NCBI GenBank assembly: GCA_031262595.1
Contig: JAISHI010000028.1
Span: 1 to 56,435, forward strand
Origin: Christensenellaceae bacterium
Lineage (GTDB): Bacteria > Bacillota > Clostridia > Christensenellales > UBA1242
DNA: 56,435 bases
Direction of reading: 5' to 3'
Made by a program: the position numbers and the translations under genes. Positions 1 to 56,435 of this stretch are shown piece by piece (the stretch's first letter is position 1; each line of letters starts with the position of its first letter). The notes below the pieces were generated by a model that made no database searches, was not told where the DNA came from, and saw only the letters and a list, made by a program, of their open reading frames with translations.

Positions 1-133
1 ATTACGACACCCCCGACCAATTCGAAGAAAAATTTTTCTCTCCCCTAGGGGAGAGAACCCCACCCACTAAATAACCTTACTCCATCTTTTTGTGTCTAAT
101 CGCTTGACATAGGTCCAGATACCTAGAACAAGT

Positions 134-268
134 TTGCGAGAGCAATCATTCGAAGTGTCGTAACCTAAATGCCTCCTTTAATCGTAACGAATAACCCGCA
201 AGGGCTCAAAGATTAAATATGAACAAGCATTATGAAAGAACAAGTAAATCTTTCTATGCTTGTTTTTT
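134..268 (+). promoter_or_regulatory. Structured 5' leader ending in an intrinsic terminator (candidate attenuator)
   Basis: GNRA hairpins TTGC-GAGA-GCAA (134-145) and CCC-GCAA-GGG (195-204); TTTAATC/GATTAAA stem; long AACAAGCAT..GAAAGA/TCTTTC..ATGCTTGTT hairpin (222-264) plus T-run just before the SD of the 295 gene. Confidence 0.45.
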
Positions 269-294
269 ATTGCAAAAATTAAAGGAGAATTAAA

Positions 295-960
295 ATGGAA
301 ATTAAAAAACTGTGGGAAGGAATCCCCACTAAAAAGTGCGCCGAGTGCGCTAGGAAAGACAAAACGTGTGACGGAATGTTGGTCTACGATAACTTATGTT
401 CAAATGTAAATTATCTTGAAATGTACGGCGAAGCAAATTATGAACGGAACAAAGAAACCTTTGCCGAACTTAAAAAGAAACTAAACGGCGAAAAGCCCTC
501 GATATTCTCGTTTGGCTGTGGGCTGGGGCTAGACTACTTAGGAGTTAAAGAAGTGTTTGGCGACAATGCAACTTACTGCGGAATTGACAAATGCAAGTGG
601 GCAATCACACAAACAGAAAACTATAAAAACTTCACGCCCAAGCTACCCAAGGCAATAGATTTTGATGATGGAATGTTTTCGCTTCATTTCCCATATCAAA
701 ACCCTGTGCTATGTTTCTTTCATTCACTTTATACAATCTCAAAGAATGTAGACCTGAAATCAAAACTTTTAGAAATGTTGCAAGGTAAACCTAACTTTTA
801 TATCGTTGTAAATTTCACAATCAACGTTCACTTCGGGCCAGTAATTCGTGAACGGGAGTTTCTTGGCGAATTAGTAACTGAATTAAAACGAACATTTAAC
901 ATCAAACAATTTGATATTTTGAACGATACTGCTATAATAATTAAAGGTGAAAAGAAGTAG
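295..960 (+). CDS. Hypothetical protein, SAM-dependent methyltransferase-like with N-terminal Cys cluster
   Basis: AAGGAG SD; motif I-like SFGCGLGLD followed by YCGID; CAEC..C N-terminus. Confidence 0.5.
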   Translation: MEIKKLWEGIPTKKCAECARKDKTCDGMLVYDNLCSNVNYLEMYGEANYERNKETFAELKKKLNGEKPSIFSFGCGLGLDYLGVKEVFGDNATYCGIDKCKWAITQTENYKNFTPKLPKAIDFDDGMFSLHFPYQNPVLCFFHSLYTISKNVDLKSKLLEMLQGKPNFYIVVNFTINVHFGPVIREREFLGELVTELKRTFNIKQFDILNDTAIIIKGEKK

Positions 961-1884
961 ATGATTTTAAGTGTTTCAAGAAGAACTGATATTCCTGCCT
1001 TGTATGTTGATTGGTTTTTTGACCAGTTGAAACAAGGTTTTGTTTTGGTGCCTAACCCCATGAACACAAAAAAAATTCAAAAGATACAATTGCAACCCGT
1101 TAAGATTGAAAGGAATTTGCTTGGTGGAGTTGAAGTTTCTGGTAATGTTGATGGCATTGTGTTTTGGAGCAAAAATCCGCAGCCACTGCTTGCCCGAATT
1201 GAAGAATTAAAAGACTTTAAATTTTACTTTCAATATACACTTAATGCCTACGACCAAAGATTTGAGGCTGGTATTCCGCCACTTGAAAAGCGAATAAAGA
1301 CCTTCCAAGATTTGTCTAAACATTGCCCGGTGGTTTGGAGATATGACCCAATCTTTTTGGGTTCAGGCATTACTATTGAATGGCATAAAGAACAGTTTGA
1401 GAATATTGCAAAGCAACTTGCGGGCTATACAGACCGCTGTATGATTAAATGCTTGCGTGATAAGTTTGCGGGAATTGTCACGCCCACCACAAGCCAAATT
1501 ATAGAAATTGCGACGGCGCTTTCCGCCATTGGCAAAAAGCATGGAATTGAAGTGCAGACTTGTGCCGAGATTATGAACCTTGAAAGTTACGGCATTAAAC
1601 AAGGCAAATGCACAGACCCAGAAATTTTTGAAAAATTGCTTGGTAACATAAGCCTAAAAACAAAAAAACTTGACGGGCAACGAAAAAACTGCCGCTGTAT
1701 TCCTTGCGTGGACATTGGCGTATATGACACGTGTAGCCACGGTTGCACTTATTGTTATGCAAGGCACAGCATCTTTGCAAAGGCAACTTGTTCCGCTAAC
1801 GCAAACAAAATAAAGGAAATGTATGACGGATTCGACGGCGAAATTTACGACCGCAAAACCGAGCGAATATTTGATTATAAATAG
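961..1884 (+). CDS. DUF1848 family protein (radical-SAM/SplB-like)
   Basis: MILSVSRRTDIPA, IVFWSKNP, WRYDPI and C-terminal CRC..CVDIGVYDTCSHGCTYCYA are DUF1848 hallmarks. Confidence 0.85.
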   Translation: MILSVSRRTDIPALYVDWFFDQLKQGFVLVPNPMNTKKIQKIQLQPVKIERNLLGGVEVSGNVDGIVFWSKNPQPLLARIEELKDFKFYFQYTLNAYDQRFEAGIPPLEKRIKTFQDLSKHCPVVWRYDPIFLGSGITIEWHKEQFENIAKQLAGYTDRCMIKCLRDKFAGIVTPTTSQIIEIATALSAIGKKHGIEVQTCAEIMNLESYGIKQGKCTDPEIFEKLLGNISLKTKKLDGQRKNCRCIPCVDIGVYDTCSHGCTYCYARHSIFAKATCSANANKIKEMYDGFDGEIYDRKTERIFDYK

Positions 1885-1932
1885 GCAGTAAGTTCCGCTT
1901 CACACAGCCCAACTTTACGCTTCGGACACACA

Positions 1933-1956
1933 AAAAATTGCCGTAAGGCAATTTTT
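1933..1956. terminator. Bidirectional intrinsic terminator
   Basis: AAAAATTGCC-GTAA-GGCAATTTTT between convergent genes. Confidence 0.8.
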
Positions 1957-2012
1957 CATTCTTCACTTTTTCAATTTTTCATTTTTTCACTAATATTTCC
2001 TCACTAATCTCT

Positions 2013-2432
2013 TTATAACTTTTCGTAAAGTTTCGCGAGGGCGGATTTAAGTTGTTTCGCGACAACGACGTAAGTTTTGAGGTCGGCGCCGTAAGGGTCA
2101 AGAACATCGCCGCAATCCGCGAGCTCGTCGAGCGTTTTAACGTTATCGTAGCTACCGATTTGTTCTTGGTGGCGCTTCGTCATGCAAACGATTAAATCGT
2201 ATTCGCCGAGCATAGCGGGCGTGAATTGCGTGGGCTTTATATGAAAACAACGTTCTTTAATCTTTTTAAGCGCAAGTTTCGCGTTCGGGCTCATTTCAAG
2301 CAGCGTTTCGGCGTATATGCCCGCGCTTTTTGCGGTGTGCCCCTTTTTTTCGCGAAGTTCGATATTATTAAAGATATTTTCCGCCATAGGGCTGCGGCAA
2401 ATGTTTCCCGTGCAAACAAACAAAACTTTCAT
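2013..2432 (-). CDS. Low-molecular-weight protein Tyr/Arg phosphatase
   Basis: P-loop CTGNICRS and DPYG motif. Confidence 0.9.
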   Translation of the reverse strand: MKVLFVCTGNICRSPMAENIFNNIELREKKGHTAKSAGIYAETLLEMSPNAKLALKKIKERCFHIKPTQFTPAMLGEYDLIVCMTKRHQEQIGSYDNVKTLDELADCGDVLDPYGADLKTYVVVAKQLKSALAKLYEKL

Positions 2433-3652
2433 TACAAAATTATCCCCCCGCCGATAACTTTTTCGCCGTTATAAAGAACGCACCATTGCCCAGCTGTAAT
2501 CGCGCGTTGTTTTTCCGCGAAGAAAACCTTTAAGTCGCCGTTTTCAAGGATTTCAAACCGCGCCGCTTGGTCGGGTTGGCGGTAGCGGGTTTTTGCGGTA
2601 ATATTAAACTCGGTCGCGCCCCCTAAACCCTCTGCGTTTGTAAGTTTTTTCGCGTCGTTCGGGATTGCGAGGCTCTTTGCGCTCTCGTCAACCCAATTAA
2701 ACTCCGCGCAAGTTAAACTATCGCGAAACATTTCCTCGCATTCGCCGTTCGAAACAACGAGAACGTTATTATCTAAATCTTTTTTAACAACAAACCAACG
2801 GCTCGTGTTCTCGCTAACCCCGCCAATATTAAGCCCGCGGCGTTGCCCGAGGGTATAGAACGCAAGCCCCTCGTGCTTCCCGACGATTTTGCCGTCCGCG
2901 GTTTTAATATCGCCCGGCTTCCCGCCGATATAGTTTTTAAGAAACTCGCGCATCCGCTTTTCGCCGATGAAACAAATCCCCGTGCTGTCTTTTTTCTCGG
3001 CGGTCGTCAGTCCTAATTTTTTCGCAATCTCGCGAACCTCGGTTTTAAGTAAGTTCTCGAGCGGAAACATTGCGCGCGAAAGTTGAGTTTGCGATAACGC
3101 ACAAAGGAAATAACTTTGGTCTTTCGATAAATCTTTCGCTTTTTTAAGGACAAATTTATCGCCGATTTTTTCTACGCCCGCGTAATGCCCCGTCGCGAGA
3201 TAATCCGCGCCGAGAGATAACGCCTTTTCGAGCAAATAACCGTATTTTATCTCGCGGTTGCAAAGAATATCTGGGTTCGGCGTTATGCCGCGCTTCAAAC
3301 CCGAGAGAAAATCCTCGAAAACGTTGTCGTAATATTGTTTCGAGAAATTAACGCCGTAATAAGGAATCCCAATCCTTTCGCAAACGCGCCGAACGTCCTC
3401 GAAGTCCGCCGTTGCCGTGCAAACCCCGCAATCGTCGACTTCCTCCCAATTTTTCATGAAAAGCCCAATAACGTTATGTCCTTGAGCCTTTAAAATCGCG
3501 GCAGTTACGGAACTATCGACCCCGCCGCTCATACCGACAACAATCGTCAGCGGCTTTTCCGCCACTTCGAGCCCAAAACCTTCTAATTTAAACTCGCCTA
3601 AATTATTTTTGGGATTATTCATGGCGCGTTGTTTTAAGTTAATTTCGCTCAT
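2432..3652 (-). CDS. mnmA: tRNA 2-thiouridine(34) synthase
   Basis: SGGVDS, PNPDILCNREIK, KDQSYF, CFIG, GQRRGL; start moved to the ATG at 3652 (ATGA overlap with upstream stop). Confidence 0.95.
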   Translation of the reverse strand: MSEINLKQRAMNNPKNNLGEFKLEGFGLEVAEKPLTIVVGMSGGVDSSVTAAILKAQGHNVIGLFMKNWEEVDDCGVCTATADFEDVRRVCERIGIPYYGVNFSKQYYDNVFEDFLSGLKRGITPNPDILCNREIKYGYLLEKALSLGADYLATGHYAGVEKIGDKFVLKKAKDLSKDQSYFLCALSQTQLSRAMFPLENLLKTEVREIAKKLGLTTAEKKDSTGICFIGEKRMREFLKNYIGGKPGDIKTADGKIVGKHEGLAFYTLGQRRGLNIGGVSENTSRWFVVKKDLDNNVLVVSNGECEEMFRDSLTCAEFNWVDESAKSLAIPNDAKKLTNAEGLGGATEFNITAKTRYRQPDQAARFEILENGDLKVFFAEKQRAITAGQWCVLYNGEKVIGGGIIL

Positions 3653-4254
3653 TTTTTGCCACCCTTCTTTCCCGCGCTCCATTCTTCTTTTTTAATATTC
3701 CCTTTTTGCGGTTTTTCGCCGAGCCGAACGGGATACTTAAACTGCCCAAAAATAACCGCAAACCAATCCCAAACCCACATACAAAAAACAACAAAACCAA
3801 AAATAAACGGCGGATAAGGAACATAACCCCGAACTAACTCGTCCCAACCCTGAGCGATTAAAGTCGGCGCAGACGGGTTTCCCCAGTTATAAAACAACCC
3901 CAACGAAAGCCCCAGCCAAAGCGCGGTTAAAACGGCGTAAGTTATCCCCCGCGCTTTTCGCCCTGCGACAAAACAATGCGCGCCAAAAATCCCGAGAATT
4001 AACCAAAGGCACATTTTCGTTAAGCTAAGGTCGTCAGGCCTATATTTCGTCATAACAATCTTTTCGCCCGATTTTGTTCGTTTAATATCCTTCGCTTTTT
4101 CTATGCTGGCTTCCGCGATTTGGACTTTCGAAATTCCGCAAACCGCGCATTCGCTAGTATATTTCGGGATTTTGTTCCCGCAATAAGGGCATTTTATAGT
4201 GCTGTTATAAAGCCTATCGAGTTTTTCGCTAACTGGTTTCTTAATTTGTGGCAT
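3649..4254 (-). CDS. Zinc-ribbon plus TM2-domain membrane protein
   Basis: CPYCG..CAVCG, then LGIFGAHCFVAGR (TM2) and hydrophobic helices; start at MPQIK inferred. Confidence 0.7.
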   Translation of the reverse strand: MPQIKKPVSEKLDRLYNSTIKCPYCGNKIPKYTSECAVCGISKVQIAEASIEKAKDIKRTKSGEKIVMTKYRPDDLSLTKMCLWLILGIFGAHCFVAGRKARGITYAVLTALWLGLSLGLFYNWGNPSAPTLIAQGWDELVRGYVPYPPFIFGFVVFCMWVWDWFAVIFGQFKYPVRLGEKPQKGNIKKEEWSAGKKGGKK

Positions 4255-4275
4255 GAAATATATTATCATATGCGC

Positions 4276-4304
4276 TTGACTTTTGCAAAACTTTTTATTA
4301 TATT
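4276..4304 (+). promoter_or_regulatory. Sigma-A promoter of rpsL-rpsG
   Basis: TTGACT-17bp-TATATT. Confidence 0.65.
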
Positions 4305-4467
4305 ATTCGCTATATGTAAGTGGCGGTTAATTTTGAAGTAGTAGCCAAAGTCGACCTCACGAAAATAGGTGGCGTGAATATAAGCGCTAGCAACCTTAGC
4401 GAAAGGGTTAATCGCTAGCCGTTGCAAAATTAAAATCTTAAAACTAATTAAAAGGAGATATTTTAAG

Positions 4468-4842
4468 ATGCCAACAATCAACCAAATAATGCGCAAACCT
4501 AGAAAAACTCGTGCGAATAAGTCAAAAGCGCCAAGCCTTCAAGGCAACCCACAAAAACGCGGAACTTGCCTTCAAGTTAAAACAGTTACGCCTAAAAAGC
4601 CTAACTCGGCTCTTCGAAAAGTTGCGCGTGTTCGTTTTTCGAATAAAGAAGAAGGAACGGCGTATATCGGCGGAATCGGGCATAACCTCCAAGAGCATAG
4701 CGTTGTGCTTGTTCGTGGCGGAAAGGTTAAAGACTTACCCGGCGTTCGTTATCATATCGTTCGTGGAACACTCGACACAGCCGGCGTTGCAAAACGCGCA
4801 CAAGGTCGTTCGCTCTACGGCGCAAAACGTCCAAAGAAATAA
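4468..4842 (+). CDS. rpsL: 30S ribosomal protein S12
   Basis: [29 protein letters not shown]; AAGGAG SD. Confidence 0.99.
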
Positions 4843-4873
4843 CAAAAACTAATTAAAAGGAGAAAACTATATT

Positions 4874-5344
4874 ATGCCAAGAAGGTCAGGAGTTCCTGTT
4901 AAACCAGTTTTAGCAGACCCAATTTATAAATCCAAAACCATAACTAAACTTATCAACCAAGTTATGCTTGACGGAAAGAAAAGCATCGCGCAAAAAATCG
5001 TTTATGGCGCGCTTGAACAACTTTCAAAAAAAGTTAGCGCAGAACCATTAACGGCGTTTATGCAAGCGCTCGAAAACGTTATGCCTCTTCTCGAAACGAA
5101 AGCACGCCGCGTCGGCGGAAGCAACTATCAAGTTCCAATGGAGGTTCGCCCCGCTCGTCGTCAAACGCTCGGCATCCGTTGGATTGTTGATAACGCACGC
5201 AAACGTAGCGAAAAAACTATGGAAGAACGCTTGTTCGGCGAATTGCTCGATGCGTTTAACGGGACGGGTGGCGCGTTCAAGAAAAAAGAAGAAATGCACA
5301 GAATGGCAGAAGCCAACAAAGCATTCGCCCACTATAAGTGGTAA
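4874..5344 (+). CDS. rpsG: 30S ribosomal protein S7
   Basis: [24 protein letters not shown]. Confidence 0.99.
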
Positions 5345-5360
5345 ACCAAATCACCTAAAC

Positions 5361-5386
5361 AAAACTCGGTTAACCCCGAGTTTTTT
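5361..5386 (+). terminator. Intrinsic terminator after rpsG
   Basis: AAAACTCGG-TTAAC-CCGAGTTTTTT. Confidence 0.75.
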
Positions 5387-5423
5387 AATATGCTGTTGTT
5401 TATAGCCGAAAAGACGCCGAAAA

Positions 5424-6149
5424 TCAGTATATCTCCAATGTTTTCATAAGATCCATAACATCCGCGACCGTCACTATATTAACGGGCTTTTCCGTTGCTG
5501 TTCCCGAGCGCGTTACGATTATCGTCGAGAGTTTGCGGTTTTGGTTAAAGAGCGTTAAACATTCCTCGATAGTTATGTCGACGGAAACGACAACATAATG
5601 CTCGCTCGACGGAAACGCACGCAAATATTCCTCAATCGTCGTATCCGCGAGAAACTTATCGAGGCTGGCGTTTGTTGCTAAAATATTCGCCGCGATGTTT
5701 TCGATAAACTTTTGCCAACGGACAACGCCGATAAGGTTCGCGCCTTTATAAACAGGAATACAACTATGCCCAGACCGACCTGTTTCGAGTATAAGGTTGC
5801 GAAGTTTGAGCGTTCCGTCTATTACGATAACGTCTCTTTGGCGTAAAATAGAGGTTAAAAGCGGCGGCATAGAAACTAATTTCGCGATTTTTTCCATAGT
5901 CGCGACAACCTCGTCATGCGGTTCGGCGATAAGTTTGTCGCTCGAACTATGAACAATCGCGTTTCGAAGGCGCGCGAACTCAATAAGGTCGTCCTCGTAT
6001 CTGCGAACGACTTGGTTCAGCGAAGAACAACGCCGAATTAAATCGCTAAACGAAATATTAGTCTTAAAATTATATTGGTTGCGCAAATCGTGATCGATAT
6101 CGTTATACGCATTTATAAACCGCGCGCCGTTGCTTGAACTCCCTATCAT
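5424..6149 (-). CDS. CBS-domain protein
   Basis: N-terminal FINAYNDID..LRNAIVH..IAEPH region and CBS-like SCIPVY..LIGVV and IVTVADVM. Confidence 0.75.
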   Translation of the reverse strand: MIGSSSNGARFINAYNDIDHDLRNQYNFKTNISFSDLIRRCSSLNQVVRRYEDDLIEFARLRNAIVHSSSDKLIAEPHDEVVATMEKIAKLVSMPPLLTSILRQRDVIVIDGTLKLRNLILETGRSGHSCIPVYKGANLIGVVRWQKFIENIAANILATNASLDKFLADTTIEEYLRAFPSSEHYVVVSVDITIEECLTLFNQNRKLSTIIVTRSGTATEKPVNIVTVADVMDLMKTLEIY

Positions 6150-6230
6150 AACTTTATATTATACGTAATTTAGCCGAGAGTAAAGCGAAAACGCTTGCTT
6201 TTTGTCGCGCGCCTAGAATATATATTTAAT

Positions 6231-7151
6231 ATGAAAATCCAAAACAAACGAAGGAAATCCTTAACGCGAGAAGCGAAACGCAAGCGCAACTTATTAGTTC
6301 GAACGTCCAGCGACGACGGCGCGCCGGTTGTCGATATTAAGGGGCTTGTTTTTATTTGGATTATTGTCGGGATTATCGCGCTCGCGGTTTTTATTTATAC
6401 AGACCTCTTCCGCACAAAAAACAACGGCGACGCGCTTGACGCAGCTGCGATTATCGTTTCTTTCGCGGCGTTTATTATGCAATCGCTGTTTTCTATCGGC
6501 GTTTTGCTGCATAACTCCGCGCTCCGCAAATCAACCCTTTCGCAATTCGTTTCGAATAACTATACCGTTGTCGATTTCGTCGAAAGCATGACGATGGGCG
6601 CCGAAAGCAGCCGTTATACCGAACGCCTCGCGAAAGACCGCAGCCTTAGAAACTACATGAAAGAAGAAGATATCGTTAATACCGACGACATTTTGCGCAA
6701 CATGAACGATTATTATTTCTCGACCCTTCGTATTCCGTTTAAAATCGCGGAAGGAAAATCCGTCAACGCGCTTAAATTCATGGCGCTTAAATTCGTCCGC
6801 GAAAACGGCGACCATCATTATTTCATCCCTTGCGCGCAAACGAGTATCGGCAATACTGTTATCCTCTTTAACGACAAAACGAAACTCCAAGAAGTCGTTA
6901 TAAATCTCGTTCAAAAAAAGAGCGACGACGATTTTGACTCGGCGCGCGTTATTCCCTTCTCGCGTATAGAAATTTCGCTCGGAATGACGAGCCTTTTAGG
7001 AGTTACGACGAACGGCAGAATCGAACTTTATTTCGATAACCCAAAACGCCTCGACGACAACGGCGCGAACAACTATAAAATCTTCTCGTCGCAATTCCGC
7101 GCGCTCGGCATGCCAAAACTAACGACAAGCATCGCGGAAGATATACTTTAA
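6231..7151 (+). CDS. Hypothetical membrane protein (2 TM plus soluble domain)
   Basis: Long ORF with host-like codon usage and two hydrophobic segments; ATG at 6231 chosen. Confidence 0.6.
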   Translation: MKIQNKRRKSLTREAKRKRNLLVRTSSDDGAPVVDIKGLVFIWIIVGIIALAVFIYTDLFRTKNNGDALDAAAIIVSFAAFIMQSLFSIGVLLHNSALRKSTLSQFVSNNYTVVDFVESMTMGAESSRYTERLAKDRSLRNYMKEEDIVNTDDILRNMNDYYFSTLRIPFKIAEGKSVNALKFMALKFVRENGDHHYFIPCAQTSIGNTVILFNDKTKLQEVVINLVQKKSDDDFDSARVIPFSRIEISLGMTSLLGVTTNGRIELYFDNPKRLDDNGANNYKIFSSQFRALGMPKLTTSIAEDIL

Positions 7152-7186
7152 GTTGCCGAACGCTAGATTTTTTGATAGAATAACTT

Positions 7187-7828
7187 ATGAATTTAAAAAA
7201 CTTATTTATGTCGACGGAAACAATCGTCATTATATCGCTTATCGTTTTAATCGCGATTATATTGCTTGCGGTTTTCCTAATAAGGGCGCACGCGAAACTA
7301 AATAAAAGTCAGTTTGATGACAAAACGCCCGAGGTTGTCGAAATTCCTGCCGATAAAAAGAAAATCGACGCGCTTTTCGAGTTTGTTGAAAACCAAAAAC
7401 GCGAACAGCTCGCGAAAATCGAGGAAAAACAACTCAAAAAACTCGACCAAAAACAAAAACTCGAAACTTTTAAGCAAACCCGCGAACAACTTAAAGCAAA
7501 ACTCGAAGAAATTTTCGACGCCGGCGAATGGAAAAGCCTAGACGCGATTTTAAAAAGCGCGGATAAAGGCGGAATCGGGATTTATATCATTTATAACAAG
7601 ACGAAAAATAAATATTACGTCGGGCAAGCTAAGGCGCTTAATGCCCGAATCCGCCAACATTTCGCGGTTGAGGACATAACGCGCGATTTCCTTAGCGGCG
7701 ACGAAATCGCGGTTAAAACGTTTTCCGCGTCGGTTTTGCCCGCGGATTATCGCCTCGACCACATCGAAAAACTCGGTATCGAAATCTTCGGCGAAAATTC
7801 ATATAATAAAACCCACGGGAATTTATAA
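7187..7828 (+). CDS. Membrane-anchored GIY-YIG nuclease-domain protein
   Basis: N-terminal TM, coiled coil, GIYIIYN..YYVGQA..RIRQH, C-terminal E and YNK. Confidence 0.75.
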   Translation: MNLKNLFMSTETIVIISLIVLIAIILLAVFLIRAHAKLNKSQFDDKTPEVVEIPADKKKIDALFEFVENQKREQLAKIEEKQLKKLDQKQKLETFKQTREQLKAKLEEIFDAGEWKSLDAILKSADKGGIGIYIIYNKTKNKYYVGQAKALNARIRQHFAVEDITRDFLSGDEIAVKTFSASVLPADYRLDHIEKLGIEIFGENSYNKTHGNL

Positions 7829-7917
7829 AACCGCCCCTCAGAACTGCGTCTAAATCCTCATATATTTAGAAATAAGGTCCGTTTAATTTTGCCCGATCCA
7901 TCCTGTGCGATTATCTT

Positions 7918-8355
7918 TTACCTGTCTTTCTCCGGGGTATTTTCTTCGCCTTCTTCTTTTCTCCGACTCGCAAGCTTGTCGTGTATTTCACTACCTACCC
8001 AAGTGCCCACGCCCGAGGCCGCAGCTGCCCCTATGATACTAGTAAATCCTAGCACGCTTTCAGCATAACTTTGCATGAAGTCATCAACCCTTTTATTCAC
8101 CTCTGCTTCCGGAATACCCTCAGCACGCAATTCATTTCTTTTTTCATTTTCTAAATCCTGTCTGTTACCAACTGCATTCCCAACGCCCAGACTTGCGCCC
8201 ATAACGCCCAAACCAAGCATAACGCCCGCTGCTGTCCCGCCTGCTTTTTGAACAACCTTATTTACTTTCTCACGAATTGTTTTGGCTTTTTTAGGCGATG
8301 CAGTTTGACCATCTCTTTTCCCCACTATGCTTTTCATATAGTTTTTAACACCCAT
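7918..8355 (-). CDS. Orphan protein with two Gly/Ala-rich hydrophobic helices
   Basis: AAGGAG SD, own promoter, codon usage unlike core genes. Confidence 0.6.
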   Translation of the reverse strand: MGVKNYMKSIVGKRDGQTASPKKAKTIREKVNKVVQKAGGTAAGVMLGLGVMGASLGVGNAVGNRQDLENEKRNELRAEGIPEAEVNKRVDDFMQSYAESVLGFTSIIGAAAASGVGTWVGSEIHDKLASRRKEEGEENTPEKDR

Positions 8356-8395
8356 TTTAAAATCTCCTTTTTTAGAAAAATAATTTTTCTATTTA

Positions 8396-8424
8396 AGAAT
8401 AGACCCCCCCCCCCGATTTGTCAA
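8396..8424 (-). promoter_or_regulatory. Sigma-A promoter with G11 tract in the spacer
   Basis: Minus strand TTGACA (8424-8419), 17-bp spacer containing 11 G, TATTCT (8401-8396). Confidence 0.75.
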
Positions 8425-8504
8425 GTGTTTTTTACAAATTCGGCAATTTGCCCGAATTTAATCTTTAAATTGACGAACGCGGTTTTTCGCGCTAAGATAA
8501 CTTT

Positions 8505-9185
8505 ATGAAAATAAATACCGCAACAAAAATAACAATCGTTCGTATAGCCCTATTGCCGTTTATTTTGGCGATTTATTTAATGTCGTTTTACGGCGTTAGC
8601 GCGTTTATAACGGATTATGGGCGGCTTATCGCGATGGCGCTCTTTATAATCGCGGCGGCTAGCGATTTCGTTGACGGATATATCGCGCGAAAATATAACC
8701 AAGTAACGGACCTTGGCAAACTCCTCGACCCAATCGCCGACAAACTACTCTCCTTTCTCGGGTTTATACTAATCGTTTGCGACCCGATTTTAAATAACGG
8801 CTCGGCTGGGCTCGCGTTCGGCGAAAACGTTTCGGGTATCCTTCCTCTTTGGCTCGGCGTTCTCGCAATTTCTATCGCAACGATGCGCGACTATATAGTT
8901 AACGCAATCCGCCAAATCGGCGCGCAAAAAGGGCTCGCAGTCGCGGCGATTCCGTCGTCGAAAATTAAATCTACGGCGCAATATTTCGCAATTTCGTTCT
9001 TTATGCTTTATTCGTTCTCGCTCGGTATGGACTTCCTTAACGGCTGGCTGAAAATCGTTGTTCAAGCCCTTTGTTTAGCCTTTTTAATCCTCGCAACCGC
9101 GCTCTCGTTCTACACAATCTTCGACTTCCCGCTAAAAAACAAGCACGTTTTCGCGGCTAAAAAGGAAGAAACGAATGCAAAATAA
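8505..9185 (+). CDS. pgsA: CDP-diacylglycerol--glycerol-3-phosphate 3-phosphatidyltransferase
   Basis: DFVDGYIARKYNQVTDLGKLLDPIADK CDP-alcohol phosphotransferase motif. Confidence 0.85.
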   Translation: MKINTATKITIVRIALLPFILAIYLMSFYGVSAFITDYGRLIAMALFIIAAASDFVDGYIARKYNQVTDLGKLLDPIADKLLSFLGFILIVCDPILNNGSAGLAFGENVSGILPLWLGVLAISIATMRDYIVNAIRQIGAQKGLAVAAIPSSKIKSTAQYFAISFFMLYSFSLGMDFLNGWLKIVVQALCLAFLILATALSFYTIFDFPLKNKHVFAAKKEETNAK

Positions 9186-9969
9186 CCTCGATTTTTCAAA
9201 AATTAAATGCTTCCTTCTCGATATGGACGGAACCGTTTATTTAGATGGCAAGGTTTTCGACGGCGCGGTTAACGCGATAAACCGAATGCGCGAGCGCGCG
9301 AAAGTTCTTTTTATAACGAATAACTCCTCGAAATCGCGCGAAGATTACGTCGATAAACTAACCTATCTAGGAATCCCTGTTAAACCCGACGAAATCTATA
9401 CCGCCGGCCACGCGACTATCGAATACATAATCCAAAATACGAAATTCCGTAAAATCTGGCTGCTCGGCGCGCACGGACTTAAAGAAGAGTTTAAGGCGAG
9501 CGGGCTAACAATCGTCAACGGAACTAAACTCGCGCCAGAACTCGTTGTAGTTGCGTTTGATACAACTTTAACCTATAAAGACCTCGCGATAGTTTGCGAG
9601 CATATTCGACATGGCGTCCCTTTTATCGCGACCCACCCCGATTTTAACTGCCCAATGGCGGGCGGCGAATATATCCCTGACGTTGGGTCGTTCCTCGCGC
9701 TTATTAAAGCCAGCACCGGCAAAAGCCCCGCGCTGATTTGCGGAAAACCCTACGCGCCGATTGCGAAATCCGTTGGAAGCCTCGTTCACCTAGCGCCTAA
9801 CGAAATCGCGATGGTCGGCGACCGCCTCATGACGGATATGAACTTCGCGATAAACAACGGCTTTAAGTCGATTCTTGTTCTCTCGGGCGAGGCAACCCGC
9901 GACGACCTCGCAAAAAGCGGCATGAAAGTCGACGCGGTTATAAATAGCATAAGCGATATAAACTTTTAA
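9175..9969 (+). CDS. HAD-IIA hydrolase (NagD-like)
   Basis: DMDGTVY, TNNSS, GKP, VGDRLMTD. Confidence 0.9.
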   Translation: MQNNLDFSKIKCFLLDMDGTVYLDGKVFDGAVNAINRMRERAKVLFITNNSSKSREDYVDKLTYLGIPVKPDEIYTAGHATIEYIIQNTKFRKIWLLGAHGLKEEFKASGLTIVNGTKLAPELVVVAFDTTLTYKDLAIVCEHIRHGVPFIATHPDFNCPMAGGEYIPDVGSFLALIKASTGKSPALICGKPYAPIAKSVGSLVHLAPNEIAMVGDRLMTDMNFAINNGFKSILVLSGEATRDDLAKSGMKVDAVINSISDINF

Positions 9970-12533
9970 ACCTTAGTCTTATATAAAGTCTTGCGAAGTG
10001 TTTCGATTGGAAAGACGATAAGCGCGAGGACTATCGTTAATAAAAAGTGGTTTATCGAGAGCGCGGACGTATGGAAAACTGTTCCGCCTAAATAAACTAT
10101 CCCGATTTGTGCGACGAAAACAATCCCCATAATTATCATGAACATTTTATTGCCCGAAAGGCCTTTAAAGATATTTATGCGCTCGGTTCGCGAGTTAAAC
10201 GCGTTAAAGATATTCATGAACATAAAGAACGCGAAGAAGGCTGTTCCCGCATAAAAACTGCTCCAAGCGCCCTCGAAATGCGATTGGATAAACGGCGAGA
10301 GTAAAAACCAAATCGAAAGTCCGCTCATAACGATGCTCGAAATTAAAATTTGGTTCCACATGGATTTCGTCACGATATTTTCGTCGCGGCGTTTTGGCGG
10401 TTCGGTTAGATATTCCTTTTGCGGTTTTTCGCCGCCGAACGCAAGCCCCGCCAACGTATCCATAACGAGATTTATCCAAAGCATTTGAATAACGGTTATC
10501 GGCGTAGCGATGTTAAACAAGGGAGCTACGATACAAACCGCCATCGCGCAAAAGTTTATCGCAAGTTTAAAGACTAAAAACCGCCGAATCGACTTAAAAA
10601 TCGTGCGCCCGTAAGAAACGGCTTTAACGATACTAGAAATGTTGTCGTCGACGATGACGATATCCCCTGCCTCTTTCGCGACTTCGGTTCCGCTGCCCAT
10701 CGCGAACCCGAGTTCGGCCTTTTTAAGCGCGGGCGCGTCGTTAACGCCGTCGCCGGTCATGCCGACAACAAGGTTTTGCGATTGCGCGATACGAACGAGG
10801 CGCGATTTGTCGCTCGGAAGCGCGCGCGCAACAACCCGAAGTTTCGGTAAAATCCGCGCGAGTTCCTCGTCTTTTAAATTATTCATCTCGTCGCTAGTAA
10901 GGACGACCTCGTCGCTGTCGCCCGACAAAATCCCGACCTCCGTCGCAATCGCCGTCGCTGTGGGTTTTGCGTCGCCGGTTATCATAACGACTTGAACCTT
11001 TGCGTTATGAAGAGCCATAACGCTAAGCCGCGCCTCGTCGCGCAGTTCGTCGCGGATACAAAGAAGCCCGATAAGCGTTAAATCATTCATTCTAACCTGC
11101 CCGCCTATTATAGGGTCGAACCCGACCGCAACGCAAATAACGCGCATGGCTTTTTTCGTTGCGTCGTCGATTGCGTTAAGTAGTGCGGTTCTGTCGCCGA
11201 TTTTCTTAACTTCGCCGTTCTCGTTGATAAAATTGGCGCAACGCTCTAATAAAATCTCTTGCGCGCCCTTAAAGAAAGTCCGCGCGCCGTCAGCTGTTTC
11301 AACCGTTGTCGCCATAAATTTCGACGAACTCTCGAAAGGAATCGTATCTATTTTCCTTAAATTCCCATCGATTTTCGTTTTATTCGCGTATTCGCAAAGA
11401 ACGCGGTCGGTTATGTTTCCGCCAATCGCCCGTCCGCCGACGAACTCCGCGCCGTTATTATAGATAAGCGCGGTTGCGAGCGCCTTGGCTTGCTCGCCCC
11501 TTGGTTCGTCCGCGAACCCCTTCGCGCCGATAAACGACGCGACTTCGAGTTTACCCTTAGTGAGCGTGCCCGTTTTGTCCGTTAAGAGAATATTCAGGCT
11601 GCCGGCCGTTTCAACGGCGCTAAGTTTCCTAACTAATAGGTTGTCTTTCATCATGGATTTCATATTCGACGACAAAACAACCGTTATCATCATCGGCAAC
11701 CCCTCCGGCACCGCCATAACGATAACCGCGACGATAAGGGTTGCGGCCTGCAAGAAATGATGAACAACAAAGCTCCAATCCCCAATTTGCGCGATTCCGT
11801 TATTTAAAACTAAAACCGCGAACATATAGGTTATGAAAACGAGCCCCGCGCCGATATAACCTATGAGGCTAATAAGTTTCGCGAGTTTTTCGAGTTTAAC
11901 TTTAAGCGGACTTGTCGGCGCGCTTTCGGTAAGTTCGGCGGCGATTTTTCCGTAAACCGTTTCAGCTCCGACTTTCGTTATGCGCATTTCGCCAGTTCCG
12001 CTGGTTATAACTGCACCGCCGAGTAGCGTTATGTCGCCGTCTAAACTTCGGTAGGCTTCCTTGCTCTCGCCGTTTAAAACGCTTTGGTCTACGTAAAGTT
12101 TGCCCTCTATTAAGTCGCCATCAGCCGGAATCTTGTCCCCCGCGCCCAAAAGAACAACATCGCCGACAACGACCTCCGTCATCGGCAAAACGCAAACCTC
12201 GCCGTTGCGCCGAACGCGCACTTCACACAAGGCCGTTGCCTCTTGAAGTTTCTTAAACGCGTTTTCGCTGCCCATTTCGGAAAGCGTCGAAACCAAAACC
12301 GCAACAACAACCGCCGCAGCAATCCCGACTGTTTCTAAAATCTCGCCGCCGTTAAAAATTAGGAACACGACGTTAATCCCGAGCGCGATGAGTAAGATTT
12401 TAAGCATCGGGTCGCCGAAGTTCGCTAAAAAAACTTGGAACGCCGTCCGCCTATTTTTCGCCTGAACCGCATTCGTCCCAAATTTTTCGCGCGACAAAAT
12501 AACTTCCGCGTCGCTTAAACCCGTTTTCTTCAT
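9966..12533 (-). CDS. Calcium-translocating P-type ATPase (P2)
   Basis: PEGL, DKTGTLT, KGA, TGD, GDGVNDAPAL, QMLWINLVMDT. Confidence 0.92.
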   Translation of the reverse strand: MKKTGLSDAEVILSREKFGTNAVQAKNRRTAFQVFLANFGDPMLKILLIALGINVVFLIFNGGEILETVGIAAAVVVAVLVSTLSEMGSENAFKKLQEATALCEVRVRRNGEVCVLPMTEVVVGDVVLLGAGDKIPADGDLIEGKLYVDQSVLNGESKEAYRSLDGDITLLGGAVITSGTGEMRITKVGAETVYGKIAAELTESAPTSPLKVKLEKLAKLISLIGYIGAGLVFITYMFAVLVLNNGIAQIGDWSFVVHHFLQAATLIVAVIVMAVPEGLPMMITVVLSSNMKSMMKDNLLVRKLSAVETAGSLNILLTDKTGTLTKGKLEVASFIGAKGFADEPRGEQAKALATALIYNNGAEFVGGRAIGGNITDRVLCEYANKTKIDGNLRKIDTIPFESSSKFMATTVETADGARTFFKGAQEILLERCANFINENGEVKKIGDRTALLNAIDDATKKAMRVICVAVGFDPIIGGQVRMNDLTLIGLLCIRDELRDEARLSVMALHNAKVQVVMITGDAKPTATAIATEVGILSGDSDEVVLTSDEMNNLKDEELARILPKLRVVARALPSDKSRLVRIAQSQNLVVGMTGDGVNDAPALKKAELGFAMGSGTEVAKEAGDIVIVDDNISSIVKAVSYGRTIFKSIRRFLVFKLAINFCAMAVCIVAPLFNIATPITVIQMLWINLVMDTLAGLAFGGEKPQKEYLTEPPKRRDENIVTKSMWNQILISSIVMSGLSIWFLLSPFIQSHFEGAWSSFYAGTAFFAFFMFMNIFNAFNSRTERINIFKGLSGNKMFMIIMGIVFVAQIGIVYLGGTVFHTSALSINHFLLTIVLALIVFPIETLRKTLYKTKV

Positions 12534-12589
12534 ATAACTATATTATATTATCGAGAGTAAGCCGACAAGCACAAAGAACTCGCAATAAT

Positions 12590-13810
12590 TTAGTGCAATT
12601 TACATGTAGAACAGAACTGCGCTGCCAACCCCCCGCAAGAGGTTTCGCGATAACATTGATGCATATCAAGCCCAGTCTTATACATAACTTCTATTAAGTT
12701 ATCGAGCGGAATGCGACGAGGTTTGTCGTTAATAGCCGAGAGTCTAGCCGCACAAAGCGCGCGCGCCGCCGCCGAAGCATTGCGTTCGATACAAGGGATT
12801 TGAACTAAGCCATAAACAGGGTCGCAAGTTAAACCTAAAAAGTGTTCCATCGCCATGCAAGCCGCGTTCTCGATTTGCGTAAGCGAAAATCCCATTAAAA
12901 ACGCCGCCGCGCCCGCCGTCATCGAGCAAGCGACCCCGATTTCCGCTTGGCAACCGCACTCCGCCCCGCTAATCGACGCGTTAAATTTATATAAGTTCCC
13001 GATTATTCCGGCAACCGCCATTGCGTTAATGAGTTCGTCGTCGGTTTTGCCCCATTCCTCGCTCGCGAGCAATAAAACAGACGGCAAAACCCCGCAACTT
13101 CCGCAAGTCGGCGCGGTAACAATTTTTCCGCCGTCCGCGTTTTCCTCCGCGGTGCCGATTGCGTAGGCGGACATAAGGCGATGCTCGTCGGTTAAAATTC
13201 CGTTGTCCTTAAAATCGAAAATAGACTTCGCGCGGCGTTCGAGTTTAAGTTTTCCGGGTAAAATTCCCTCTGTTCTAACCGCTTTTCGTGCGGTTTCTTG
13301 CATTTGCGCTAAACATTCGCGTAAATATTCGCGTATTCCCTCGCCCTCATGAAGATAAACGTATTCGGCGAGGTTAATCTTCTTTTCTTCGCAAAAATTT
13401 TTTATCTCTTCAAACGATTTGTGCGGATAAGTCGCGGTTTCGATATCGGTATTTATAGCTCCGCCGCCGAGGCTCTCAAACGTTTCGCTCGTAAAATCGC
13501 AACTATCTTGGCTGTCCGCGCCGTCCTCGCCGCCGCTATAACGGCAACAAGAAATCGTTAACGTATTTGGGTGCTCTTTTTCCGTTTCGGTATCGAAAAT
13601 AATCTCGCATTTTGCGGGCGCGAGTATTTCTTTAATAATTCTATCCGTTCCGTGCCCAACTCCTGTCGCCGCTAAAGAACCGAAAAGAACAACCTTATAT
13701 TCGTTTGACGGATTTTTCGTTTTAAAAAGCGAAACCGCCCTGCCGACGCCGAGGGTATGCGACGACGACGGCCCATAGCCAATTCGGTAAAGTTCGCGCA
13801 AACTGTTCAT
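12590..13810 (-). CDS. sdaA: Fe-S L-serine ammonia-lyase, single-chain
   Basis: GYGPSSSHT, GSLAATGVGHGTD, VTAPTCG, GAECGCQAEIG, LGLTCDP, PCIERN. Confidence 0.92.
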   Translation of the reverse strand: MNSLRELYRIGYGPSSSHTLGVGRAVSLFKTKNPSNEYKVVLFGSLAATGVGHGTDRIIKEILAPAKCEIIFDTETEKEHPNTLTISCCRYSGGEDGADSQDSCDFTSETFESLGGGAINTDIETATYPHKSFEEIKNFCEEKKINLAEYVYLHEGEGIREYLRECLAQMQETARKAVRTEGILPGKLKLERRAKSIFDFKDNGILTDEHRLMSAYAIGTAEENADGGKIVTAPTCGSCGVLPSVLLLASEEWGKTDDELINAMAVAGIIGNLYKFNASISGAECGCQAEIGVACSMTAGAAAFLMGFSLTQIENAACMAMEHFLGLTCDPVYGLVQIPCIERNASAAARALCAARLSAINDKPRRIPLDNLIEVMYKTGLDMHQCYRETSCGGLAAQFCSTCKLH

Positions 13811-13814
13811 AGGC

Positions 13815-15410
13815 TTATTTATGCTCCGCAAGGAGTTTTAGATAATCGTCTTTTTGCGAGGCGGATAAGAAAAGATAAAGCCTTGGGCCGTCGTCGCGCC
13901 CGAAAAGCATATTATAGAAGACTTTAAAAAACCTTTGTTGGCGAACTTGGTTTTCCTTCTTTGTTAGCCCTTCAATATTTATAAGCGAGTATAAAAACTC
14001 TTGGATTTCTTTTTCCGTGCGCGCGTTGTTTAAGAACTCGGCTAGTCGCGCCAAAACGCTCTTTTCCTCGTCGCTAATCGTTAGATAAAACTCTTTATTA
14101 AAGGAAGGCAATAGTTTATAAATCTTTTCCGGCGCATAATTTTCGAGCCAATACTTAACGCTGTTAAAACGCGCGATGAAATTCGGGTCGTTTGCGTCAA
14201 GCCCTAGCGTTTTTGCACAAAGTTTTATATTAAAGCCCGAAATCGGCGCAACAGTCGCCATTGTCCCGAAAGAAACAGGGTTAACGGTCTTGCGCGTTTC
14301 GATAAGGCAAAGGTCATAAACGGATTTCTCGAATTCCTCCATAGGTTCGCCGGAAAGATATGCCGAAACGCCGCGATCGAACTCACCGTAATGGCGGATA
14401 ATCGTATCGTCAAAGCCGAAATCGAAACTATCGCCGACGTAATATTTTGCGTAAAGCCACCTGAGCATCTCGGGTTCGTAAACGCCGAGTAGTTGCGCTG
14501 GGGTTATGTTAACTCCCGTTGAACTATGCATGCTGCCGCTCGAAATTCCGCGTATCCCAACCCAAGCAAAACAAACCGAAACAGGCGCCTCTATCCCGAA
14601 AATTTCTTTCGCGATTTTTGTCGCAACTTCATAACTTCCGCCCGCGCTGTGGTGGTCGATGCCCGCCGCCTCGAAGTTAACGCCCTCTTCGCGCCATCTC
14701 ATCGGCCAATCAACTTTCCAAACGAGTTTTATATTCGTAGCTTCTAAAACGTTAACGGTATGCCGCTCGCCGCATTTGCATTCATAAGTTAACTCCGTAA
14801 AATCTGCGTTCGCGCCGATAACTTTCGTGAAATCGTGTCCGCAAGTTTCGCAATAAATAGAAACCGGATAATATTCCTCGCGCTTGCCTTCCTCGTCTTC
14901 CGCTGGGTTATCCTTTTCGGTCTTAAAACTCGTTATTATGTCGTAAATTTCTTTGCGTTTCGAGAGCGCATAAACGATATTTTTATTATAGCGCTTAGAT
15001 TTATATTCGGCCGCTTGATATATAAACTTAACTGGAATTTCGTTCATCGAAAGTCGCGCTAACGCGGCTTCGAATTCTTTTTCGTAAAACTTCGCATAAT
15101 TTTCTTCCTTATCGTTCGGGTCAGGGATAAGCGAATACGGCATACCGATATATTTCTCGTAGCCCGTTTTCATTTGCGCGATGTTCTTAGGAACTTTTCG
15201 CATTCTATCAAACTCATCCCAAGAAAAAATCATGCGGACTTTTTTGCCCATAATCTTCAACGCCTTGCCGACGTAATAGTTCGTGATGAACTCGCGATAG
15301 TTCCCGATATGAACCGAACCCGACGGGCTTATTCCGCTCGCGACAACATATTCTTCCTTATTAGGATAACGCGCAATAACGTCCTCCGCTAACTTAAAAC
15401 TCCAATGCAT
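13815..15410 (-). CDS. lysS: Lysine--tRNA ligase, class I
   Basis: MHW start, SGISPSGSVHIGNYRE (HIGH), KLVWKVDWPMRW, MHSS (KMSKS-like), GPRL. Confidence 0.93.
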   Translation of the reverse strand: MHWSFKLAEDVIARYPNKEEYVVASGISPSGSVHIGNYREFITNYYVGKALKIMGKKVRMIFSWDEFDRMRKVPKNIAQMKTGYEKYIGMPYSLIPDPNDKEENYAKFYEKEFEAALARLSMNEIPVKFIYQAAEYKSKRYNKNIVYALSKRKEIYDIITSFKTEKDNPAEDEEGKREEYYPVSIYCETCGHDFTKVIGANADFTELTYECKCGERHTVNVLEATNIKLVWKVDWPMRWREEGVNFEAAGIDHHSAGGSYEVATKIAKEIFGIEAPVSVCFAWVGIRGISSGSMHSSTGVNITPAQLLGVYEPEMLRWLYAKYYVGDSFDFGFDDTIIRHYGEFDRGVSAYLSGEPMEEFEKSVYDLCLIETRKTVNPVSFGTMATVAPISGFNIKLCAKTLGLDANDPNFIARFNSVKYWLENYAPEKIYKLLPSFNKEFYLTISDEEKSVLARLAEFLNNARTEKEIQEFLYSLINIEGLTKKENQVRQQRFFKVFYNMLFGRDDGPRLYLFLSASQKDDYLKLLAEHK

Positions 15411-15459
15411 AATGCGATTAAGTTATCATAACTCGGGCGAAATTGCAAATAGTAAGTTT

Positions 15460-16584
15460 ATGGAAGAAACCCCAAAGCGCGCGATAACCGAGCCCCCAAC
15501 AGGCGGTGTCGTTAAAGGCCCACGCGAAGGCTTTATCGAGGATATCGAAACGAACGTTGCCTTAATAGAAAAGCGGATAAAAAAAGATTTAAAGTTTAAA
15601 GAGCTAACGATAGGGCGATATACGAAAACGAAAATTAAGTTAGCCTATATCGAGAGCATCGCGGACGAAGAAGTCGCGGAAAATATCGAGAAAAAGTTAA
15701 AAAAAATCGATATCGACGGCGTTATCGACAGTTATTATCTCGTCGAGTTCCTACAAGAACGCACATACAGTTTCGTTAAGCAAGTTTCCGCCGACGAAAA
15801 ACCCGACAGCGTTTGTGCGAAACTTTTAGAGGGGCGCGTTGCGATTTTAGTTGACGGCAGCCCGATTGTTCTTTGCGTTCCGTATCTATTATTAGAGGAC
15901 CTCCAAGCCAGCGACGATTACTATTCGAACCATACAAGCGCGAGTTTGTCGCGAGCCATTAGGTTCTTCGGCGCGCTCATCGCGATACTACTTCCAGCGT
16001 TGTATATAGCCCTAAAACTCCACCATTTCGCCTTGGTGCCGTTGCCCGCCCTTTTGGCGCTAATAGGCGACGGCGGGGGGAGCGCACTTTCGCCCATGTT
16101 CGAAACGATTGGCGCGCTAATTTTATTCGAAATAATTATGATGGCGACGCTCTCGATGCCGAAGAATTTAGGCGCGCCAATCGGCATCGTAGGCGCTATC
16201 GTTTTAGGCGATACTGCCGTTAACTCGGGCTTAATTTCGGGCAGTACAGTCCTCGTTTGCGCGATTGCGAGCGTAACGAGTTTTTGTATCCCGAACCTTT
16301 CATCGCAAATTTCGCTTTTAAAATTCACGGCTTGTTTTATCGGCGCGTTCTTCGGGTTGTTCGGGATTATGCTTGCGCTAATTGTTTTCGTTATTTATGT
16401 TTGCGGGCTAAATAACTTCGGAACTCCAATTTTAGCCCCGTTCGCGCCGCATATAAAAGAGGACGCAAAAGACGGGATTCTAAAATCCGCCCTGCCCGAA
16501 ATGGTTATGCGCCCGAAAAGTATACCTAATAAAAACCCAGTCCGCGCAAAAATAAAACAAAGAAGCGAGGATAAAAATGGTTAA
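15460..16584 (+). CDS. Spore germination receptor A subunit (GerAA/GerKA-like)
   Basis: RAITEP..VVKGPREGFIE, LLEGRVAILVDGSP, DLQASDDYY, IVGAIVLGDTAV, PFAP. Confidence 0.9.
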   Translation: MEETPKRAITEPPTGGVVKGPREGFIEDIETNVALIEKRIKKDLKFKELTIGRYTKTKIKLAYIESIADEEVAENIEKKLKKIDIDGVIDSYYLVEFLQERTYSFVKQVSADEKPDSVCAKLLEGRVAILVDGSPIVLCVPYLLLEDLQASDDYYSNHTSASLSRAIRFFGALIAILLPALYIALKLHHFALVPLPALLALIGDGGGSALSPMFETIGALILFEIIMMATLSMPKNLGAPIGIVGAIVLGDTAVNSGLISGSTVLVCAIASVTSFCIPNLSSQISLLKFTACFIGAFFGLFGIMLALIVFVIYVCGLNNFGTPILAPFAPHIKEDAKDGILKSALPEMVMRPKSIPNKNPVRAKIKQRSEDKNG

Positions 16585-18031
16585 TAAATCATCGAGAATA
16601 AGCGACCGAACCGCGATAATCTTTTATATAATCCTCTCGGTCGGGATAAAAGTCTTTACGCTGCCGAAAGAATTAAATCTTTTAACGGCGATTTTAGGCG
16701 CTGTTTTCGAGTTTTTGCTACTCGCGTTAATGCTATTTTTAATAAGACTTAAAATCTCGCCGCTTATAAATAAGTTTTTGCTTTTTATTTTTGGCGCAAT
16801 TTTAGGGCTTCAAGTTTGGTTCATAATTCGCGATTTAAACCTCTTTGTTTTTAATAGGCTCTTCGAGGAATTTTCGCCGATTATATATTTCGCCCTGCTC
16901 GGCTTGTTTTTCCTTTTTATCGTTTCTTCGAAACCGCAATCCGTTTTCCGTTCGGCGGAAATTTTATGGCCGCTACTCTTATTAGGCATAGTCGTTTGCG
17001 TTGCGCCGCCGTCGCTAGAAATTACTGCGAAACTCCCCGAATTCGAGGCGTTTAACGTTTTAAATTTCATAAAAGTCTTGCCTTATTTCTCCGCGCCCCT
17101 TTTCCTTTTTATATTTAAAGATAACTTAGTTCGAAATAAGGGTTTTAATAAAAAATTTATTTTATATTCGATAGGTTCGCTTTTATTTTTCGTTTTCTTC
17201 GTTTTTTTATTTCATAACATCGCGGGCGCGTTAGCCGAAACAAAAGACATCGCCCCGCTCGGCATAACGGTTTACGCCTCCTATTTAATCCAAAACGGCG
17301 AGTTCGATTTCCTGCTAATCTCGATTATGCTGTTGCATTTGCTTTATTGCCTTGCGCTCGTTTTTTGCGCGATTGGTTGGGCATTTCGGCAACTCTTTGG
17401 ACTAGAAAATGCCGAACCGAAAGAATATAACCCGAAAACAACAAACATCTTCAAAAAACTTTGGCATAACAAAATCAAAATTCTTTGTTTCGTCGCGCTT
17501 ATCGTTATGCTACCTACGGTCGGAACAAAACCCGACGCAACTCAAAATAAGTTAATCGCGACGACGCTAGCGTTTAGTTTTGAGGACGACGAAATCTCTT
17601 GCGCGGTTGTCGCGTTAAATACCAATAAACAAGGCGAAAACGACGAAAAATTTAAAGTTTATGACGGCTCCGGCGAAAATATCGACGCGGCTCTAAAAAA
17701 CATTACCGAGAATACGGGCAAAGAAATCGCGCTCGCGCATTGCTGCGTTCTCGTTTTAAACGAAAATTTAGGGGGCGAGAAAACAGTTCAAATCCTAAGT
17801 GAATACGCAACGAAAACCGAACTAGCGAACAGTTGCGCCGTTCTTAAAACGCAAAGCGATATAAAAGAACTCTTTAAGGCCGACGCGAAAGAGCGCAGGC
17901 TCTCGCAAATCGCCGAACACACCCAAGAAAAAATAAAATCGCCCATAAATATTGAGCGATATTATAAAGATTATTTGGCGGACGGCGTTTTGCCGGAATT
18001 TATCTCAGTCGGATTGGACAACCTTGATTAA
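16577..18031 (+). CDS. Germination receptor B-like permease fused to a Ger(x)C-like domain
   Basis: ~8 TM N-terminal half after gerA; C-terminal IATTLAFS..GSGENIDAAL..GKEIALAHCCVLVL resembles the GerC N-terminal domain. Confidence 0.6.
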   Translation: MVNKSSRISDRTAIIFYIILSVGIKVFTLPKELNLLTAILGAVFEFLLLALMLFLIRLKISPLINKFLLFIFGAILGLQVWFIIRDLNLFVFNRLFEEFSPIIYFALLGLFFLFIVSSKPQSVFRSAEILWPLLLLGIVVCVAPPSLEITAKLPEFEAFNVLNFIKVLPYFSAPLFLFIFKDNLVRNKGFNKKFILYSIGSLLFFVFFVFLFHNIAGALAETKDIAPLGITVYASYLIQNGEFDFLLISIMLLHLLYCLALVFCAIGWAFRQLFGLENAEPKEYNPKTTNIFKKLWHNKIKILCFVALIVMLPTVGTKPDATQNKLIATTLAFSFEDDEISCAVVALNTNKQGENDEKFKVYDGSGENIDAALKNITENTGKEIALAHCCVLVLNENLGGEKTVQILSEYATKTELANSCAVLKTQSDIKELFKADAKERRLSQIAEHTQEKIKSPINIERYYKDYLADGVLPEFISVGLDNLD

Positions 18032-18294
18032 CTTATTCGGGTCGGTGCTAACTTCAAAGATAATTCGGTATATAACTGCTCCGGAACCCCCGTTTTAAAA
18101 CTTCGGTTGAACGCGCGCGTTTTAATGGCTTTGGTTATACATTCTCTGCAAACGCTAGCGCCTCTGCCGTTTGCGTTGCCTTTTTCGTCAACCGCGAACT
18201 TAAAACCGTTATCCGTTTTTTCGCGATAAACGCGGATTAGGTCTTTTGCGTCAAACCTTTTTCGACAACAGCAACAAATTCTTTGTTTTTCCAT
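18028..18294 (-). CDS. ylxR: YlxR/DUF448 family RNA-binding protein
   Basis: QRICCCCR..KDLIRV..GRGASVC..C, downstream of nusA. Confidence 0.9.
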   Translation of the reverse strand: MEKQRICCCCRKRFDAKDLIRVYREKTDNGFKFAVDEKGNANGRGASVCRECITKAIKTRAFNRSFKTGVPEQLYTELSLKLAPTRIS

Positions 18295-18297
18295 AGG

Positions 18298-19392
18298 CTA
18301 TTCACCAAGATTTAGTTCATAAGCGAAACTTGCGTCTTCCTCGCGCGCCTTGTCCTCGCTCTTAACGTCGATTCGCCAGCCTGTTAATTTCGCCGCCAAC
18401 CTAACGTTCATGCCTTGCTTGCCGATTGCGAGCGAGAGTTTGTCGTTTGGAACGATAACGCGGGCGTGTTTTTCCTCCGCTAGCGCCTCAACTCTTAAAA
18501 CAGGGCTTGGCGAAATTGCCGCCGAAACGAATTCGAGCGGATCTTCGCTCCAAGGGATAATATCGATTTTCTCTGGCGCAATTTCGCGCAAAACGTTATT
18601 TATGCGAACGCCTTTCGCGCCAACGCAAGCGCCAACAGGGTCGAGGTTCATGATTTCCGTTGCGACCGCGATTTTCGTTCTATAACCTGCCTCGCGCGCA
18701 ATAGATTTAATCTCAATCTCGCCTTTTTCGATTTCAGGAACTTCCAACTCGAAAAGTTTACGCACGAAATTTGGGTTAACGCGCGAAACTAAAATCTCGC
18801 TGCGGTCCTCCATATTTTTAACGGTTGGGATATAAACTTTAATAAAATCGCCGGGCTTGAAATTTTGACCTTTAATGCTGTTGCGCTCGTCTAAAACGCC
18901 CTCGATTTTGGATTCTGGGATTTCTAAATAATATTTTTCGCCATCTTGTTTTCTGACCATAGCCGTAACGATTTTATCCTCGTGCGCCGAGATTTCCGCC
19001 ATTGTTGCATTACGAACGCGCTCGCGGCCTTTTTGTTGAAGGACTTGCTTAACAGTTATCGCAGCAACGCGCCCGAAATCTTTGATATTTTCCTCTTGGC
19101 TAATAACGTCGCCGACTTTCGCGTCTTTTCGAACTCGTTGCGCGTCCTCGAGCGTTATTTCCTTATCGAAATCCATCTCGTCATAATAATCCTCAACGAC
19201 GGTTTGATACGAGAACAACCTTATCGTTCCCTTTTCGGCGTCGAGTTCAACGCGCATATTTTTCGCCTCGCCCGAAACCTTCTTCATCGCAGGCGCAAGT
19301 GCCTCCTCCAAATCCTTAACGATTTCCTCGGTTGTTAGCCCCTTTTCGAGCGCCATTGCGTCGAGTGCGCTAAAAAATTCTTTTGATTGCAT
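18298..19392 (-). CDS. nusA: Transcription termination factor NusA
   Basis: FGRVAA, LFELEVPEI, AREAGYRTKIAV, DPVGACVG, LSLAIGKQGMNVRLAAKLTGWRIDV. Confidence 0.98.
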   Translation of the reverse strand: MQSKEFFSALDAMALEKGLTTEEIVKDLEEALAPAMKKVSGEAKNMRVELDAEKGTIRLFSYQTVVEDYYDEMDFDKEITLEDAQRVRKDAKVGDVISQEENIKDFGRVAAITVKQVLQQKGRERVRNATMAEISAHEDKIVTAMVRKQDGEKYYLEIPESKIEGVLDERNSIKGQNFKPGDFIKVYIPTVKNMEDRSEILVSRVNPNFVRKLFELEVPEIEKGEIEIKSIAREAGYRTKIAVATEIMNLDPVGACVGAKGVRINNVLREIAPEKIDIIPWSEDPLEFVSAAISPSPVLRVEALAEEKHARVIVPNDKLSLAIGKQGMNVRLAAKLTGWRIDVKSEDKAREEDASFAYELNLGE

Positions 19393-19412
19393 TTTTGTTT
19401 TCTCCTTTTTTT

Positions 19413-19443
19413 AAACGAAAGGCTCTTCGCGGGAAAGAGCCTT
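19413..19443 (-). promoter_or_regulatory. Weak terminator hairpin in the nusA leader (likely autoregulatory attenuator)
   Basis: AAGGCTCTT-TCCCGCG-AAGAGCCTT followed by TCGTTT immediately before the SD. Confidence 0.55.
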
Positions 19444-19562
19444 CAGTATTAATATTTTTATTATAACATAACTTTTAACTTTTGCAACATTTTTTTAATT
19501 ATTTTTAATAACCCTATTGTTATATCTTATTATTTGTGTTATATAAATAATAAGGAGAATAA

Positions 19563-20354
19563 ATGAAACTTACTAAAACAGCAGACAACTTCAATAAAGG
19601 ACAAGCATCGAATTTTGTTCAAGACTATGTTGCGCAAAACTCAGGTGCGATTGACCCCGAACTTCTGAAAATTATGGAAGATTTTGATAGAGTTTGGGAG
19701 GCCATTAAACGGGGCGATTTATCCTTTGGCGATGAGGATGAATACGGCCGGTCATTCTTAGATATGGGTGCGCATGATGGCGGTAATTATCACGGTGATC
19801 CTGGCGATGATTATAGCTACAAAGATCAAAAAGGTTTTGAGATTGAGTTCGATGACGCTATTATTACGTTAAGTTATCAAAACGGTCCGCTACAGTTTAT
19901 AGAAAAAAAGCCCGCTATAGAAGGCCCCTACCCTAAAAAACCCAAGTATCACACCGGTCCATTTTTTGAAATTCAATACCTACCACCGAATGGGGGGTGG
20001 CCTCAGCAAAATTTTTCTTTCCCGTTGTATGCAATAAAGAGTCTTTCTGAATATGAAAAGGCTACTCTACATAGACGGGAAGGTTCTTTTAAGGCTCGAG
20101 GTAATGAAGAAATCATGAAATTCTTACGAATACTGAGCAAGGACTTAGCGAATATCTACAACGAAAAAAATAAGCAAAACTTAGCAAGTTTTAAATCTCA
20201 TATACGAGAAGCTCAAAAACTCGCAGGCAAAATAATGTCAGATAAATTTTTCGCAACTCTATCCCCTAGAAACAAAGAATTAGTCTCAAAAGTATATCAA
20301 TCTTTAAATACAAAACCACAAACTCACGAAGAAGAATCCCTAACAAAAGAATAA
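19563..20354 (+). CDS. Orphan hypothetical protein
   Basis: AAGGAG SD, 263-aa ORF, atypical codon usage. Confidence 0.6.
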   Translation: MKLTKTADNFNKGQASNFVQDYVAQNSGAIDPELLKIMEDFDRVWEAIKRGDLSFGDEDEYGRSFLDMGAHDGGNYHGDPGDDYSYKDQKGFEIEFDDAIITLSYQNGPLQFIEKKPAIEGPYPKKPKYHTGPFFEIQYLPPNGGWPQQNFSFPLYAIKSLSEYEKATLHRREGSFKARGNEEIMKFLRILSKDLANIYNEKNKQNLASFKSHIREAQKLAGKIMSDKFFATLSPRNKELVSKVYQSLNTKPQTHEEESLTKE

Positions 20355-20429
20355 AGTAAACTAACTAGTCTTTCTTTAACGAAGCCTTCAATTTCGCTAA
20401 TGAATCGATAATATTTTACAGCCATTCTA

Positions 20430-21248
20430 TTATGCCTTTGGCAAATATAGTTTATTCTCTGCTTTTATCAAACTTACTAATTGTTGTTTTGCCATTTCAT
20501 TTAATTTCAAAAGCCGCTCACTTTGCTCAATTTTGTCTTTGATTAAAATGGCATTATAACTTTCGAGGTTAGCCAAAACTAATAGCTGATGCATGTTTGC
20601 ATAATCGCGCATATTCCCCAATTTATCGGGATTTTCTTTTCGCCATTCGCCTGCGGTTATTCCAAATAATGCGGTATTTAATAAATCCGCCTCGTCAGCA
20701 TACTTAAACGATATTTGACTTGGGTTTAATGTCGGGACAATTAAGTTATCTTTTATGGCGTCAGTGTGAATAGTGTAATTAAGTTTCGCTAACTCTCGTT
20801 TGGCTGTCCACTCGATTTGTGTCTGCTCTTGTTGTTTTAATCGTTCAAACTCCATTACCATATAGAGTTCAAATTCGACTGAAAGCCACGACGCGAACTT
20901 GAAAGCAATATCTTTGTGTGCGTATGTTCCGCCGCCATTGCCGGATTTCGAGAAAATTCCAACGGCGTTTGTCGTTTCGACCCATTTCTTTGGCGACAAT
21001 AAAAACGAGTTCTCACCCGAACCTAGTTGCAACCCCTCAAATTCGAGGGGTTTGAAATCAGGATTATGCAATCTTTCCCAAACGCCAAGATAGTCGATTG
21101 TGTTGCGCGTTCGCATCCAATTCGAAATAACCTTGTCCGGCTCGTTTGTTCTAAACCGCGCTATGTCCGTAAGACATATATAATCGTAATCGTTTTTGTG
21201 TTTGTAGTTAATCTCGATATTTTGAACGACCATCTTTTTATTTGCCAT
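20430..21248 (-). CDS. KilA-N domain DNA-binding protein
   Basis: DYICLTDIAR, NWMRTRNTIDYLGVWE, GGTYAHKDIAFKFASWLS, YADEADLLN. Confidence 0.85.
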   Translation of the reverse strand: MANKKMVVQNIEINYKHKNDYDYICLTDIARFRTNEPDKVISNWMRTRNTIDYLGVWERLHNPDFKPLEFEGLQLGSGENSFLLSPKKWVETTNAVGIFSKSGNGGGTYAHKDIAFKFASWLSVEFELYMVMEFERLKQQEQTQIEWTAKRELAKLNYTIHTDAIKDNLIVPTLNPSQISFKYADEADLLNTALFGITAGEWRKENPDKLGNMRDYANMHQLLVLANLESYNAILIKDKIEQSERLLKLNEMAKQQLVSLIKAENKLYLPKA

Positions 21249-21372
21249 AAAAAATAATATCAATAAATTAAGGTTTTGTCATCAGTTTTATAGTGTAAGG
21301 TTTATCGAAAAATCAAGCGCACACTTAAGTATAAGTAGCAGCAACTGGAAACCCTTATTAAAACGAACCCGC

Positions 21373-22131
21373 CTAATCTTTTTTAAGCGACGCTTTAAGT
21401 TTCGCAAGCGAATCGATAATGTTTTGCGAGTTTGTCGCGACTATCGCATCTTTTTCAGTTTTCGTGGTCGACTTCGCCTCGATTGTGTCAACGATTTGCG
21501 TTGTTGTTGTCGTTATCGGTTTAACTTTTGTCGTCGTTTCCTTAACCGCAACGACTTTCATCGCCCCCGCATTAAAACTCTCAGGCGCGCTGACCTCAAA
21601 ATCGTTCTCGCGCTTGCCTTCCGTTATCTCGATGTCTTTTTGGCGTTGGCGCTCGATTTTCGCCTCTAACTTTTTAATGTTTTCGAGTTTCTTTTCCGCG
21701 GCTTTGTCCTCTTCATTTTTAGGTTCTTCCTCTATATTCCAGCCCTTCTTCGCACCCTCTCCCAAGCATTTAACTTTACATCGGCAAACAATAAACAAAC
21801 TAAACAGCCATAAAACAAACCCAACAACGATAACCATTAAAACTGGGAACGCCATATCCGCTAAAACTGCGCCGATTATGAGCTTTGTTATCCCTGCGTT
21901 AAATAAAATAACGAAAAACGAGAACGCGAGATACGCAAACGCCGCGCCGACGATGAGCTTCTTCGAATTTTTAAAGAAAACGCAGCATTTCTTCCCTCCC
22001 CTGATATACTTCGCGAGCGCAATAACGCAAACTATAAGCGTCGCTAAAATAAGCAAAACGCCGAGATAAATAACCCAATCAGGGCTGACTTCGCCGAAAA
22101 ACTTTTCGAATCTTCCTCTTATGTTGTCCAT
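21373..22131 (-). CDS. Hypothetical membrane protein (3 TM plus charged tail)
   Basis: Directly follows folD, GGAG SD. Confidence 0.6.
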   Translation of the reverse strand: MDNIRGRFEKFFGEVSPDWVIYLGVLLILATLIVCVIALAKYIRGGKKCCVFFKNSKKLIVGAAFAYLAFSFFVILFNAGITKLIIGAVLADMAFPVLMVIVVGFVLWLFSLFIVCRCKVKCLGEGAKKGWNIEEEPKNEEDKAAEKKLENIKKLEAKIERQRQKDIEITEGKRENDFEVSAPESFNAGAMKVVAVKETTTKVKPITTTTTQIVDTIEAKSTTKTEKDAIVATNSQNIIDSLAKLKASLKKD

Positions 22132-22134
22132 TTT

Positions 22135-22986
22135 TTATTTTTCTCCCTTGATTATTTTATAAGCCGTTAAGATATTATCTAATAAAAACGCGATTGTTAG
22201 TGGACCTACGCCACCGGGAACTGGGGTTATGACGCTGGCTTTTTTCGAAAGCCTCTCGAAATCGCAATCGCCCACAATCTTCCCGTCGCCCAAGCGATTT
22301 ATCCCAACGTCAACGACAACAACGCCTTTTTTAACCATATCTGCGGTTAGAAGGTTCGGGCAACCAGCCGCAACGACGATAACATCCGCGGTTTTTGTCC
22401 ACGTTTTAAGGTTTTTAGTTTTTTTATGGCAAACCGAAACAGTCGCGTCCTTGGCTTGGAGTAAGAGCGCGGTCGGTTTCCCGACGATTAAACTTCTCCC
22501 AATAACGCAAACGTTCGCGCCCGCGAGTTCGACGCCCACGGTTTTTAAAATATGTAAAATCCCTTTGGCGGTACAAGGCGCTAGAACAGGCTTTTCCTCG
22601 CAAAGTCGCCCGAAATTCTCGCAAGTCAGCCCGTCAACGTCTTTTCGTGGGTCGATTTTTGAAATAACTTCGCGCGCGTTTAGGTGCGCAGGCAACGGTA
22701 GTTGAACCAAAATCCCGCAAACAACTTCGTCCGCGGATAACTTTTCGATAAGCGCGTTAATCTCGGCTTGCGTCGTTTCCGACGGCAAAGTGAAGAGCCG
22801 CATCTCAATCCCCGCCTCTTCGCAAGCCTTTTTCTTATTCGCAACATAAATCTTGCTGCTCTCATTATCGCCAACTAGAACGCCCGCAAAAACAACGCGC
22901 CCGCCGCCTTCGTTTATCTTTTGAACTTCCGCGCGAACCTCCTCGCGCAATTTTTTCGCAAGTGCCTTTCCGTCAACGACTATCAT
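22135..22986 (-). CDS. folD: Bifunctional methylene-THF dehydrogenase/cyclohydrolase
   Basis: GILVQLPLP, KDVDG, PCTAKG, GRSLIVGKP, DVGINR, TPVPGGVGPLT; start MIVVDGK. Confidence 0.96.
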   Translation of the reverse strand: MIVVDGKALAKKLREEVRAEVQKINEGGGRVVFAGVLVGDNESSKIYVANKKKACEEAGIEMRLFTLPSETTQAEINALIEKLSADEVVCGILVQLPLPAHLNAREVISKIDPRKDVDGLTCENFGRLCEEKPVLAPCTAKGILHILKTVGVELAGANVCVIGRSLIVGKPTALLLQAKDATVSVCHKKTKNLKTWTKTADVIVVAAGCPNLLTADMVKKGVVVVDVGINRLGDGKIVGDCDFERLSKKASVITPVPGGVGPLTIAFLLDNILTAYKIIKGEK

Positions 22987-23054
22987 ATACGATACTATAA
23001 CAAAAACCTTGCGAGATTGCAAGGTTCTTATAGCGTTTTTGTTGGCGAGTAAAA

Positions 23055-25451
23055 CTATTCCTCTAAAATTAAGCCATTGGACCTGCCGAGGTCGGCGATT
23101 TTTTCCCAAACGGAATGAATGTCGTCGCCGGCGAGTGTCTTTTCGTTCGAGCCGACAATATATTCGAGGGTGTATTTATTGTTTTTATCTTCATCGACGA
23201 AAACGTCTTTAAGGCGCCAAGAAATAATGTATTCATCGTTTAGTTCCTTAAAAATATCCTCAACTTTGCCGTAAATTTCTTTTGTTGTCCAAGTAAAATC
23301 TAAGGTTGTTTTCGGATATTTCGAAACGCGCGTTGCCTTTTCGGTGTGGGTCGGTAAATTCGCGATAAGCCCTAAATTAAGTTCGATTGCGGCGACGCCG
23401 AGTTTATTGTCGATTTTGCCCGCAACTTCGGGGTGGATTATCCCGATCTCGCCAACCGCCACTTCGCCAGCGAAAACTTTCGCGTTGTTTTTCGGGTGGA
23501 AATATAACTTCTCCGCCCCGCCTAGCTCAAACTTAACGGCGAACCCCTGCGTTTCGAAAAATGCGCGAACGGAATTCGCAAGGTCGCTATATATAGAAGA
23601 GTTTTGCGTTTCTTTTTCTTTTGATCCAACAAGCGCCGAGAAGATAACCTCCTCGATAGCATGCCCGTCGGTTTTAAGCTGGCTCCAAACCTTCCCTATC
23701 TCGCAAATTCGGATTTGTTTATGCGCCTTATTTTTAACCGCAACGGCTAAGAGGCTCGGCGTAAGTTCGCTTCGAAGTTCGTCGTCGCCTTTAACGGAAT
23801 TATTTACGATTTTAAGATAACTTTTCGTCTCGACGCCTAGGTTTTTTAAGATTTTGCTGTCATTAACGGTATAGGTTTGAACTTCGCAAAAGCCTTTTGA
23901 AACAAAAAAATCTAAAATCGCGCGCTCGGTTAAAGCAATCTTGCGCTTTATAACAGGCTTTATTTCAAGTTTCGGCGCGGTTGGAACGATATTTTGGTAG
24001 CCATACATTCGAACGATTTCCTCGTAAATATCTTGAATGCCGTTGATGTCCTTCGTTGCTCGCCAAGACGGAACGCCAACGCGAACGAGGTCGCCGCTTA
24101 AGTAAGCCTTAAACCCGAGCGCCCAAAGTTTTTTCGAGAGCATATTATGGTCGATTTTAAAGCCGCAAAAGCGTTCGAGGTCGCGCCGCGAAATCGTAAT
24201 TTCCTTTTCCTCGTAGTTTTGACCCTCTCGAGTCCAAGCCGATGCAACCCTCGCCTCTTTATCATGTTTCCAAATCAAATAAAGCGCGCGCTCGGCGGCG
24301 AGTTTATTAAGTTCTGGGTCAAGGCTTTTCTCGTATCGCGCCGACGCATCGGTTCGTATTCCGAGCTTCGTCGCGGTTTTCCTAACCGATGCCGCGTCAA
24401 ACGTCGCGAACTCTAAAATCGTGTCGGTTGTATCCCCCGAAATTTCGCTGTCCTTTCCGCCCATAACGCCAGCAATCGCAACCGGTTTCCCGTCGCTTTT
24501 GATAAACAAAATCTCGCTCTCGGGAAGAACTTCATGCCCTTTAAGCGTCGAAAACTTCTCGTTGCTGTTAACGTTTCCGATACTTATCGCGCCGATTTTT
24601 CGCGCATCGAACGCGTGCATAGGCTGCCCGAGTTCAAGCATTATATAATTCGTTAGGTCAACCAAAAAACTATGCGCGTTTATTCCGCAATAAAATAATC
24701 GCGTTTGCATTTCTAGCGGCGCTTTCGCCCTTTGAACGTTATCGACGCGAATCGCGCCATAACTTAAACAATTCTTCTCGTCCTCGATTTTTATCGAAAG
24801 TTTTGGCAGTTCCTCGAACTCGGCGAGGTCTTTAAATTTAACAGGTTGCAAAATCTTATCGTCCTTCGGGTTAAACGAACGCAAATGCCTATCGAAAACC
24901 GCCGAGAGTTCGCGCGCCATGCCATAATGCCCCCAAAGGTCTGGGCGGTTCGTTAGCGATTTATTATCGACCTCGATAATGCTGTCGAACGCAAACGGCA
25001 AAACCTCGTTAATAGGTAAACCAATTTTCGCACTCGGTTTTAGCTCGATTATCCCGTCGTTATCGTTTGAAATCCCAATCTCCGCGCCCGAAACACACAT
25101 TCCGTTGCTCTCGTAGCCCGCGATTTTGGCTTTTTCGATAACGAGCCCGTTAACATTCGCGCCGATTGTCGCCAATAAAACCTTAATCCCTTTTCTCGCG
25201 TTGGGCGCACCGCAAACAACATCGAGTATTTTATCCTCACCGACTTTAACCTTTAAAAGGTGTAGTTTTTGGCTGTTTGGGTGAGCCTCGCAAGAAATTA
25301 TCTCTGCGGAAACGATACCCGAAAGGTTCTCGCCTTTTTTTTCGATGCCCTCAGCTTCGGCGATTTGCAAGGTTATATATTTCTCAACTTCCTCCGGCGA
25401 AATCCCGCGCAAATCAACAAACTCCGCTAACCAATTATAAGAATATTTCAT
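23055..25451 (-). CDS. pheT: Phenylalanine--tRNA ligase beta subunit
   Basis: SYNWL, VCGAPNA, TNRPDL, GQPMHAFD, AGVMGG, RTDASARYEK. Confidence 0.96.
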   Translation of the reverse strand: MKYSYNWLAEFVDLRGISPEEVEKYITLQIAEAEGIEKKGENLSGIVSAEIISCEAHPNSQKLHLLKVKVGEDKILDVVCGAPNARKGIKVLLATIGANVNGLVIEKAKIAGYESNGMCVSGAEIGISNDNDGIIELKPSAKIGLPINEVLPFAFDSIIEVDNKSLTNRPDLWGHYGMARELSAVFDRHLRSFNPKDDKILQPVKFKDLAEFEELPKLSIKIEDEKNCLSYGAIRVDNVQRAKAPLEMQTRLFYCGINAHSFLVDLTNYIMLELGQPMHAFDARKIGAISIGNVNSNEKFSTLKGHEVLPESEILFIKSDGKPVAIAGVMGGKDSEISGDTTDTILEFATFDAASVRKTATKLGIRTDASARYEKSLDPELNKLAAERALYLIWKHDKEARVASAWTREGQNYEEKEITISRRDLERFCGFKIDHNMLSKKLWALGFKAYLSGDLVRVGVPSWRATKDINGIQDIYEEIVRMYGYQNIVPTAPKLEIKPVIKRKIALTERAILDFFVSKGFCEVQTYTVNDSKILKNLGVETKSYLKIVNNSVKGDDELRSELTPSLLAVAVKNKAHKQIRICEIGKVWSQLKTDGHAIEEVIFSALVGSKEKETQNSSIYSDLANSVRAFFETQGFAVKFELGGAEKLYFHPKNNAKVFAGEVAVGEIGIIHPEVAGKIDNKLGVAAIELNLGLIANLPTHTEKATRVSKYPKTTLDFTWTTKEIYGKVEDIFKELNDEYIISWRLKDVFVDEDKNNKYTLEYIVGSNEKTLAGDDIHSVWEKIADLGRSNGLILEE

Positions 25452-25452
25452 G

Positions 25453-26487
25453 TTATTTAACTCCTTTTATGAAATCAATCGAACCCGAATTTAAAAGCCG
25501 AATATCGCTGATATCGTATTTCATCATCGTAAGTCGCGTTAACCCGAACCCGAACGCAAAACCTTGGTATTTGGTTGGGTCTACTCCGCCCATTTCCAAA
25601 ACTTTCGGGTGAATCATTCCGCAGCCGCAAAACTCGATCCAACCCGAATGTTTACAAGTTTGGCAACCTTCCCCGCCGCAAAAAACGCAACTCATATCAA
25701 GTTCGAACGACGGCTCGGTAAACGGAAAGTATCCGGGGCGCAACCTAACGTCAATTTCCTTCCCTAAAACGCTAGTGAGGGCGGTTTTCATAAAATAAAC
25801 GAGGTTAGAGATAGAAATATCCTCGCCGACCATCATTCCCTCGCATTGAAAGAACGTGTTGTCGTGGCTGGCGTCGGTTGCTTCATTGCGAAAACAACGC
25901 CCAGGAACGATTGCCCTAAATTCTGGGCCGTAAGTTTTAAGGCAATGGTTTTGCCAAGCGCTTGTTTGCGTCCTTAAAACGTCGCCGTTATTAAGCCAAA
26001 AAGTATCTTGCATATCGCGGGCTGGGTGGTTTTTCGGAACATTAACGGCTTCGAAGTTCTCGAATTCCGTCGCAACCTCGGGCCCGTCCTCAACGATAAA
26101 CCCCATGTTTGAAAACGCGTCCTCGACCTCGCGCCTAACTTTGGTTATTGGGTGCAAACTCCCGCGCATAAGTTCCCCCGAAATCGCAGGAATCGTTATA
26201 TCGACTAACTCGTCTTTTAAAAGTTGTTCCTTAACTTGCGCGTCGTGAATTTCCTTAACTTTCGCGTAATAACCCTGCGTCGCGCTTTGTCGAACAGTAT
26301 TTAAAATCTGCCCAACCTCGGCGCGGCGGTTCGCTTCGATTTGACCTAATTCGGCGGTTGCCTTCGTTATAACGCCGCTTTTCCCTAAATATTTCGCGAA
26401 AAATTCCGTTAGATCAGCCTCGGTTCGGCTATTTTTAAGTTCGCTCTCGATTTCGCCCGAAAGCCCTTGTATTTGCATAATATCCAT
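25453..26487 (-). CDS. pheS: Phenylalanine--tRNA ligase alpha subunit
   Basis: HPARDMQDTF, LRTQTS, PGYFPFTEPS, GFAFGFG. Confidence 0.97.
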   Translation of the reverse strand: MDIMQIQGLSGEIESELKNSRTEADLTEFFAKYLGKSGVITKATAELGQIEANRRAEVGQILNTVRQSATQGYYAKVKEIHDAQVKEQLLKDELVDITIPAISGELMRGSLHPITKVRREVEDAFSNMGFIVEDGPEVATEFENFEAVNVPKNHPARDMQDTFWLNNGDVLRTQTSAWQNHCLKTYGPEFRAIVPGRCFRNEATDASHDNTFFQCEGMMVGEDISISNLVYFMKTALTSVLGKEIDVRLRPGYFPFTEPSFELDMSCVFCGGEGCQTCKHSGWIEFCGCGMIHPKVLEMGGVDPTKYQGFAFGFGLTRLTMMKYDISDIRLLNSGSIDFIKGVK

Positions 26488-26580
26488 AACTTGATAATAC
26501 TATGCCCCCCGCCCCTTCCGCAAGCCCTTTTCGTTCGTCAAAATAACTAAAAAACTCTCGGGTGGTAGGGCGAATAATAG

Positions 26581-26622
26581 AATGAAGAGTGAAAAATGAA
26601 GAATGAAGAATTAAAGTTGAAT
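26581..26622 (+). repeat. Heptamer tandem repeat (TGAAGAA/TGAAAAA/TGAAGAG)
   Basis: TGAAGAG TGAAAAA TGAAGAA TGAAGAA between the divergent pheS and ftsZ. Confidence 0.7.
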
Positions 26623-26682
26623 TATAAATCGAACCCTTAAAAACCCTTTGACAAAACTCGGCGTTTTAACTTATTTTGTATT

Positions 26683-27819
26683 ATGGACACACAATATGCC
26701 TCTGCCCCGATAGTTAAGATTAAAGTTTTAGGTATCGGCGGCGCAGGAAATAACTCGATAAATAGAATGATTGAAGAAGTCGAGAAGGGGCTCGACCTTC
26801 CGGGTGTTGATTTTGTTGCGATGAATACGGATAAGGCGGTTTTAAACATAAATAAAGCGCCAATTAAACTTTGCATCGGCGAAAAGTTAACGCGCGGTTT
26901 CGGCGCGGGCAGCAACCCTGACGTTGGACAACGCGCAGCGGAAGAAAGCGCGGAAGAAATTCGAAACCTTCTCGAAGGCTCGGATATAGTTTTCCTAACT
27001 GCCGGCATGGGCGGCGGAACAGGAACCGGCGCTGCCCCGGTTATCGCAAGTATCGCAAGAGAACTCGGGATTTTAACGGTTGCGGTTGTGACTAAACCCT
27101 TCGATTTCGAGGGCGGGCATAGAATTTTAAACGCCGACATCGGCATAAATAATTTATCCAAATTCGTTGACTCGACGCTTGTTGTTCCAAACCAAAAACT
27201 CATCGAAAAACTCCCAAAAACCGGTATGCGCGAGGCCTTCCGCATAGCCGACGAGGTTTTGCGTCAAGGCGTGCTTGGCGTCGCCGAACTTATCGTAACG
27301 CCAATGATGATTAACCCCGATTTCGCGGACATTTCTATGGTTCTTCGCGGCGCAGGCCTAACGCACATGGGAATAGGGCGCGCAAAAGGCGAAGACAGGC
27401 TTCTTCAAGCCATCCGCCAAGCCGTTGCGAGCCCACTACTCGAAACAAGCATAAACGGCGCAACGCGAATTATTATGTGTATTAAAGGCGGCGAGGATCT
27501 TGACCTGCATGAAGTTTCGAACTGCGGAACGCTGGTGCGCGACGTCGTCGATCCGGGTTGCAATATAATTTTCGGCGCGGATATCGTTCCGGACATGGAG
27601 GACGAAGTTCAAATCATGATTATCGCGGCTGGCTTCCCAAAACAAGGCGGGCTGCAACAAGAACAGACCGCAATAATGAGCAATGGGCTCGACCCGTTTA
27701 CCGGCAAAGCCGACGAACAAGCCCTCGAACACACCGAAAAAGAGGAAACTGACCCGAACGAAAACTTACCGCCGTATCTTAAAAAGATGCTCCAACAAAA
27801 CGCTAAAAATAAAATTTAA
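26683..27819 (+). CDS. ftsZ: Cell division protein FtsZ
   Basis: GIGGAGNN, GAGSNP, AGMGGGTGTGAAP, DFAD, C-terminal LPPYL peptide. Confidence 0.98.
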   Translation: MDTQYASAPIVKIKVLGIGGAGNNSINRMIEEVEKGLDLPGVDFVAMNTDKAVLNINKAPIKLCIGEKLTRGFGAGSNPDVGQRAAEESAEEIRNLLEGSDIVFLTAGMGGGTGTGAAPVIASIARELGILTVAVVTKPFDFEGGHRILNADIGINNLSKFVDSTLVVPNQKLIEKLPKTGMREAFRIADEVLRQGVLGVAELIVTPMMINPDFADISMVLRGAGLTHMGIGRAKGEDRLLQAIRQAVASPLLETSINGATRIIMCIKGGEDLDLHEVSNCGTLVRDVVDPGCNIIFGADIVPDMEDEVQIMIIAAGFPKQGGLQQEQTAIMSNGLDPFTGKADEQALEHTEKEETDPNENLPPYLKKMLQQNAKNKI

Positions 27820-27847
27820 ATTAAAAACAAAAAGGAGAAAAATTAAA

Positions 27848-28276
27848 ATGGAAGAAAGTTATGTAATGTTAAAACCGGGAAGGACTGCTAGCGAGCCGCT
27901 CGCAAGCGAAATTATGGAGCGCTTAACGCGCGAAACCGGCGCGAAAATCATCGCGAAAGGCGAATTTTACTTAACGCCTGAACTCGTTGACGAGCATTAC
28001 GCTCATATCGTTGGGCGCTCGTTCTATCCGGAAATGCGCGAGTATATGTTGTCGGGCCCCGTTGTTGGGTTTGTCCTCGAAGGCGCGGACGGGCTCGTTT
28101 CGCGTATCCGCGAGAGCATCGGCGCAACGAACTGCTCGACCGTCGGCAGCATCCGTTATGATTATATCGAAAACCGCGAGTTCATAACAGCGAACGTTAT
28201 TCATGCCTCCGGCTCGGTCGACGAAGCCCACGACGAAATAAAACGCTTCGATAAATTCCTAGAAGAGGTTGAATAA
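27848..28276 (+). CDS. ndk: Nucleoside-diphosphate kinase
   Basis: MLKP, EHYAH, SGPVV, IGATN, GSIR, NVIHAS; SD-supported start at 27848. Confidence 0.9.
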   Translation: MEESYVMLKPGRTASEPLASEIMERLTRETGAKIIAKGEFYLTPELVDEHYAHIVGRSFYPEMREYMLSGPVVGFVLEGADGLVSRIRESIGATNCSTVGSIRYDYIENREFITANVIHASGSVDEAHDEIKRFDKFLEEVE

Positions 28277-28319
28277 ACACACAAAACAAAACGGCGCGCA
28301 GCCGTTTTTTATGCGCGAT

Positions 28320-28529
28320 TCATAACAAATCCTCGGCGGACAACCTAAGTTTTTCTTTTAGTTGCTTTAACGTTCGATAATTCGGTTCACTCACACCATT
28401 TAGTAGGTTTGAAACTTGACTTTGACGTATACCAACAATTTCCGCTAATTGCGACTGGGTTAGTTTTAGCTCGGCTATTATATAACGCAACCGCTCCGCA
28501 AAAGTTTCGCCGTTTAATGATTTATTCAT
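28320..28529 (-). CDS. Small XRE-family HTH regulator
   Basis: LTQSQLAEIVGIRQSQVSNLLNG..EP. Confidence 0.85.
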   Translation of the reverse strand: MNKSLNGETFAERLRYIIAELKLTQSQLAEIVGIRQSQVSNLLNGVSEPNYRTLKQLKEKLRLSAEDLL

Positions 28530-28541
28530 GTAGCATTATAC

Positions 28542-28589
28542 CATGCGTTTTTCGCATGAGTAAAGCGAAAATATGCGTTTTGCGCATAT
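28542..28589. promoter_or_regulatory. Two palindromic operators (ATGCG-N5-CGCAT) between divergent XRE genes
   Basis: CATGCGTTTTTCGCATG (28542-28558) and ATATGCGTTTTGCGCATAT (28571-28589), each abutting a TATAAT. Confidence 0.75.
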
Positions 28590-28598
28590 AATATAAAT

Positions 28599-28808
28599 AT
28601 GAATACTAATATATTTGGAACGCGATTGCAGGAACTACTAACCGAACATAACTGGACTCATCTAGGTTTCGCGACTAAACTTAAAACAACTCAATCAACG
28701 GTTAGCCGTTGGTGCAGCGGAAAACAGGAGCCTGACTTCGACACCTTGGTTTTAATTGCCAGCGAATTAAACGTAAGCCTTGATTGGCTACTCGGCAAAA
28801 TCGATTAG
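28599..28808 (+). CDS. Small XRE-family HTH regulator
   Basis: FGTRLQEL..TTQSTVSRWCSGKQEPDFDTL..VSLDWLLG. Confidence 0.88.
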   Translation: MNTNIFGTRLQELLTEHNWTHLGFATKLKTTQSTVSRWCSGKQEPDFDTLVLIASELNVSLDWLLGKID

Positions 28809-28811
28809 AAC

Positions 28812-29393
28812 TTAACTTCTTTTAGTAAATACTTTATCTATCAAACCATACTTTAGCGCCTCGTCCGCGCTCATGTAAAAGTCGCGCTCGCAATCCGCAG
28901 CAACCTTATCGAGAGGTTGCGTCGAATTATCCGCTAAGATTTTCGTTAGGCGTTTTTTGAGCTTGCCGATATGCTCCGCTTGGATTTGGATGTCCGTTGC
29001 TTGCCCTTGCGTTCCGCCGAGGGGTTGATGAATCATAACTTCGCTGTTCGCGAGCGCAAAACGTTTCCCCTTAGCCCCCGCCGCGAGCAAAAACGCCCCC
29101 ATCGACGCCGCGCGCCCAACGCAAATCGTCGAAACGTCGCATTTTATATACTGCATCGTATCATAAATCGCGAAACCGTCGCTAACGCTACCGCCAGGGC
29201 TGTTTATATAGAGGTGGATATCCTTACCTGGGTCTTTGGCTTCGAGGAAAATGAGTTGCGCGATAATAAGGTTCGCGCTTTGCGAATTAACCTCGCCGTT
29301 TAAAAATACGACCCTATCCTCTAAGAGCCGCGAATAAATATCATAACTTCTCTCGCCGTTCCCTGTTTGGTCAACAACCATTGGCACTAACAT
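28812..29393 (-). CDS. clpP: ATP-dependent Clp protease proteolytic subunit
   Basis: [28 protein letters not shown]. Confidence 0.98.
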
Positions 29394-29471
29394 AATTTTC
29401 TTCTCCTTTAATTTAATATTAGATTATAACCAAAAAAATAACGCTTGGCAAGGCGTTATCTTTTAAATTTT

Positions 29472-31734
<2,263 letters not shown>

Positions 31735-31750
31735 TATTCTTGGCTACTTT

Positions 31751-31825
31751 GGTCTCGTGGTCAATCGGTTAAGACATCGCCCTTTCACGGCGGAGTGCCG
31801 GGTTCGACTCCCGGCGAGATCACCA
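31751..31825 (+). tRNA. tRNA-Glu(TTC)
   Basis: Cloverleaf, anticodon TTC at 31784-31786, GTTCGA T-loop, encoded CCA, terminator at 31825-31847. Confidence 0.97.
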
Positions 31826-31849
31826 AAAATCCCGCAAGGGATTTTTTAA

Positions 31850-31893
31850 TTTTTCATTTTTCATTCTTCACTCTTCATTTTTCATTCTTCATT
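31850..31893 (-). repeat. Heptamer tandem repeat (about 6 units of TGAAGAA/TGAAAAA/TGAAGAG)
   Basis: TTTTCATTTTTCATTCTTCACTCTTCATTTTTCATTCTTCATT after the tRNA-Glu terminator. Confidence 0.75.
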
Positions 31894-31894
31894 A

Positions 31895-32092
31895 CTATAT
31901 TAACTCCTCCGAGAGTAAGTTGAACTTTTCTTTTATAATTTGTAAGGAGCAATACCCCGGAAAGGATTTCCCAGCCAACCAGTTTGATATTTGGCTTTGC
32001 CGAACGCCGATTATATTTGATAGTTCCGCTTGGGTTAACCGCAAATCAGTCATTAGTTCGCGCAAACGTTTCGAAAAATAGAGTTTATCCAT
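31895..32092 (-). CDS. Small XRE-family HTH regulator (paralogue of 28320-28529)
   Basis: LTQAELSNIIGVRQSQISNWLAG. Confidence 0.85.
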   Translation of the reverse strand: MDKLYFSKRLRELMTDLRLTQAELSNIIGVRQSQISNWLAGKSFPGYCSLQIIKEKFNLLSEELI

Positions 32093-32184
32093 AAGGCATA
32101 ATACATTTATAATTACAACTATGTCAACACATAATTTTAGAACTAAACGTATCCATCTCGCGTGTATTGATTATACTTGTAATA

Positions 32185-32436
32185 ATGGAACTATTGAATG
32201 TGCGAGAGGCTGTTGCTAAACGAATTAGCGAATTATTGAAAGAAAAGAAAATGACGCGGTATGCGCTCTCGCGCAAAGCTATAATAAATCAAGCGACATT
32301 GCATAACGTCATGATTGGCCCTTGCAAAAGCATAAACCTAAATACAATCTTCGTTTTAGCCGAGGCATTAGATATGACTATGGTCGAATTTTTCGACAGC
32401 CCGCTCTTCGATTACGAAAACATCGAAACGAATTAA
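32185..32436 (+). CDS. Small XRE-family HTH regulator
   Basis: AVAKRISELL..TRYALS..QATL..SINLNTI..EFFDSPLF. Confidence 0.85.
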   Translation: MELLNVREAVAKRISELLKEKKMTRYALSRKAIINQATLHNVMIGPCKSINLNTIFVLAEALDMTMVEFFDSPLFDYENIETN

Positions 32437-32496
32437 GGCTAACGCGATTTCGCCACGCAGTATTGACTTTTTAGGTTAAATTAGTTATAGTTATGC

Positions 32497-32952
32497 ATGG
32501 ATATATTTAAAAACAACGGCGACGGCTTTTCTTTTGACGAGGAATTCGCGGAAAGCGTTAGAGGCATGAATTACGGCGCGATGCGGGAAGCTGCTGAGCA
32601 AGATGAAGACTATAAACATGAGACTCTTTATACCGCGGATATGCTTTTAAGGAAGTCTATACTTAAAGACACTAAATGGGATCTTAGAATTAAGCAGTTG
32701 GCTCTTCTCCCGGGTGTCGGTGGTGTTGTTGCCGCAGTCGCGGGTTATCCTGCCGAAGGCATAGGGTTGAGCGCGGCGAGCTTGGGGGTTGCGTTCGTCG
32801 TGCCACCAGTAGTTCAAGCTATCCGCCACCCCGAAATCATGAAGGAAAAGTTGCGTCATATCGCCAACCATACGGTCATCATGGCTAAGTCGCTAAGAAC
32901 TCCACATGAACCAGAATACGACGAAATAAAAGACCGCTACGTTCCGCGATAA
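32497..32952 (+). CDS. Orphan protein with a hydrophobic hairpin
   Basis: TTGACT-17-TATAGT 5 nt before ATG; terminator 32971-32996. Confidence 0.6.
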   Translation: MDIFKNNGDGFSFDEEFAESVRGMNYGAMREAAEQDEDYKHETLYTADMLLRKSILKDTKWDLRIKQLALLPGVGGVVAAVAGYPAEGIGLSAASLGVAFVVPPVVQAIRHPEIMKEKLRHIANHTVIMAKSLRTPHEPEYDEIKDRYVPR

Positions 32953-33004
32953 TACTTTCGATAAATAACAAAAAAGGCGCCCAAAACGCCTTTTTTAATG
33001 AGTT

Positions 33005-33838
33005 TTATGATTTTCCGCCGTAAATCAGCCCGACAACCCAAAGAACTAGGCGTTTCGGTAAAAGCCTGTTTAGGAAACAAAAGAGTTTGTATTTCGCGCC
33101 GATGATAATAAGCGGCGGCGATTTGCGTTTCGAGACAACGCGCCCGATAACTTCGCCGACGACGGAGGCGCTCATTCCGTTTTGCTCGTCTTTTTCCATA
33201 ACTTTAACGCTTTGCGCGATGCGCGCGCCGTAAAACTCCTCGCCCGCCTCGTTTTTCTTGCGGTTTTTAGTAAATCCGGATTTTATATCGCCGAGCATAA
33301 AAACCGTTATATCTATACCGAACGGTTTAACCTCGGTCGAGAGCCCTTCCGCAAAAGTTTGCAGCGCGGATTTTGACGCGGAATAGAAGGCTTGGAACGG
33401 CAGGGCGAAAACGCTCCCGCAACTCGAAATAAAGCCGATTTTCCCGAACCCTTGTTCGCGCATCTTCGCGATAACCGCTTGGCTCGCCCAAACTGCGCCG
33501 AAAAAGTTAACGTCGAGTTGACGCCTAATCTCGGCTTCGGTGTTAAACTCCGCCGCACCGGAAATTCCCATGCCGGCGTTATTTATAAGGACGTCGAGGC
33601 GCGTTTCCTTCGCGAAAAACTTAGTGAATGTCGCGTCAACGACCTCTTTCTTAGAAACGTCGCAAAAAACAAACTCTAAGCCCAAATTCTTATCCGCGGG
33701 TTCGTCCAACCCAAACGCATAGACCTTATAACCGCGTTTAATTAGCGACTTCGAGATTTCTAAGCCGATGCCGCTGCTTCCGCCCGTTATTATCGCGACT
33801 TTTTGCGTCGTTTCTTTAATTTCCTTTTGTTTCGTCAT
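33005..33838 (-). CDS. SDR oxidoreductase (candidate 3-ketosphinganine reductase)
   Basis: TGGSSGIG, NNAG, YSASK; overlaps the SPT-like gene. Confidence 0.85.
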   Translation of the reverse strand: MTKQKEIKETTQKVAIITGGSSGIGLEISKSLIKRGYKVYAFGLDEPADKNLGLEFVFCDVSKKEVVDATFTKFFAKETRLDVLINNAGMGISGAAEFNTEAEIRRQLDVNFFGAVWASQAVIAKMREQGFGKIGFISSCGSVFALPFQAFYSASKSALQTFAEGLSTEVKPFGIDITVFMLGDIKSGFTKNRKKNEAGEEFYGARIAQSVKVMEKDEQNGMSASVVGEVIGRVVSKRKSPPLIIIGAKYKLFCFLNRLLPKRLVLWVVGLIYGGKS

Positions 33839-35024
33839 TTAAAAGCCCTAATTCCTTAAAAACTTTTCCGATTTTCGCGAGCGCGCGGTCGATAAGTTCC
33901 TCGGTGTGCGTCGCCATATAACTCGTGCGGATTAAGCACTCCCCCTCCGGCGTCGCTGGCGGAAACACAGGGTTAACGTAAACGCCTTCCTCGAAAAGCG
34001 CCTTACAAACCGCGAGCGTGCGCTCCATTTCGTAGGTGTAAATCGGGATAATAGGGATAATGTCGTCGGCGGAACGGTATTTAATCCCGAGTTTGTCGAG
34101 CCCGCGGCGCATATATTGCGAGATATGGCGCAAATTTTTCGTTCGGCTGTCATCGCGCATAAGAATTTCGAGCGCCTTTGTTGTGCAAGCGATGTTTGAC
34201 GGCGGAATCGATGCGCAAAAGATATATGGGCGCGAGGTATGGCGAATAAATTCCGCAACCTCCGCCGAACAAGCGCAAAATCCGCCCATAGACGCGAGCG
34301 ACTTCGAAAACGTTCCCATGATAATGTCAACCTTGTCGGTTAACCCAAAATGGTCGGCGGTTCCGCGCCCGTGGTCGCCCAAAACGCCGAACCCATGCGC
34401 ATCGTCAACCATAACCCGCGCGTTGTATTTCTCCGCGAGCGCAACAATTTCCGGCAACTTCGCGATATCGCCGCTCATCGAGAAAACGCCGTCAGTTACG
34501 ATTAACTTGCCCTTATCCTCCGGCGCGACCGCGAGCTTCGCTTCGAGTTCTTCCATGTTCGCGTGCTCATAGCGTTCGAGTTTCGCATAACTTAAACGGC
34601 AACCGTCATAAATCGACGCGTGGTTTTCCTTGTCGCAAAAAATTATGTCGTTGCGCCCCGCGATTGCGGAAAGTATGCCGAGGTTCGTTTGGAAACCCGT
34701 GCCGAACGTTATAACGTCGTCTTTATGTAAAAATTCGGCTAACATTTTCTCAAATTTCGTATGCGCAACGAGCGTTCCGTTTAAAAATCTCGACCCCGAG
34801 CAACCCGAACCAAACTCATCGAGCGCCTTTTTGCCGGCTTCGATAACTTCTTCGTTGCAAGTCAACCCCAAATAGTTATTCGAGCCAATCATAATAAGGT
34901 CGCGCCCGCTCATCTTAACCTCGGTATTTTGCATCGTTTCAAGCTCGTGGAAATAAGGGTATAACCCCGCCTCTTTCATTTCTCTCGAAAGAGTAAAATC
35001 ACTACATTTTTTAAATAAGTCCAT
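33816..35024 (-). CDS. Alpha-oxoamine synthase, most like bacterial serine palmitoyltransferase
   Basis: GLYPYF..QNTEV..GSNNYLGL, GSRFLNGT, DGVFSMSGD, DDAH, GTFSKSL (PLP Lys), VNPVFPPA. Confidence 0.75.
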   Translation of the reverse strand: MDLFKKCSDFTLSREMKEAGLYPYFHELETMQNTEVKMSGRDLIMIGSNNYLGLTCNEEVIEAGKKALDEFGSGCSGSRFLNGTLVAHTKFEKMLAEFLHKDDVITFGTGFQTNLGILSAIAGRNDIIFCDKENHASIYDGCRLSYAKLERYEHANMEELEAKLAVAPEDKGKLIVTDGVFSMSGDIAKLPEIVALAEKYNARVMVDDAHGFGVLGDHGRGTADHFGLTDKVDIIMGTFSKSLASMGGFCACSAEVAEFIRHTSRPYIFCASIPPSNIACTTKALEILMRDDSRTKNLRHISQYMRRGLDKLGIKYRSADDIIPIIPIYTYEMERTLAVCKALFEEGVYVNPVFPPATPEGECLIRTSYMATHTEELIDRALAKIGKVFKELGLLNDETKGN

Positions 35025-35087
35025 GAAGAACTATACAACGCGTGTCGAATTTTGGCAAACGGTAATCTTGAACGCCTGCTTAAACGC

Positions 35088-35657
35088 TTACTTAAACTCC
35101 CATTTAAAGATATGGCAATTCGGGCAGTCGCGATTAAACTCGCTGTAATCGTTGTCTTTCGGCTCGCCCTCGAAATAACCGCGCAAAACCATTCCTGAGG
35201 TTTGATGCCCAACGATTAGAATATCCTCGCCGTGATAGGTCTTTTTTAGTTCGTCAAGGAACTCGTAAACCATTGGCTTGTAATTCTTAACTAAATCCTC
35301 GAACATTTCTTTATTATTATCCGCTTTGTATTTTTCCCATTGTTGCGCGTCCGTCATTCCGTCCGGGCATTGCCATTCGCGCAACCGCTCGTCGATAATC
35401 GGCTCTAACTCTAAACCCAAAGTTCTCAAAATTATCTCACAAGTTTCCCGCGCCCTCAAAAACGGGCTGCAATAAACCTTATCGAACTTTATGCCTTTAA
35501 AATTCTCGGCGGCGGCCTTCGCTTGCTCTTTCCCAACTTCCGTAATTTTCGTATTGCGATCCGCTATCCGCCTATTTACATAGGTTTCGGGATTATAATC
35601 GGGCTGCTTAAAACGAACGTTGCGCTCGCTCTGCCCGTGCCTAATATAATAGATCAT
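35088..35657 (-). CDS. Histidine phosphatase family protein
   Basis: RHGQS, SPFLRARET, RLRE, IVGH. Confidence 0.9.
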   Translation of the reverse strand: MIYYIRHGQSERNVRFKQPDYNPETYVNRRIADRNTKITEVGKEQAKAAAENFKGIKFDKVYCSPFLRARETCEIILRTLGLELEPIIDERLREWQCPDGMTDAQQWEKYKADNNKEMFEDLVKNYKPMVYEFLDELKKTYHGEDILIVGHQTSGMVLRGYFEGEPKDNDYSEFNRDCPNCHIFKWEFK

Positions 35658-35758
35658 ATTTTAAGTTTACTCTAACAATCGAGCAAATCAAAACTAAAAT
35701 TTAGTGAATAAATGAAAAAGTGAAGAGTGAAAAGTTAAAAAATCCCCATTTGGGGATT

Positions 35759-35811
35759 TTTTGGTAGGGCTAAGTGGACTTGAACCACTGACCCCCGCCT
35801 TATCAGAGCGG
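35759..35811 (-). repeat. att site: 53-bp direct repeat of the tRNA-Ile 3' part
   Basis: Identical to 42884-42936; abuts the displaced tRNA terminator at 35737-35762. Confidence 0.95.
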
Positions 35812-35915
35812 GTGGCAAGAGTAAAGATATAAACCCTAAATAATAGCGGAAATGCTTATATTTATTGGTTAAAACAAGTATATAGAAAGGCGACTATCAT
35901 AAAGTTAAATAAAAT

Positions 35916-35941
35916 TTGGACCTTATTTTGGACCTTATGGG
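35916..35941 (+). repeat. Tandem TTGGACCTTAT repeats, likely integrase arm sites
   Basis: Two copies here and two at 42789-42812 near the other att. Confidence 0.75.
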
Positions 35942-36092
35942 TTATTTTTTGACAGTTTGCCCGTCTAAAACTGCCTATTTCTGTCTATGTCGCTTGTGGT
36001 GGAAATGTGTGGTTTTTGGGAAGCCGCCCTTAAGTTTATATATAAAATATAATAATAGAAAATTTATGATAGTTAGAATTGGAGAAGATAAA

Positions 36093-37034
36093 ATGAAGAG
36101 TAATTATGAAAATTTAGTTGAGAATCTGTTTGAGAATACAAGTAGAGAAACCTTTGAAAGGTTAAAAAATAAAATATGGAAAAAGGAGAAAATTAAAATG
36201 ACAATTTATGGTGATAAAGCCGAGATAAAGACAAGGCGAACCAACAAAATGCCGAGGGTTAGAAATATTGGCGGCGGTGAGTATGTGGTTTTGAGTAGCG
36301 GCGAGATAAAAAAATACAAGAAAAATAAGAATCGCGGCGACAATGAGTTCAATCTAAGGAAAACTAATGAGCGAATAAAGCAAGTTGCAATGACGAACAC
36401 GAAAAGCCTTAATAAAATTTTATTTATGACGCCGTCTTATAACGGAGACTATAACGATAGAAAGAATGATATAAGTAGGTTAAAGCAAGACGGCAAATAT
36501 TTAATCAAAAAGTTAAGAGAGCGATATAAAGACGAGTTTGGGCAGTTAGAGTATATGGCGGTTACAGAGCCCTATGAGAACGGCGGATACCACCAACACT
36601 ATATTTTATTTTTTAATGAATCCCCTACTAAGGTTTTTATAGATTGGAAAGAAGTCGAAGAGTTATGGGGGTATGGCAATGTTGCAATGGGACAACCAAT
36701 AAATAAAGAACAAGTATATAGATATCTCGCGCCGTATGACGCAAAGGGCGGCGACAGCGACCAAGAGAAAATGGGAAAGAAATATGGCCGCCAAATGGCA
36801 ATGCCGAGCGGAACGCGCATCGTAGATATGTCGCGTGGGCTCGAAAAGCCAAGAGAAGTTATTTTAACCTATTGGGAAGCCGAACAAGAGTTGCAGAAAG
36901 AAAAATTTGATATCGCCTCCCCCGAACAAAGCCAATGGGTAAATAAAATTAAAGACAATAATGGCGACCCTGTTATGAGTTTTATGACAATCAAAAATGA
37001 ATATGAAAAGATAATAAGGCGTCAATTTAATTGA
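36093..37034 (+). CDS. Rolling-circle replication initiator / HUH endonuclease
   Basis: Motif I FMTPSY, motif II EPYENGGYHQHYILF, motif III YLAPY; start may be 36093 or 36198. Confidence 0.8.
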   Translation: MKSNYENLVENLFENTSRETFERLKNKIWKKEKIKMTIYGDKAEIKTRRTNKMPRVRNIGGGEYVVLSSGEIKKYKKNKNRGDNEFNLRKTNERIKQVAMTNTKSLNKILFMTPSYNGDYNDRKNDISRLKQDGKYLIKKLRERYKDEFGQLEYMAVTEPYENGGYHQHYILFFNESPTKVFIDWKEVEELWGYGNVAMGQPINKEQVYRYLAPYDAKGGDSDQEKMGKKYGRQMAMPSGTRIVDMSRGLEKPREVILTYWEAEQELQKEKFDIASPEQSQWVNKIKDNNGDPVMSFMTIKNEYEKIIRRQFN

Positions 37035-37075
37035 TCCTTGTAGAGAAAAATAAATAGAATTTATGGAGTTTAAAA

Positions 37076-37666
37076 ATGAACAAAGAAAAACAAAAAGCAA
37101 TGATAAATTTAGTTTTAGAGGACAAGATAGATACAAGATATTTACAAAGGCAATTATTTATTGGGTATGAAAAAGCCTTGTTATTGGCGAACGCAATGAT
37201 TGAGTATGGCGCGGTGAGTGCGGAAGGGTTTGTCGCAAAGAAACAAATGGAAAGGTTTATAGTGCCAATGCTAAAACTATGCGAAACCGATTTTATTTTA
37301 ATGCATTATGAAAAGAATATGACAGTTTTTCAAAGGGTGATTGACGGCGCATACAGCGGCGCGTTGCGCTTGGGGAGACAACATAAGGACGATTTTATGG
37401 AGCGTGTGCGCGAGTTTGTCGGCGATTGCGAACTTATGATATTGGCGGCGAGTGTCGCGGAAATTGTAAAGATTTTAATGCCCGATTTTGGGAGTTTAAC
37501 TATGGAGGAGTTGGCGGAGGAATTGGGTTTACCCGCCGTTGACGAGATAAGCGCGATTGTAGAGATATTTAAATATTTTCAATGCCTATGGGGTGCAACA
37601 AAATTTAACAACAGCGAGCCAATAGAGTTAAATAATCCAGTAAAAATGAGTGCCCGAAATGCTTGA
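37076..37666 (+). CDS. Protein with N-terminal FtsK-gamma-like winged helix
   Basis: DTRYLQRQLFIGYEKA..MIEYGAVS resembles FtsK-gamma LQRRLRIGYNRA. Confidence 0.55.
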   Translation: MNKEKQKAMINLVLEDKIDTRYLQRQLFIGYEKALLLANAMIEYGAVSAEGFVAKKQMERFIVPMLKLCETDFILMHYEKNMTVFQRVIDGAYSGALRLGRQHKDDFMERVREFVGDCELMILAASVAEIVKILMPDFGSLTMEELAEELGLPAVDEISAIVEIFKYFQCLWGATKFNNSEPIELNNPVKMSARNA

Positions 37667-37837
37667 TTAGTGCTAATATGACCACTGCCGAGCCGAGAAT
37701 CGCCATATTCGTGAGGTCACGAAAACAGTAGCTGCGGACGAGCGAGCTTGGGATTTACTGACGTCAATAAGTCCTAAAAAGAACGGACAATAGACGAATA
37801 ATTATATGAAGTGGCGGTTAGAGCAATAACCGCTTTT

Positions 37838-38149
37838 TTATTTGACCTTTAATAAGTCAATGGCGAGTTGTTTTCTATCCGGAGTGGCGGATTTTAATAA
37901 AGTTAATAACTCCTTGTCCGTTTTATAGTCCGCGATATTATCATAAAACAGCTCTTGAAAGTTTGAATTGACAGCCTCCAAAATTTCAATCATTGTCTCG
38001 AAACTTGGGGCAAACGACTTGTCGCTTTCTAGTTTGTGGCAATAGCCTTCTGCCTTACCGATTCGCAACGACAATTTTCGAGCCGAGAGATTCGCGCGAT
38101 TTCTTAAGTAAGCAATCCTATTTACTAGTTCGTTAACATTAAATTCCAT
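37838..38149 (-). CDS. XRE-family regulator of the element
   Basis: RIAYLR..LSARKLSLRIGK..PSFETM. Confidence 0.85.
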   Translation of the reverse strand: MEFNVNELVNRIAYLRNRANLSARKLSLRIGKAEGYCHKLESDKSFAPSFETMIEILEAVNSNFQELFYDNIADYKTDKELLTLLKSATPDRKQLAIDLLKVK

Positions 38150-38279
38150 AATTGGAGTTTATAAAACAGCCAAATAGAAACCTGTCCCGTGATATAACCA
38201 AAATATCCACTAACAAAATAAAATATAGAGTTATACGATATATTGTTGATTTTTGTCGAGTGATACTCTATTATTAAGT

Positions 38280-39992
38280 ATGTTAAGAGTGAGAAATTTA
38301 TTTGTAGTGTCGTTTATGCTATTGGCAACATTTTTTTTGACGGCTTGCGGAACAGATAAGTCTTATTCAACCTCCTCTTGGAGTAGTAGTGAAGAGTATA
38401 TTTATGATCAAATTTCAGTAACCTCCTATCTAGATACAGCTTTAGGCTTTCAAATTAGTATTCTTGATATTAAAATTGGTATTGGTAAAGCCGTTATCGA
38501 GTATGATGCTCGTAGGCTATTTCGTGAATATAGTGACGACTGTAAAATTATGCTATACAAACTTACTGCGCCAACAGCAACGACAACGATAGCTGATATA
38601 ACTTTAGAGTATTTATACACACTCAATACCACAAAGCAAGAGGAAGAAATAACGCAATCTGGTGATTATATATTGAAATTTTTTGATAATAGCTATAGTT
38701 TGGTAGCAGAAGAAGCATTTACAATCGAGCCCGCAGAATTGGAAGACTATTTTGAAATCACTACTACGGGCTCCGAGCTCACAGTGCAATATTTTCCAGG
38801 ACTATACTCTTTTTTAGGAGGAACGTGTGCGATAGAATTAAGACCAACCAACCCTGAGAGTTCTAGTTTTCACGTAGAGCCCATACAAAGTGACGACCGC
38901 GGCGGAGGCTTTACTATTGGCGGTGCTGTTAGCAACTGCAATTTTTCAATTATTGCAAATCACGGCAGCCGCAACGCCGCTATTGTTTATGATATTCCCC
39001 TTTTCGGTGGCAACTCAAAAACAGGTGGCAATGTGGGCGGTAACACAATAGATCCTAATGCCTTATATCAAATAATAATTGCTGCCGTGATAATTTTATT
39101 AAATATACTATTTATGATTTTATCTTTACGAGCTTGGAGGAAAAAGGTAAAAACACTTTTATATACGGTGCCAAGAACAACCGAACAAATGCAATTGTTT
39201 TTAGAATCCAAATCATATGCAAAATTTGATAAGAGAACTAAAAAATACAAGGCATATATGTTGTCCTTACTCGTGGTAAGTATGGGCTTGTCCGCGGTGG
39301 GAATTATACTTGGCTTGTTGTTTGTGCCTATGGGGTTAACAATCCTTACTGTAATAAGTGGAATGATTTGTTCTTGGTTTATTTTTGCAACTTTTGTTTC
39401 AGGATCAAAAAAGTTCGTTATTGATCGTGGCGAATGTCTTATTTGCGGTGGAAATGCTGATATAACTGACGTTAAGTTTCTAAGAACTGATAAACAAACG
39501 CGAGAAGTTGCAAGAGACGCAGCTCTTAAAAAAGTTTTAGGCAATAACGAGCGCATCGTAAGCACAACGCAGCGATATGAGAAACCTAAATATGGCAACC
39601 TCCCCGCTAAACTTGTTGTGTATGACCTTATTGAAACTATAAACGAAATGTATGAAGTAAGTTATAAGTGCAACCAATGCGGCGAAATTTGGAAAGCCGA
39701 AGAGGCGCGAAACGATAGACCGCCAGAGATAACCTCGGCAGGTGAAAACAATGAGGCAAAAACGAAAAGCGAAGAAACAAAACCTATCGAAATTATTGAT
39801 AACTCTAAATATGTTTTTTGCGTGGAGTGCGGAAAGAAAAATAAATTAACCAACAGTAAATGCGACAGTTGCGGCAACGCTTTAATAAAACCAATATCGA
39901 TTAAAACAATATTTTGTGCCTATTGCGGAGCAAAGAATAATTTCGATAAGGAGGTTTGTGAAGAGTGTCATAAAGAATTATTAAAGAAGTAG
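38280..39992 (+). CDS. Lipoprotein-signal multi-pass membrane protein with C-terminal zinc ribbons (cargo)
   Basis: Lipobox LTA-C, ~250-aa extracellular region, 3 TM, six CxxC motifs. Confidence 0.7.
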   Translation: MLRVRNLFVVSFMLLATFFLTACGTDKSYSTSSWSSSEEYIYDQISVTSYLDTALGFQISILDIKIGIGKAVIEYDARRLFREYSDDCKIMLYKLTAPTATTTIADITLEYLYTLNTTKQEEEITQSGDYILKFFDNSYSLVAEEAFTIEPAELEDYFEITTTGSELTVQYFPGLYSFLGGTCAIELRPTNPESSSFHVEPIQSDDRGGGFTIGGAVSNCNFSIIANHGSRNAAIVYDIPLFGGNSKTGGNVGGNTIDPNALYQIIIAAVIILLNILFMILSLRAWRKKVKTLLYTVPRTTEQMQLFLESKSYAKFDKRTKKYKAYMLSLLVVSMGLSAVGIILGLLFVPMGLTILTVISGMICSWFIFATFVSGSKKFVIDRGECLICGGNADITDVKFLRTDKQTREVARDAALKKVLGNNERIVSTTQRYEKPKYGNLPAKLVVYDLIETINEMYEVSYKCNQCGEIWKAEEARNDRPPEITSAGENNEAKTKSEETKPIEIIDNSKYVFCVECGKKNKLTNSKCDSCGNALIKPISIKTIFCAYCGAKNNFDKEVCEECHKELLKK

Positions 39993-40059
39993 TCTAGTTT
40001 AAGTAGATAAAGGAAAAACAAAAACACGAAATTTAAAAACAATAAAAGGAAAAATAAAA

Positions 40060-40335
40060 ATGGGCGGAGACGAACAAATAAAAGATTGGGACTATAAAGA
40101 CACAGCGATAGAAATATTAAAAGGGTGGAATTTAATTGGTTATTGTGAAATGCACGGAGTAACCATAGATAATGGTTATAGAAGCAATGACCCTGAAGTA
40201 TATAAAAAAGTGGTTTATTCTTTTAAGAAAAAATACCCAAATGAAGATTTGGGGTTGTTTAAAGATAAGGTAAAAGAAGTTTTAGATGAAACTGCAGTAA
40301 GTTGCCCTGCATGCGATTCAATATTGGCAGACTAA
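40060..40335 (+). CDS. Small hypothetical protein with CxxH/CxxC
   Basis: AAGGA SD; CEMHG..CPAC. Confidence 0.6.
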   Translation: MGGDEQIKDWDYKDTAIEILKGWNLIGYCEMHGVTIDNGYRSNDPEVYKKVVYSFKKKYPNEDLGLFKDKVKEVLDETAVSCPACDSILAD

Positions 40336-40402
40336 TTTCGCTTCCCAGCTCGAAACTTTTATGATATTGTCCCGGTCCCGGAATTAAAGGAGCCGGTAGA
40401 TA

Positions 40403-40579
40403 ATGGAAAAAATATTTGAAGAAGGCGAAGAACCGAAAAGCAAGGAAAAGGAATTTGAAGAGTTGCTGATAATGCTTTTGGAGGAATTGTTTTGCAGGCA
40501 GATACACAATAGGTTAGAGTTGGCGATTCAAACCTTTGACGTCGCGGAATTAAGAAAAATCTTTTTAGAAAGCCAATAA
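40403..40579 (+). CDS. Small acidic hypothetical protein (58 aa, below the ORF-track cutoff)
   Basis: AAAGGAG upstream; MEKIFEEGEEPK...RKIFLESQ. Confidence 0.4.
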   Translation: MEKIFEEGEEPKSKEKEFEELLIMLLEELFCRQIHNRLELAIQTFDVAELRKIFLESQ

Positions 40580-40694
40580 TCGCCACCAGAAGCCACCGGA
40601 GGCACCGCCAGCCGCTAGCTGCCCTTTTCCCGAGTAAGTTATAGTGAAATGAAAGAATCGCCCAGATTGGCAACCAGAGCCCTAGAATCGATCA

Positions 40695-41057
40695 CTAGCC
40701 CTTTGGGGTGAATACTGAATAGAAGGAATCTTTGCCGCCGTTAAGTTGATAGAAAGCCGCTAAAAGATTTAGGCACAGTTTGAAGCCTGTCATATCTTTG
40801 TTCGCGCCGTTGAGATAGTTAGCAAGAACGTTTTTAGAGATATTGATTTTTTGCGAAAATGCCTTTTGCGAGAATTTAATTTTTTTATTTTTAAGTATAG
40901 AAAGTTGTGCATCATACCACCGAATAAAGTCAGTAACCTCAATTGGCGAGAAATCGTCCAAGGTTGGGGTTTTTTCATTTTTTATAGGGCGCTCAGTCGG
41001 ATCGAGATAAAAATCTTCTGCCTCCGATTCCTCAAAAAATACTTCAAATTCATACAT
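40695..41057 (-). CDS. HTH-containing regulator divergent from xis-int
   Basis: FSQKAFSQKINISKNVLANYLNG. Confidence 0.55.
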   Translation of the reverse strand: MYEFEVFFEESEAEDFYLDPTERPIKNEKTPTLDDFSPIEVTDFIRWYDAQLSILKNKKIKFSQKAFSQKINISKNVLANYLNGANKDMTGFKLCLNLLAAFYQLNGGKDSFYSVFTPKG

Positions 41058-41317
41058 AATTTTAATTATACAATAAAATAAATCCCTTGTATATGGGATT
41101 TTTTGTCAATTTGTCCAAAAAACTCCAAAAATAGAACTTCCAAACTGACTATTAAGCTAGACGGAGGTATTGCAATGAATAGCAGCTAATTAGTTGACAA
41201 CAAGCAGGACTAGAGGTATTCCAGGGACCTGAAATTTTGGAAGGAGAAAAAAAATGATATTAAAGAAAAATGTGCAATATTTGGGGATTAGCACGATAGG
41301 AAGTAGAGAAGAAGATT

Positions 41318-41557
41318 ATGGATACAAGTTTGGCAGCGATTTTGATAGAAAAAGAAGCAGAAAGATACGCCACAAAATATAACAAAGATTTTTTAGATAT
41401 TAAAGATTTACAAGAGCTTATGGGATTGGGTAGGGAAAATATAACAGCGTTGATACAGCGCGAGGATTTCCCCTCGATACAACAAAATAGACGGTGGATA
41501 GTTGGCATAATGGAGTTTGTAGTTTGGAGAATGCGCGAAGGAGGAATATTAAAATGA
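41318..41557 (+). CDS. Excisionase-like helix-turn-helix protein
   Basis: FLDIKDLQELMGLGRE..FPSIQ..WIV; ATGA overlap with the integrase. Confidence 0.75.
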   Translation: MDTSLAAILIEKEAERYATKYNKDFLDIKDLQELMGLGRENITALIQREDFPSIQQNRRWIVGIMEFVVWRMREGGILK

Positions 41558-42843
41558 GAAAAAAGAGAAGACGCGAAAAAGGTATGGGCAGCATTTTCCA
41601 ACGCAAAGACGGCAGTTGGAGGGGCTATAAAACCGTTAATGGCGAAAGAATAAACGCTAGCGGCAAAACAAAGGAAGCAGTCCAAGAAAAGTTAGAAAAG
41701 AAATGCGACTTAAAGCCTTATATTGAAAAGAACGGCGACGAAACTTTTGGGAGTTTAATGCTTCAGTGGTCATTAAATAAAAAACAAAAAGAAGTTAAAT
41801 CTAGGACTTTTGAAGGGATACTCGCAGATTTTAATAATTATATAAAACCTAAATTGGGCAAATATAAACTGTTCGAAATAGATAGGGATATGGTAGAGGA
41901 AACAGTAGCGAACGCGACGAGGAAAACTGACGGAAGGCTTTTGGATAAGTCCACAAGGAAGTCATTGAAACAAGAAATAAGCCAATTTTTTGAGTATGCC
42001 GTAAGCAAGAAATTATGTAAGGACAACCCCGCCGATTTTGAGTTGGATTTGGCTGAAACGGAAGTTTTTGACCCTGAAAAAGAAACGTGTAAGGCGATTC
42101 CGAAAGAAAAAAGGGACGAATTTATAAGAATCCTTAAAGAGCACGACGTCTTATACCCAATGTGTCTTATGGGAATGTTCGGCGGTTTAAGAGTCGGCGA
42201 AATTTGTGGTTTAACTTGGAAACAAATTGATTTTGATAAAAATACTTTTGCAGTCTCTAAGGCTATCACCTATAAGGCGGATTTCGACGAGCAAGGGAAT
42301 GAAAAGAACAAGCATACAGTATTGTCAGTGCCAAAGACAACGGCAAGTATTAGGACCAATCCAATGCCAGATATTTTGGTTAATGCGCTAATAGAGCATA
42401 GAAATATACAATTAGAACGAGAAACAGCGACAGGTATAGATTTTACAAGCAAGAATCAGTTTGTATTTTGCACCAAAACAGGGACAATGCGAACTTATAG
42501 CGGAGCAAAGTCATTGCTGAAAAGATTTCTAGAAAAACATAATTTAAGAGAAGCAGGTTTTCTATGGCACAGGCTTCGCCATACATTTTCAAATATGCTT
42601 AGAGAAAATGGTGAGGACCCTTTAAGGATAACAAGGTTAATGGGGCAATCAAAGACCTCCACCAATTTAATTTATCAGGAGCTTGGAAACGGCGAAACTT
42701 GCCGAAGCGCCGTAGATATTTTTAACAAACTCACGGAAAAACACCAAGAAGCAAATAAGGCGAAGCCAATGCAAGAGTTTTTAGAAAGTTGGACCTTATT
42801 GGACCTTATGGGAAGAAACTTCGGCAAGCAAAGGCAGAAATAG
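41554..42843 (+). CDS. Tyrosine recombinase/integrase
   Basis: GMGSIFQRKDGSW arm domain; GLRVGE, PKT, HRLRHTF, LMGQ, LIY. Confidence 0.95.
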   Translation: MRKKRRREKGMGSIFQRKDGSWRGYKTVNGERINASGKTKEAVQEKLEKKCDLKPYIEKNGDETFGSLMLQWSLNKKQKEVKSRTFEGILADFNNYIKPKLGKYKLFEIDRDMVEETVANATRKTDGRLLDKSTRKSLKQEISQFFEYAVSKKLCKDNPADFELDLAETEVFDPEKETCKAIPKEKRDEFIRILKEHDVLYPMCLMGMFGGLRVGEICGLTWKQIDFDKNTFAVSKAITYKADFDEQGNEKNKHTVLSVPKTTASIRTNPMPDILVNALIEHRNIQLERETATGIDFTSKNQFVFCTKTGTMRTYSGAKSLLKRFLEKHNLREAGFLWHRLRHTFSNMLRENGEDPLRITRLMGQSKTSTNLIYQELGNGETCRSAVDIFNKLTEKHQEANKAKPMQEFLESWTLLDLMGRNFGKQRQK

Positions 42844-42886
42844 ACAGTAAAATAGTCCCATAAATTGGGACTATTCCTAGGTATTT

Positions 42887-42963
42887 TGGTAGGGCTAAGT
42901 GGACTTGAACCACTGACCCCCGCCTTATCAGAGCGGTGCTCTAACCAACTGAGCTATAACCCT
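42887..42963 (-). tRNA. tRNA-Ile(GAT)
   Basis: 77-nt cloverleaf AGGGTTA..CT-GAT-AA..TAGCCCTACCA. Confidence 0.97.
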
Positions 42964-43063
42964 ATATTAGTGGAACGACTTAATCTAACATATAGTTTAG
43001 GACTTTGCAATGGGAAATTTTATTATTTAAATCATATCTTGTTTATTCTACATAAAATGAAGC

Positions 43064-44785
43064 ATGGGAAACTTGGCGCCGGAAGAGGTAATTGGCGAAG
43101 AACTGCTCGCGATTTGTAAGGATGAAAACCGTAAAGATGTTTTTAAAAATCTTAAGGCGTTTTTTGAGCGCGGAGCGATTTGTAATGAGGCGTATCTAAC
43201 GGAAGCTTTATTTATACTTAAAATAAGGCTTTTCCCGGATGAAGTTTTGGATTTACTTATAACTAAAGGCGCGAATAGGAGGATAAAAAACGCGTTTAAT
43301 CATAGGCGTGGGTATTATGCCTTCGCCGAAGAACATAAAGGCTTTTATCGCGGGAAATGCAGCGTTTGGCGCGCGAGAGATCGGGTTATTATGAAACGTA
43401 TTTTGAAGGAACTCGGCAATCCGCAAGATAAAATCCCGCCGGTTCTTCATATAACGGGTTCAAATGGAAAAGGGTCTGTTTGCGGTTTTTTAGGAGGAAT
43501 TTTAGAAGCGCAAGGTTATAAAGTTCATAAGTTCCAAACGCCAGCGCTTATAAACACCAATGAAATGATAACGCTCGCCGGCGAAGTTATAAGCGACGAA
43601 AAGTTAATTTTATTAACGAGAAAGGTTATAAAAACTTACTTTAAAATAAAAGACGACCCGAAATTAATTGCGGAAATTAAAAAAGCCGACGAACTCGACG
43701 CCTCGCGCGGCAAAGTCTATACCGACCCAGTTTATGAGAATATGTTGTATTGGTGTATCCAAGTGCCGGTTATGTTTTTGGCGTTCGCGTCCGTTCCCGC
43801 GGATTTTTCGATTATAGAAGTTATCGTCGGCGGAAAAAACGATTTTACGAACGTTATAAAACCCAAAAATACGCTCGCGACAGTTTTAACGCATATCGAA
43901 TACGGTATCGGTAGCAACGACGGAACAATGCCGAAGTATCATAACGACGGAACGGTTGAGAACAGCACAGTTGCCGCCTGTTATCATAAAGCAAACCTCG
44001 GGAAACCGGGCATTCCGATGATTGCTGCGGATCAAGAACCCGATGGGCTCGCTGAGATTAGGAGAGTTGCGCGCGACGAAGTTAAAACGGAAACTTTTGA
44101 GTTTAATCGGGATTGGTTTATAAAAAACGAAACAAAAAACGATTTTACTCTTTCAATTTTTAATAAAGAAATTAAAATTCAAAAAAGTAAAACCCTTATC
44201 GGCGATTTTCAAACGAAAAATATTGCGACGGCTGCCTCGACGCTGCTTTTTTTGCGTGAGGCGGGTAAGATTAAACTCGATTTATCTTTAATTAACGATG
44301 GCATTCAAAAAACGGAAATTCCTGCCCGCCCACAAAGAGTTTATAACAGTTTTTTAAATAAGTTTTTAGGCTCTGACGTTGAAATCTTAGCGGGCGTTAT
44401 AAAATTAAACTCTCGGGGAGTTCAGCCGTTTGAGGAAGTTTTAGAAGAAAATAACGATTATACGAACTATTTTATCTATACCGCCTCCGGCAGGGTTCAA
44501 AAACACGGAACCGGCGCGCTTGCGTTTATTGAGAAATATTTTAACGACGCGTCGCGGCTTGTCCTTTATGAATATAAAGAATTCTATCGCGGTAGTATTG
44601 AAAAAGTCCGCGAGATTTTAAACGAGGAAAATATAAAATTTACTTATAAAAATTCGTTATCCAGCGCGCTAACTTTCGTTAAAAACGAGATTAAAAACGC
44701 GAAAACAAAGGCGCGCGTTATTTTATGCTGCGAATCTATGATAAACATGGATAAAAAGATTTATTACTTTTCACAAAGCAATTAG
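43064..44785 (+). CDS. Divergent FolC/Mur-ligase-like ATP-dependent ligase
   Basis: LGNPQDKIPPVLHITGSNGKGS, ILEAQGYKVH, IEVIVGG.NDFTNV, GDFQ..N. Confidence 0.7.
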   Translation: MGNLAPEEVIGEELLAICKDENRKDVFKNLKAFFERGAICNEAYLTEALFILKIRLFPDEVLDLLITKGANRRIKNAFNHRRGYYAFAEEHKGFYRGKCSVWRARDRVIMKRILKELGNPQDKIPPVLHITGSNGKGSVCGFLGGILEAQGYKVHKFQTPALINTNEMITLAGEVISDEKLILLTRKVIKTYFKIKDDPKLIAEIKKADELDASRGKVYTDPVYENMLYWCIQVPVMFLAFASVPADFSIIEVIVGGKNDFTNVIKPKNTLATVLTHIEYGIGSNDGTMPKYHNDGTVENSTVAACYHKANLGKPGIPMIAADQEPDGLAEIRRVARDEVKTETFEFNRDWFIKNETKNDFTLSIFNKEIKIQKSKTLIGDFQTKNIATAASTLLFLREAGKIKLDLSLINDGIQKTEIPARPQRVYNSFLNKFLGSDVEILAGVIKLNSRGVQPFEEVLEENNDYTNYFIYTASGRVQKHGTGALAFIEKYFNDASRLVLYEYKEFYRGSIEKVREILNEENIKFTYKNSLSSALTFVKNEIKNAKTKARVILCCESMINMDKKIYYFSQSN

Positions 44786-44871
44786 CCCCAGCATATTATT
44801 AAATAGAACCAATACTGTTCGAATACATAAATTAAAAATTTCGAACACTTTTTTAGCCGCCTACATATCGT
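44772..44871 (+). promoter_or_regulatory. Tandem sigma-K-like promoters
   Basis: CACA-16-CATATTAT (44772-44799), AACC-15-CATAAATT (44807-44833), AACA-16-CATATCGT (44844-44871). Confidence 0.5.
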
Positions 44872-44893
44872 GTTTGTAGGAGGTCAATATGTA

Positions 44894-45181
44894 ATGCTTT
44901 CAATAATTTTTTCGATTGTCGCTAGTATAACTAGCGGCATGATTCTTTTTTTATGGCAACTTAGTTTGCGGAAAAAAAGGGACGAAGATAGAAACCGTGT
45001 TAAACGAGAACACGAACAAAACAATTTGCTTTTTAAAACGATAAAAGCGATTGGCGAATTAACAGTTGCTAACAGCATCGCGCTAAAAAGCGGAAAAGCA
45101 AACGGCGAGATGCACAAAGCGATGGAGAACTACAAAAGCATAGATAAAGAAATATATGATTTCTTGCTCGGCAACGAGTAA
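44894..45181 (+). CDS. Small single-TM protein of the type found beside clostridial phage holins
   Basis: N-terminal TM, then a helical domain with ..GKANGEMHKAM; AGGAGG SD. Confidence 0.6.
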   Translation: MLSIIFSIVASITSGMILFLWQLSLRKKRDEDRNRVKREHEQNNLLFKTIKAIGELTVANSIALKSGKANGEMHKAMENYKSIDKEIYDFLLGNE

Positions 45182-45205
45182 ACAAAACAAAAAAAGGAGA
45201 AAAAA

Positions 45206-45565
45206 ATGGAGATAATTTGCGTTCCAATAATCGTTTCAATAGTTTTTGGAGCAATGCAATATTACAAAAAATATATTGCGAAATTCGAAACAGCATGGAC
45301 AAAGTTAATACCGATTTTGAGCGGATTGCTTGGCGCTGGGCTTGGCATACTTTGTTATTATGCCCTGCCAGTCATAATCCCCGCAGCAAACGCCGCAACG
45401 GCGATGTTTGTCGGGGCAGCAAGCGGACTTTCCGCAACGGGTTGCAATCAGATTTTTAAGCAACTAAAAACTGCAGGAATAACCGTAGTTGAACCTGAAA
45501 ACCCAGAAACAGAGATAGAAACAGAAGAAGAAAACGAAAATAAAATAGAAGGAGAAAAACAATGA
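45206..45565 (+). CDS. Phage holin family protein (3 TM)
   Basis: VPIIV..IPILSGLLGAGLG..VGAASGLSATGCNQIFKQL, acidic tail. Confidence 0.8.
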   Translation: MEIICVPIIVSIVFGAMQYYKKYIAKFETAWTKLIPILSGLLGAGLGILCYYALPVIIPAANAATAMFVGAASGLSATGCNQIFKQLKTAGITVVEPENPETEIETEEENENKIEGEKQ

Positions 45566-47232
45566 TAAAAAAAATAATTTTCGATTCCCTGACGTCTGAC
45601 GGCGAAAGCAGGGAAATGACGACAAGAAACTTGACTGCGGTGTTTAAACCGGGGCTTCCTAACCTTACGCGAAATAACTTTGCAATCGATGGCGCGGATA
45701 TCGTTAAAGTAGCGGTAGTATCCCATAGCGAAGAAGAATCCGTTTATAATATCGCGATAGAAAATATTACTAAGGCTAACGGGCGGTTGATTGCCGTTTC
45801 GGTTGCGCAAAGCATAAGCGAAAACTATGGCGTTTGGAATGTTAGGCGCTATGCCCCTGTTTGGGTGCGCGAAGTTAGTTGGGAGGCGCTTGAGGCTAAT
45901 GGCGCTAGCGAGGAGATAACGACAACGGAATTAACGTTAGGCTTTTCTTCCGCCGTTAATCTTTCCGAGAGCGATTTTGAAATCCCCGAGGGCGCAACCA
46001 TCGTTTCGCTCTACCCATGCGGTCATGAGTATGAGCCGCCAACAACGCCAGCAGCCGAAGAGGAAGAAGAACAAGGCGGCAACAGCAGTTTAAATTTCTT
46101 GGGTCGTTTAGTTAACGGCGTTACGAGCTTCATTGATGGAGTTAAAGATAGGATTATGCCTACCGTAAATGACCAAGATACAAGCACACCACCAGCAACA
46201 CTAACCGCTGGGCAAGAAGTTGCTAGTCTTGAAGCTGTGTTAACCAAAGAAGGAGCTGCTGAGCCAGTCCAAGAAGCACCTGCTGAGGCTGAAAAGGAAA
46301 AAGCAGCGGCAGATGCGCGCGATTCCGAGGGAAGCACTTGTTGGAAGATGGAGATTGCGCTTGATCCGGAAATCGTAAACGGAACGACGCTCACGGTTAG
46401 GCTTGCCCGCGAATGGACGACGGGCGAGGACGGCTTTATAATTACCCCAACAAGCAAAGACGTCGAAGTTTACGTTCATGTAAAGAAAAATAACTGGGTG
46501 CAAGCAACAAACTCGCGAAACACGCCTACACTTGGAAGAAGCGGTTATACCACTGTCGCTATGAGCGTTCCTTATACCGACGACAGTTTATTCGCCCATC
46601 TAGGCAATGGCGGGATTATCATAGACCAACCGGGCGATTACGAGGTTTCGATAAGTGTTTATGGCAGCGCGAATAAGGAGGGTGGTTTATACTTTACCCT
46701 CGGCAACGGAATTAGTTGGGCGGAGTATGTTTTAGAGGATGTAGTCTTTAATAGCACGAAAACCGTTATAATTCCAAACCGCACGCGAGGCATGGCGTTT
46801 AACTTACAAGCAAAATCGCAATTTAATACTACTCAATTAACAATGGACGCTGCGCAAAGTTTCATGAGCGTTAAATATCTAGGCAGAGGCATTATCGGCG
46901 CGGAATTAGAGCAAGGTGAACGTGCTATTCCGGAAAGCTTACCGAACAGGCAACAAATAACAGCGCTTAATGAAGTCGACACCGCATACGACGCAAGATT
47001 GGATACCTTAGAAGGCACCGACGCCAGCCATAGTGGTAGGCTTGAAACCCTTGAAGGCACCGATACCGCATATGACGAAAGATTAGATAACTTGGAAGGC
47101 ACCGACGCCGACCACGGGGCTAGAATCTCGGCATTAGAGGGCGACGTTGTTATTCCGGAAGAACCAGCGCAACCGCCAGCAGAAGAAGCGCCACCGCCAG
47201 CAGACGAAGCAGTGGCTGAGGCAGTTAGGTAA
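45562..47232 (+). CDS. Fibre-like protein A: two Ig-like repeats, C1q/BclA-like domain, coiled-coil repeats
   Basis: No signal peptide; ANG..TTTELTLGF repeats; GGIIIDQPGDYEVSISV; 14-aa LEGTD repeats. Confidence 0.55.
   Translation: MIKKIIFDSLTSDGESREMTTRNLTAVFKPGLPNLTRNNFAIDGADIVKVAVVSHSEEESVYNIAIENITKANGRLIAVSVAQSISENYGVWNVRRYAPVWVREVSWEALEANGASEEITTTELTLGFSSAVNLSESDFEIPEGATIVSLYPCGHEYEPPTTPAAEEEEEQGGNSSLNFLGRLVNGVTSFIDGVKDRIMPTVNDQDTSTPPATLTAGQEVASLEAVLTKEGAAEPVQEAPAEAEKEKAAADARDSEGSTCWKMEIALDPEIVNGTTLTVRLAREWTTGEDGFIITPTSKDVEVYVHVKKNNWVQATNSRNTPTLGRSGYTTVAMSVPYTDDSLFAHLGNGGIIIDQPGDYEVSISVYGSANKEGGLYFTLGNGISWAEYVLEDVVFNSTKTVIIPNRTRGMAFNLQAKSQFNTTQLTMDAAQSFMSVKYLGRGIIGAELEQGERAIPESLPNRQQITALNEVDTAYDARLDTLEGTDASHSGRLETLEGTDTAYDERLDNLEGTDADHGARISALEGDVVIPEEPAQPPAEEAPPPADEAVAEAVR
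46969..47142 (+). repeat. 42-bp tandem repeats (84-bp super-period) encoding a heptad coiled coil
   Basis: GAAGGCACCGA at 47011, 47053 and 47095; degenerate copy at 47137. Confidence 0.85.
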
Positions 47233-47249
47233 AAAGGAGGAAATGAAAA

Positions 47250-48884
47250 ATGAGAATACAAGAAATTATGTTTAGAAATCTAGAAGCAAACGGCGATACG
47301 TCGAATACAAGCACATGGGTAGATATAACCCTAGACCCGGGCTTACCTGGGCTTAAACCAAGCAACTTTGCTGTTGACGGCGCAACGAAAGTTGACGTTG
47401 TCGATAACTCGTCGGGCGCCGGAACGCAATACCGCATGACTCTTGAAAATATTACGGTTAGTAGCGGTGAGAACGTTGCCGTATCTCTTGCGAAAGCAAT
47501 AGGCGACCGTTATAAAATTATCCCAGAGCAAAACTTCGCACCTGTTTGGGTTAAAGAGATTGAATTTATCTCCGCAGATCCGAACGGCGAGAATAATATT
47601 ACGACAACCAATGAAGTTATTTTGGAATTTTCCGAAGAACTAGAAGACTTTAATAAAGATTCTTTAACGATGGAAAAGACAACTATAACTAACATGGAGC
47701 CAATAGGCGGCGTGGATCTCGTTCGGGAAGAAATTATGCGAAGAGGTGAAATAAATAGGCAACAAATATATGCATTACAACAAGAACTTCGCGAGGAAAC
47801 GGATACTGCGCGTAGAGCAGAAATACAACAAGAGTTAAGAGATTTAGAGGAAAGTCGCAGACTAATTGAAAGAAATACTTTCGCGGAATTTAAAGAAAAG
47901 GCAATGGCAACAAGTTCGTTTAGATATCGAATGACGATAGAACTTGATCATGACGTTATTAACGGCGAAATTCTTTCTATCGAACTTAACGAAGATGCTA
48001 GCCCATTCGTAATTAAACCGCGCTCACGCAAAGTTATGGTTTATGTCCGCGAAAAATTAAACACTTACGTTGAGATCGCGAACGACGAGAATAAAGTCTT
48101 AACCATTCATAATAACGATTTTACACCAATCGAGCTTACAAACCTCGTTTCGGACGATAGCAAGTATGCCCATGCGGCGGAAGGCGGAATTGTGTTTGAC
48201 GTCGACGGCGATTATGAAATTACCGCAACCGTTCAATTCTTAGCAGGCAAAGACGGAAGGATTACCTTCGCGATAGATGAGGATAAATGGACTTGCATGG
48301 GCTCTACGAGTTCGCTCGTAACGACAACCCGAACCTTTATTAAACCGGCTTGCTCATCGGGCGACGTTTATAACCTTACCGCGAAATCGCAAGAGGATAA
48401 TACGACGATTACAATGACGGATCCAAAACAAACCTATTTCGTTGTTCGCCGAATCGAGAAAGAAGCGCCAAAAACGGAAGTTGCATTAACCGAAAGCCGC
48501 GCTGAGTTTATGGACCTTGAGGGCAAATATACAACGGCAGGCAAAATCCGATACTTCGAATTGAAAAATAATTGGGCTCCTTATAATACTTCGATCAAAG
48601 TCCATGCTGTTTGGAGAGACGAAGACGGCAATACCCAAATAAAGGAATTTACGTTCAGCAAAACAATCCACGAAAATCAAACTAAAAAGGAAGACCTCGC
48701 CGACGCAAAAATCCCAGAAGGCGCAGAAATTCAATTTGGGCTTGACGTTCATGCCGGCGCGGATGTTCAAGAAACGGAAACATTCACCTATTCGCCATCG
48801 TCAACAAAAACCGCGAAATACGAAATTAGCCACGGAACAGTCAACATCATCAATATATCCTACGAAGGGATTATTTCGGACTAA
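47250..48884 (+). CDS. Fibre-like protein B, paralogue of A with a different C-terminal beta domain
   Basis: Shared PGLP.L...NFA.DGA, APVWV and GGI....GDYE; AAGGAGG SD; terminator 48919-48943. Confidence 0.55.
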   Translation: MRIQEIMFRNLEANGDTSNTSTWVDITLDPGLPGLKPSNFAVDGATKVDVVDNSSGAGTQYRMTLENITVSSGENVAVSLAKAIGDRYKIIPEQNFAPVWVKEIEFISADPNGENNITTTNEVILEFSEELEDFNKDSLTMEKTTITNMEPIGGVDLVREEIMRRGEINRQQIYALQQELREETDTARRAEIQQELRDLEESRRLIERNTFAEFKEKAMATSSFRYRMTIELDHDVINGEILSIELNEDASPFVIKPRSRKVMVYVREKLNTYVEIANDENKVLTIHNNDFTPIELTNLVSDDSKYAHAAEGGIVFDVDGDYEITATVQFLAGKDGRITFAIDEDKWTCMGSTSSLVTTTRTFIKPACSSGDVYNLTAKSQEDNTTITMTDPKQTYFVVRRIEKEAPKTEVALTESRAEFMDLEGKYTTAGKIRYFELKNNWAPYNTSIKVHAVWRDEDGNTQIKEFTFSKTIHENQTKKEDLADAKIPEGAEIQFGLDVHAGADVQETETFTYSPSSTKTAKYEISHGTVNIINISYEGIISD

Positions 48885-48956
48885 ACCGAAAACTATTTCG
48901 AAAAATTACAACAAAAATAAAGGCGACCCAAAAAGTCGTCTTTGTTTAATGAAGAG

Positions 48957-50009
48957 TTATTTTTTCTTTGCAATTTCCATTTGTTTAATAAATTGGTCAT
49001 AATCACTTTCAAAGAGTTTATCCTGTATTGGACGATATTTTTCAAATTCGCCCAATGCTTTCTCGTCTGCAAGTTCTCGTGAAATCATGCCTGCGTGCGC
49101 GAGAATATTTTTGTTGTTAAGCGATAACGCCATATCGAGGTGTTTTGCCCACGATTCCATATCCATAGGGATATGTTGCCTTGCACGCTCCTCGGCGAAA
49201 TCTAAATAACCCGAAACGATAAGTTCGAGGCTTGTCAATTCTTCTTGCGTGAGGTAATTCTTTGCAATAGTGACATCGCTTTTAACAATCTTGCCGTGTG
49301 GACTTTGCTCCCAAGTGGTTAAGCCCATGTGCTCTTTATTCGCATCGGCTCGGTTATAAATGAGTTCAGGTGCAGTATGTTTTGTTATGGCATATTCCAT
49401 TTTGTTTTGAACTTTTTTGAAAAAATCTTGCGTGGTTTTTGCATCTTTATTGTAATCGAATGCCGTTGCATAAATATCCGTAATCTTTTGCCAAAATCTG
49501 CGTTCACTCAACCGAATTTCTCGTATCTCTTCAAGCAAGTGGTCAAAGTAATCTTCTCCAAAGAAAGTCCCGTTTTCTAACCGCTTTTTGTCTAACACAT
49601 AACCACGCACAACATACTTTTTCAATACACTTGTCGCCCATTGCCTAAACGCAATCGCTCTATCGCTATTTACACGATACCCAACGGCAATAACTCCGTC
49701 AAGATTGTAAAACATTTTATTGCGTGTAACTGTGCGAGAACCCTCTTGCCCAACTGTTTCCATTTTGGAAACAGTTGCCGTTTCATCAAGTTCTTTGTCC
49801 TCAAAAATATTCTTCAAATGTTTGGAAATATCCGCTTTTTGAACATCGTAAAGTTTGGCAAGTAAATCTTGCGTAAGCCAAACATTTCCGTCTTGAACTC
49901 GAACTTCAACACCGTCATCACCGCCCGTTTGTTTAACGAATATTAAAAACTCCGCCGTAGAGTTGCGTATAACAATCTCATTCTTTTTGTTGACGTCCTC
50001 TTTTTTCAT
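48957..50009 (-). CDS. Virulence RhuM family protein
   Basis: IRNSTAEFLIF, WLTQ..LY, YNLD.IAVGYRVNS, EIREIRLSERRF.QKITDIYA, MGLTTW. Confidence 0.92.
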   Translation of the reverse strand: MKKEDVNKKNEIVIRNSTAEFLIFVKQTGGDDGVEVRVQDGNVWLTQDLLAKLYDVQKADISKHLKNIFEDKELDETATVSKMETVGQEGSRTVTRNKMFYNLDGVIAVGYRVNSDRAIAFRQWATSVLKKYVVRGYVLDKKRLENGTFFGEDYFDHLLEEIREIRLSERRFWQKITDIYATAFDYNKDAKTTQDFFKKVQNKMEYAITKHTAPELIYNRADANKEHMGLTTWEQSPHGKIVKSDVTIAKNYLTQEELTSLELIVSGYLDFAEERARQHIPMDMESWAKHLDMALSLNNKNILAHAGMISRELADEKALGEFEKYRPIQDKLFESDYDQFIKQMEIAKKK

Positions 50010-50125
50010 TATTATCTCCTTAACGTTGCTATAATATTAACAAAGATTACTGAAGAATGAAAATAAAAAAATACAAAGCCCGAATGAGTTTAGTGAAAGT
50101 TAAAAATCGCCGAAAGGCGATTCTT

Positions 50126-50201
50126 TGGTGATCCGCCCGCGACTCGAACGCGGGACAACATCATTAAAAGTGATGTGCTCTACCAACTGAGCTAGCGGAC
50201 C
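50126..50201 (-). tRNA. tRNA-Lys(TTT)
   Basis: 76-nt cloverleaf GGTCCGC..CT-TTT-AA..GCGGATCACCA; terminator 50102-50125. Confidence 0.97.
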
Positions 50202-50299
50202 ACGATAACTTCGTTATTATATCATAAAGCGCGCGCTTGTCAACCGCAAAAATAACAAAAAACGCCGTTTTCTTGGCGTCTCTTGTTATTTTATTGTTG

Positions 50300-52318
50300 T
50301 TAGTCTTTCTTTGTATTACGTTCGAACATTTCCATCGCGAGTTTTGCTTCTTCAATATCCGTCGTGATTTGAAGGTTTTGCGCGCGGAGAACCTTATCGA
50401 GATTTTCGAGGGCTGGATAGCGGTCTTTATTCTTAGCCATAATCTCTTCGCAATTCGCAACGCTTTGTTGGAGTTTCGCAAGTTGTTTTGTATCTTTTTC
50501 AAGTTTTTCAAGCCGCGCTGGGTCAACGTCGCTTATATTATTTACGCCGTAGATAACGACTTGTTGTTTCGCGACGATGGCTTCGCGCTTACGAAGGAGT
50601 TTTTTATCCTTATCCAACGTCTTTTTTATGCGACATAGCGGATTAAACTCGCGGCTATTCTCACGCAGTTGTTTCGCGTTTTCTTTTAGTCGAGCGGTAA
50701 GCCCATCTATCTTGTTTTGGTAATCAACCATCAAAATCGACTTCTCTTCCTCAGTATATTCCCGACCTTCAACAATTGTCGTAATAGATGCACGTTGCTT
50801 TTGGATGCGAATTTCTTCTTCGTATAACTCGCGCTCTTTAATAGCGATAATTTCGGCTTGGTGCGTTAATTCGTCCGCGGTTTTAATGAGTTGCGTGTTT
50901 ACTTCCTCATATTTAACAACTGTCTCGTTCTCTTTCGCGGCATATTCCTCTTCGATTTGCTTGCGAATCTCTTCCCGAGTTTCGCTAGTCAAGAGTTTTT
51001 GTTCGGCATCCGTTCCGTGAGAGTCAACAATTTGTTTTTTAAGTCGTTCTAGCTCCGCCTTTAGGGTTTCTTTTTCTGCCGCAATATCTTCTTCCGCCTC
51101 GCGTTTCATGCGCTCAACCTCTTCGCGTTCTTCTTGGAGCGCTTTGGACTCCTCCTCGATTCGGCGACTTTCTTTAGCAAGTTCTGCCCTAAGTTCTATA
51201 TATTTCTCGTTAAGCGCGCGCTCATTTTCCTCGAGTTGCGCCTTCGTTAACTCTGCATCCGCGCCGTTCGCTTGAACATAGTCAAGCTGGCTCGAAAGTT
51301 GCGTATTTTTAGCTTCAAGTATTCGAAGTTGTTTCTCAATGTCTTTGCGGGTTGCATCTTGTTCCGCTTGCATATCTAGGAGTTTTTGTTCATATTCGGC
51401 GCGGATTGCCTCTTCGCGGGATTGTTGGTCTTTAATAACTTGGTCTAGGCTGTCGCGCTTGATTTGTTGCTTTATTTCGCTGGTTTCGGTTGCCTCAGCC
51501 TCAACCGCTGGTTTTTCAACGCTCTCTTCTTTTGTTTGAGCGATTTGGTTAAGTTGCGCCTTCATCTCGTTTATAATGCTTTCGAAATACGCGCGCTCTT
51601 CCTCTATTTTTCGTTGCGTTTCTTCTTGGACTTCCCTAACTTTGCGGCTAGTTTCTTCTTCGAGTTTCTTGTTGAAACTTTCCTCGTCGAGGATAGTCGT
51701 TTGAGTTTGTGTGGTTGCCGCTACCGGCTCCGTGATAGGCGTTTGCGCAGGCGCGACCGACTCCTCCTCGCCGAAATCGAAATTAAATGCAGGCTCTTCT
51801 TGTTTCGCTGACTCTTCCGCAACTTTCGCCGGCGCTTTTTCCTCGAAATCATCAAACGAGAACGCGCTAAAATCGTCGCTTGTTTGAGTTTGTTGTTTCT
51901 CTTCTTGTTTTACTTCTTGTTTTGGCGCGATTTTTTCTTGGGCAATAGGCTCTTCCTCATAAGGAACAGTAAAATTATTTAAATTATCATAATCGTCCGC
52001 GCCGGCAGTCTTCGTTATTGCCTTGTCTAACTCTTCATAAGGATAAACATATTCGCTTTTTGATACGAAGGTTTCTTTTTCTTTCTCAGTCTTTGAAACG
52101 GGCGCCGTATAAATAGGTTCGGCATAACCCGACGGCGTAGGGCTGCTGCTTTTAACAGCGACAGGCTCGCTCGAACTAAACTCCGCGTTTTGTTTCTTCA
52201 TAAAAAGATATATAAATACAGCGATAATAAGCACAGCAACTACTATGCATGCTATTACAATTAGCGTATTTATAACCGAGTCTGGTATACCCATAAGGTT
52301 TGCGAATAGATTTAACAT
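50300..52318 (-). CDS. Membrane-anchored acidic coiled-coil protein
   Basis: One N-terminal TM, low-complexity linker, long E/K/Q-rich heptads. Confidence 0.75.
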   Translation of the reverse strand: MLNLFANLMGIPDSVINTLIVIACIVVAVLIIAVFIYLFMKKQNAEFSSSEPVAVKSSSPTPSGYAEPIYTAPVSKTEKEKETFVSKSEYVYPYEELDKAITKTAGADDYDNLNNFTVPYEEEPIAQEKIAPKQEVKQEEKQQTQTSDDFSAFSFDDFEEKAPAKVAEESAKQEEPAFNFDFGEEESVAPAQTPITEPVAATTQTQTTILDEESFNKKLEEETSRKVREVQEETQRKIEEERAYFESIINEMKAQLNQIAQTKEESVEKPAVEAEATETSEIKQQIKRDSLDQVIKDQQSREEAIRAEYEQKLLDMQAEQDATRKDIEKQLRILEAKNTQLSSQLDYVQANGADAELTKAQLEENERALNEKYIELRAELAKESRRIEEESKALQEEREEVERMKREAEEDIAAEKETLKAELERLKKQIVDSHGTDAEQKLLTSETREEIRKQIEEEYAAKENETVVKYEEVNTQLIKTADELTHQAEIIAIKERELYEEEIRIQKQRASITTIVEGREYTEEEKSILMVDYQNKIDGLTARLKENAKQLRENSREFNPLCRIKKTLDKDKKLLRKREAIVAKQQVVIYGVNNISDVDPARLEKLEKDTKQLAKLQQSVANCEEIMAKNKDRYPALENLDKVLRAQNLQITTDIEEAKLAMEMFERNTKKD

Positions 52319-52364
52319 AATGCGTAAAGATTATCAAAAATTTTATGTAAAGTCAATATTTAGG

Positions 52365-53354
52365 CTAAAATTCTTCGCCCTTAACTTCTCGCATCAAATC
52401 ATCGAAAACTTCTTTTATATCCGCGCCCTCGTGTAAAATTTTATAAACCGCGCCCGCAATCGGCATCTCTATTTTATGTTTCTCGGCTAGTTTAAAAAAC
52501 GCTTTGCTTGTTGGAACGCCTTCCGCAGTCCCGATGCGCTTATTAAAATCCTCTAAACATTCCTTCGATTTGACGAACTCCTCACCATACTTTCGGTTGT
52601 GGCTGTTCCCGCTAAAAAGCGTGGCCTCAAAATCGCCAACGTGCGCAATCCCATACGCGGAGTTTGCGTTTCCGCCTTCCGCAACGATAAGCCGCGCGCA
52701 TTCGAGCATCCCCCGCGCCATAAGCGGCCCTTTTAAGCTAGGTAGCCCCGCGCCGTCAAGCATTCCTGCCGCGATACCCAAAACGTTCTTCGACGCCGCG
52801 CCGAATTCCGTTCCTATTAAATCGTTCCCGCGATAGATCCTAATTAAATCGCTCGCGAACGCTTCGTAAACCTCATCGCGCGCGCCCTTATCGTCGCCGT
52901 CAATGACCATTACGTTAGGTTTATCTTCGGTAAACTCTTGGACATGCCCAGGGCCAACCCAAACGCAAATCTTATTAGTTTCGTCGATTTTTTCGCGCAA
53001 AATAACGGAAAGCCGCTCGCAAGTTTCGCAATCTATCCCCTTCATGCAAAGAACGAAAATCTTGTTCTTCGGGTTATGCCTCGCAATATTCGCCGAAAGG
53101 TCGCGCATAGCTTGCGCCGAAATTGCAACGATAACATATTTCGAAAAATCAAGCGCCGCTTTAAGGTCGCTCTCGAATTTAACCTCATCATTAAGCGTCA
53201 AATAGCCGTTTTTATGTGTCGCGGCAAAATCCTCGAAAAGCGGGTCGCCCTCGCGCCCCCAAACTAAAACCTCGTTCCCTAATTTCTCGCTTTGATACCA
53301 CGCGTGAAAGCCTGCCCAACGCCCACAGCCCAAAATCGCAACTTTTGTTCCCAT
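52365..53354 (-). CDS. gpsA: NAD(P)H-dependent glycerol-3-phosphate dehydrogenase
   Basis: GCGRW, KGI, GPGH, GAASKNV, VGD, SHNR..G, AEG. Confidence 0.92.
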   Translation of the reverse strand: MGTKVAILGCGRWAGFHAWYQSEKLGNEVLVWGREGDPLFEDFAATHKNGYLTLNDEVKFESDLKAALDFSKYVIVAISAQAMRDLSANIARHNPKNKIFVLCMKGIDCETCERLSVILREKIDETNKICVWVGPGHVQEFTEDKPNVMVIDGDDKGARDEVYEAFASDLIRIYRGNDLIGTEFGAASKNVLGIAAGMLDGAGLPSLKGPLMARGMLECARLIVAEGGNANSAYGIAHVGDFEATLFSGNSHNRKYGEEFVKSKECLEDFNKRIGTAEGVPTSKAFFKLAEKHKIEMPIAGAVYKILHEGADIKEVFDDLMREVKGEEF

Positions 53355-53399
53355 ATATGAGTTCTATTATATATTGATAAGTCTTTAATTGACAACGGC

Positions 53400-53960
53400 T
53401 TATTTTATACTTTCAGCTTCTGTGCGTTCTTGCTTAGCCTTCATCTCGGCCGCATGCTCAGTCTCAACCTTGCGTAATTTCTTATATGTTTCAACTGCAA
53501 CCTTGTATTCTTCAGTGTCCTTGTCATACGTTGTGGTTTCATCGCCCTTAATTGTACTATACCCAACAGCCTCAAACTTAGGGTCCCAATAACACTGACT
53601 CATGCTAGATGTTTTAACAAGCTCGTCATTTCTAAACTCACCGCCTGTTATAATATAGTTGTCCACAGAACTAACGTCCCCTTCGCTCATTTTGCCATTA
53701 GCGTCTTTATCATACCATTTTAAAATACTGTACTCGGCATCATCCGTTGTGGCTAAATACACAGACGCGTATTCATTAGGTTTAACTTGGGTGTATCCTG
53801 CTTGAATAAACTCATTTAATTGCTCTTTTGGTGCAATTCCAGATCCCCATAACGCGCTGTTTAATTTCTGTTCCAAAATCCCATCCCCATCCGCATTGGC
53901 TTGCCCTATGGATAATAACGCCGCAGTGGCAGTTGCCAAGATAATGTTTTTCTTTTTCAT
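53400..53960 (-). CDS. Orphan secreted protein
   Basis: Sec signal MKKKNIILATATAALLSIGQANA; AAGGAG SD. Confidence 0.7.
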   Translation of the reverse strand: MKKKNIILATATAALLSIGQANADGDGILEQKLNSALWGSGIAPKEQLNEFIQAGYTQVKPNEYASVYLATTDDAEYSILKWYDKDANGKMSEGDVSSVDNYIITGGEFRNDELVKTSSMSQCYWDPKFEAVGYSTIKGDETTTYDKDTEEYKVAVETYKKLRKVETEHAAEMKAKQERTEAESIK

Positions 53961-53999
53961 ATGAAACTCCTTATTTAACTAATTTTTTTAGTTAAGATT

Positions 54000-54029
54000 A
54001 GTATAGCCCCCCCCCACCGAATTTGTCAA
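54000..54029 (-). promoter_or_regulatory. Sigma-A promoter with G9 tract in the spacer
   Basis: Minus strand TTGACA (54029-54024), 18-bp spacer with 9 G, TATACT (54005-54000). Confidence 0.72.
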
Positions 54030-54047
54030 GTGCTTTTTTAAGATTGG

Positions 54048-54437
54048 TCAATAAAAACAATTCTCATAATGATTTATCTCGAAATCCGGCGCGTCGCCGG
54101 AAACTTCAACGACATCAAACGAAACGATAACGCTATCATAAAGTTTGCTCAACATAAGCCAGCGCATTGCGCCGTTTTTAACATTCTTTTGCTTGGCTTT
54201 CCCGACCGCCATCGCGCCAGTTCCGTAATCCGTCGTTTTTCTATATTTAACTTCAACGAAATGAATTTCCGCGCCCTTATTTTTGCTCGCGATAATATCG
54301 ACCTCCGCGATTTTCTTGCCCGTTTCCTTGTCGTGGAACTCCGCGTTTTGTTCGATTATATAAAATCCCTTGCGTTCAAGATACGCCGCCGCAACGCTCT
54401 CGCCCATCCGCCCATGCGCCTGGTTAAAATAGTTCAT
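54048..54437 (-). CDS. yraN: YraN (UPF0102) family protein
   Basis: G..GE..AA.YL...G..I, EVDII, FVEVKYR, FDVV. Confidence 0.9.
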   Translation of the reverse strand: MNYFNQAHGRMGESVAAAYLERKGFYIIEQNAEFHDKETGKKIAEVDIIASKNKGAEIHFVEVKYRKTTDYGTGAMAVGKAKQKNVKNGAMRWLMLSKLYDSVIVSFDVVEVSGDAPDFEINHYENCFY

Positions 54438-54484
54438 GCCCCATTATCTCATATTCATATATAAATTAAAAGTAAAATCCCACA

Positions 54485-54516
54485 AAAAACCGTCAGGCAA
54501 GATCCCGACGGTTTTT
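54485..54516 (-). terminator. Terminator directly after 16S
   Basis: AAAAACCGTC..GACGGTTTTT hairpin. Confidence 0.75.
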
Positions 54517-54693
54517 AATGAACTTAATAAACTCAACTAATATCACACAAAATCAACTTATACGTTTTTTACGATTTTTAAAATCGAGAAAATTATACAC
54601 TTGCAGAATAACTGCAACCGACTTTTAAATGTACGCAACAATTTATGAGATTGTTGCTGTTGCCTTTGTCTTTCGACGCGGGCAATGCTCTTA

Positions 54694-56209
<1,516 letters not shown>

Positions 56210-56435
56210 ATCTTATTTATAAAGTAAAACCTTATAAAAAATTTTTTTGAGTTTTGTAATCCTGCTCGAAAAACACTCTTGTTGTTGTTTCGCGCGTTGA
56301 AATTACTGTTTGTTTAAATTGACAAGAACATTAAAACCTTAGTTTTTATGTCTTTGTTTGTGTGATATTAAGTTTCTTGAGTTCATACTCGACAACGCGA
56401 TTTCTCGCGCGCAAGTGTTGCAATATTATCATATG

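Follow-up and report, generated by a model that had tools for sequence, protein, structure and literature searches.

The four genes at positions 44894–48884 of the window (the whole stretch of 56,435 nucleotides that was analysed) are best explained, tentatively, as a domesticated operon timed to sporulation, in which a holin pair taken over from a phage, together with two fibre genes, would serve mother-cell lysis and supply spore-type fibres. This reading is a real possibility, if somewhat short of probable. The phage origin of the holin pair and its separation from the genes that flank it in phages are well established, and the link to sporulation is suggested by promoter-like motifs common to the operon and to distant amidase genes.

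Operon layout and origin of the holin pair

The operon lies in an accessory islet between two tRNA genes, composed as follows.

tRNA-Ile: 42887–42963, minus strand, islet boundary
Accessory islet: 42964–50125, no strand assigned, comprising a folC-like gene, the four-gene operon and a RhuM-family gene
folC-like gene: 43064–44785, upstream of the operon, matches a PHROG
g1: 44894–45181, plus strand, 95-aa single-pass membrane protein with N-terminal TM helix and helical tail
g2: 45206–45565, plus strand, 119-aa Hol44-family holin
g3: 45562–47232, plus strand, 556-aa signal-less fibre paralogue
g4: 47250–48884, plus strand, 544-aa signal-less fibre paralogue
Hairpin: about 48915–48947, no strand assigned, 13-pair stem with an A-run before and a T-run after
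RhuM-family gene: 48957–50009, minus strand, convergent with the operon
tRNA-Lys: 50126–50201, minus strand, islet boundary

The ORF coordinates and spacing define four tight co-directional genes forming an operon, with intergenic gaps of 24 nt (g1–g2), −4 (g2–g3) and 17 nt (g3–g4). The start of g1 was placed at the ATG at 44894 (ORF 44870/44894–45181), with GGAGG at 44879–44883, 10 nt before it. The start codon of g3 overlaps the stop codon of the holin gene g2 (ATGA), and g3 is translationally coupled to g2 through this overlap. The hairpin is likely a bidirectional terminator common to the operon and the convergent RhuM gene. An earlier note on this DNA had described a four-gene operon closed by a terminator and devoid of endolysin, capsid, tail and integrase genes; the tight ORFs and the 13-pair hairpin bear out the former, and Pfam, PHROG and domain searches, which found no lysin, capsid, tail or integrase domain in g1–g4, the latter. 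Furthermore, no integrase, capsid, terminase or tail gene was found in the interval between tRNA-Ile and tRNA-Lys, and no peptidoglycan-hydrolase domain in g1–g4, the folC-like gene or the RhuM gene. The integrase at 41494–42843 belongs to a distinct integrated element of 7.1 kb, flanked by a perfect 53-nt repeat (att), which adjoins the islet. Searches of the assembly detected no prophage with a terminase gene: PF03354 gave 0 matches and PF03237 one orphan gene with chromosomal neighbours.

The product of g1 matches phrog_9428 (PHROG search, E 1.8e-17), in agreement with its earlier description as a holin-associated TM protein, and is the phage partner of the holin g2. The g2 protein itself scores above the Pfam gathering cut-off for PF16079 Phage_holin_5_2 (31.1 bits vs 29.2, E 2.9e-7) and also matches PHROG holin families 1299 and 1129. 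Its hydrophobic segments (residues 1–21, 32–61 and about 53–72) indicate two to three TM helices, so that of the previously proposed 3-TM holin the holin stands and the helix count widens to two or three. Its C-terminal tail is charged, acidic rather than basic, and longer than in two aligned phage homologues.

A prophage of a relative (G483) carries adjacent genes that are 52% (g1) and 59% (g2) identical to the pair, in the order head-tail adaptor, tail terminator, major tail protein, tape measure protein, Dit, two tail fibres, phrog_9428, holin and two serine recombinases. The g2-type holin was found in 78 IMG/VR loci, with a g1 homologue in 23 of them and directly 5′ of the holin in 21. Among nine g1-type viral loci examined, integrase genes lay 3′ of the holin in eight, tail-fibre-type proteins were among the genes before g1 in all nine with none after the holin, and a lysin was seen in none. 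The pair is thus of phage derivation, as the earlier note had proposed: its two genes form a lysis module that temperate siphophages infecting the host's bacterial family carry at the end of their late operon, with tail-fibre genes on one side and integrase genes on the other. Here the pair stands without either phage flank and has gained a new 108-bp spacer upstream; furthermore, relatives of g3/g4, of the folC-like gene or of RhuM occur in none of the 78 holin-bearing viral loci. The operon resembles Hol44-type phage lysis cassettes (PF16079; PHROG 1299/1129) in that g2 passes Pfam and the same gene pair turns up repeatedly in viral contigs, and differs from them in the missing phage flanks and endolysin, in the new spacer with its putative promoters, and in having two fibre genes 3′ of the holin, where the parent phages have integrases.

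The fibre-like paralogues and their relatives

The g3 and g4 proteins are 30% identical (E 6e-47), and since neither contains a hydrophobic segment, both lack a signal peptide; the two signal-less paralogues of about 550 aa reported earlier are thereby confirmed. The g3 protein consists of two Big_12-like Ig domains, an acidic, Pro- and Ala-rich linker, a head and C-terminal LEGTD-type repeats (family D1). In g4, Ig domains at residues 4–98 and 103–152 are followed by a helical hairpin (154–220), a beta neck with a TNF/C1q/BclA-like jelly roll (224–405), a disordered linker (405–427) and a beta-sandwich (435–543). Big_12 (PF19078) remained below the Pfam cut-off in g4 (18.2 bits vs 27); a profile of residues 1–150 of g3/g4 retrieved many proteins, of which 20 were scanned, eight with a match to Big_12, six of these above the cut-off. 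The Ig domains are thus Big_12-like, as distant relatives.

The AF2 model of g4, a monomer, had a pLDDT of 81.5. Superposition of residues 268–405 with solved folds gave VIA-align Z scores of 14.6 for EDA-A1, 13.5 for F-BclA, 13.4 for BclA and 12.5 for ExsFA, and the head also aligns with cyanophage A4 (Z 13.2), PRD1 P5 (Z 12.1) and Bd2439 (Z 10.3). Foldseek matched it to the phi812 spike knob (E 1e-6) and Bd2734 (E 3.6e-6), and in BFVD to entries with E 2e-9 to 1e-6, many tail fibres among them. The head fold fits TNF, C1q and phage tips as well as BclA, and by homology to g4 the g3 head would be TNF/C1q-like too. Each of the two signal-less paralogues thus combines Ig domains with a stalk and, by the model, a head of TNF/C1q/BclA type, in line with the Ig repeats and C1q/BclA-like domain of the earlier note, which the Big_12-like profile matches and the fold alignments also support. 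TNF/C1q heads are at least as common on phage fibres, and this was counted against the spore reading.

The likeness to BclA, BxpB/ExsFA and F-BclA lies in the head of g4 (Z 12.5–13.5, rmsd 2.6–3.3 Å over 123–129 residues), in the missing signal peptides and in the CATA-type promoter motif upstream. Unlike that group, g3 and g4 have no collagen GXX repeats (no run of at least four units in either) and no match to Pfam Collagen or BclA_C (PF18573); their N-terminus consists of Big_12-like Ig domains, their stalk is helical or of low complexity, and g4 has an extra beta-sandwich after a head that is 9–16% identical to the solved ones. C1q/TNF-headed fibre and spike tips of phages and Bdellovibrio fibres (Bd2734, Bd2439) have the head fold in common with g4, but show no detectable sequence relationship to g3/g4. 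No SLH, LPXTG, CWB or LysM anchor domain was matched by Pfam in the fibres, and no baseplate or tail-attachment domain was recognised in g3/g4.

The fibre family is rare and found only outside phage collections: g3/g4 had no match in 50,697 phage genomes, an IMG/VR pattern scan yielded 0 relatives among 74 pattern matches, and each family member forms a singleton cluster. Two other fibre loci (L015 and L016) have chromosomal neighbours, with no phage structural genes within about 12–14 kb, and the g2-type holin and the exact promoter-like motif are absent at both. At the Ruminococcus locus L015 the fibre gene lies 3′ of several small membrane proteins, one resembling phrog_4105, one phrog_20274 and PF06541, and the third a 148-aa ORF judged by eye to be multi-TM; they have no homology to g1. 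Locus L016 contains tandem fibres without a holin, and the gene next to them on the upstream side encodes an SMR efflux protein. SpoIVA was found in all three genomes with the fibre family, in one of them only partially, where a contig ends.

Promoter-like motifs and sporulation genes

The motif mACm-N16-CATAnnnT is the SigK-type consensus used in the earlier note and derives from B. subtilis; promoters of the SigK regulon have the form AC-N16/17-CATAnnnT(A). The two exact and one near match reported there were recovered upstream of g1. They are listed with the Amidase_3 gene that has the motif too.

Promoter-like motif P1: 44772–44799, plus strand, CACA-N16-CATATTAT, exact match
Near-match promoter-like motif: 44807–44833, plus strand, AACC-N15-CATAAATT, spacer of 15 nt, not 16
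Promoter-like motif P2: 44844–44871, plus strand, AACA-N16-CATATCGT, exact match
Signal-less Amidase_3 gene: genome G000, contig C21 (another contig), 14470–15429, Amidase_3 with 2x PG_binding_1

P1 overlaps the last codons of the folC-like gene and a sigma-70-like match (TTCACA-18-TATTAT, 10/12). The −10 box of P2 ends 22 nt 5′ of the g1 start codon, and as a promoter P2 would give a very short leader. The window contains exactly two matches to the motif, both within the 108-bp spacer upstream of g1. Two matches per window are unremarkable, a number reached in 21 of 100 shuffles; both exact matches falling in one spacer is unusual. With a spacing of N16–17, the motif lies at most 160 nt upstream of five of 761 genes, and g1 is the only one with at least two matches. 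Among the 22 genome-wide matches (N16), besides those in the spacer, one is clearly intergenic with a gene downstream, and it lies 44 nt 5′ of the Amidase_3 gene on C21. TTAGCCSC-N-CATA is common to P1, P2 and the amidase promoter, as an extension derived post hoc.

The exact motif also precedes three of eight amidase loci in relatives (binomial P 1.5e-5 against the G000 background, the relatives being kin and not independent). The C21-type amidase is present in only 6 of 60 relatives, and its best NCBIfam match is CwlD, at 90.8 bits far below the cut-off. These sequence counts support the view that the motif upstream of the operon and of amidase loci is more than chance; its information content is low, which was counted against the sporulation reading, as were the sigma-70-like match under P1, the short P2 leader and the narrow distribution of the amidase. 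SigE-type and SigK-type promoters cannot be distinguished on the basis of the spacer motifs. The signal-less Amidase_3 enzyme with a SigK-like motif resembles CwlC of Bacillus mother-cell lysis (cwlB/cwlC/cwlH, SigK), from which it differs in its cell-wall-binding part, 2x PG_binding_1. CwlC is described in PMC13599503 as the key mother-cell lysis hydrolase in Bacillus.

Of the sporulation genes, SpoIVA (539 bits) and SpoIIAB are present above their cut-offs, SpoVAC, SpoVAD and SpoVAEB are present, and SigF-, SigG- and SigK-like factors are each under their cut-off. The best SigK-like sigma factor (C28:3091–3810) scores 249 bits, fitting SigK better than SigE (192 bits), and its ORF has a hydrophobic N-terminal stretch. 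For the sigK whose presence the earlier note named as a check, this SigK-like factor is a candidate, with a score just under both curated cut-offs (252 and 298.65). The 83%-complete assembly yielded no separate SigE. The host genome is about 1 Mb.

Explanations for the locus

Signal-less BclA, BxpB/ExsFA and F-BclA attach to the spore surface from the mother-cell cytoplasm; SigK controls the synthesis of BclA-type proteins in the mother cell, and BclA has an exosporium-targeting motif. The mACm-N15/16-CATAnnnT motifs of the spacer may be mother-cell promoters of SigK/SigE type, in which case the operon would fire late in sporulation. The fibres, synthesised in the mother-cell cytoplasm, would bind the spore surface within that compartment; the holin would perforate the mother-cell membrane, and the signal-less C21 Amidase_3 enzyme, expressed from the same promoter motif, would then reach the wall and lyse the mother cell, freeing the decorated spore. 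The earlier proposal of a repurposed module is partly borne out: the phage origin of the pair, its non-phage context and the motif hold, and the four-gene order is not conserved.

A more specific version, in which the holin pair and a separate signal-less amidase under the same promoter type act in the late mother-cell programme, with the transcript also supplying undescribed non-collagen TNF-headed spore-surface fibres, is doubtful. If true, it would offer a dedicated holin-endolysin answer to the question of how mother-cell lysis enzymes cross the membrane. If the sporulation reading as a whole is right, phage lysis genes would have been co-opted for a step of development, the release of the spore, and not for toxin secretion. 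The holin would join the hydrolases specific to sporulation that drive mother-cell lysis, for which no holin partner was described in the titles and abstracts found by literature searches, and the fibres would constitute a new rare family of signal-less Ig and TNF-head fibres in gut Clostridia, unrelated to BclA in sequence.

The strongest alternative, itself rather unlikely, is a remnant of a prophage or genomic islet without any sporulation role, the g1–holin pair being the leftover of a decayed temperate phage, g3/g4 phage-type receptor-binding or decoration fibres or recombination cargo, and the promoters chance or sigma-A. The pair is indeed a bona fide phage module, and nearly all of the inter-tRNA interval is accessory and absent from relatives: the folC-like gene was found in 0 of 30 relatives, the fibre family in 0 of 60, with no full-length member among 400 class genomes, and a g1 homologue in 1 of 120 family genomes. 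The order g1–g4 is unique to this genome, so that conservation of this order outside prophages, named in the earlier note as a check, was not seen, and both this restriction and the islet setting point against the sporulation-operon reading. The PHROG match of the folC-like gene, the adjoining RhuM gene and second integrated element, heads typical of phage fibre tips and the sigma-70-like match under P1 likewise suit a remnant, as does the extreme rarity of the singleton fibre family, which fits fast-evolving mobile genes. However, a holin followed by fibres is unlike the phage order seen in all nine loci, the fibres are unmatched in every phage collection searched, and their two other loci have chromosomal surroundings. 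Moreover, the operon is intact, with open frames, tight coupling and a terminator, and two exact motifs plus a near one, common to the amidase gene and some of its loci in relatives, are hard to credit to chance. If the locus is only an islet remnant, it still shows that this phage group's g1–holin module moves with no endolysin beside it, and that small phage modules can be cut out cleanly and acquire new promoters.

Unlikely is a third explanation, in which the holin releases or exports the fibres in the manner of T10SS or TcdE, by non-lytic passage or lysis of a subpopulation, perhaps with the amidase as well, the fibres then acting as adhesins, lectins or bacteriocin-like proteins, whether free or bound to a surface. 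Two reports (PMC10847048, PMC12150058) document non-phage holin/endolysin clusters through which large proteins without signal peptides are released, and the present locus is similar in placing a phage-derived holin outside a prophage beside large signal-less proteins, of which g3 is coupled to the holin through the ATGA overlap. The position of the Ruminococcus fibre gene 3′ of small membrane proteins, and the TNF-like heads of secreted lectins and Bdellovibrio adhesive fibres, agree with this as well. Unlike those systems, the cluster has no endolysin or spanin, and no peptidoglycan hydrolase is found in the islet; the only candidate is on another contig, linked by the motif alone. Instead of a toxin or chitinase the cargo is fibre-like, and the proposed trigger is sporulation. 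Furthermore, Pfam identifies no cell-wall or membrane anchor domain in the fibres, the tandem fibres of L016 occur without a holin, and g1 has no homologue among the small membrane proteins of L015. Assembly of the fibres inside the mother cell, with the holin serving mother-cell lysis, is favoured over their export by the holin. If the promoters are of mother-cell type, the fibres would already share the compartment of the spore, and export would be unneeded.

Gene content and setting of the operon

The operon lies on contig C8 of the Christensenellaceae assembly (811 kb in 29 contigs, with a completeness rating of 83%; genome size in the host's family is about 1 Mb), together with the following features.

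35759–42936, separate integrated element of 7.1 kb, with a perfect 53-nt direct repeat at 35759–35811 and 42884–42936
43064–44785, folC-like gene, extended N-terminally by about 110 aa
44772–99 (P1) and 44844–71 (P2), promoter-like motifs
44894–45181, g1, co-directional with g2–g4, membrane protein of 95 aa, start ATG 10 nt 3' of GGAGG
45206–45565, g2, co-directional with g1, g3 and g4, holin of 119 aa
45562–47232, g3, co-directional with g1, g2 and g4, fibre protein of 556 aa
47250–48884, g4, co-directional with g1–g3, fibre protein of 544 aa
about 48915–48947, 13-pair hairpin 3' of g4, shared with a convergent RhuM-family gene

The gaps between the genes are 24 nt (g1–g2), −4 nt (g2–g3, an ATGA overlap) and 17 nt (g3–g4). 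One hydrophobic segment, N-terminal, is present in g1, two to three are present in g2 and none in g3 or g4, and profile searches of the Pfam, PHROG and NCBIfam type detected no lysin, capsid, tail or integrase domain in any of the four products. The co-directional ORFs, tight gaps and hairpin, the domain content and the lack of hydrophobic segments in the paralogues thus agree with the earlier note, which had described a terminator-closed holin and fibre operon without endolysin, capsid, tail or integrase genes, its paralogues lacking signal peptides. The g2 protein passes the Pfam model Phage_holin_5_2 (31.1 bits, cut-off 29.2) and matches PHROG holin families; judged from its sequence, it is a member of a known holin family. 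The g1 protein matches phrog_9428, a family without assigned function, and g3 and g4 share 30% identity (E 6e-47).

The 53-nt repeat corresponds to the 3' part of tRNA-Ile. Among the products of the 7.1-kb element are an ORF2/G2P-type Rep protein, an FtsK-gamma-like protein, two HTH proteins and a tyrosine integrase. The integrase gene (41494–42843) was considered as a member of the operon and rejected, because its own att repeats enclose it within the element. A double zinc ribbon is present in a further product of 579 aa, and the GC content of the element is 0.37–0.38 versus about 0.44 for the genome. Across tRNA-Ile from this element lies a 7.2-kb interval, ending at tRNA-Lys, which contains the operon together with the folC-like and RhuM genes. 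The folC-like gene, the only one of its kind in the assembly, scores just under the cut-off of TIGR01499 (154 versus 162.65 bits), matches the phage family phrog_16655 and had no counterpart in 30 relatives searched at E <= 1e-20, and for these reasons the interval looks accessory throughout. No att-like repeat of tRNA-Lys was present among the 20 repeat families listed.

Phage relatives of the membrane protein and holin

Among 120 genomes of the family, a g1 homologue (52% identity) was found in one, G483, as part of a prophage of the siphovirus type. Genes of this prophage run in the order head-tail adaptor, head closure, tail terminator, major tail protein, tape measure protein, Dit, tail protein, two tail fibres, phrog_9428, holin and two large serine recombinases, with the holin 59% identical to g2. 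The holin family was represented in IMG/VR by 78 loci, 23 of which carry a g1 homologue, immediately 5' of the holin in 21. Because of the contexts in G483 and IMG/VR, the g1–g2 pair is a phage module, and the phage derivation proposed in the earlier note therefore holds for these two genes.

In nine g1-type loci, the genes upstream of g1 include those for Gp10_C, phage-fibre-repeat, Gly_rich_2 or BspA-type LRR proteins, and the holin is followed by two serine recombinases (6/9), one serine recombinase (1/9) or a tyrosine integrase (1/9); in the g1-type locus L058 it is followed only by small ORFs, which fell outside the Pfam scan. That scan covered 47 of the 82 neighbouring ORFs, leaving out the g1 homologues and most shorter ORFs, and within it no lysin was seen beside the holin in any of the nine. 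In seven of ten more distant loci without g1, an Amidase_2, GH25 or PG-binding protein is encoded directly 3' of the holin. The phages of the G483 locus (L030) and of the IMG/VR loci L047–L070 mostly terminate in two tandem large serine recombinases of ~500 and 530–545 aa.

Both phage flanks are gone from the pair in the window. In the phage loci little or no sequence separates g1 from the gene before it; here it follows a spacer of 108 bp, and g3 and g4 occupy the position of the phage integrases, 3' of the holin. Comparison of the g3 protein with the prophage tail fibre of 551 aa gave no similarity. Contig C7 of the same assembly was considered as a prophage served by g2 and rejected, as it holds one orphan TerL-like gene (Terminase_6N and 6C; C7:3125–4534) among housekeeping and spoVA genes; no further phage genes were found on its 17.7 kb, and the gene adjoins that of an 830-aa protein without family match.

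Domains, predicted fold and distribution of the fibre paralogues

A word-based protein search with g3 and g4 returned only the two proteins themselves, and solved-structure profile and sequence searches gave no useful match; a profile of both matched 163 proteins among 1.84 billion representatives. Its positions 1–150 match tandem Ig repeats in large surface proteins (in 20 of these that were scanned, Big_12 was listed for eight and above its cut-off in six, and some also carry dockerin or SLH domains). Positions of about 255–590 delimit a small family (P0004–P0009, P0016, P0024 and P0027), every member of which is a singleton cluster named 'hypothetical' and free of Pfam matches; P0006 is on a contig of 8.1 kb and P0007 on one of 17 kb.

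An AlphaFold2 model of g4 with the family alignment (pLDDT 81.5) comprises two Ig domains, a helical hairpin (154–220), a beta region (224–402), a disordered linker and a C-terminal beta-sandwich. Residues 268–405 are, in this model, a TNF/C1q jelly roll, with VIA-align Z scores of 14.6 to EDA-A1, 14.1 to BAFF, 13.5 to F-BclA, 13.4 to BclA, 13.2 to a cyanophage A4 tail protein, 12.5 to ExsFA and 12.1 to PRD1 P5. Foldseek comparison of the model, a check named in the earlier note, agrees both against the PDB (phi812 spike knob, Bd2734, BxpB and ExsFA) and against BFVD (tail fibres and collagen- or C1q-type proteins). Many of the structures matching the head are described as trimers, several in their entry titles; g4 was modelled as a monomer. 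The predicted architecture, with the Big_12-type profile matches and the scores to BclA and F-BclA, thus supports the combination of Ig-like repeats and a C1q/BclA-like domain suspected earlier. The fibres would share the BclA/C1q/TNF fold, but they contain no collagen repeats, by which the BclA family is recognised, and fall outside its Pfam model. The g1–g4 cluster likewise lacks the gene adjacencies that define a phage lysis cassette, a prophage or T10SS. The operon was rated as a candidate case of phage lysis genes that have been domesticated and joined to fibres with TNF-type heads.

Modelled alone (pLDDT 85.2), the C-terminal domain of g4 gave generic beta-sandwich matches only, the best being a Eubacterium rectale protein of unknown function (VIA-align Z 8.3) and, in BFVD, one with E 4.4e-4 and rmsd 8 Å. 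A resemblance to lambda head-decoration protein D, suggested by ESM-Atlas, was dropped, as two lists of 50 contained no decoration protein. The domain also occurs as free-standing proteins of 120–123 aa in other Clostridia (L019:1471–1842, minus strand; L020:1525–1887, plus; L021:155–517, minus; L024:46–525, minus; also L025 and L026), each encoded directly 3' of one or two trypsin-like peptidase genes; in G230 its surroundings are ICE-like, with TraG, RepA_N and a coupling protein of a T4SS.

No fibre relatives were detected in 50,697 phage genomes by tblastn, among 74 pattern matches in IMG/VR, in the 78 holin-bearing viral loci, among 60 relatives of the genome or in two metagenome scans, and 400 genomes of the class gave isolated Ig or C-terminal-domain matches only. 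Two loci emerged when 185,579 species genomes were scanned by pattern. In that of an Oscillospiraceae MAG (L016), an SMR gene, a tRNA and ordinary chromosomal genes precede two tandem paralogues. In that of a Ruminococcus MAG (L015), one fibre gene lies 3' of several small membrane proteins and of a 577-aa membrane-anchored protein, and a SpoIIID-like HTH gene is found downstream. Of the small proteins, one matches phrog_4105 and another phrog_20274/PF06541, and an ORF of 148 aa was judged multi-TM by eye. Neither locus has phage structural genes within the 12–14 kb examined, a g2-type holin or an exact promoter motif near its fibre genes; both genomes encode SpoIVA, the match in one of them being only partial, at the end of a contig. 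The 145-aa membrane protein of L015 has no similarity to g1. The 577-aa protein (L015:8112–9845), whose gene separates those of the small membrane proteins from the fibre gene, had no family or PDB sequence match.

Promoter motifs and possible roles of the operon

The SigK-like motif mACm-N16-CATAnnnT occurs twice in the whole window, as P1 and P2, both in the spacer, and a version with a 15-nt spacer lies between them, as the earlier note had read (two exact matches and one near). Two matches per 56 kb are not unusual, being reached in 21 of 100 shuffles. An N16–17 match precedes 5 of the 761 genes that have a full 160-nt upstream region, and two matches precede g1 only; it is the placement of both motifs in one spacer that is unusual, not their number. 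P1 also fits the sigma-70 consensus (10/12). Most of the 22 N16 matches in the genome are inside coding sequence. One other intergenic match has a gene just downstream, 44 nt before a gene for an Amidase_3 protein with two PG_binding_1 domains, in a chromosomal setting on contig C21. Relatives of this amidase were found in 6 of 60 family genomes; the exact motif precedes three of the eight loci, and two more have spacers of 14–15 nt (binomial P 1.5e-5 against the background of the source assembly, the related genomes not being independent). An extended motif, TTA[AG]CC[CG]C-N1-4-CATA, was set aside: it had been built from the three promoters themselves, which makes the three intergenic hits among its six hits circular. 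Looser SigK patterns led to two uncharacterised membrane proteins and a deaminase-like gene and were uninformative.

The genome encodes SpoIVA (539 bits, above cut-off), SpoVAC, SpoVAD, SpoVAEB and SpoIIAB (above cut-off), SigF- and SigG-like factors scoring below cut-offs, and a SigK-like factor with a hydrophobic N-terminal stretch, just under its cut-offs (249 bits versus 252 and 298.65). From the placement of the motifs and these genes it is a reasonable inference that a mother-cell-type promoter precedes g1, the SigE and SigK types being inseparable. One Spo0A-like protein was found (205 aa, C15:44582–45199), matching only the DNA-binding half of the model (positions 137–258, 137 bits, cut-off 200), with no match seen to the receiver-domain part.

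The reading ranked first, held tentatively and at rather less than an even chance, is a domesticated, sporulation-timed operon. The signal-less g3 and g4 would be synthesised and attached to the spore within the mother cell, and the holin pair, with the signal-less C21 amidase under a similar promoter, would then lyse the mother cell. BclA and ExsFA likewise lack signals. The promoter sharing, the lysin-free cluster and the absence of a wall anchor on the fibres would be jointly explained in this way. CwlC-type amidases are described as key mother-cell lysis enzymes (PMC13599503). Among the titles and abstracts retrieved by literature searches, none concerned a holin that serves mother-cell lysis. 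Ranked second, and somewhat less probable, is an islet or prophage remnant with meaningless motifs, which would fit an operon so rare and situated in an islet. Holin-dependent release of the fibres by analogy with T10SS or TcdE (PMC10847048; PMC12150058), suggested by the coupling of the holin to g3 and by L015 with its small membrane proteins, is less probable still.

The sequencing runs listed for the locus comprise one DNA run, labelled termite gut metagenome and possibly the origin of this DNA, and no RNA run. A gene for a ToxN-family type III toxin (C21:15794–16294) lies ~360 bp downstream of the C21 amidase gene.
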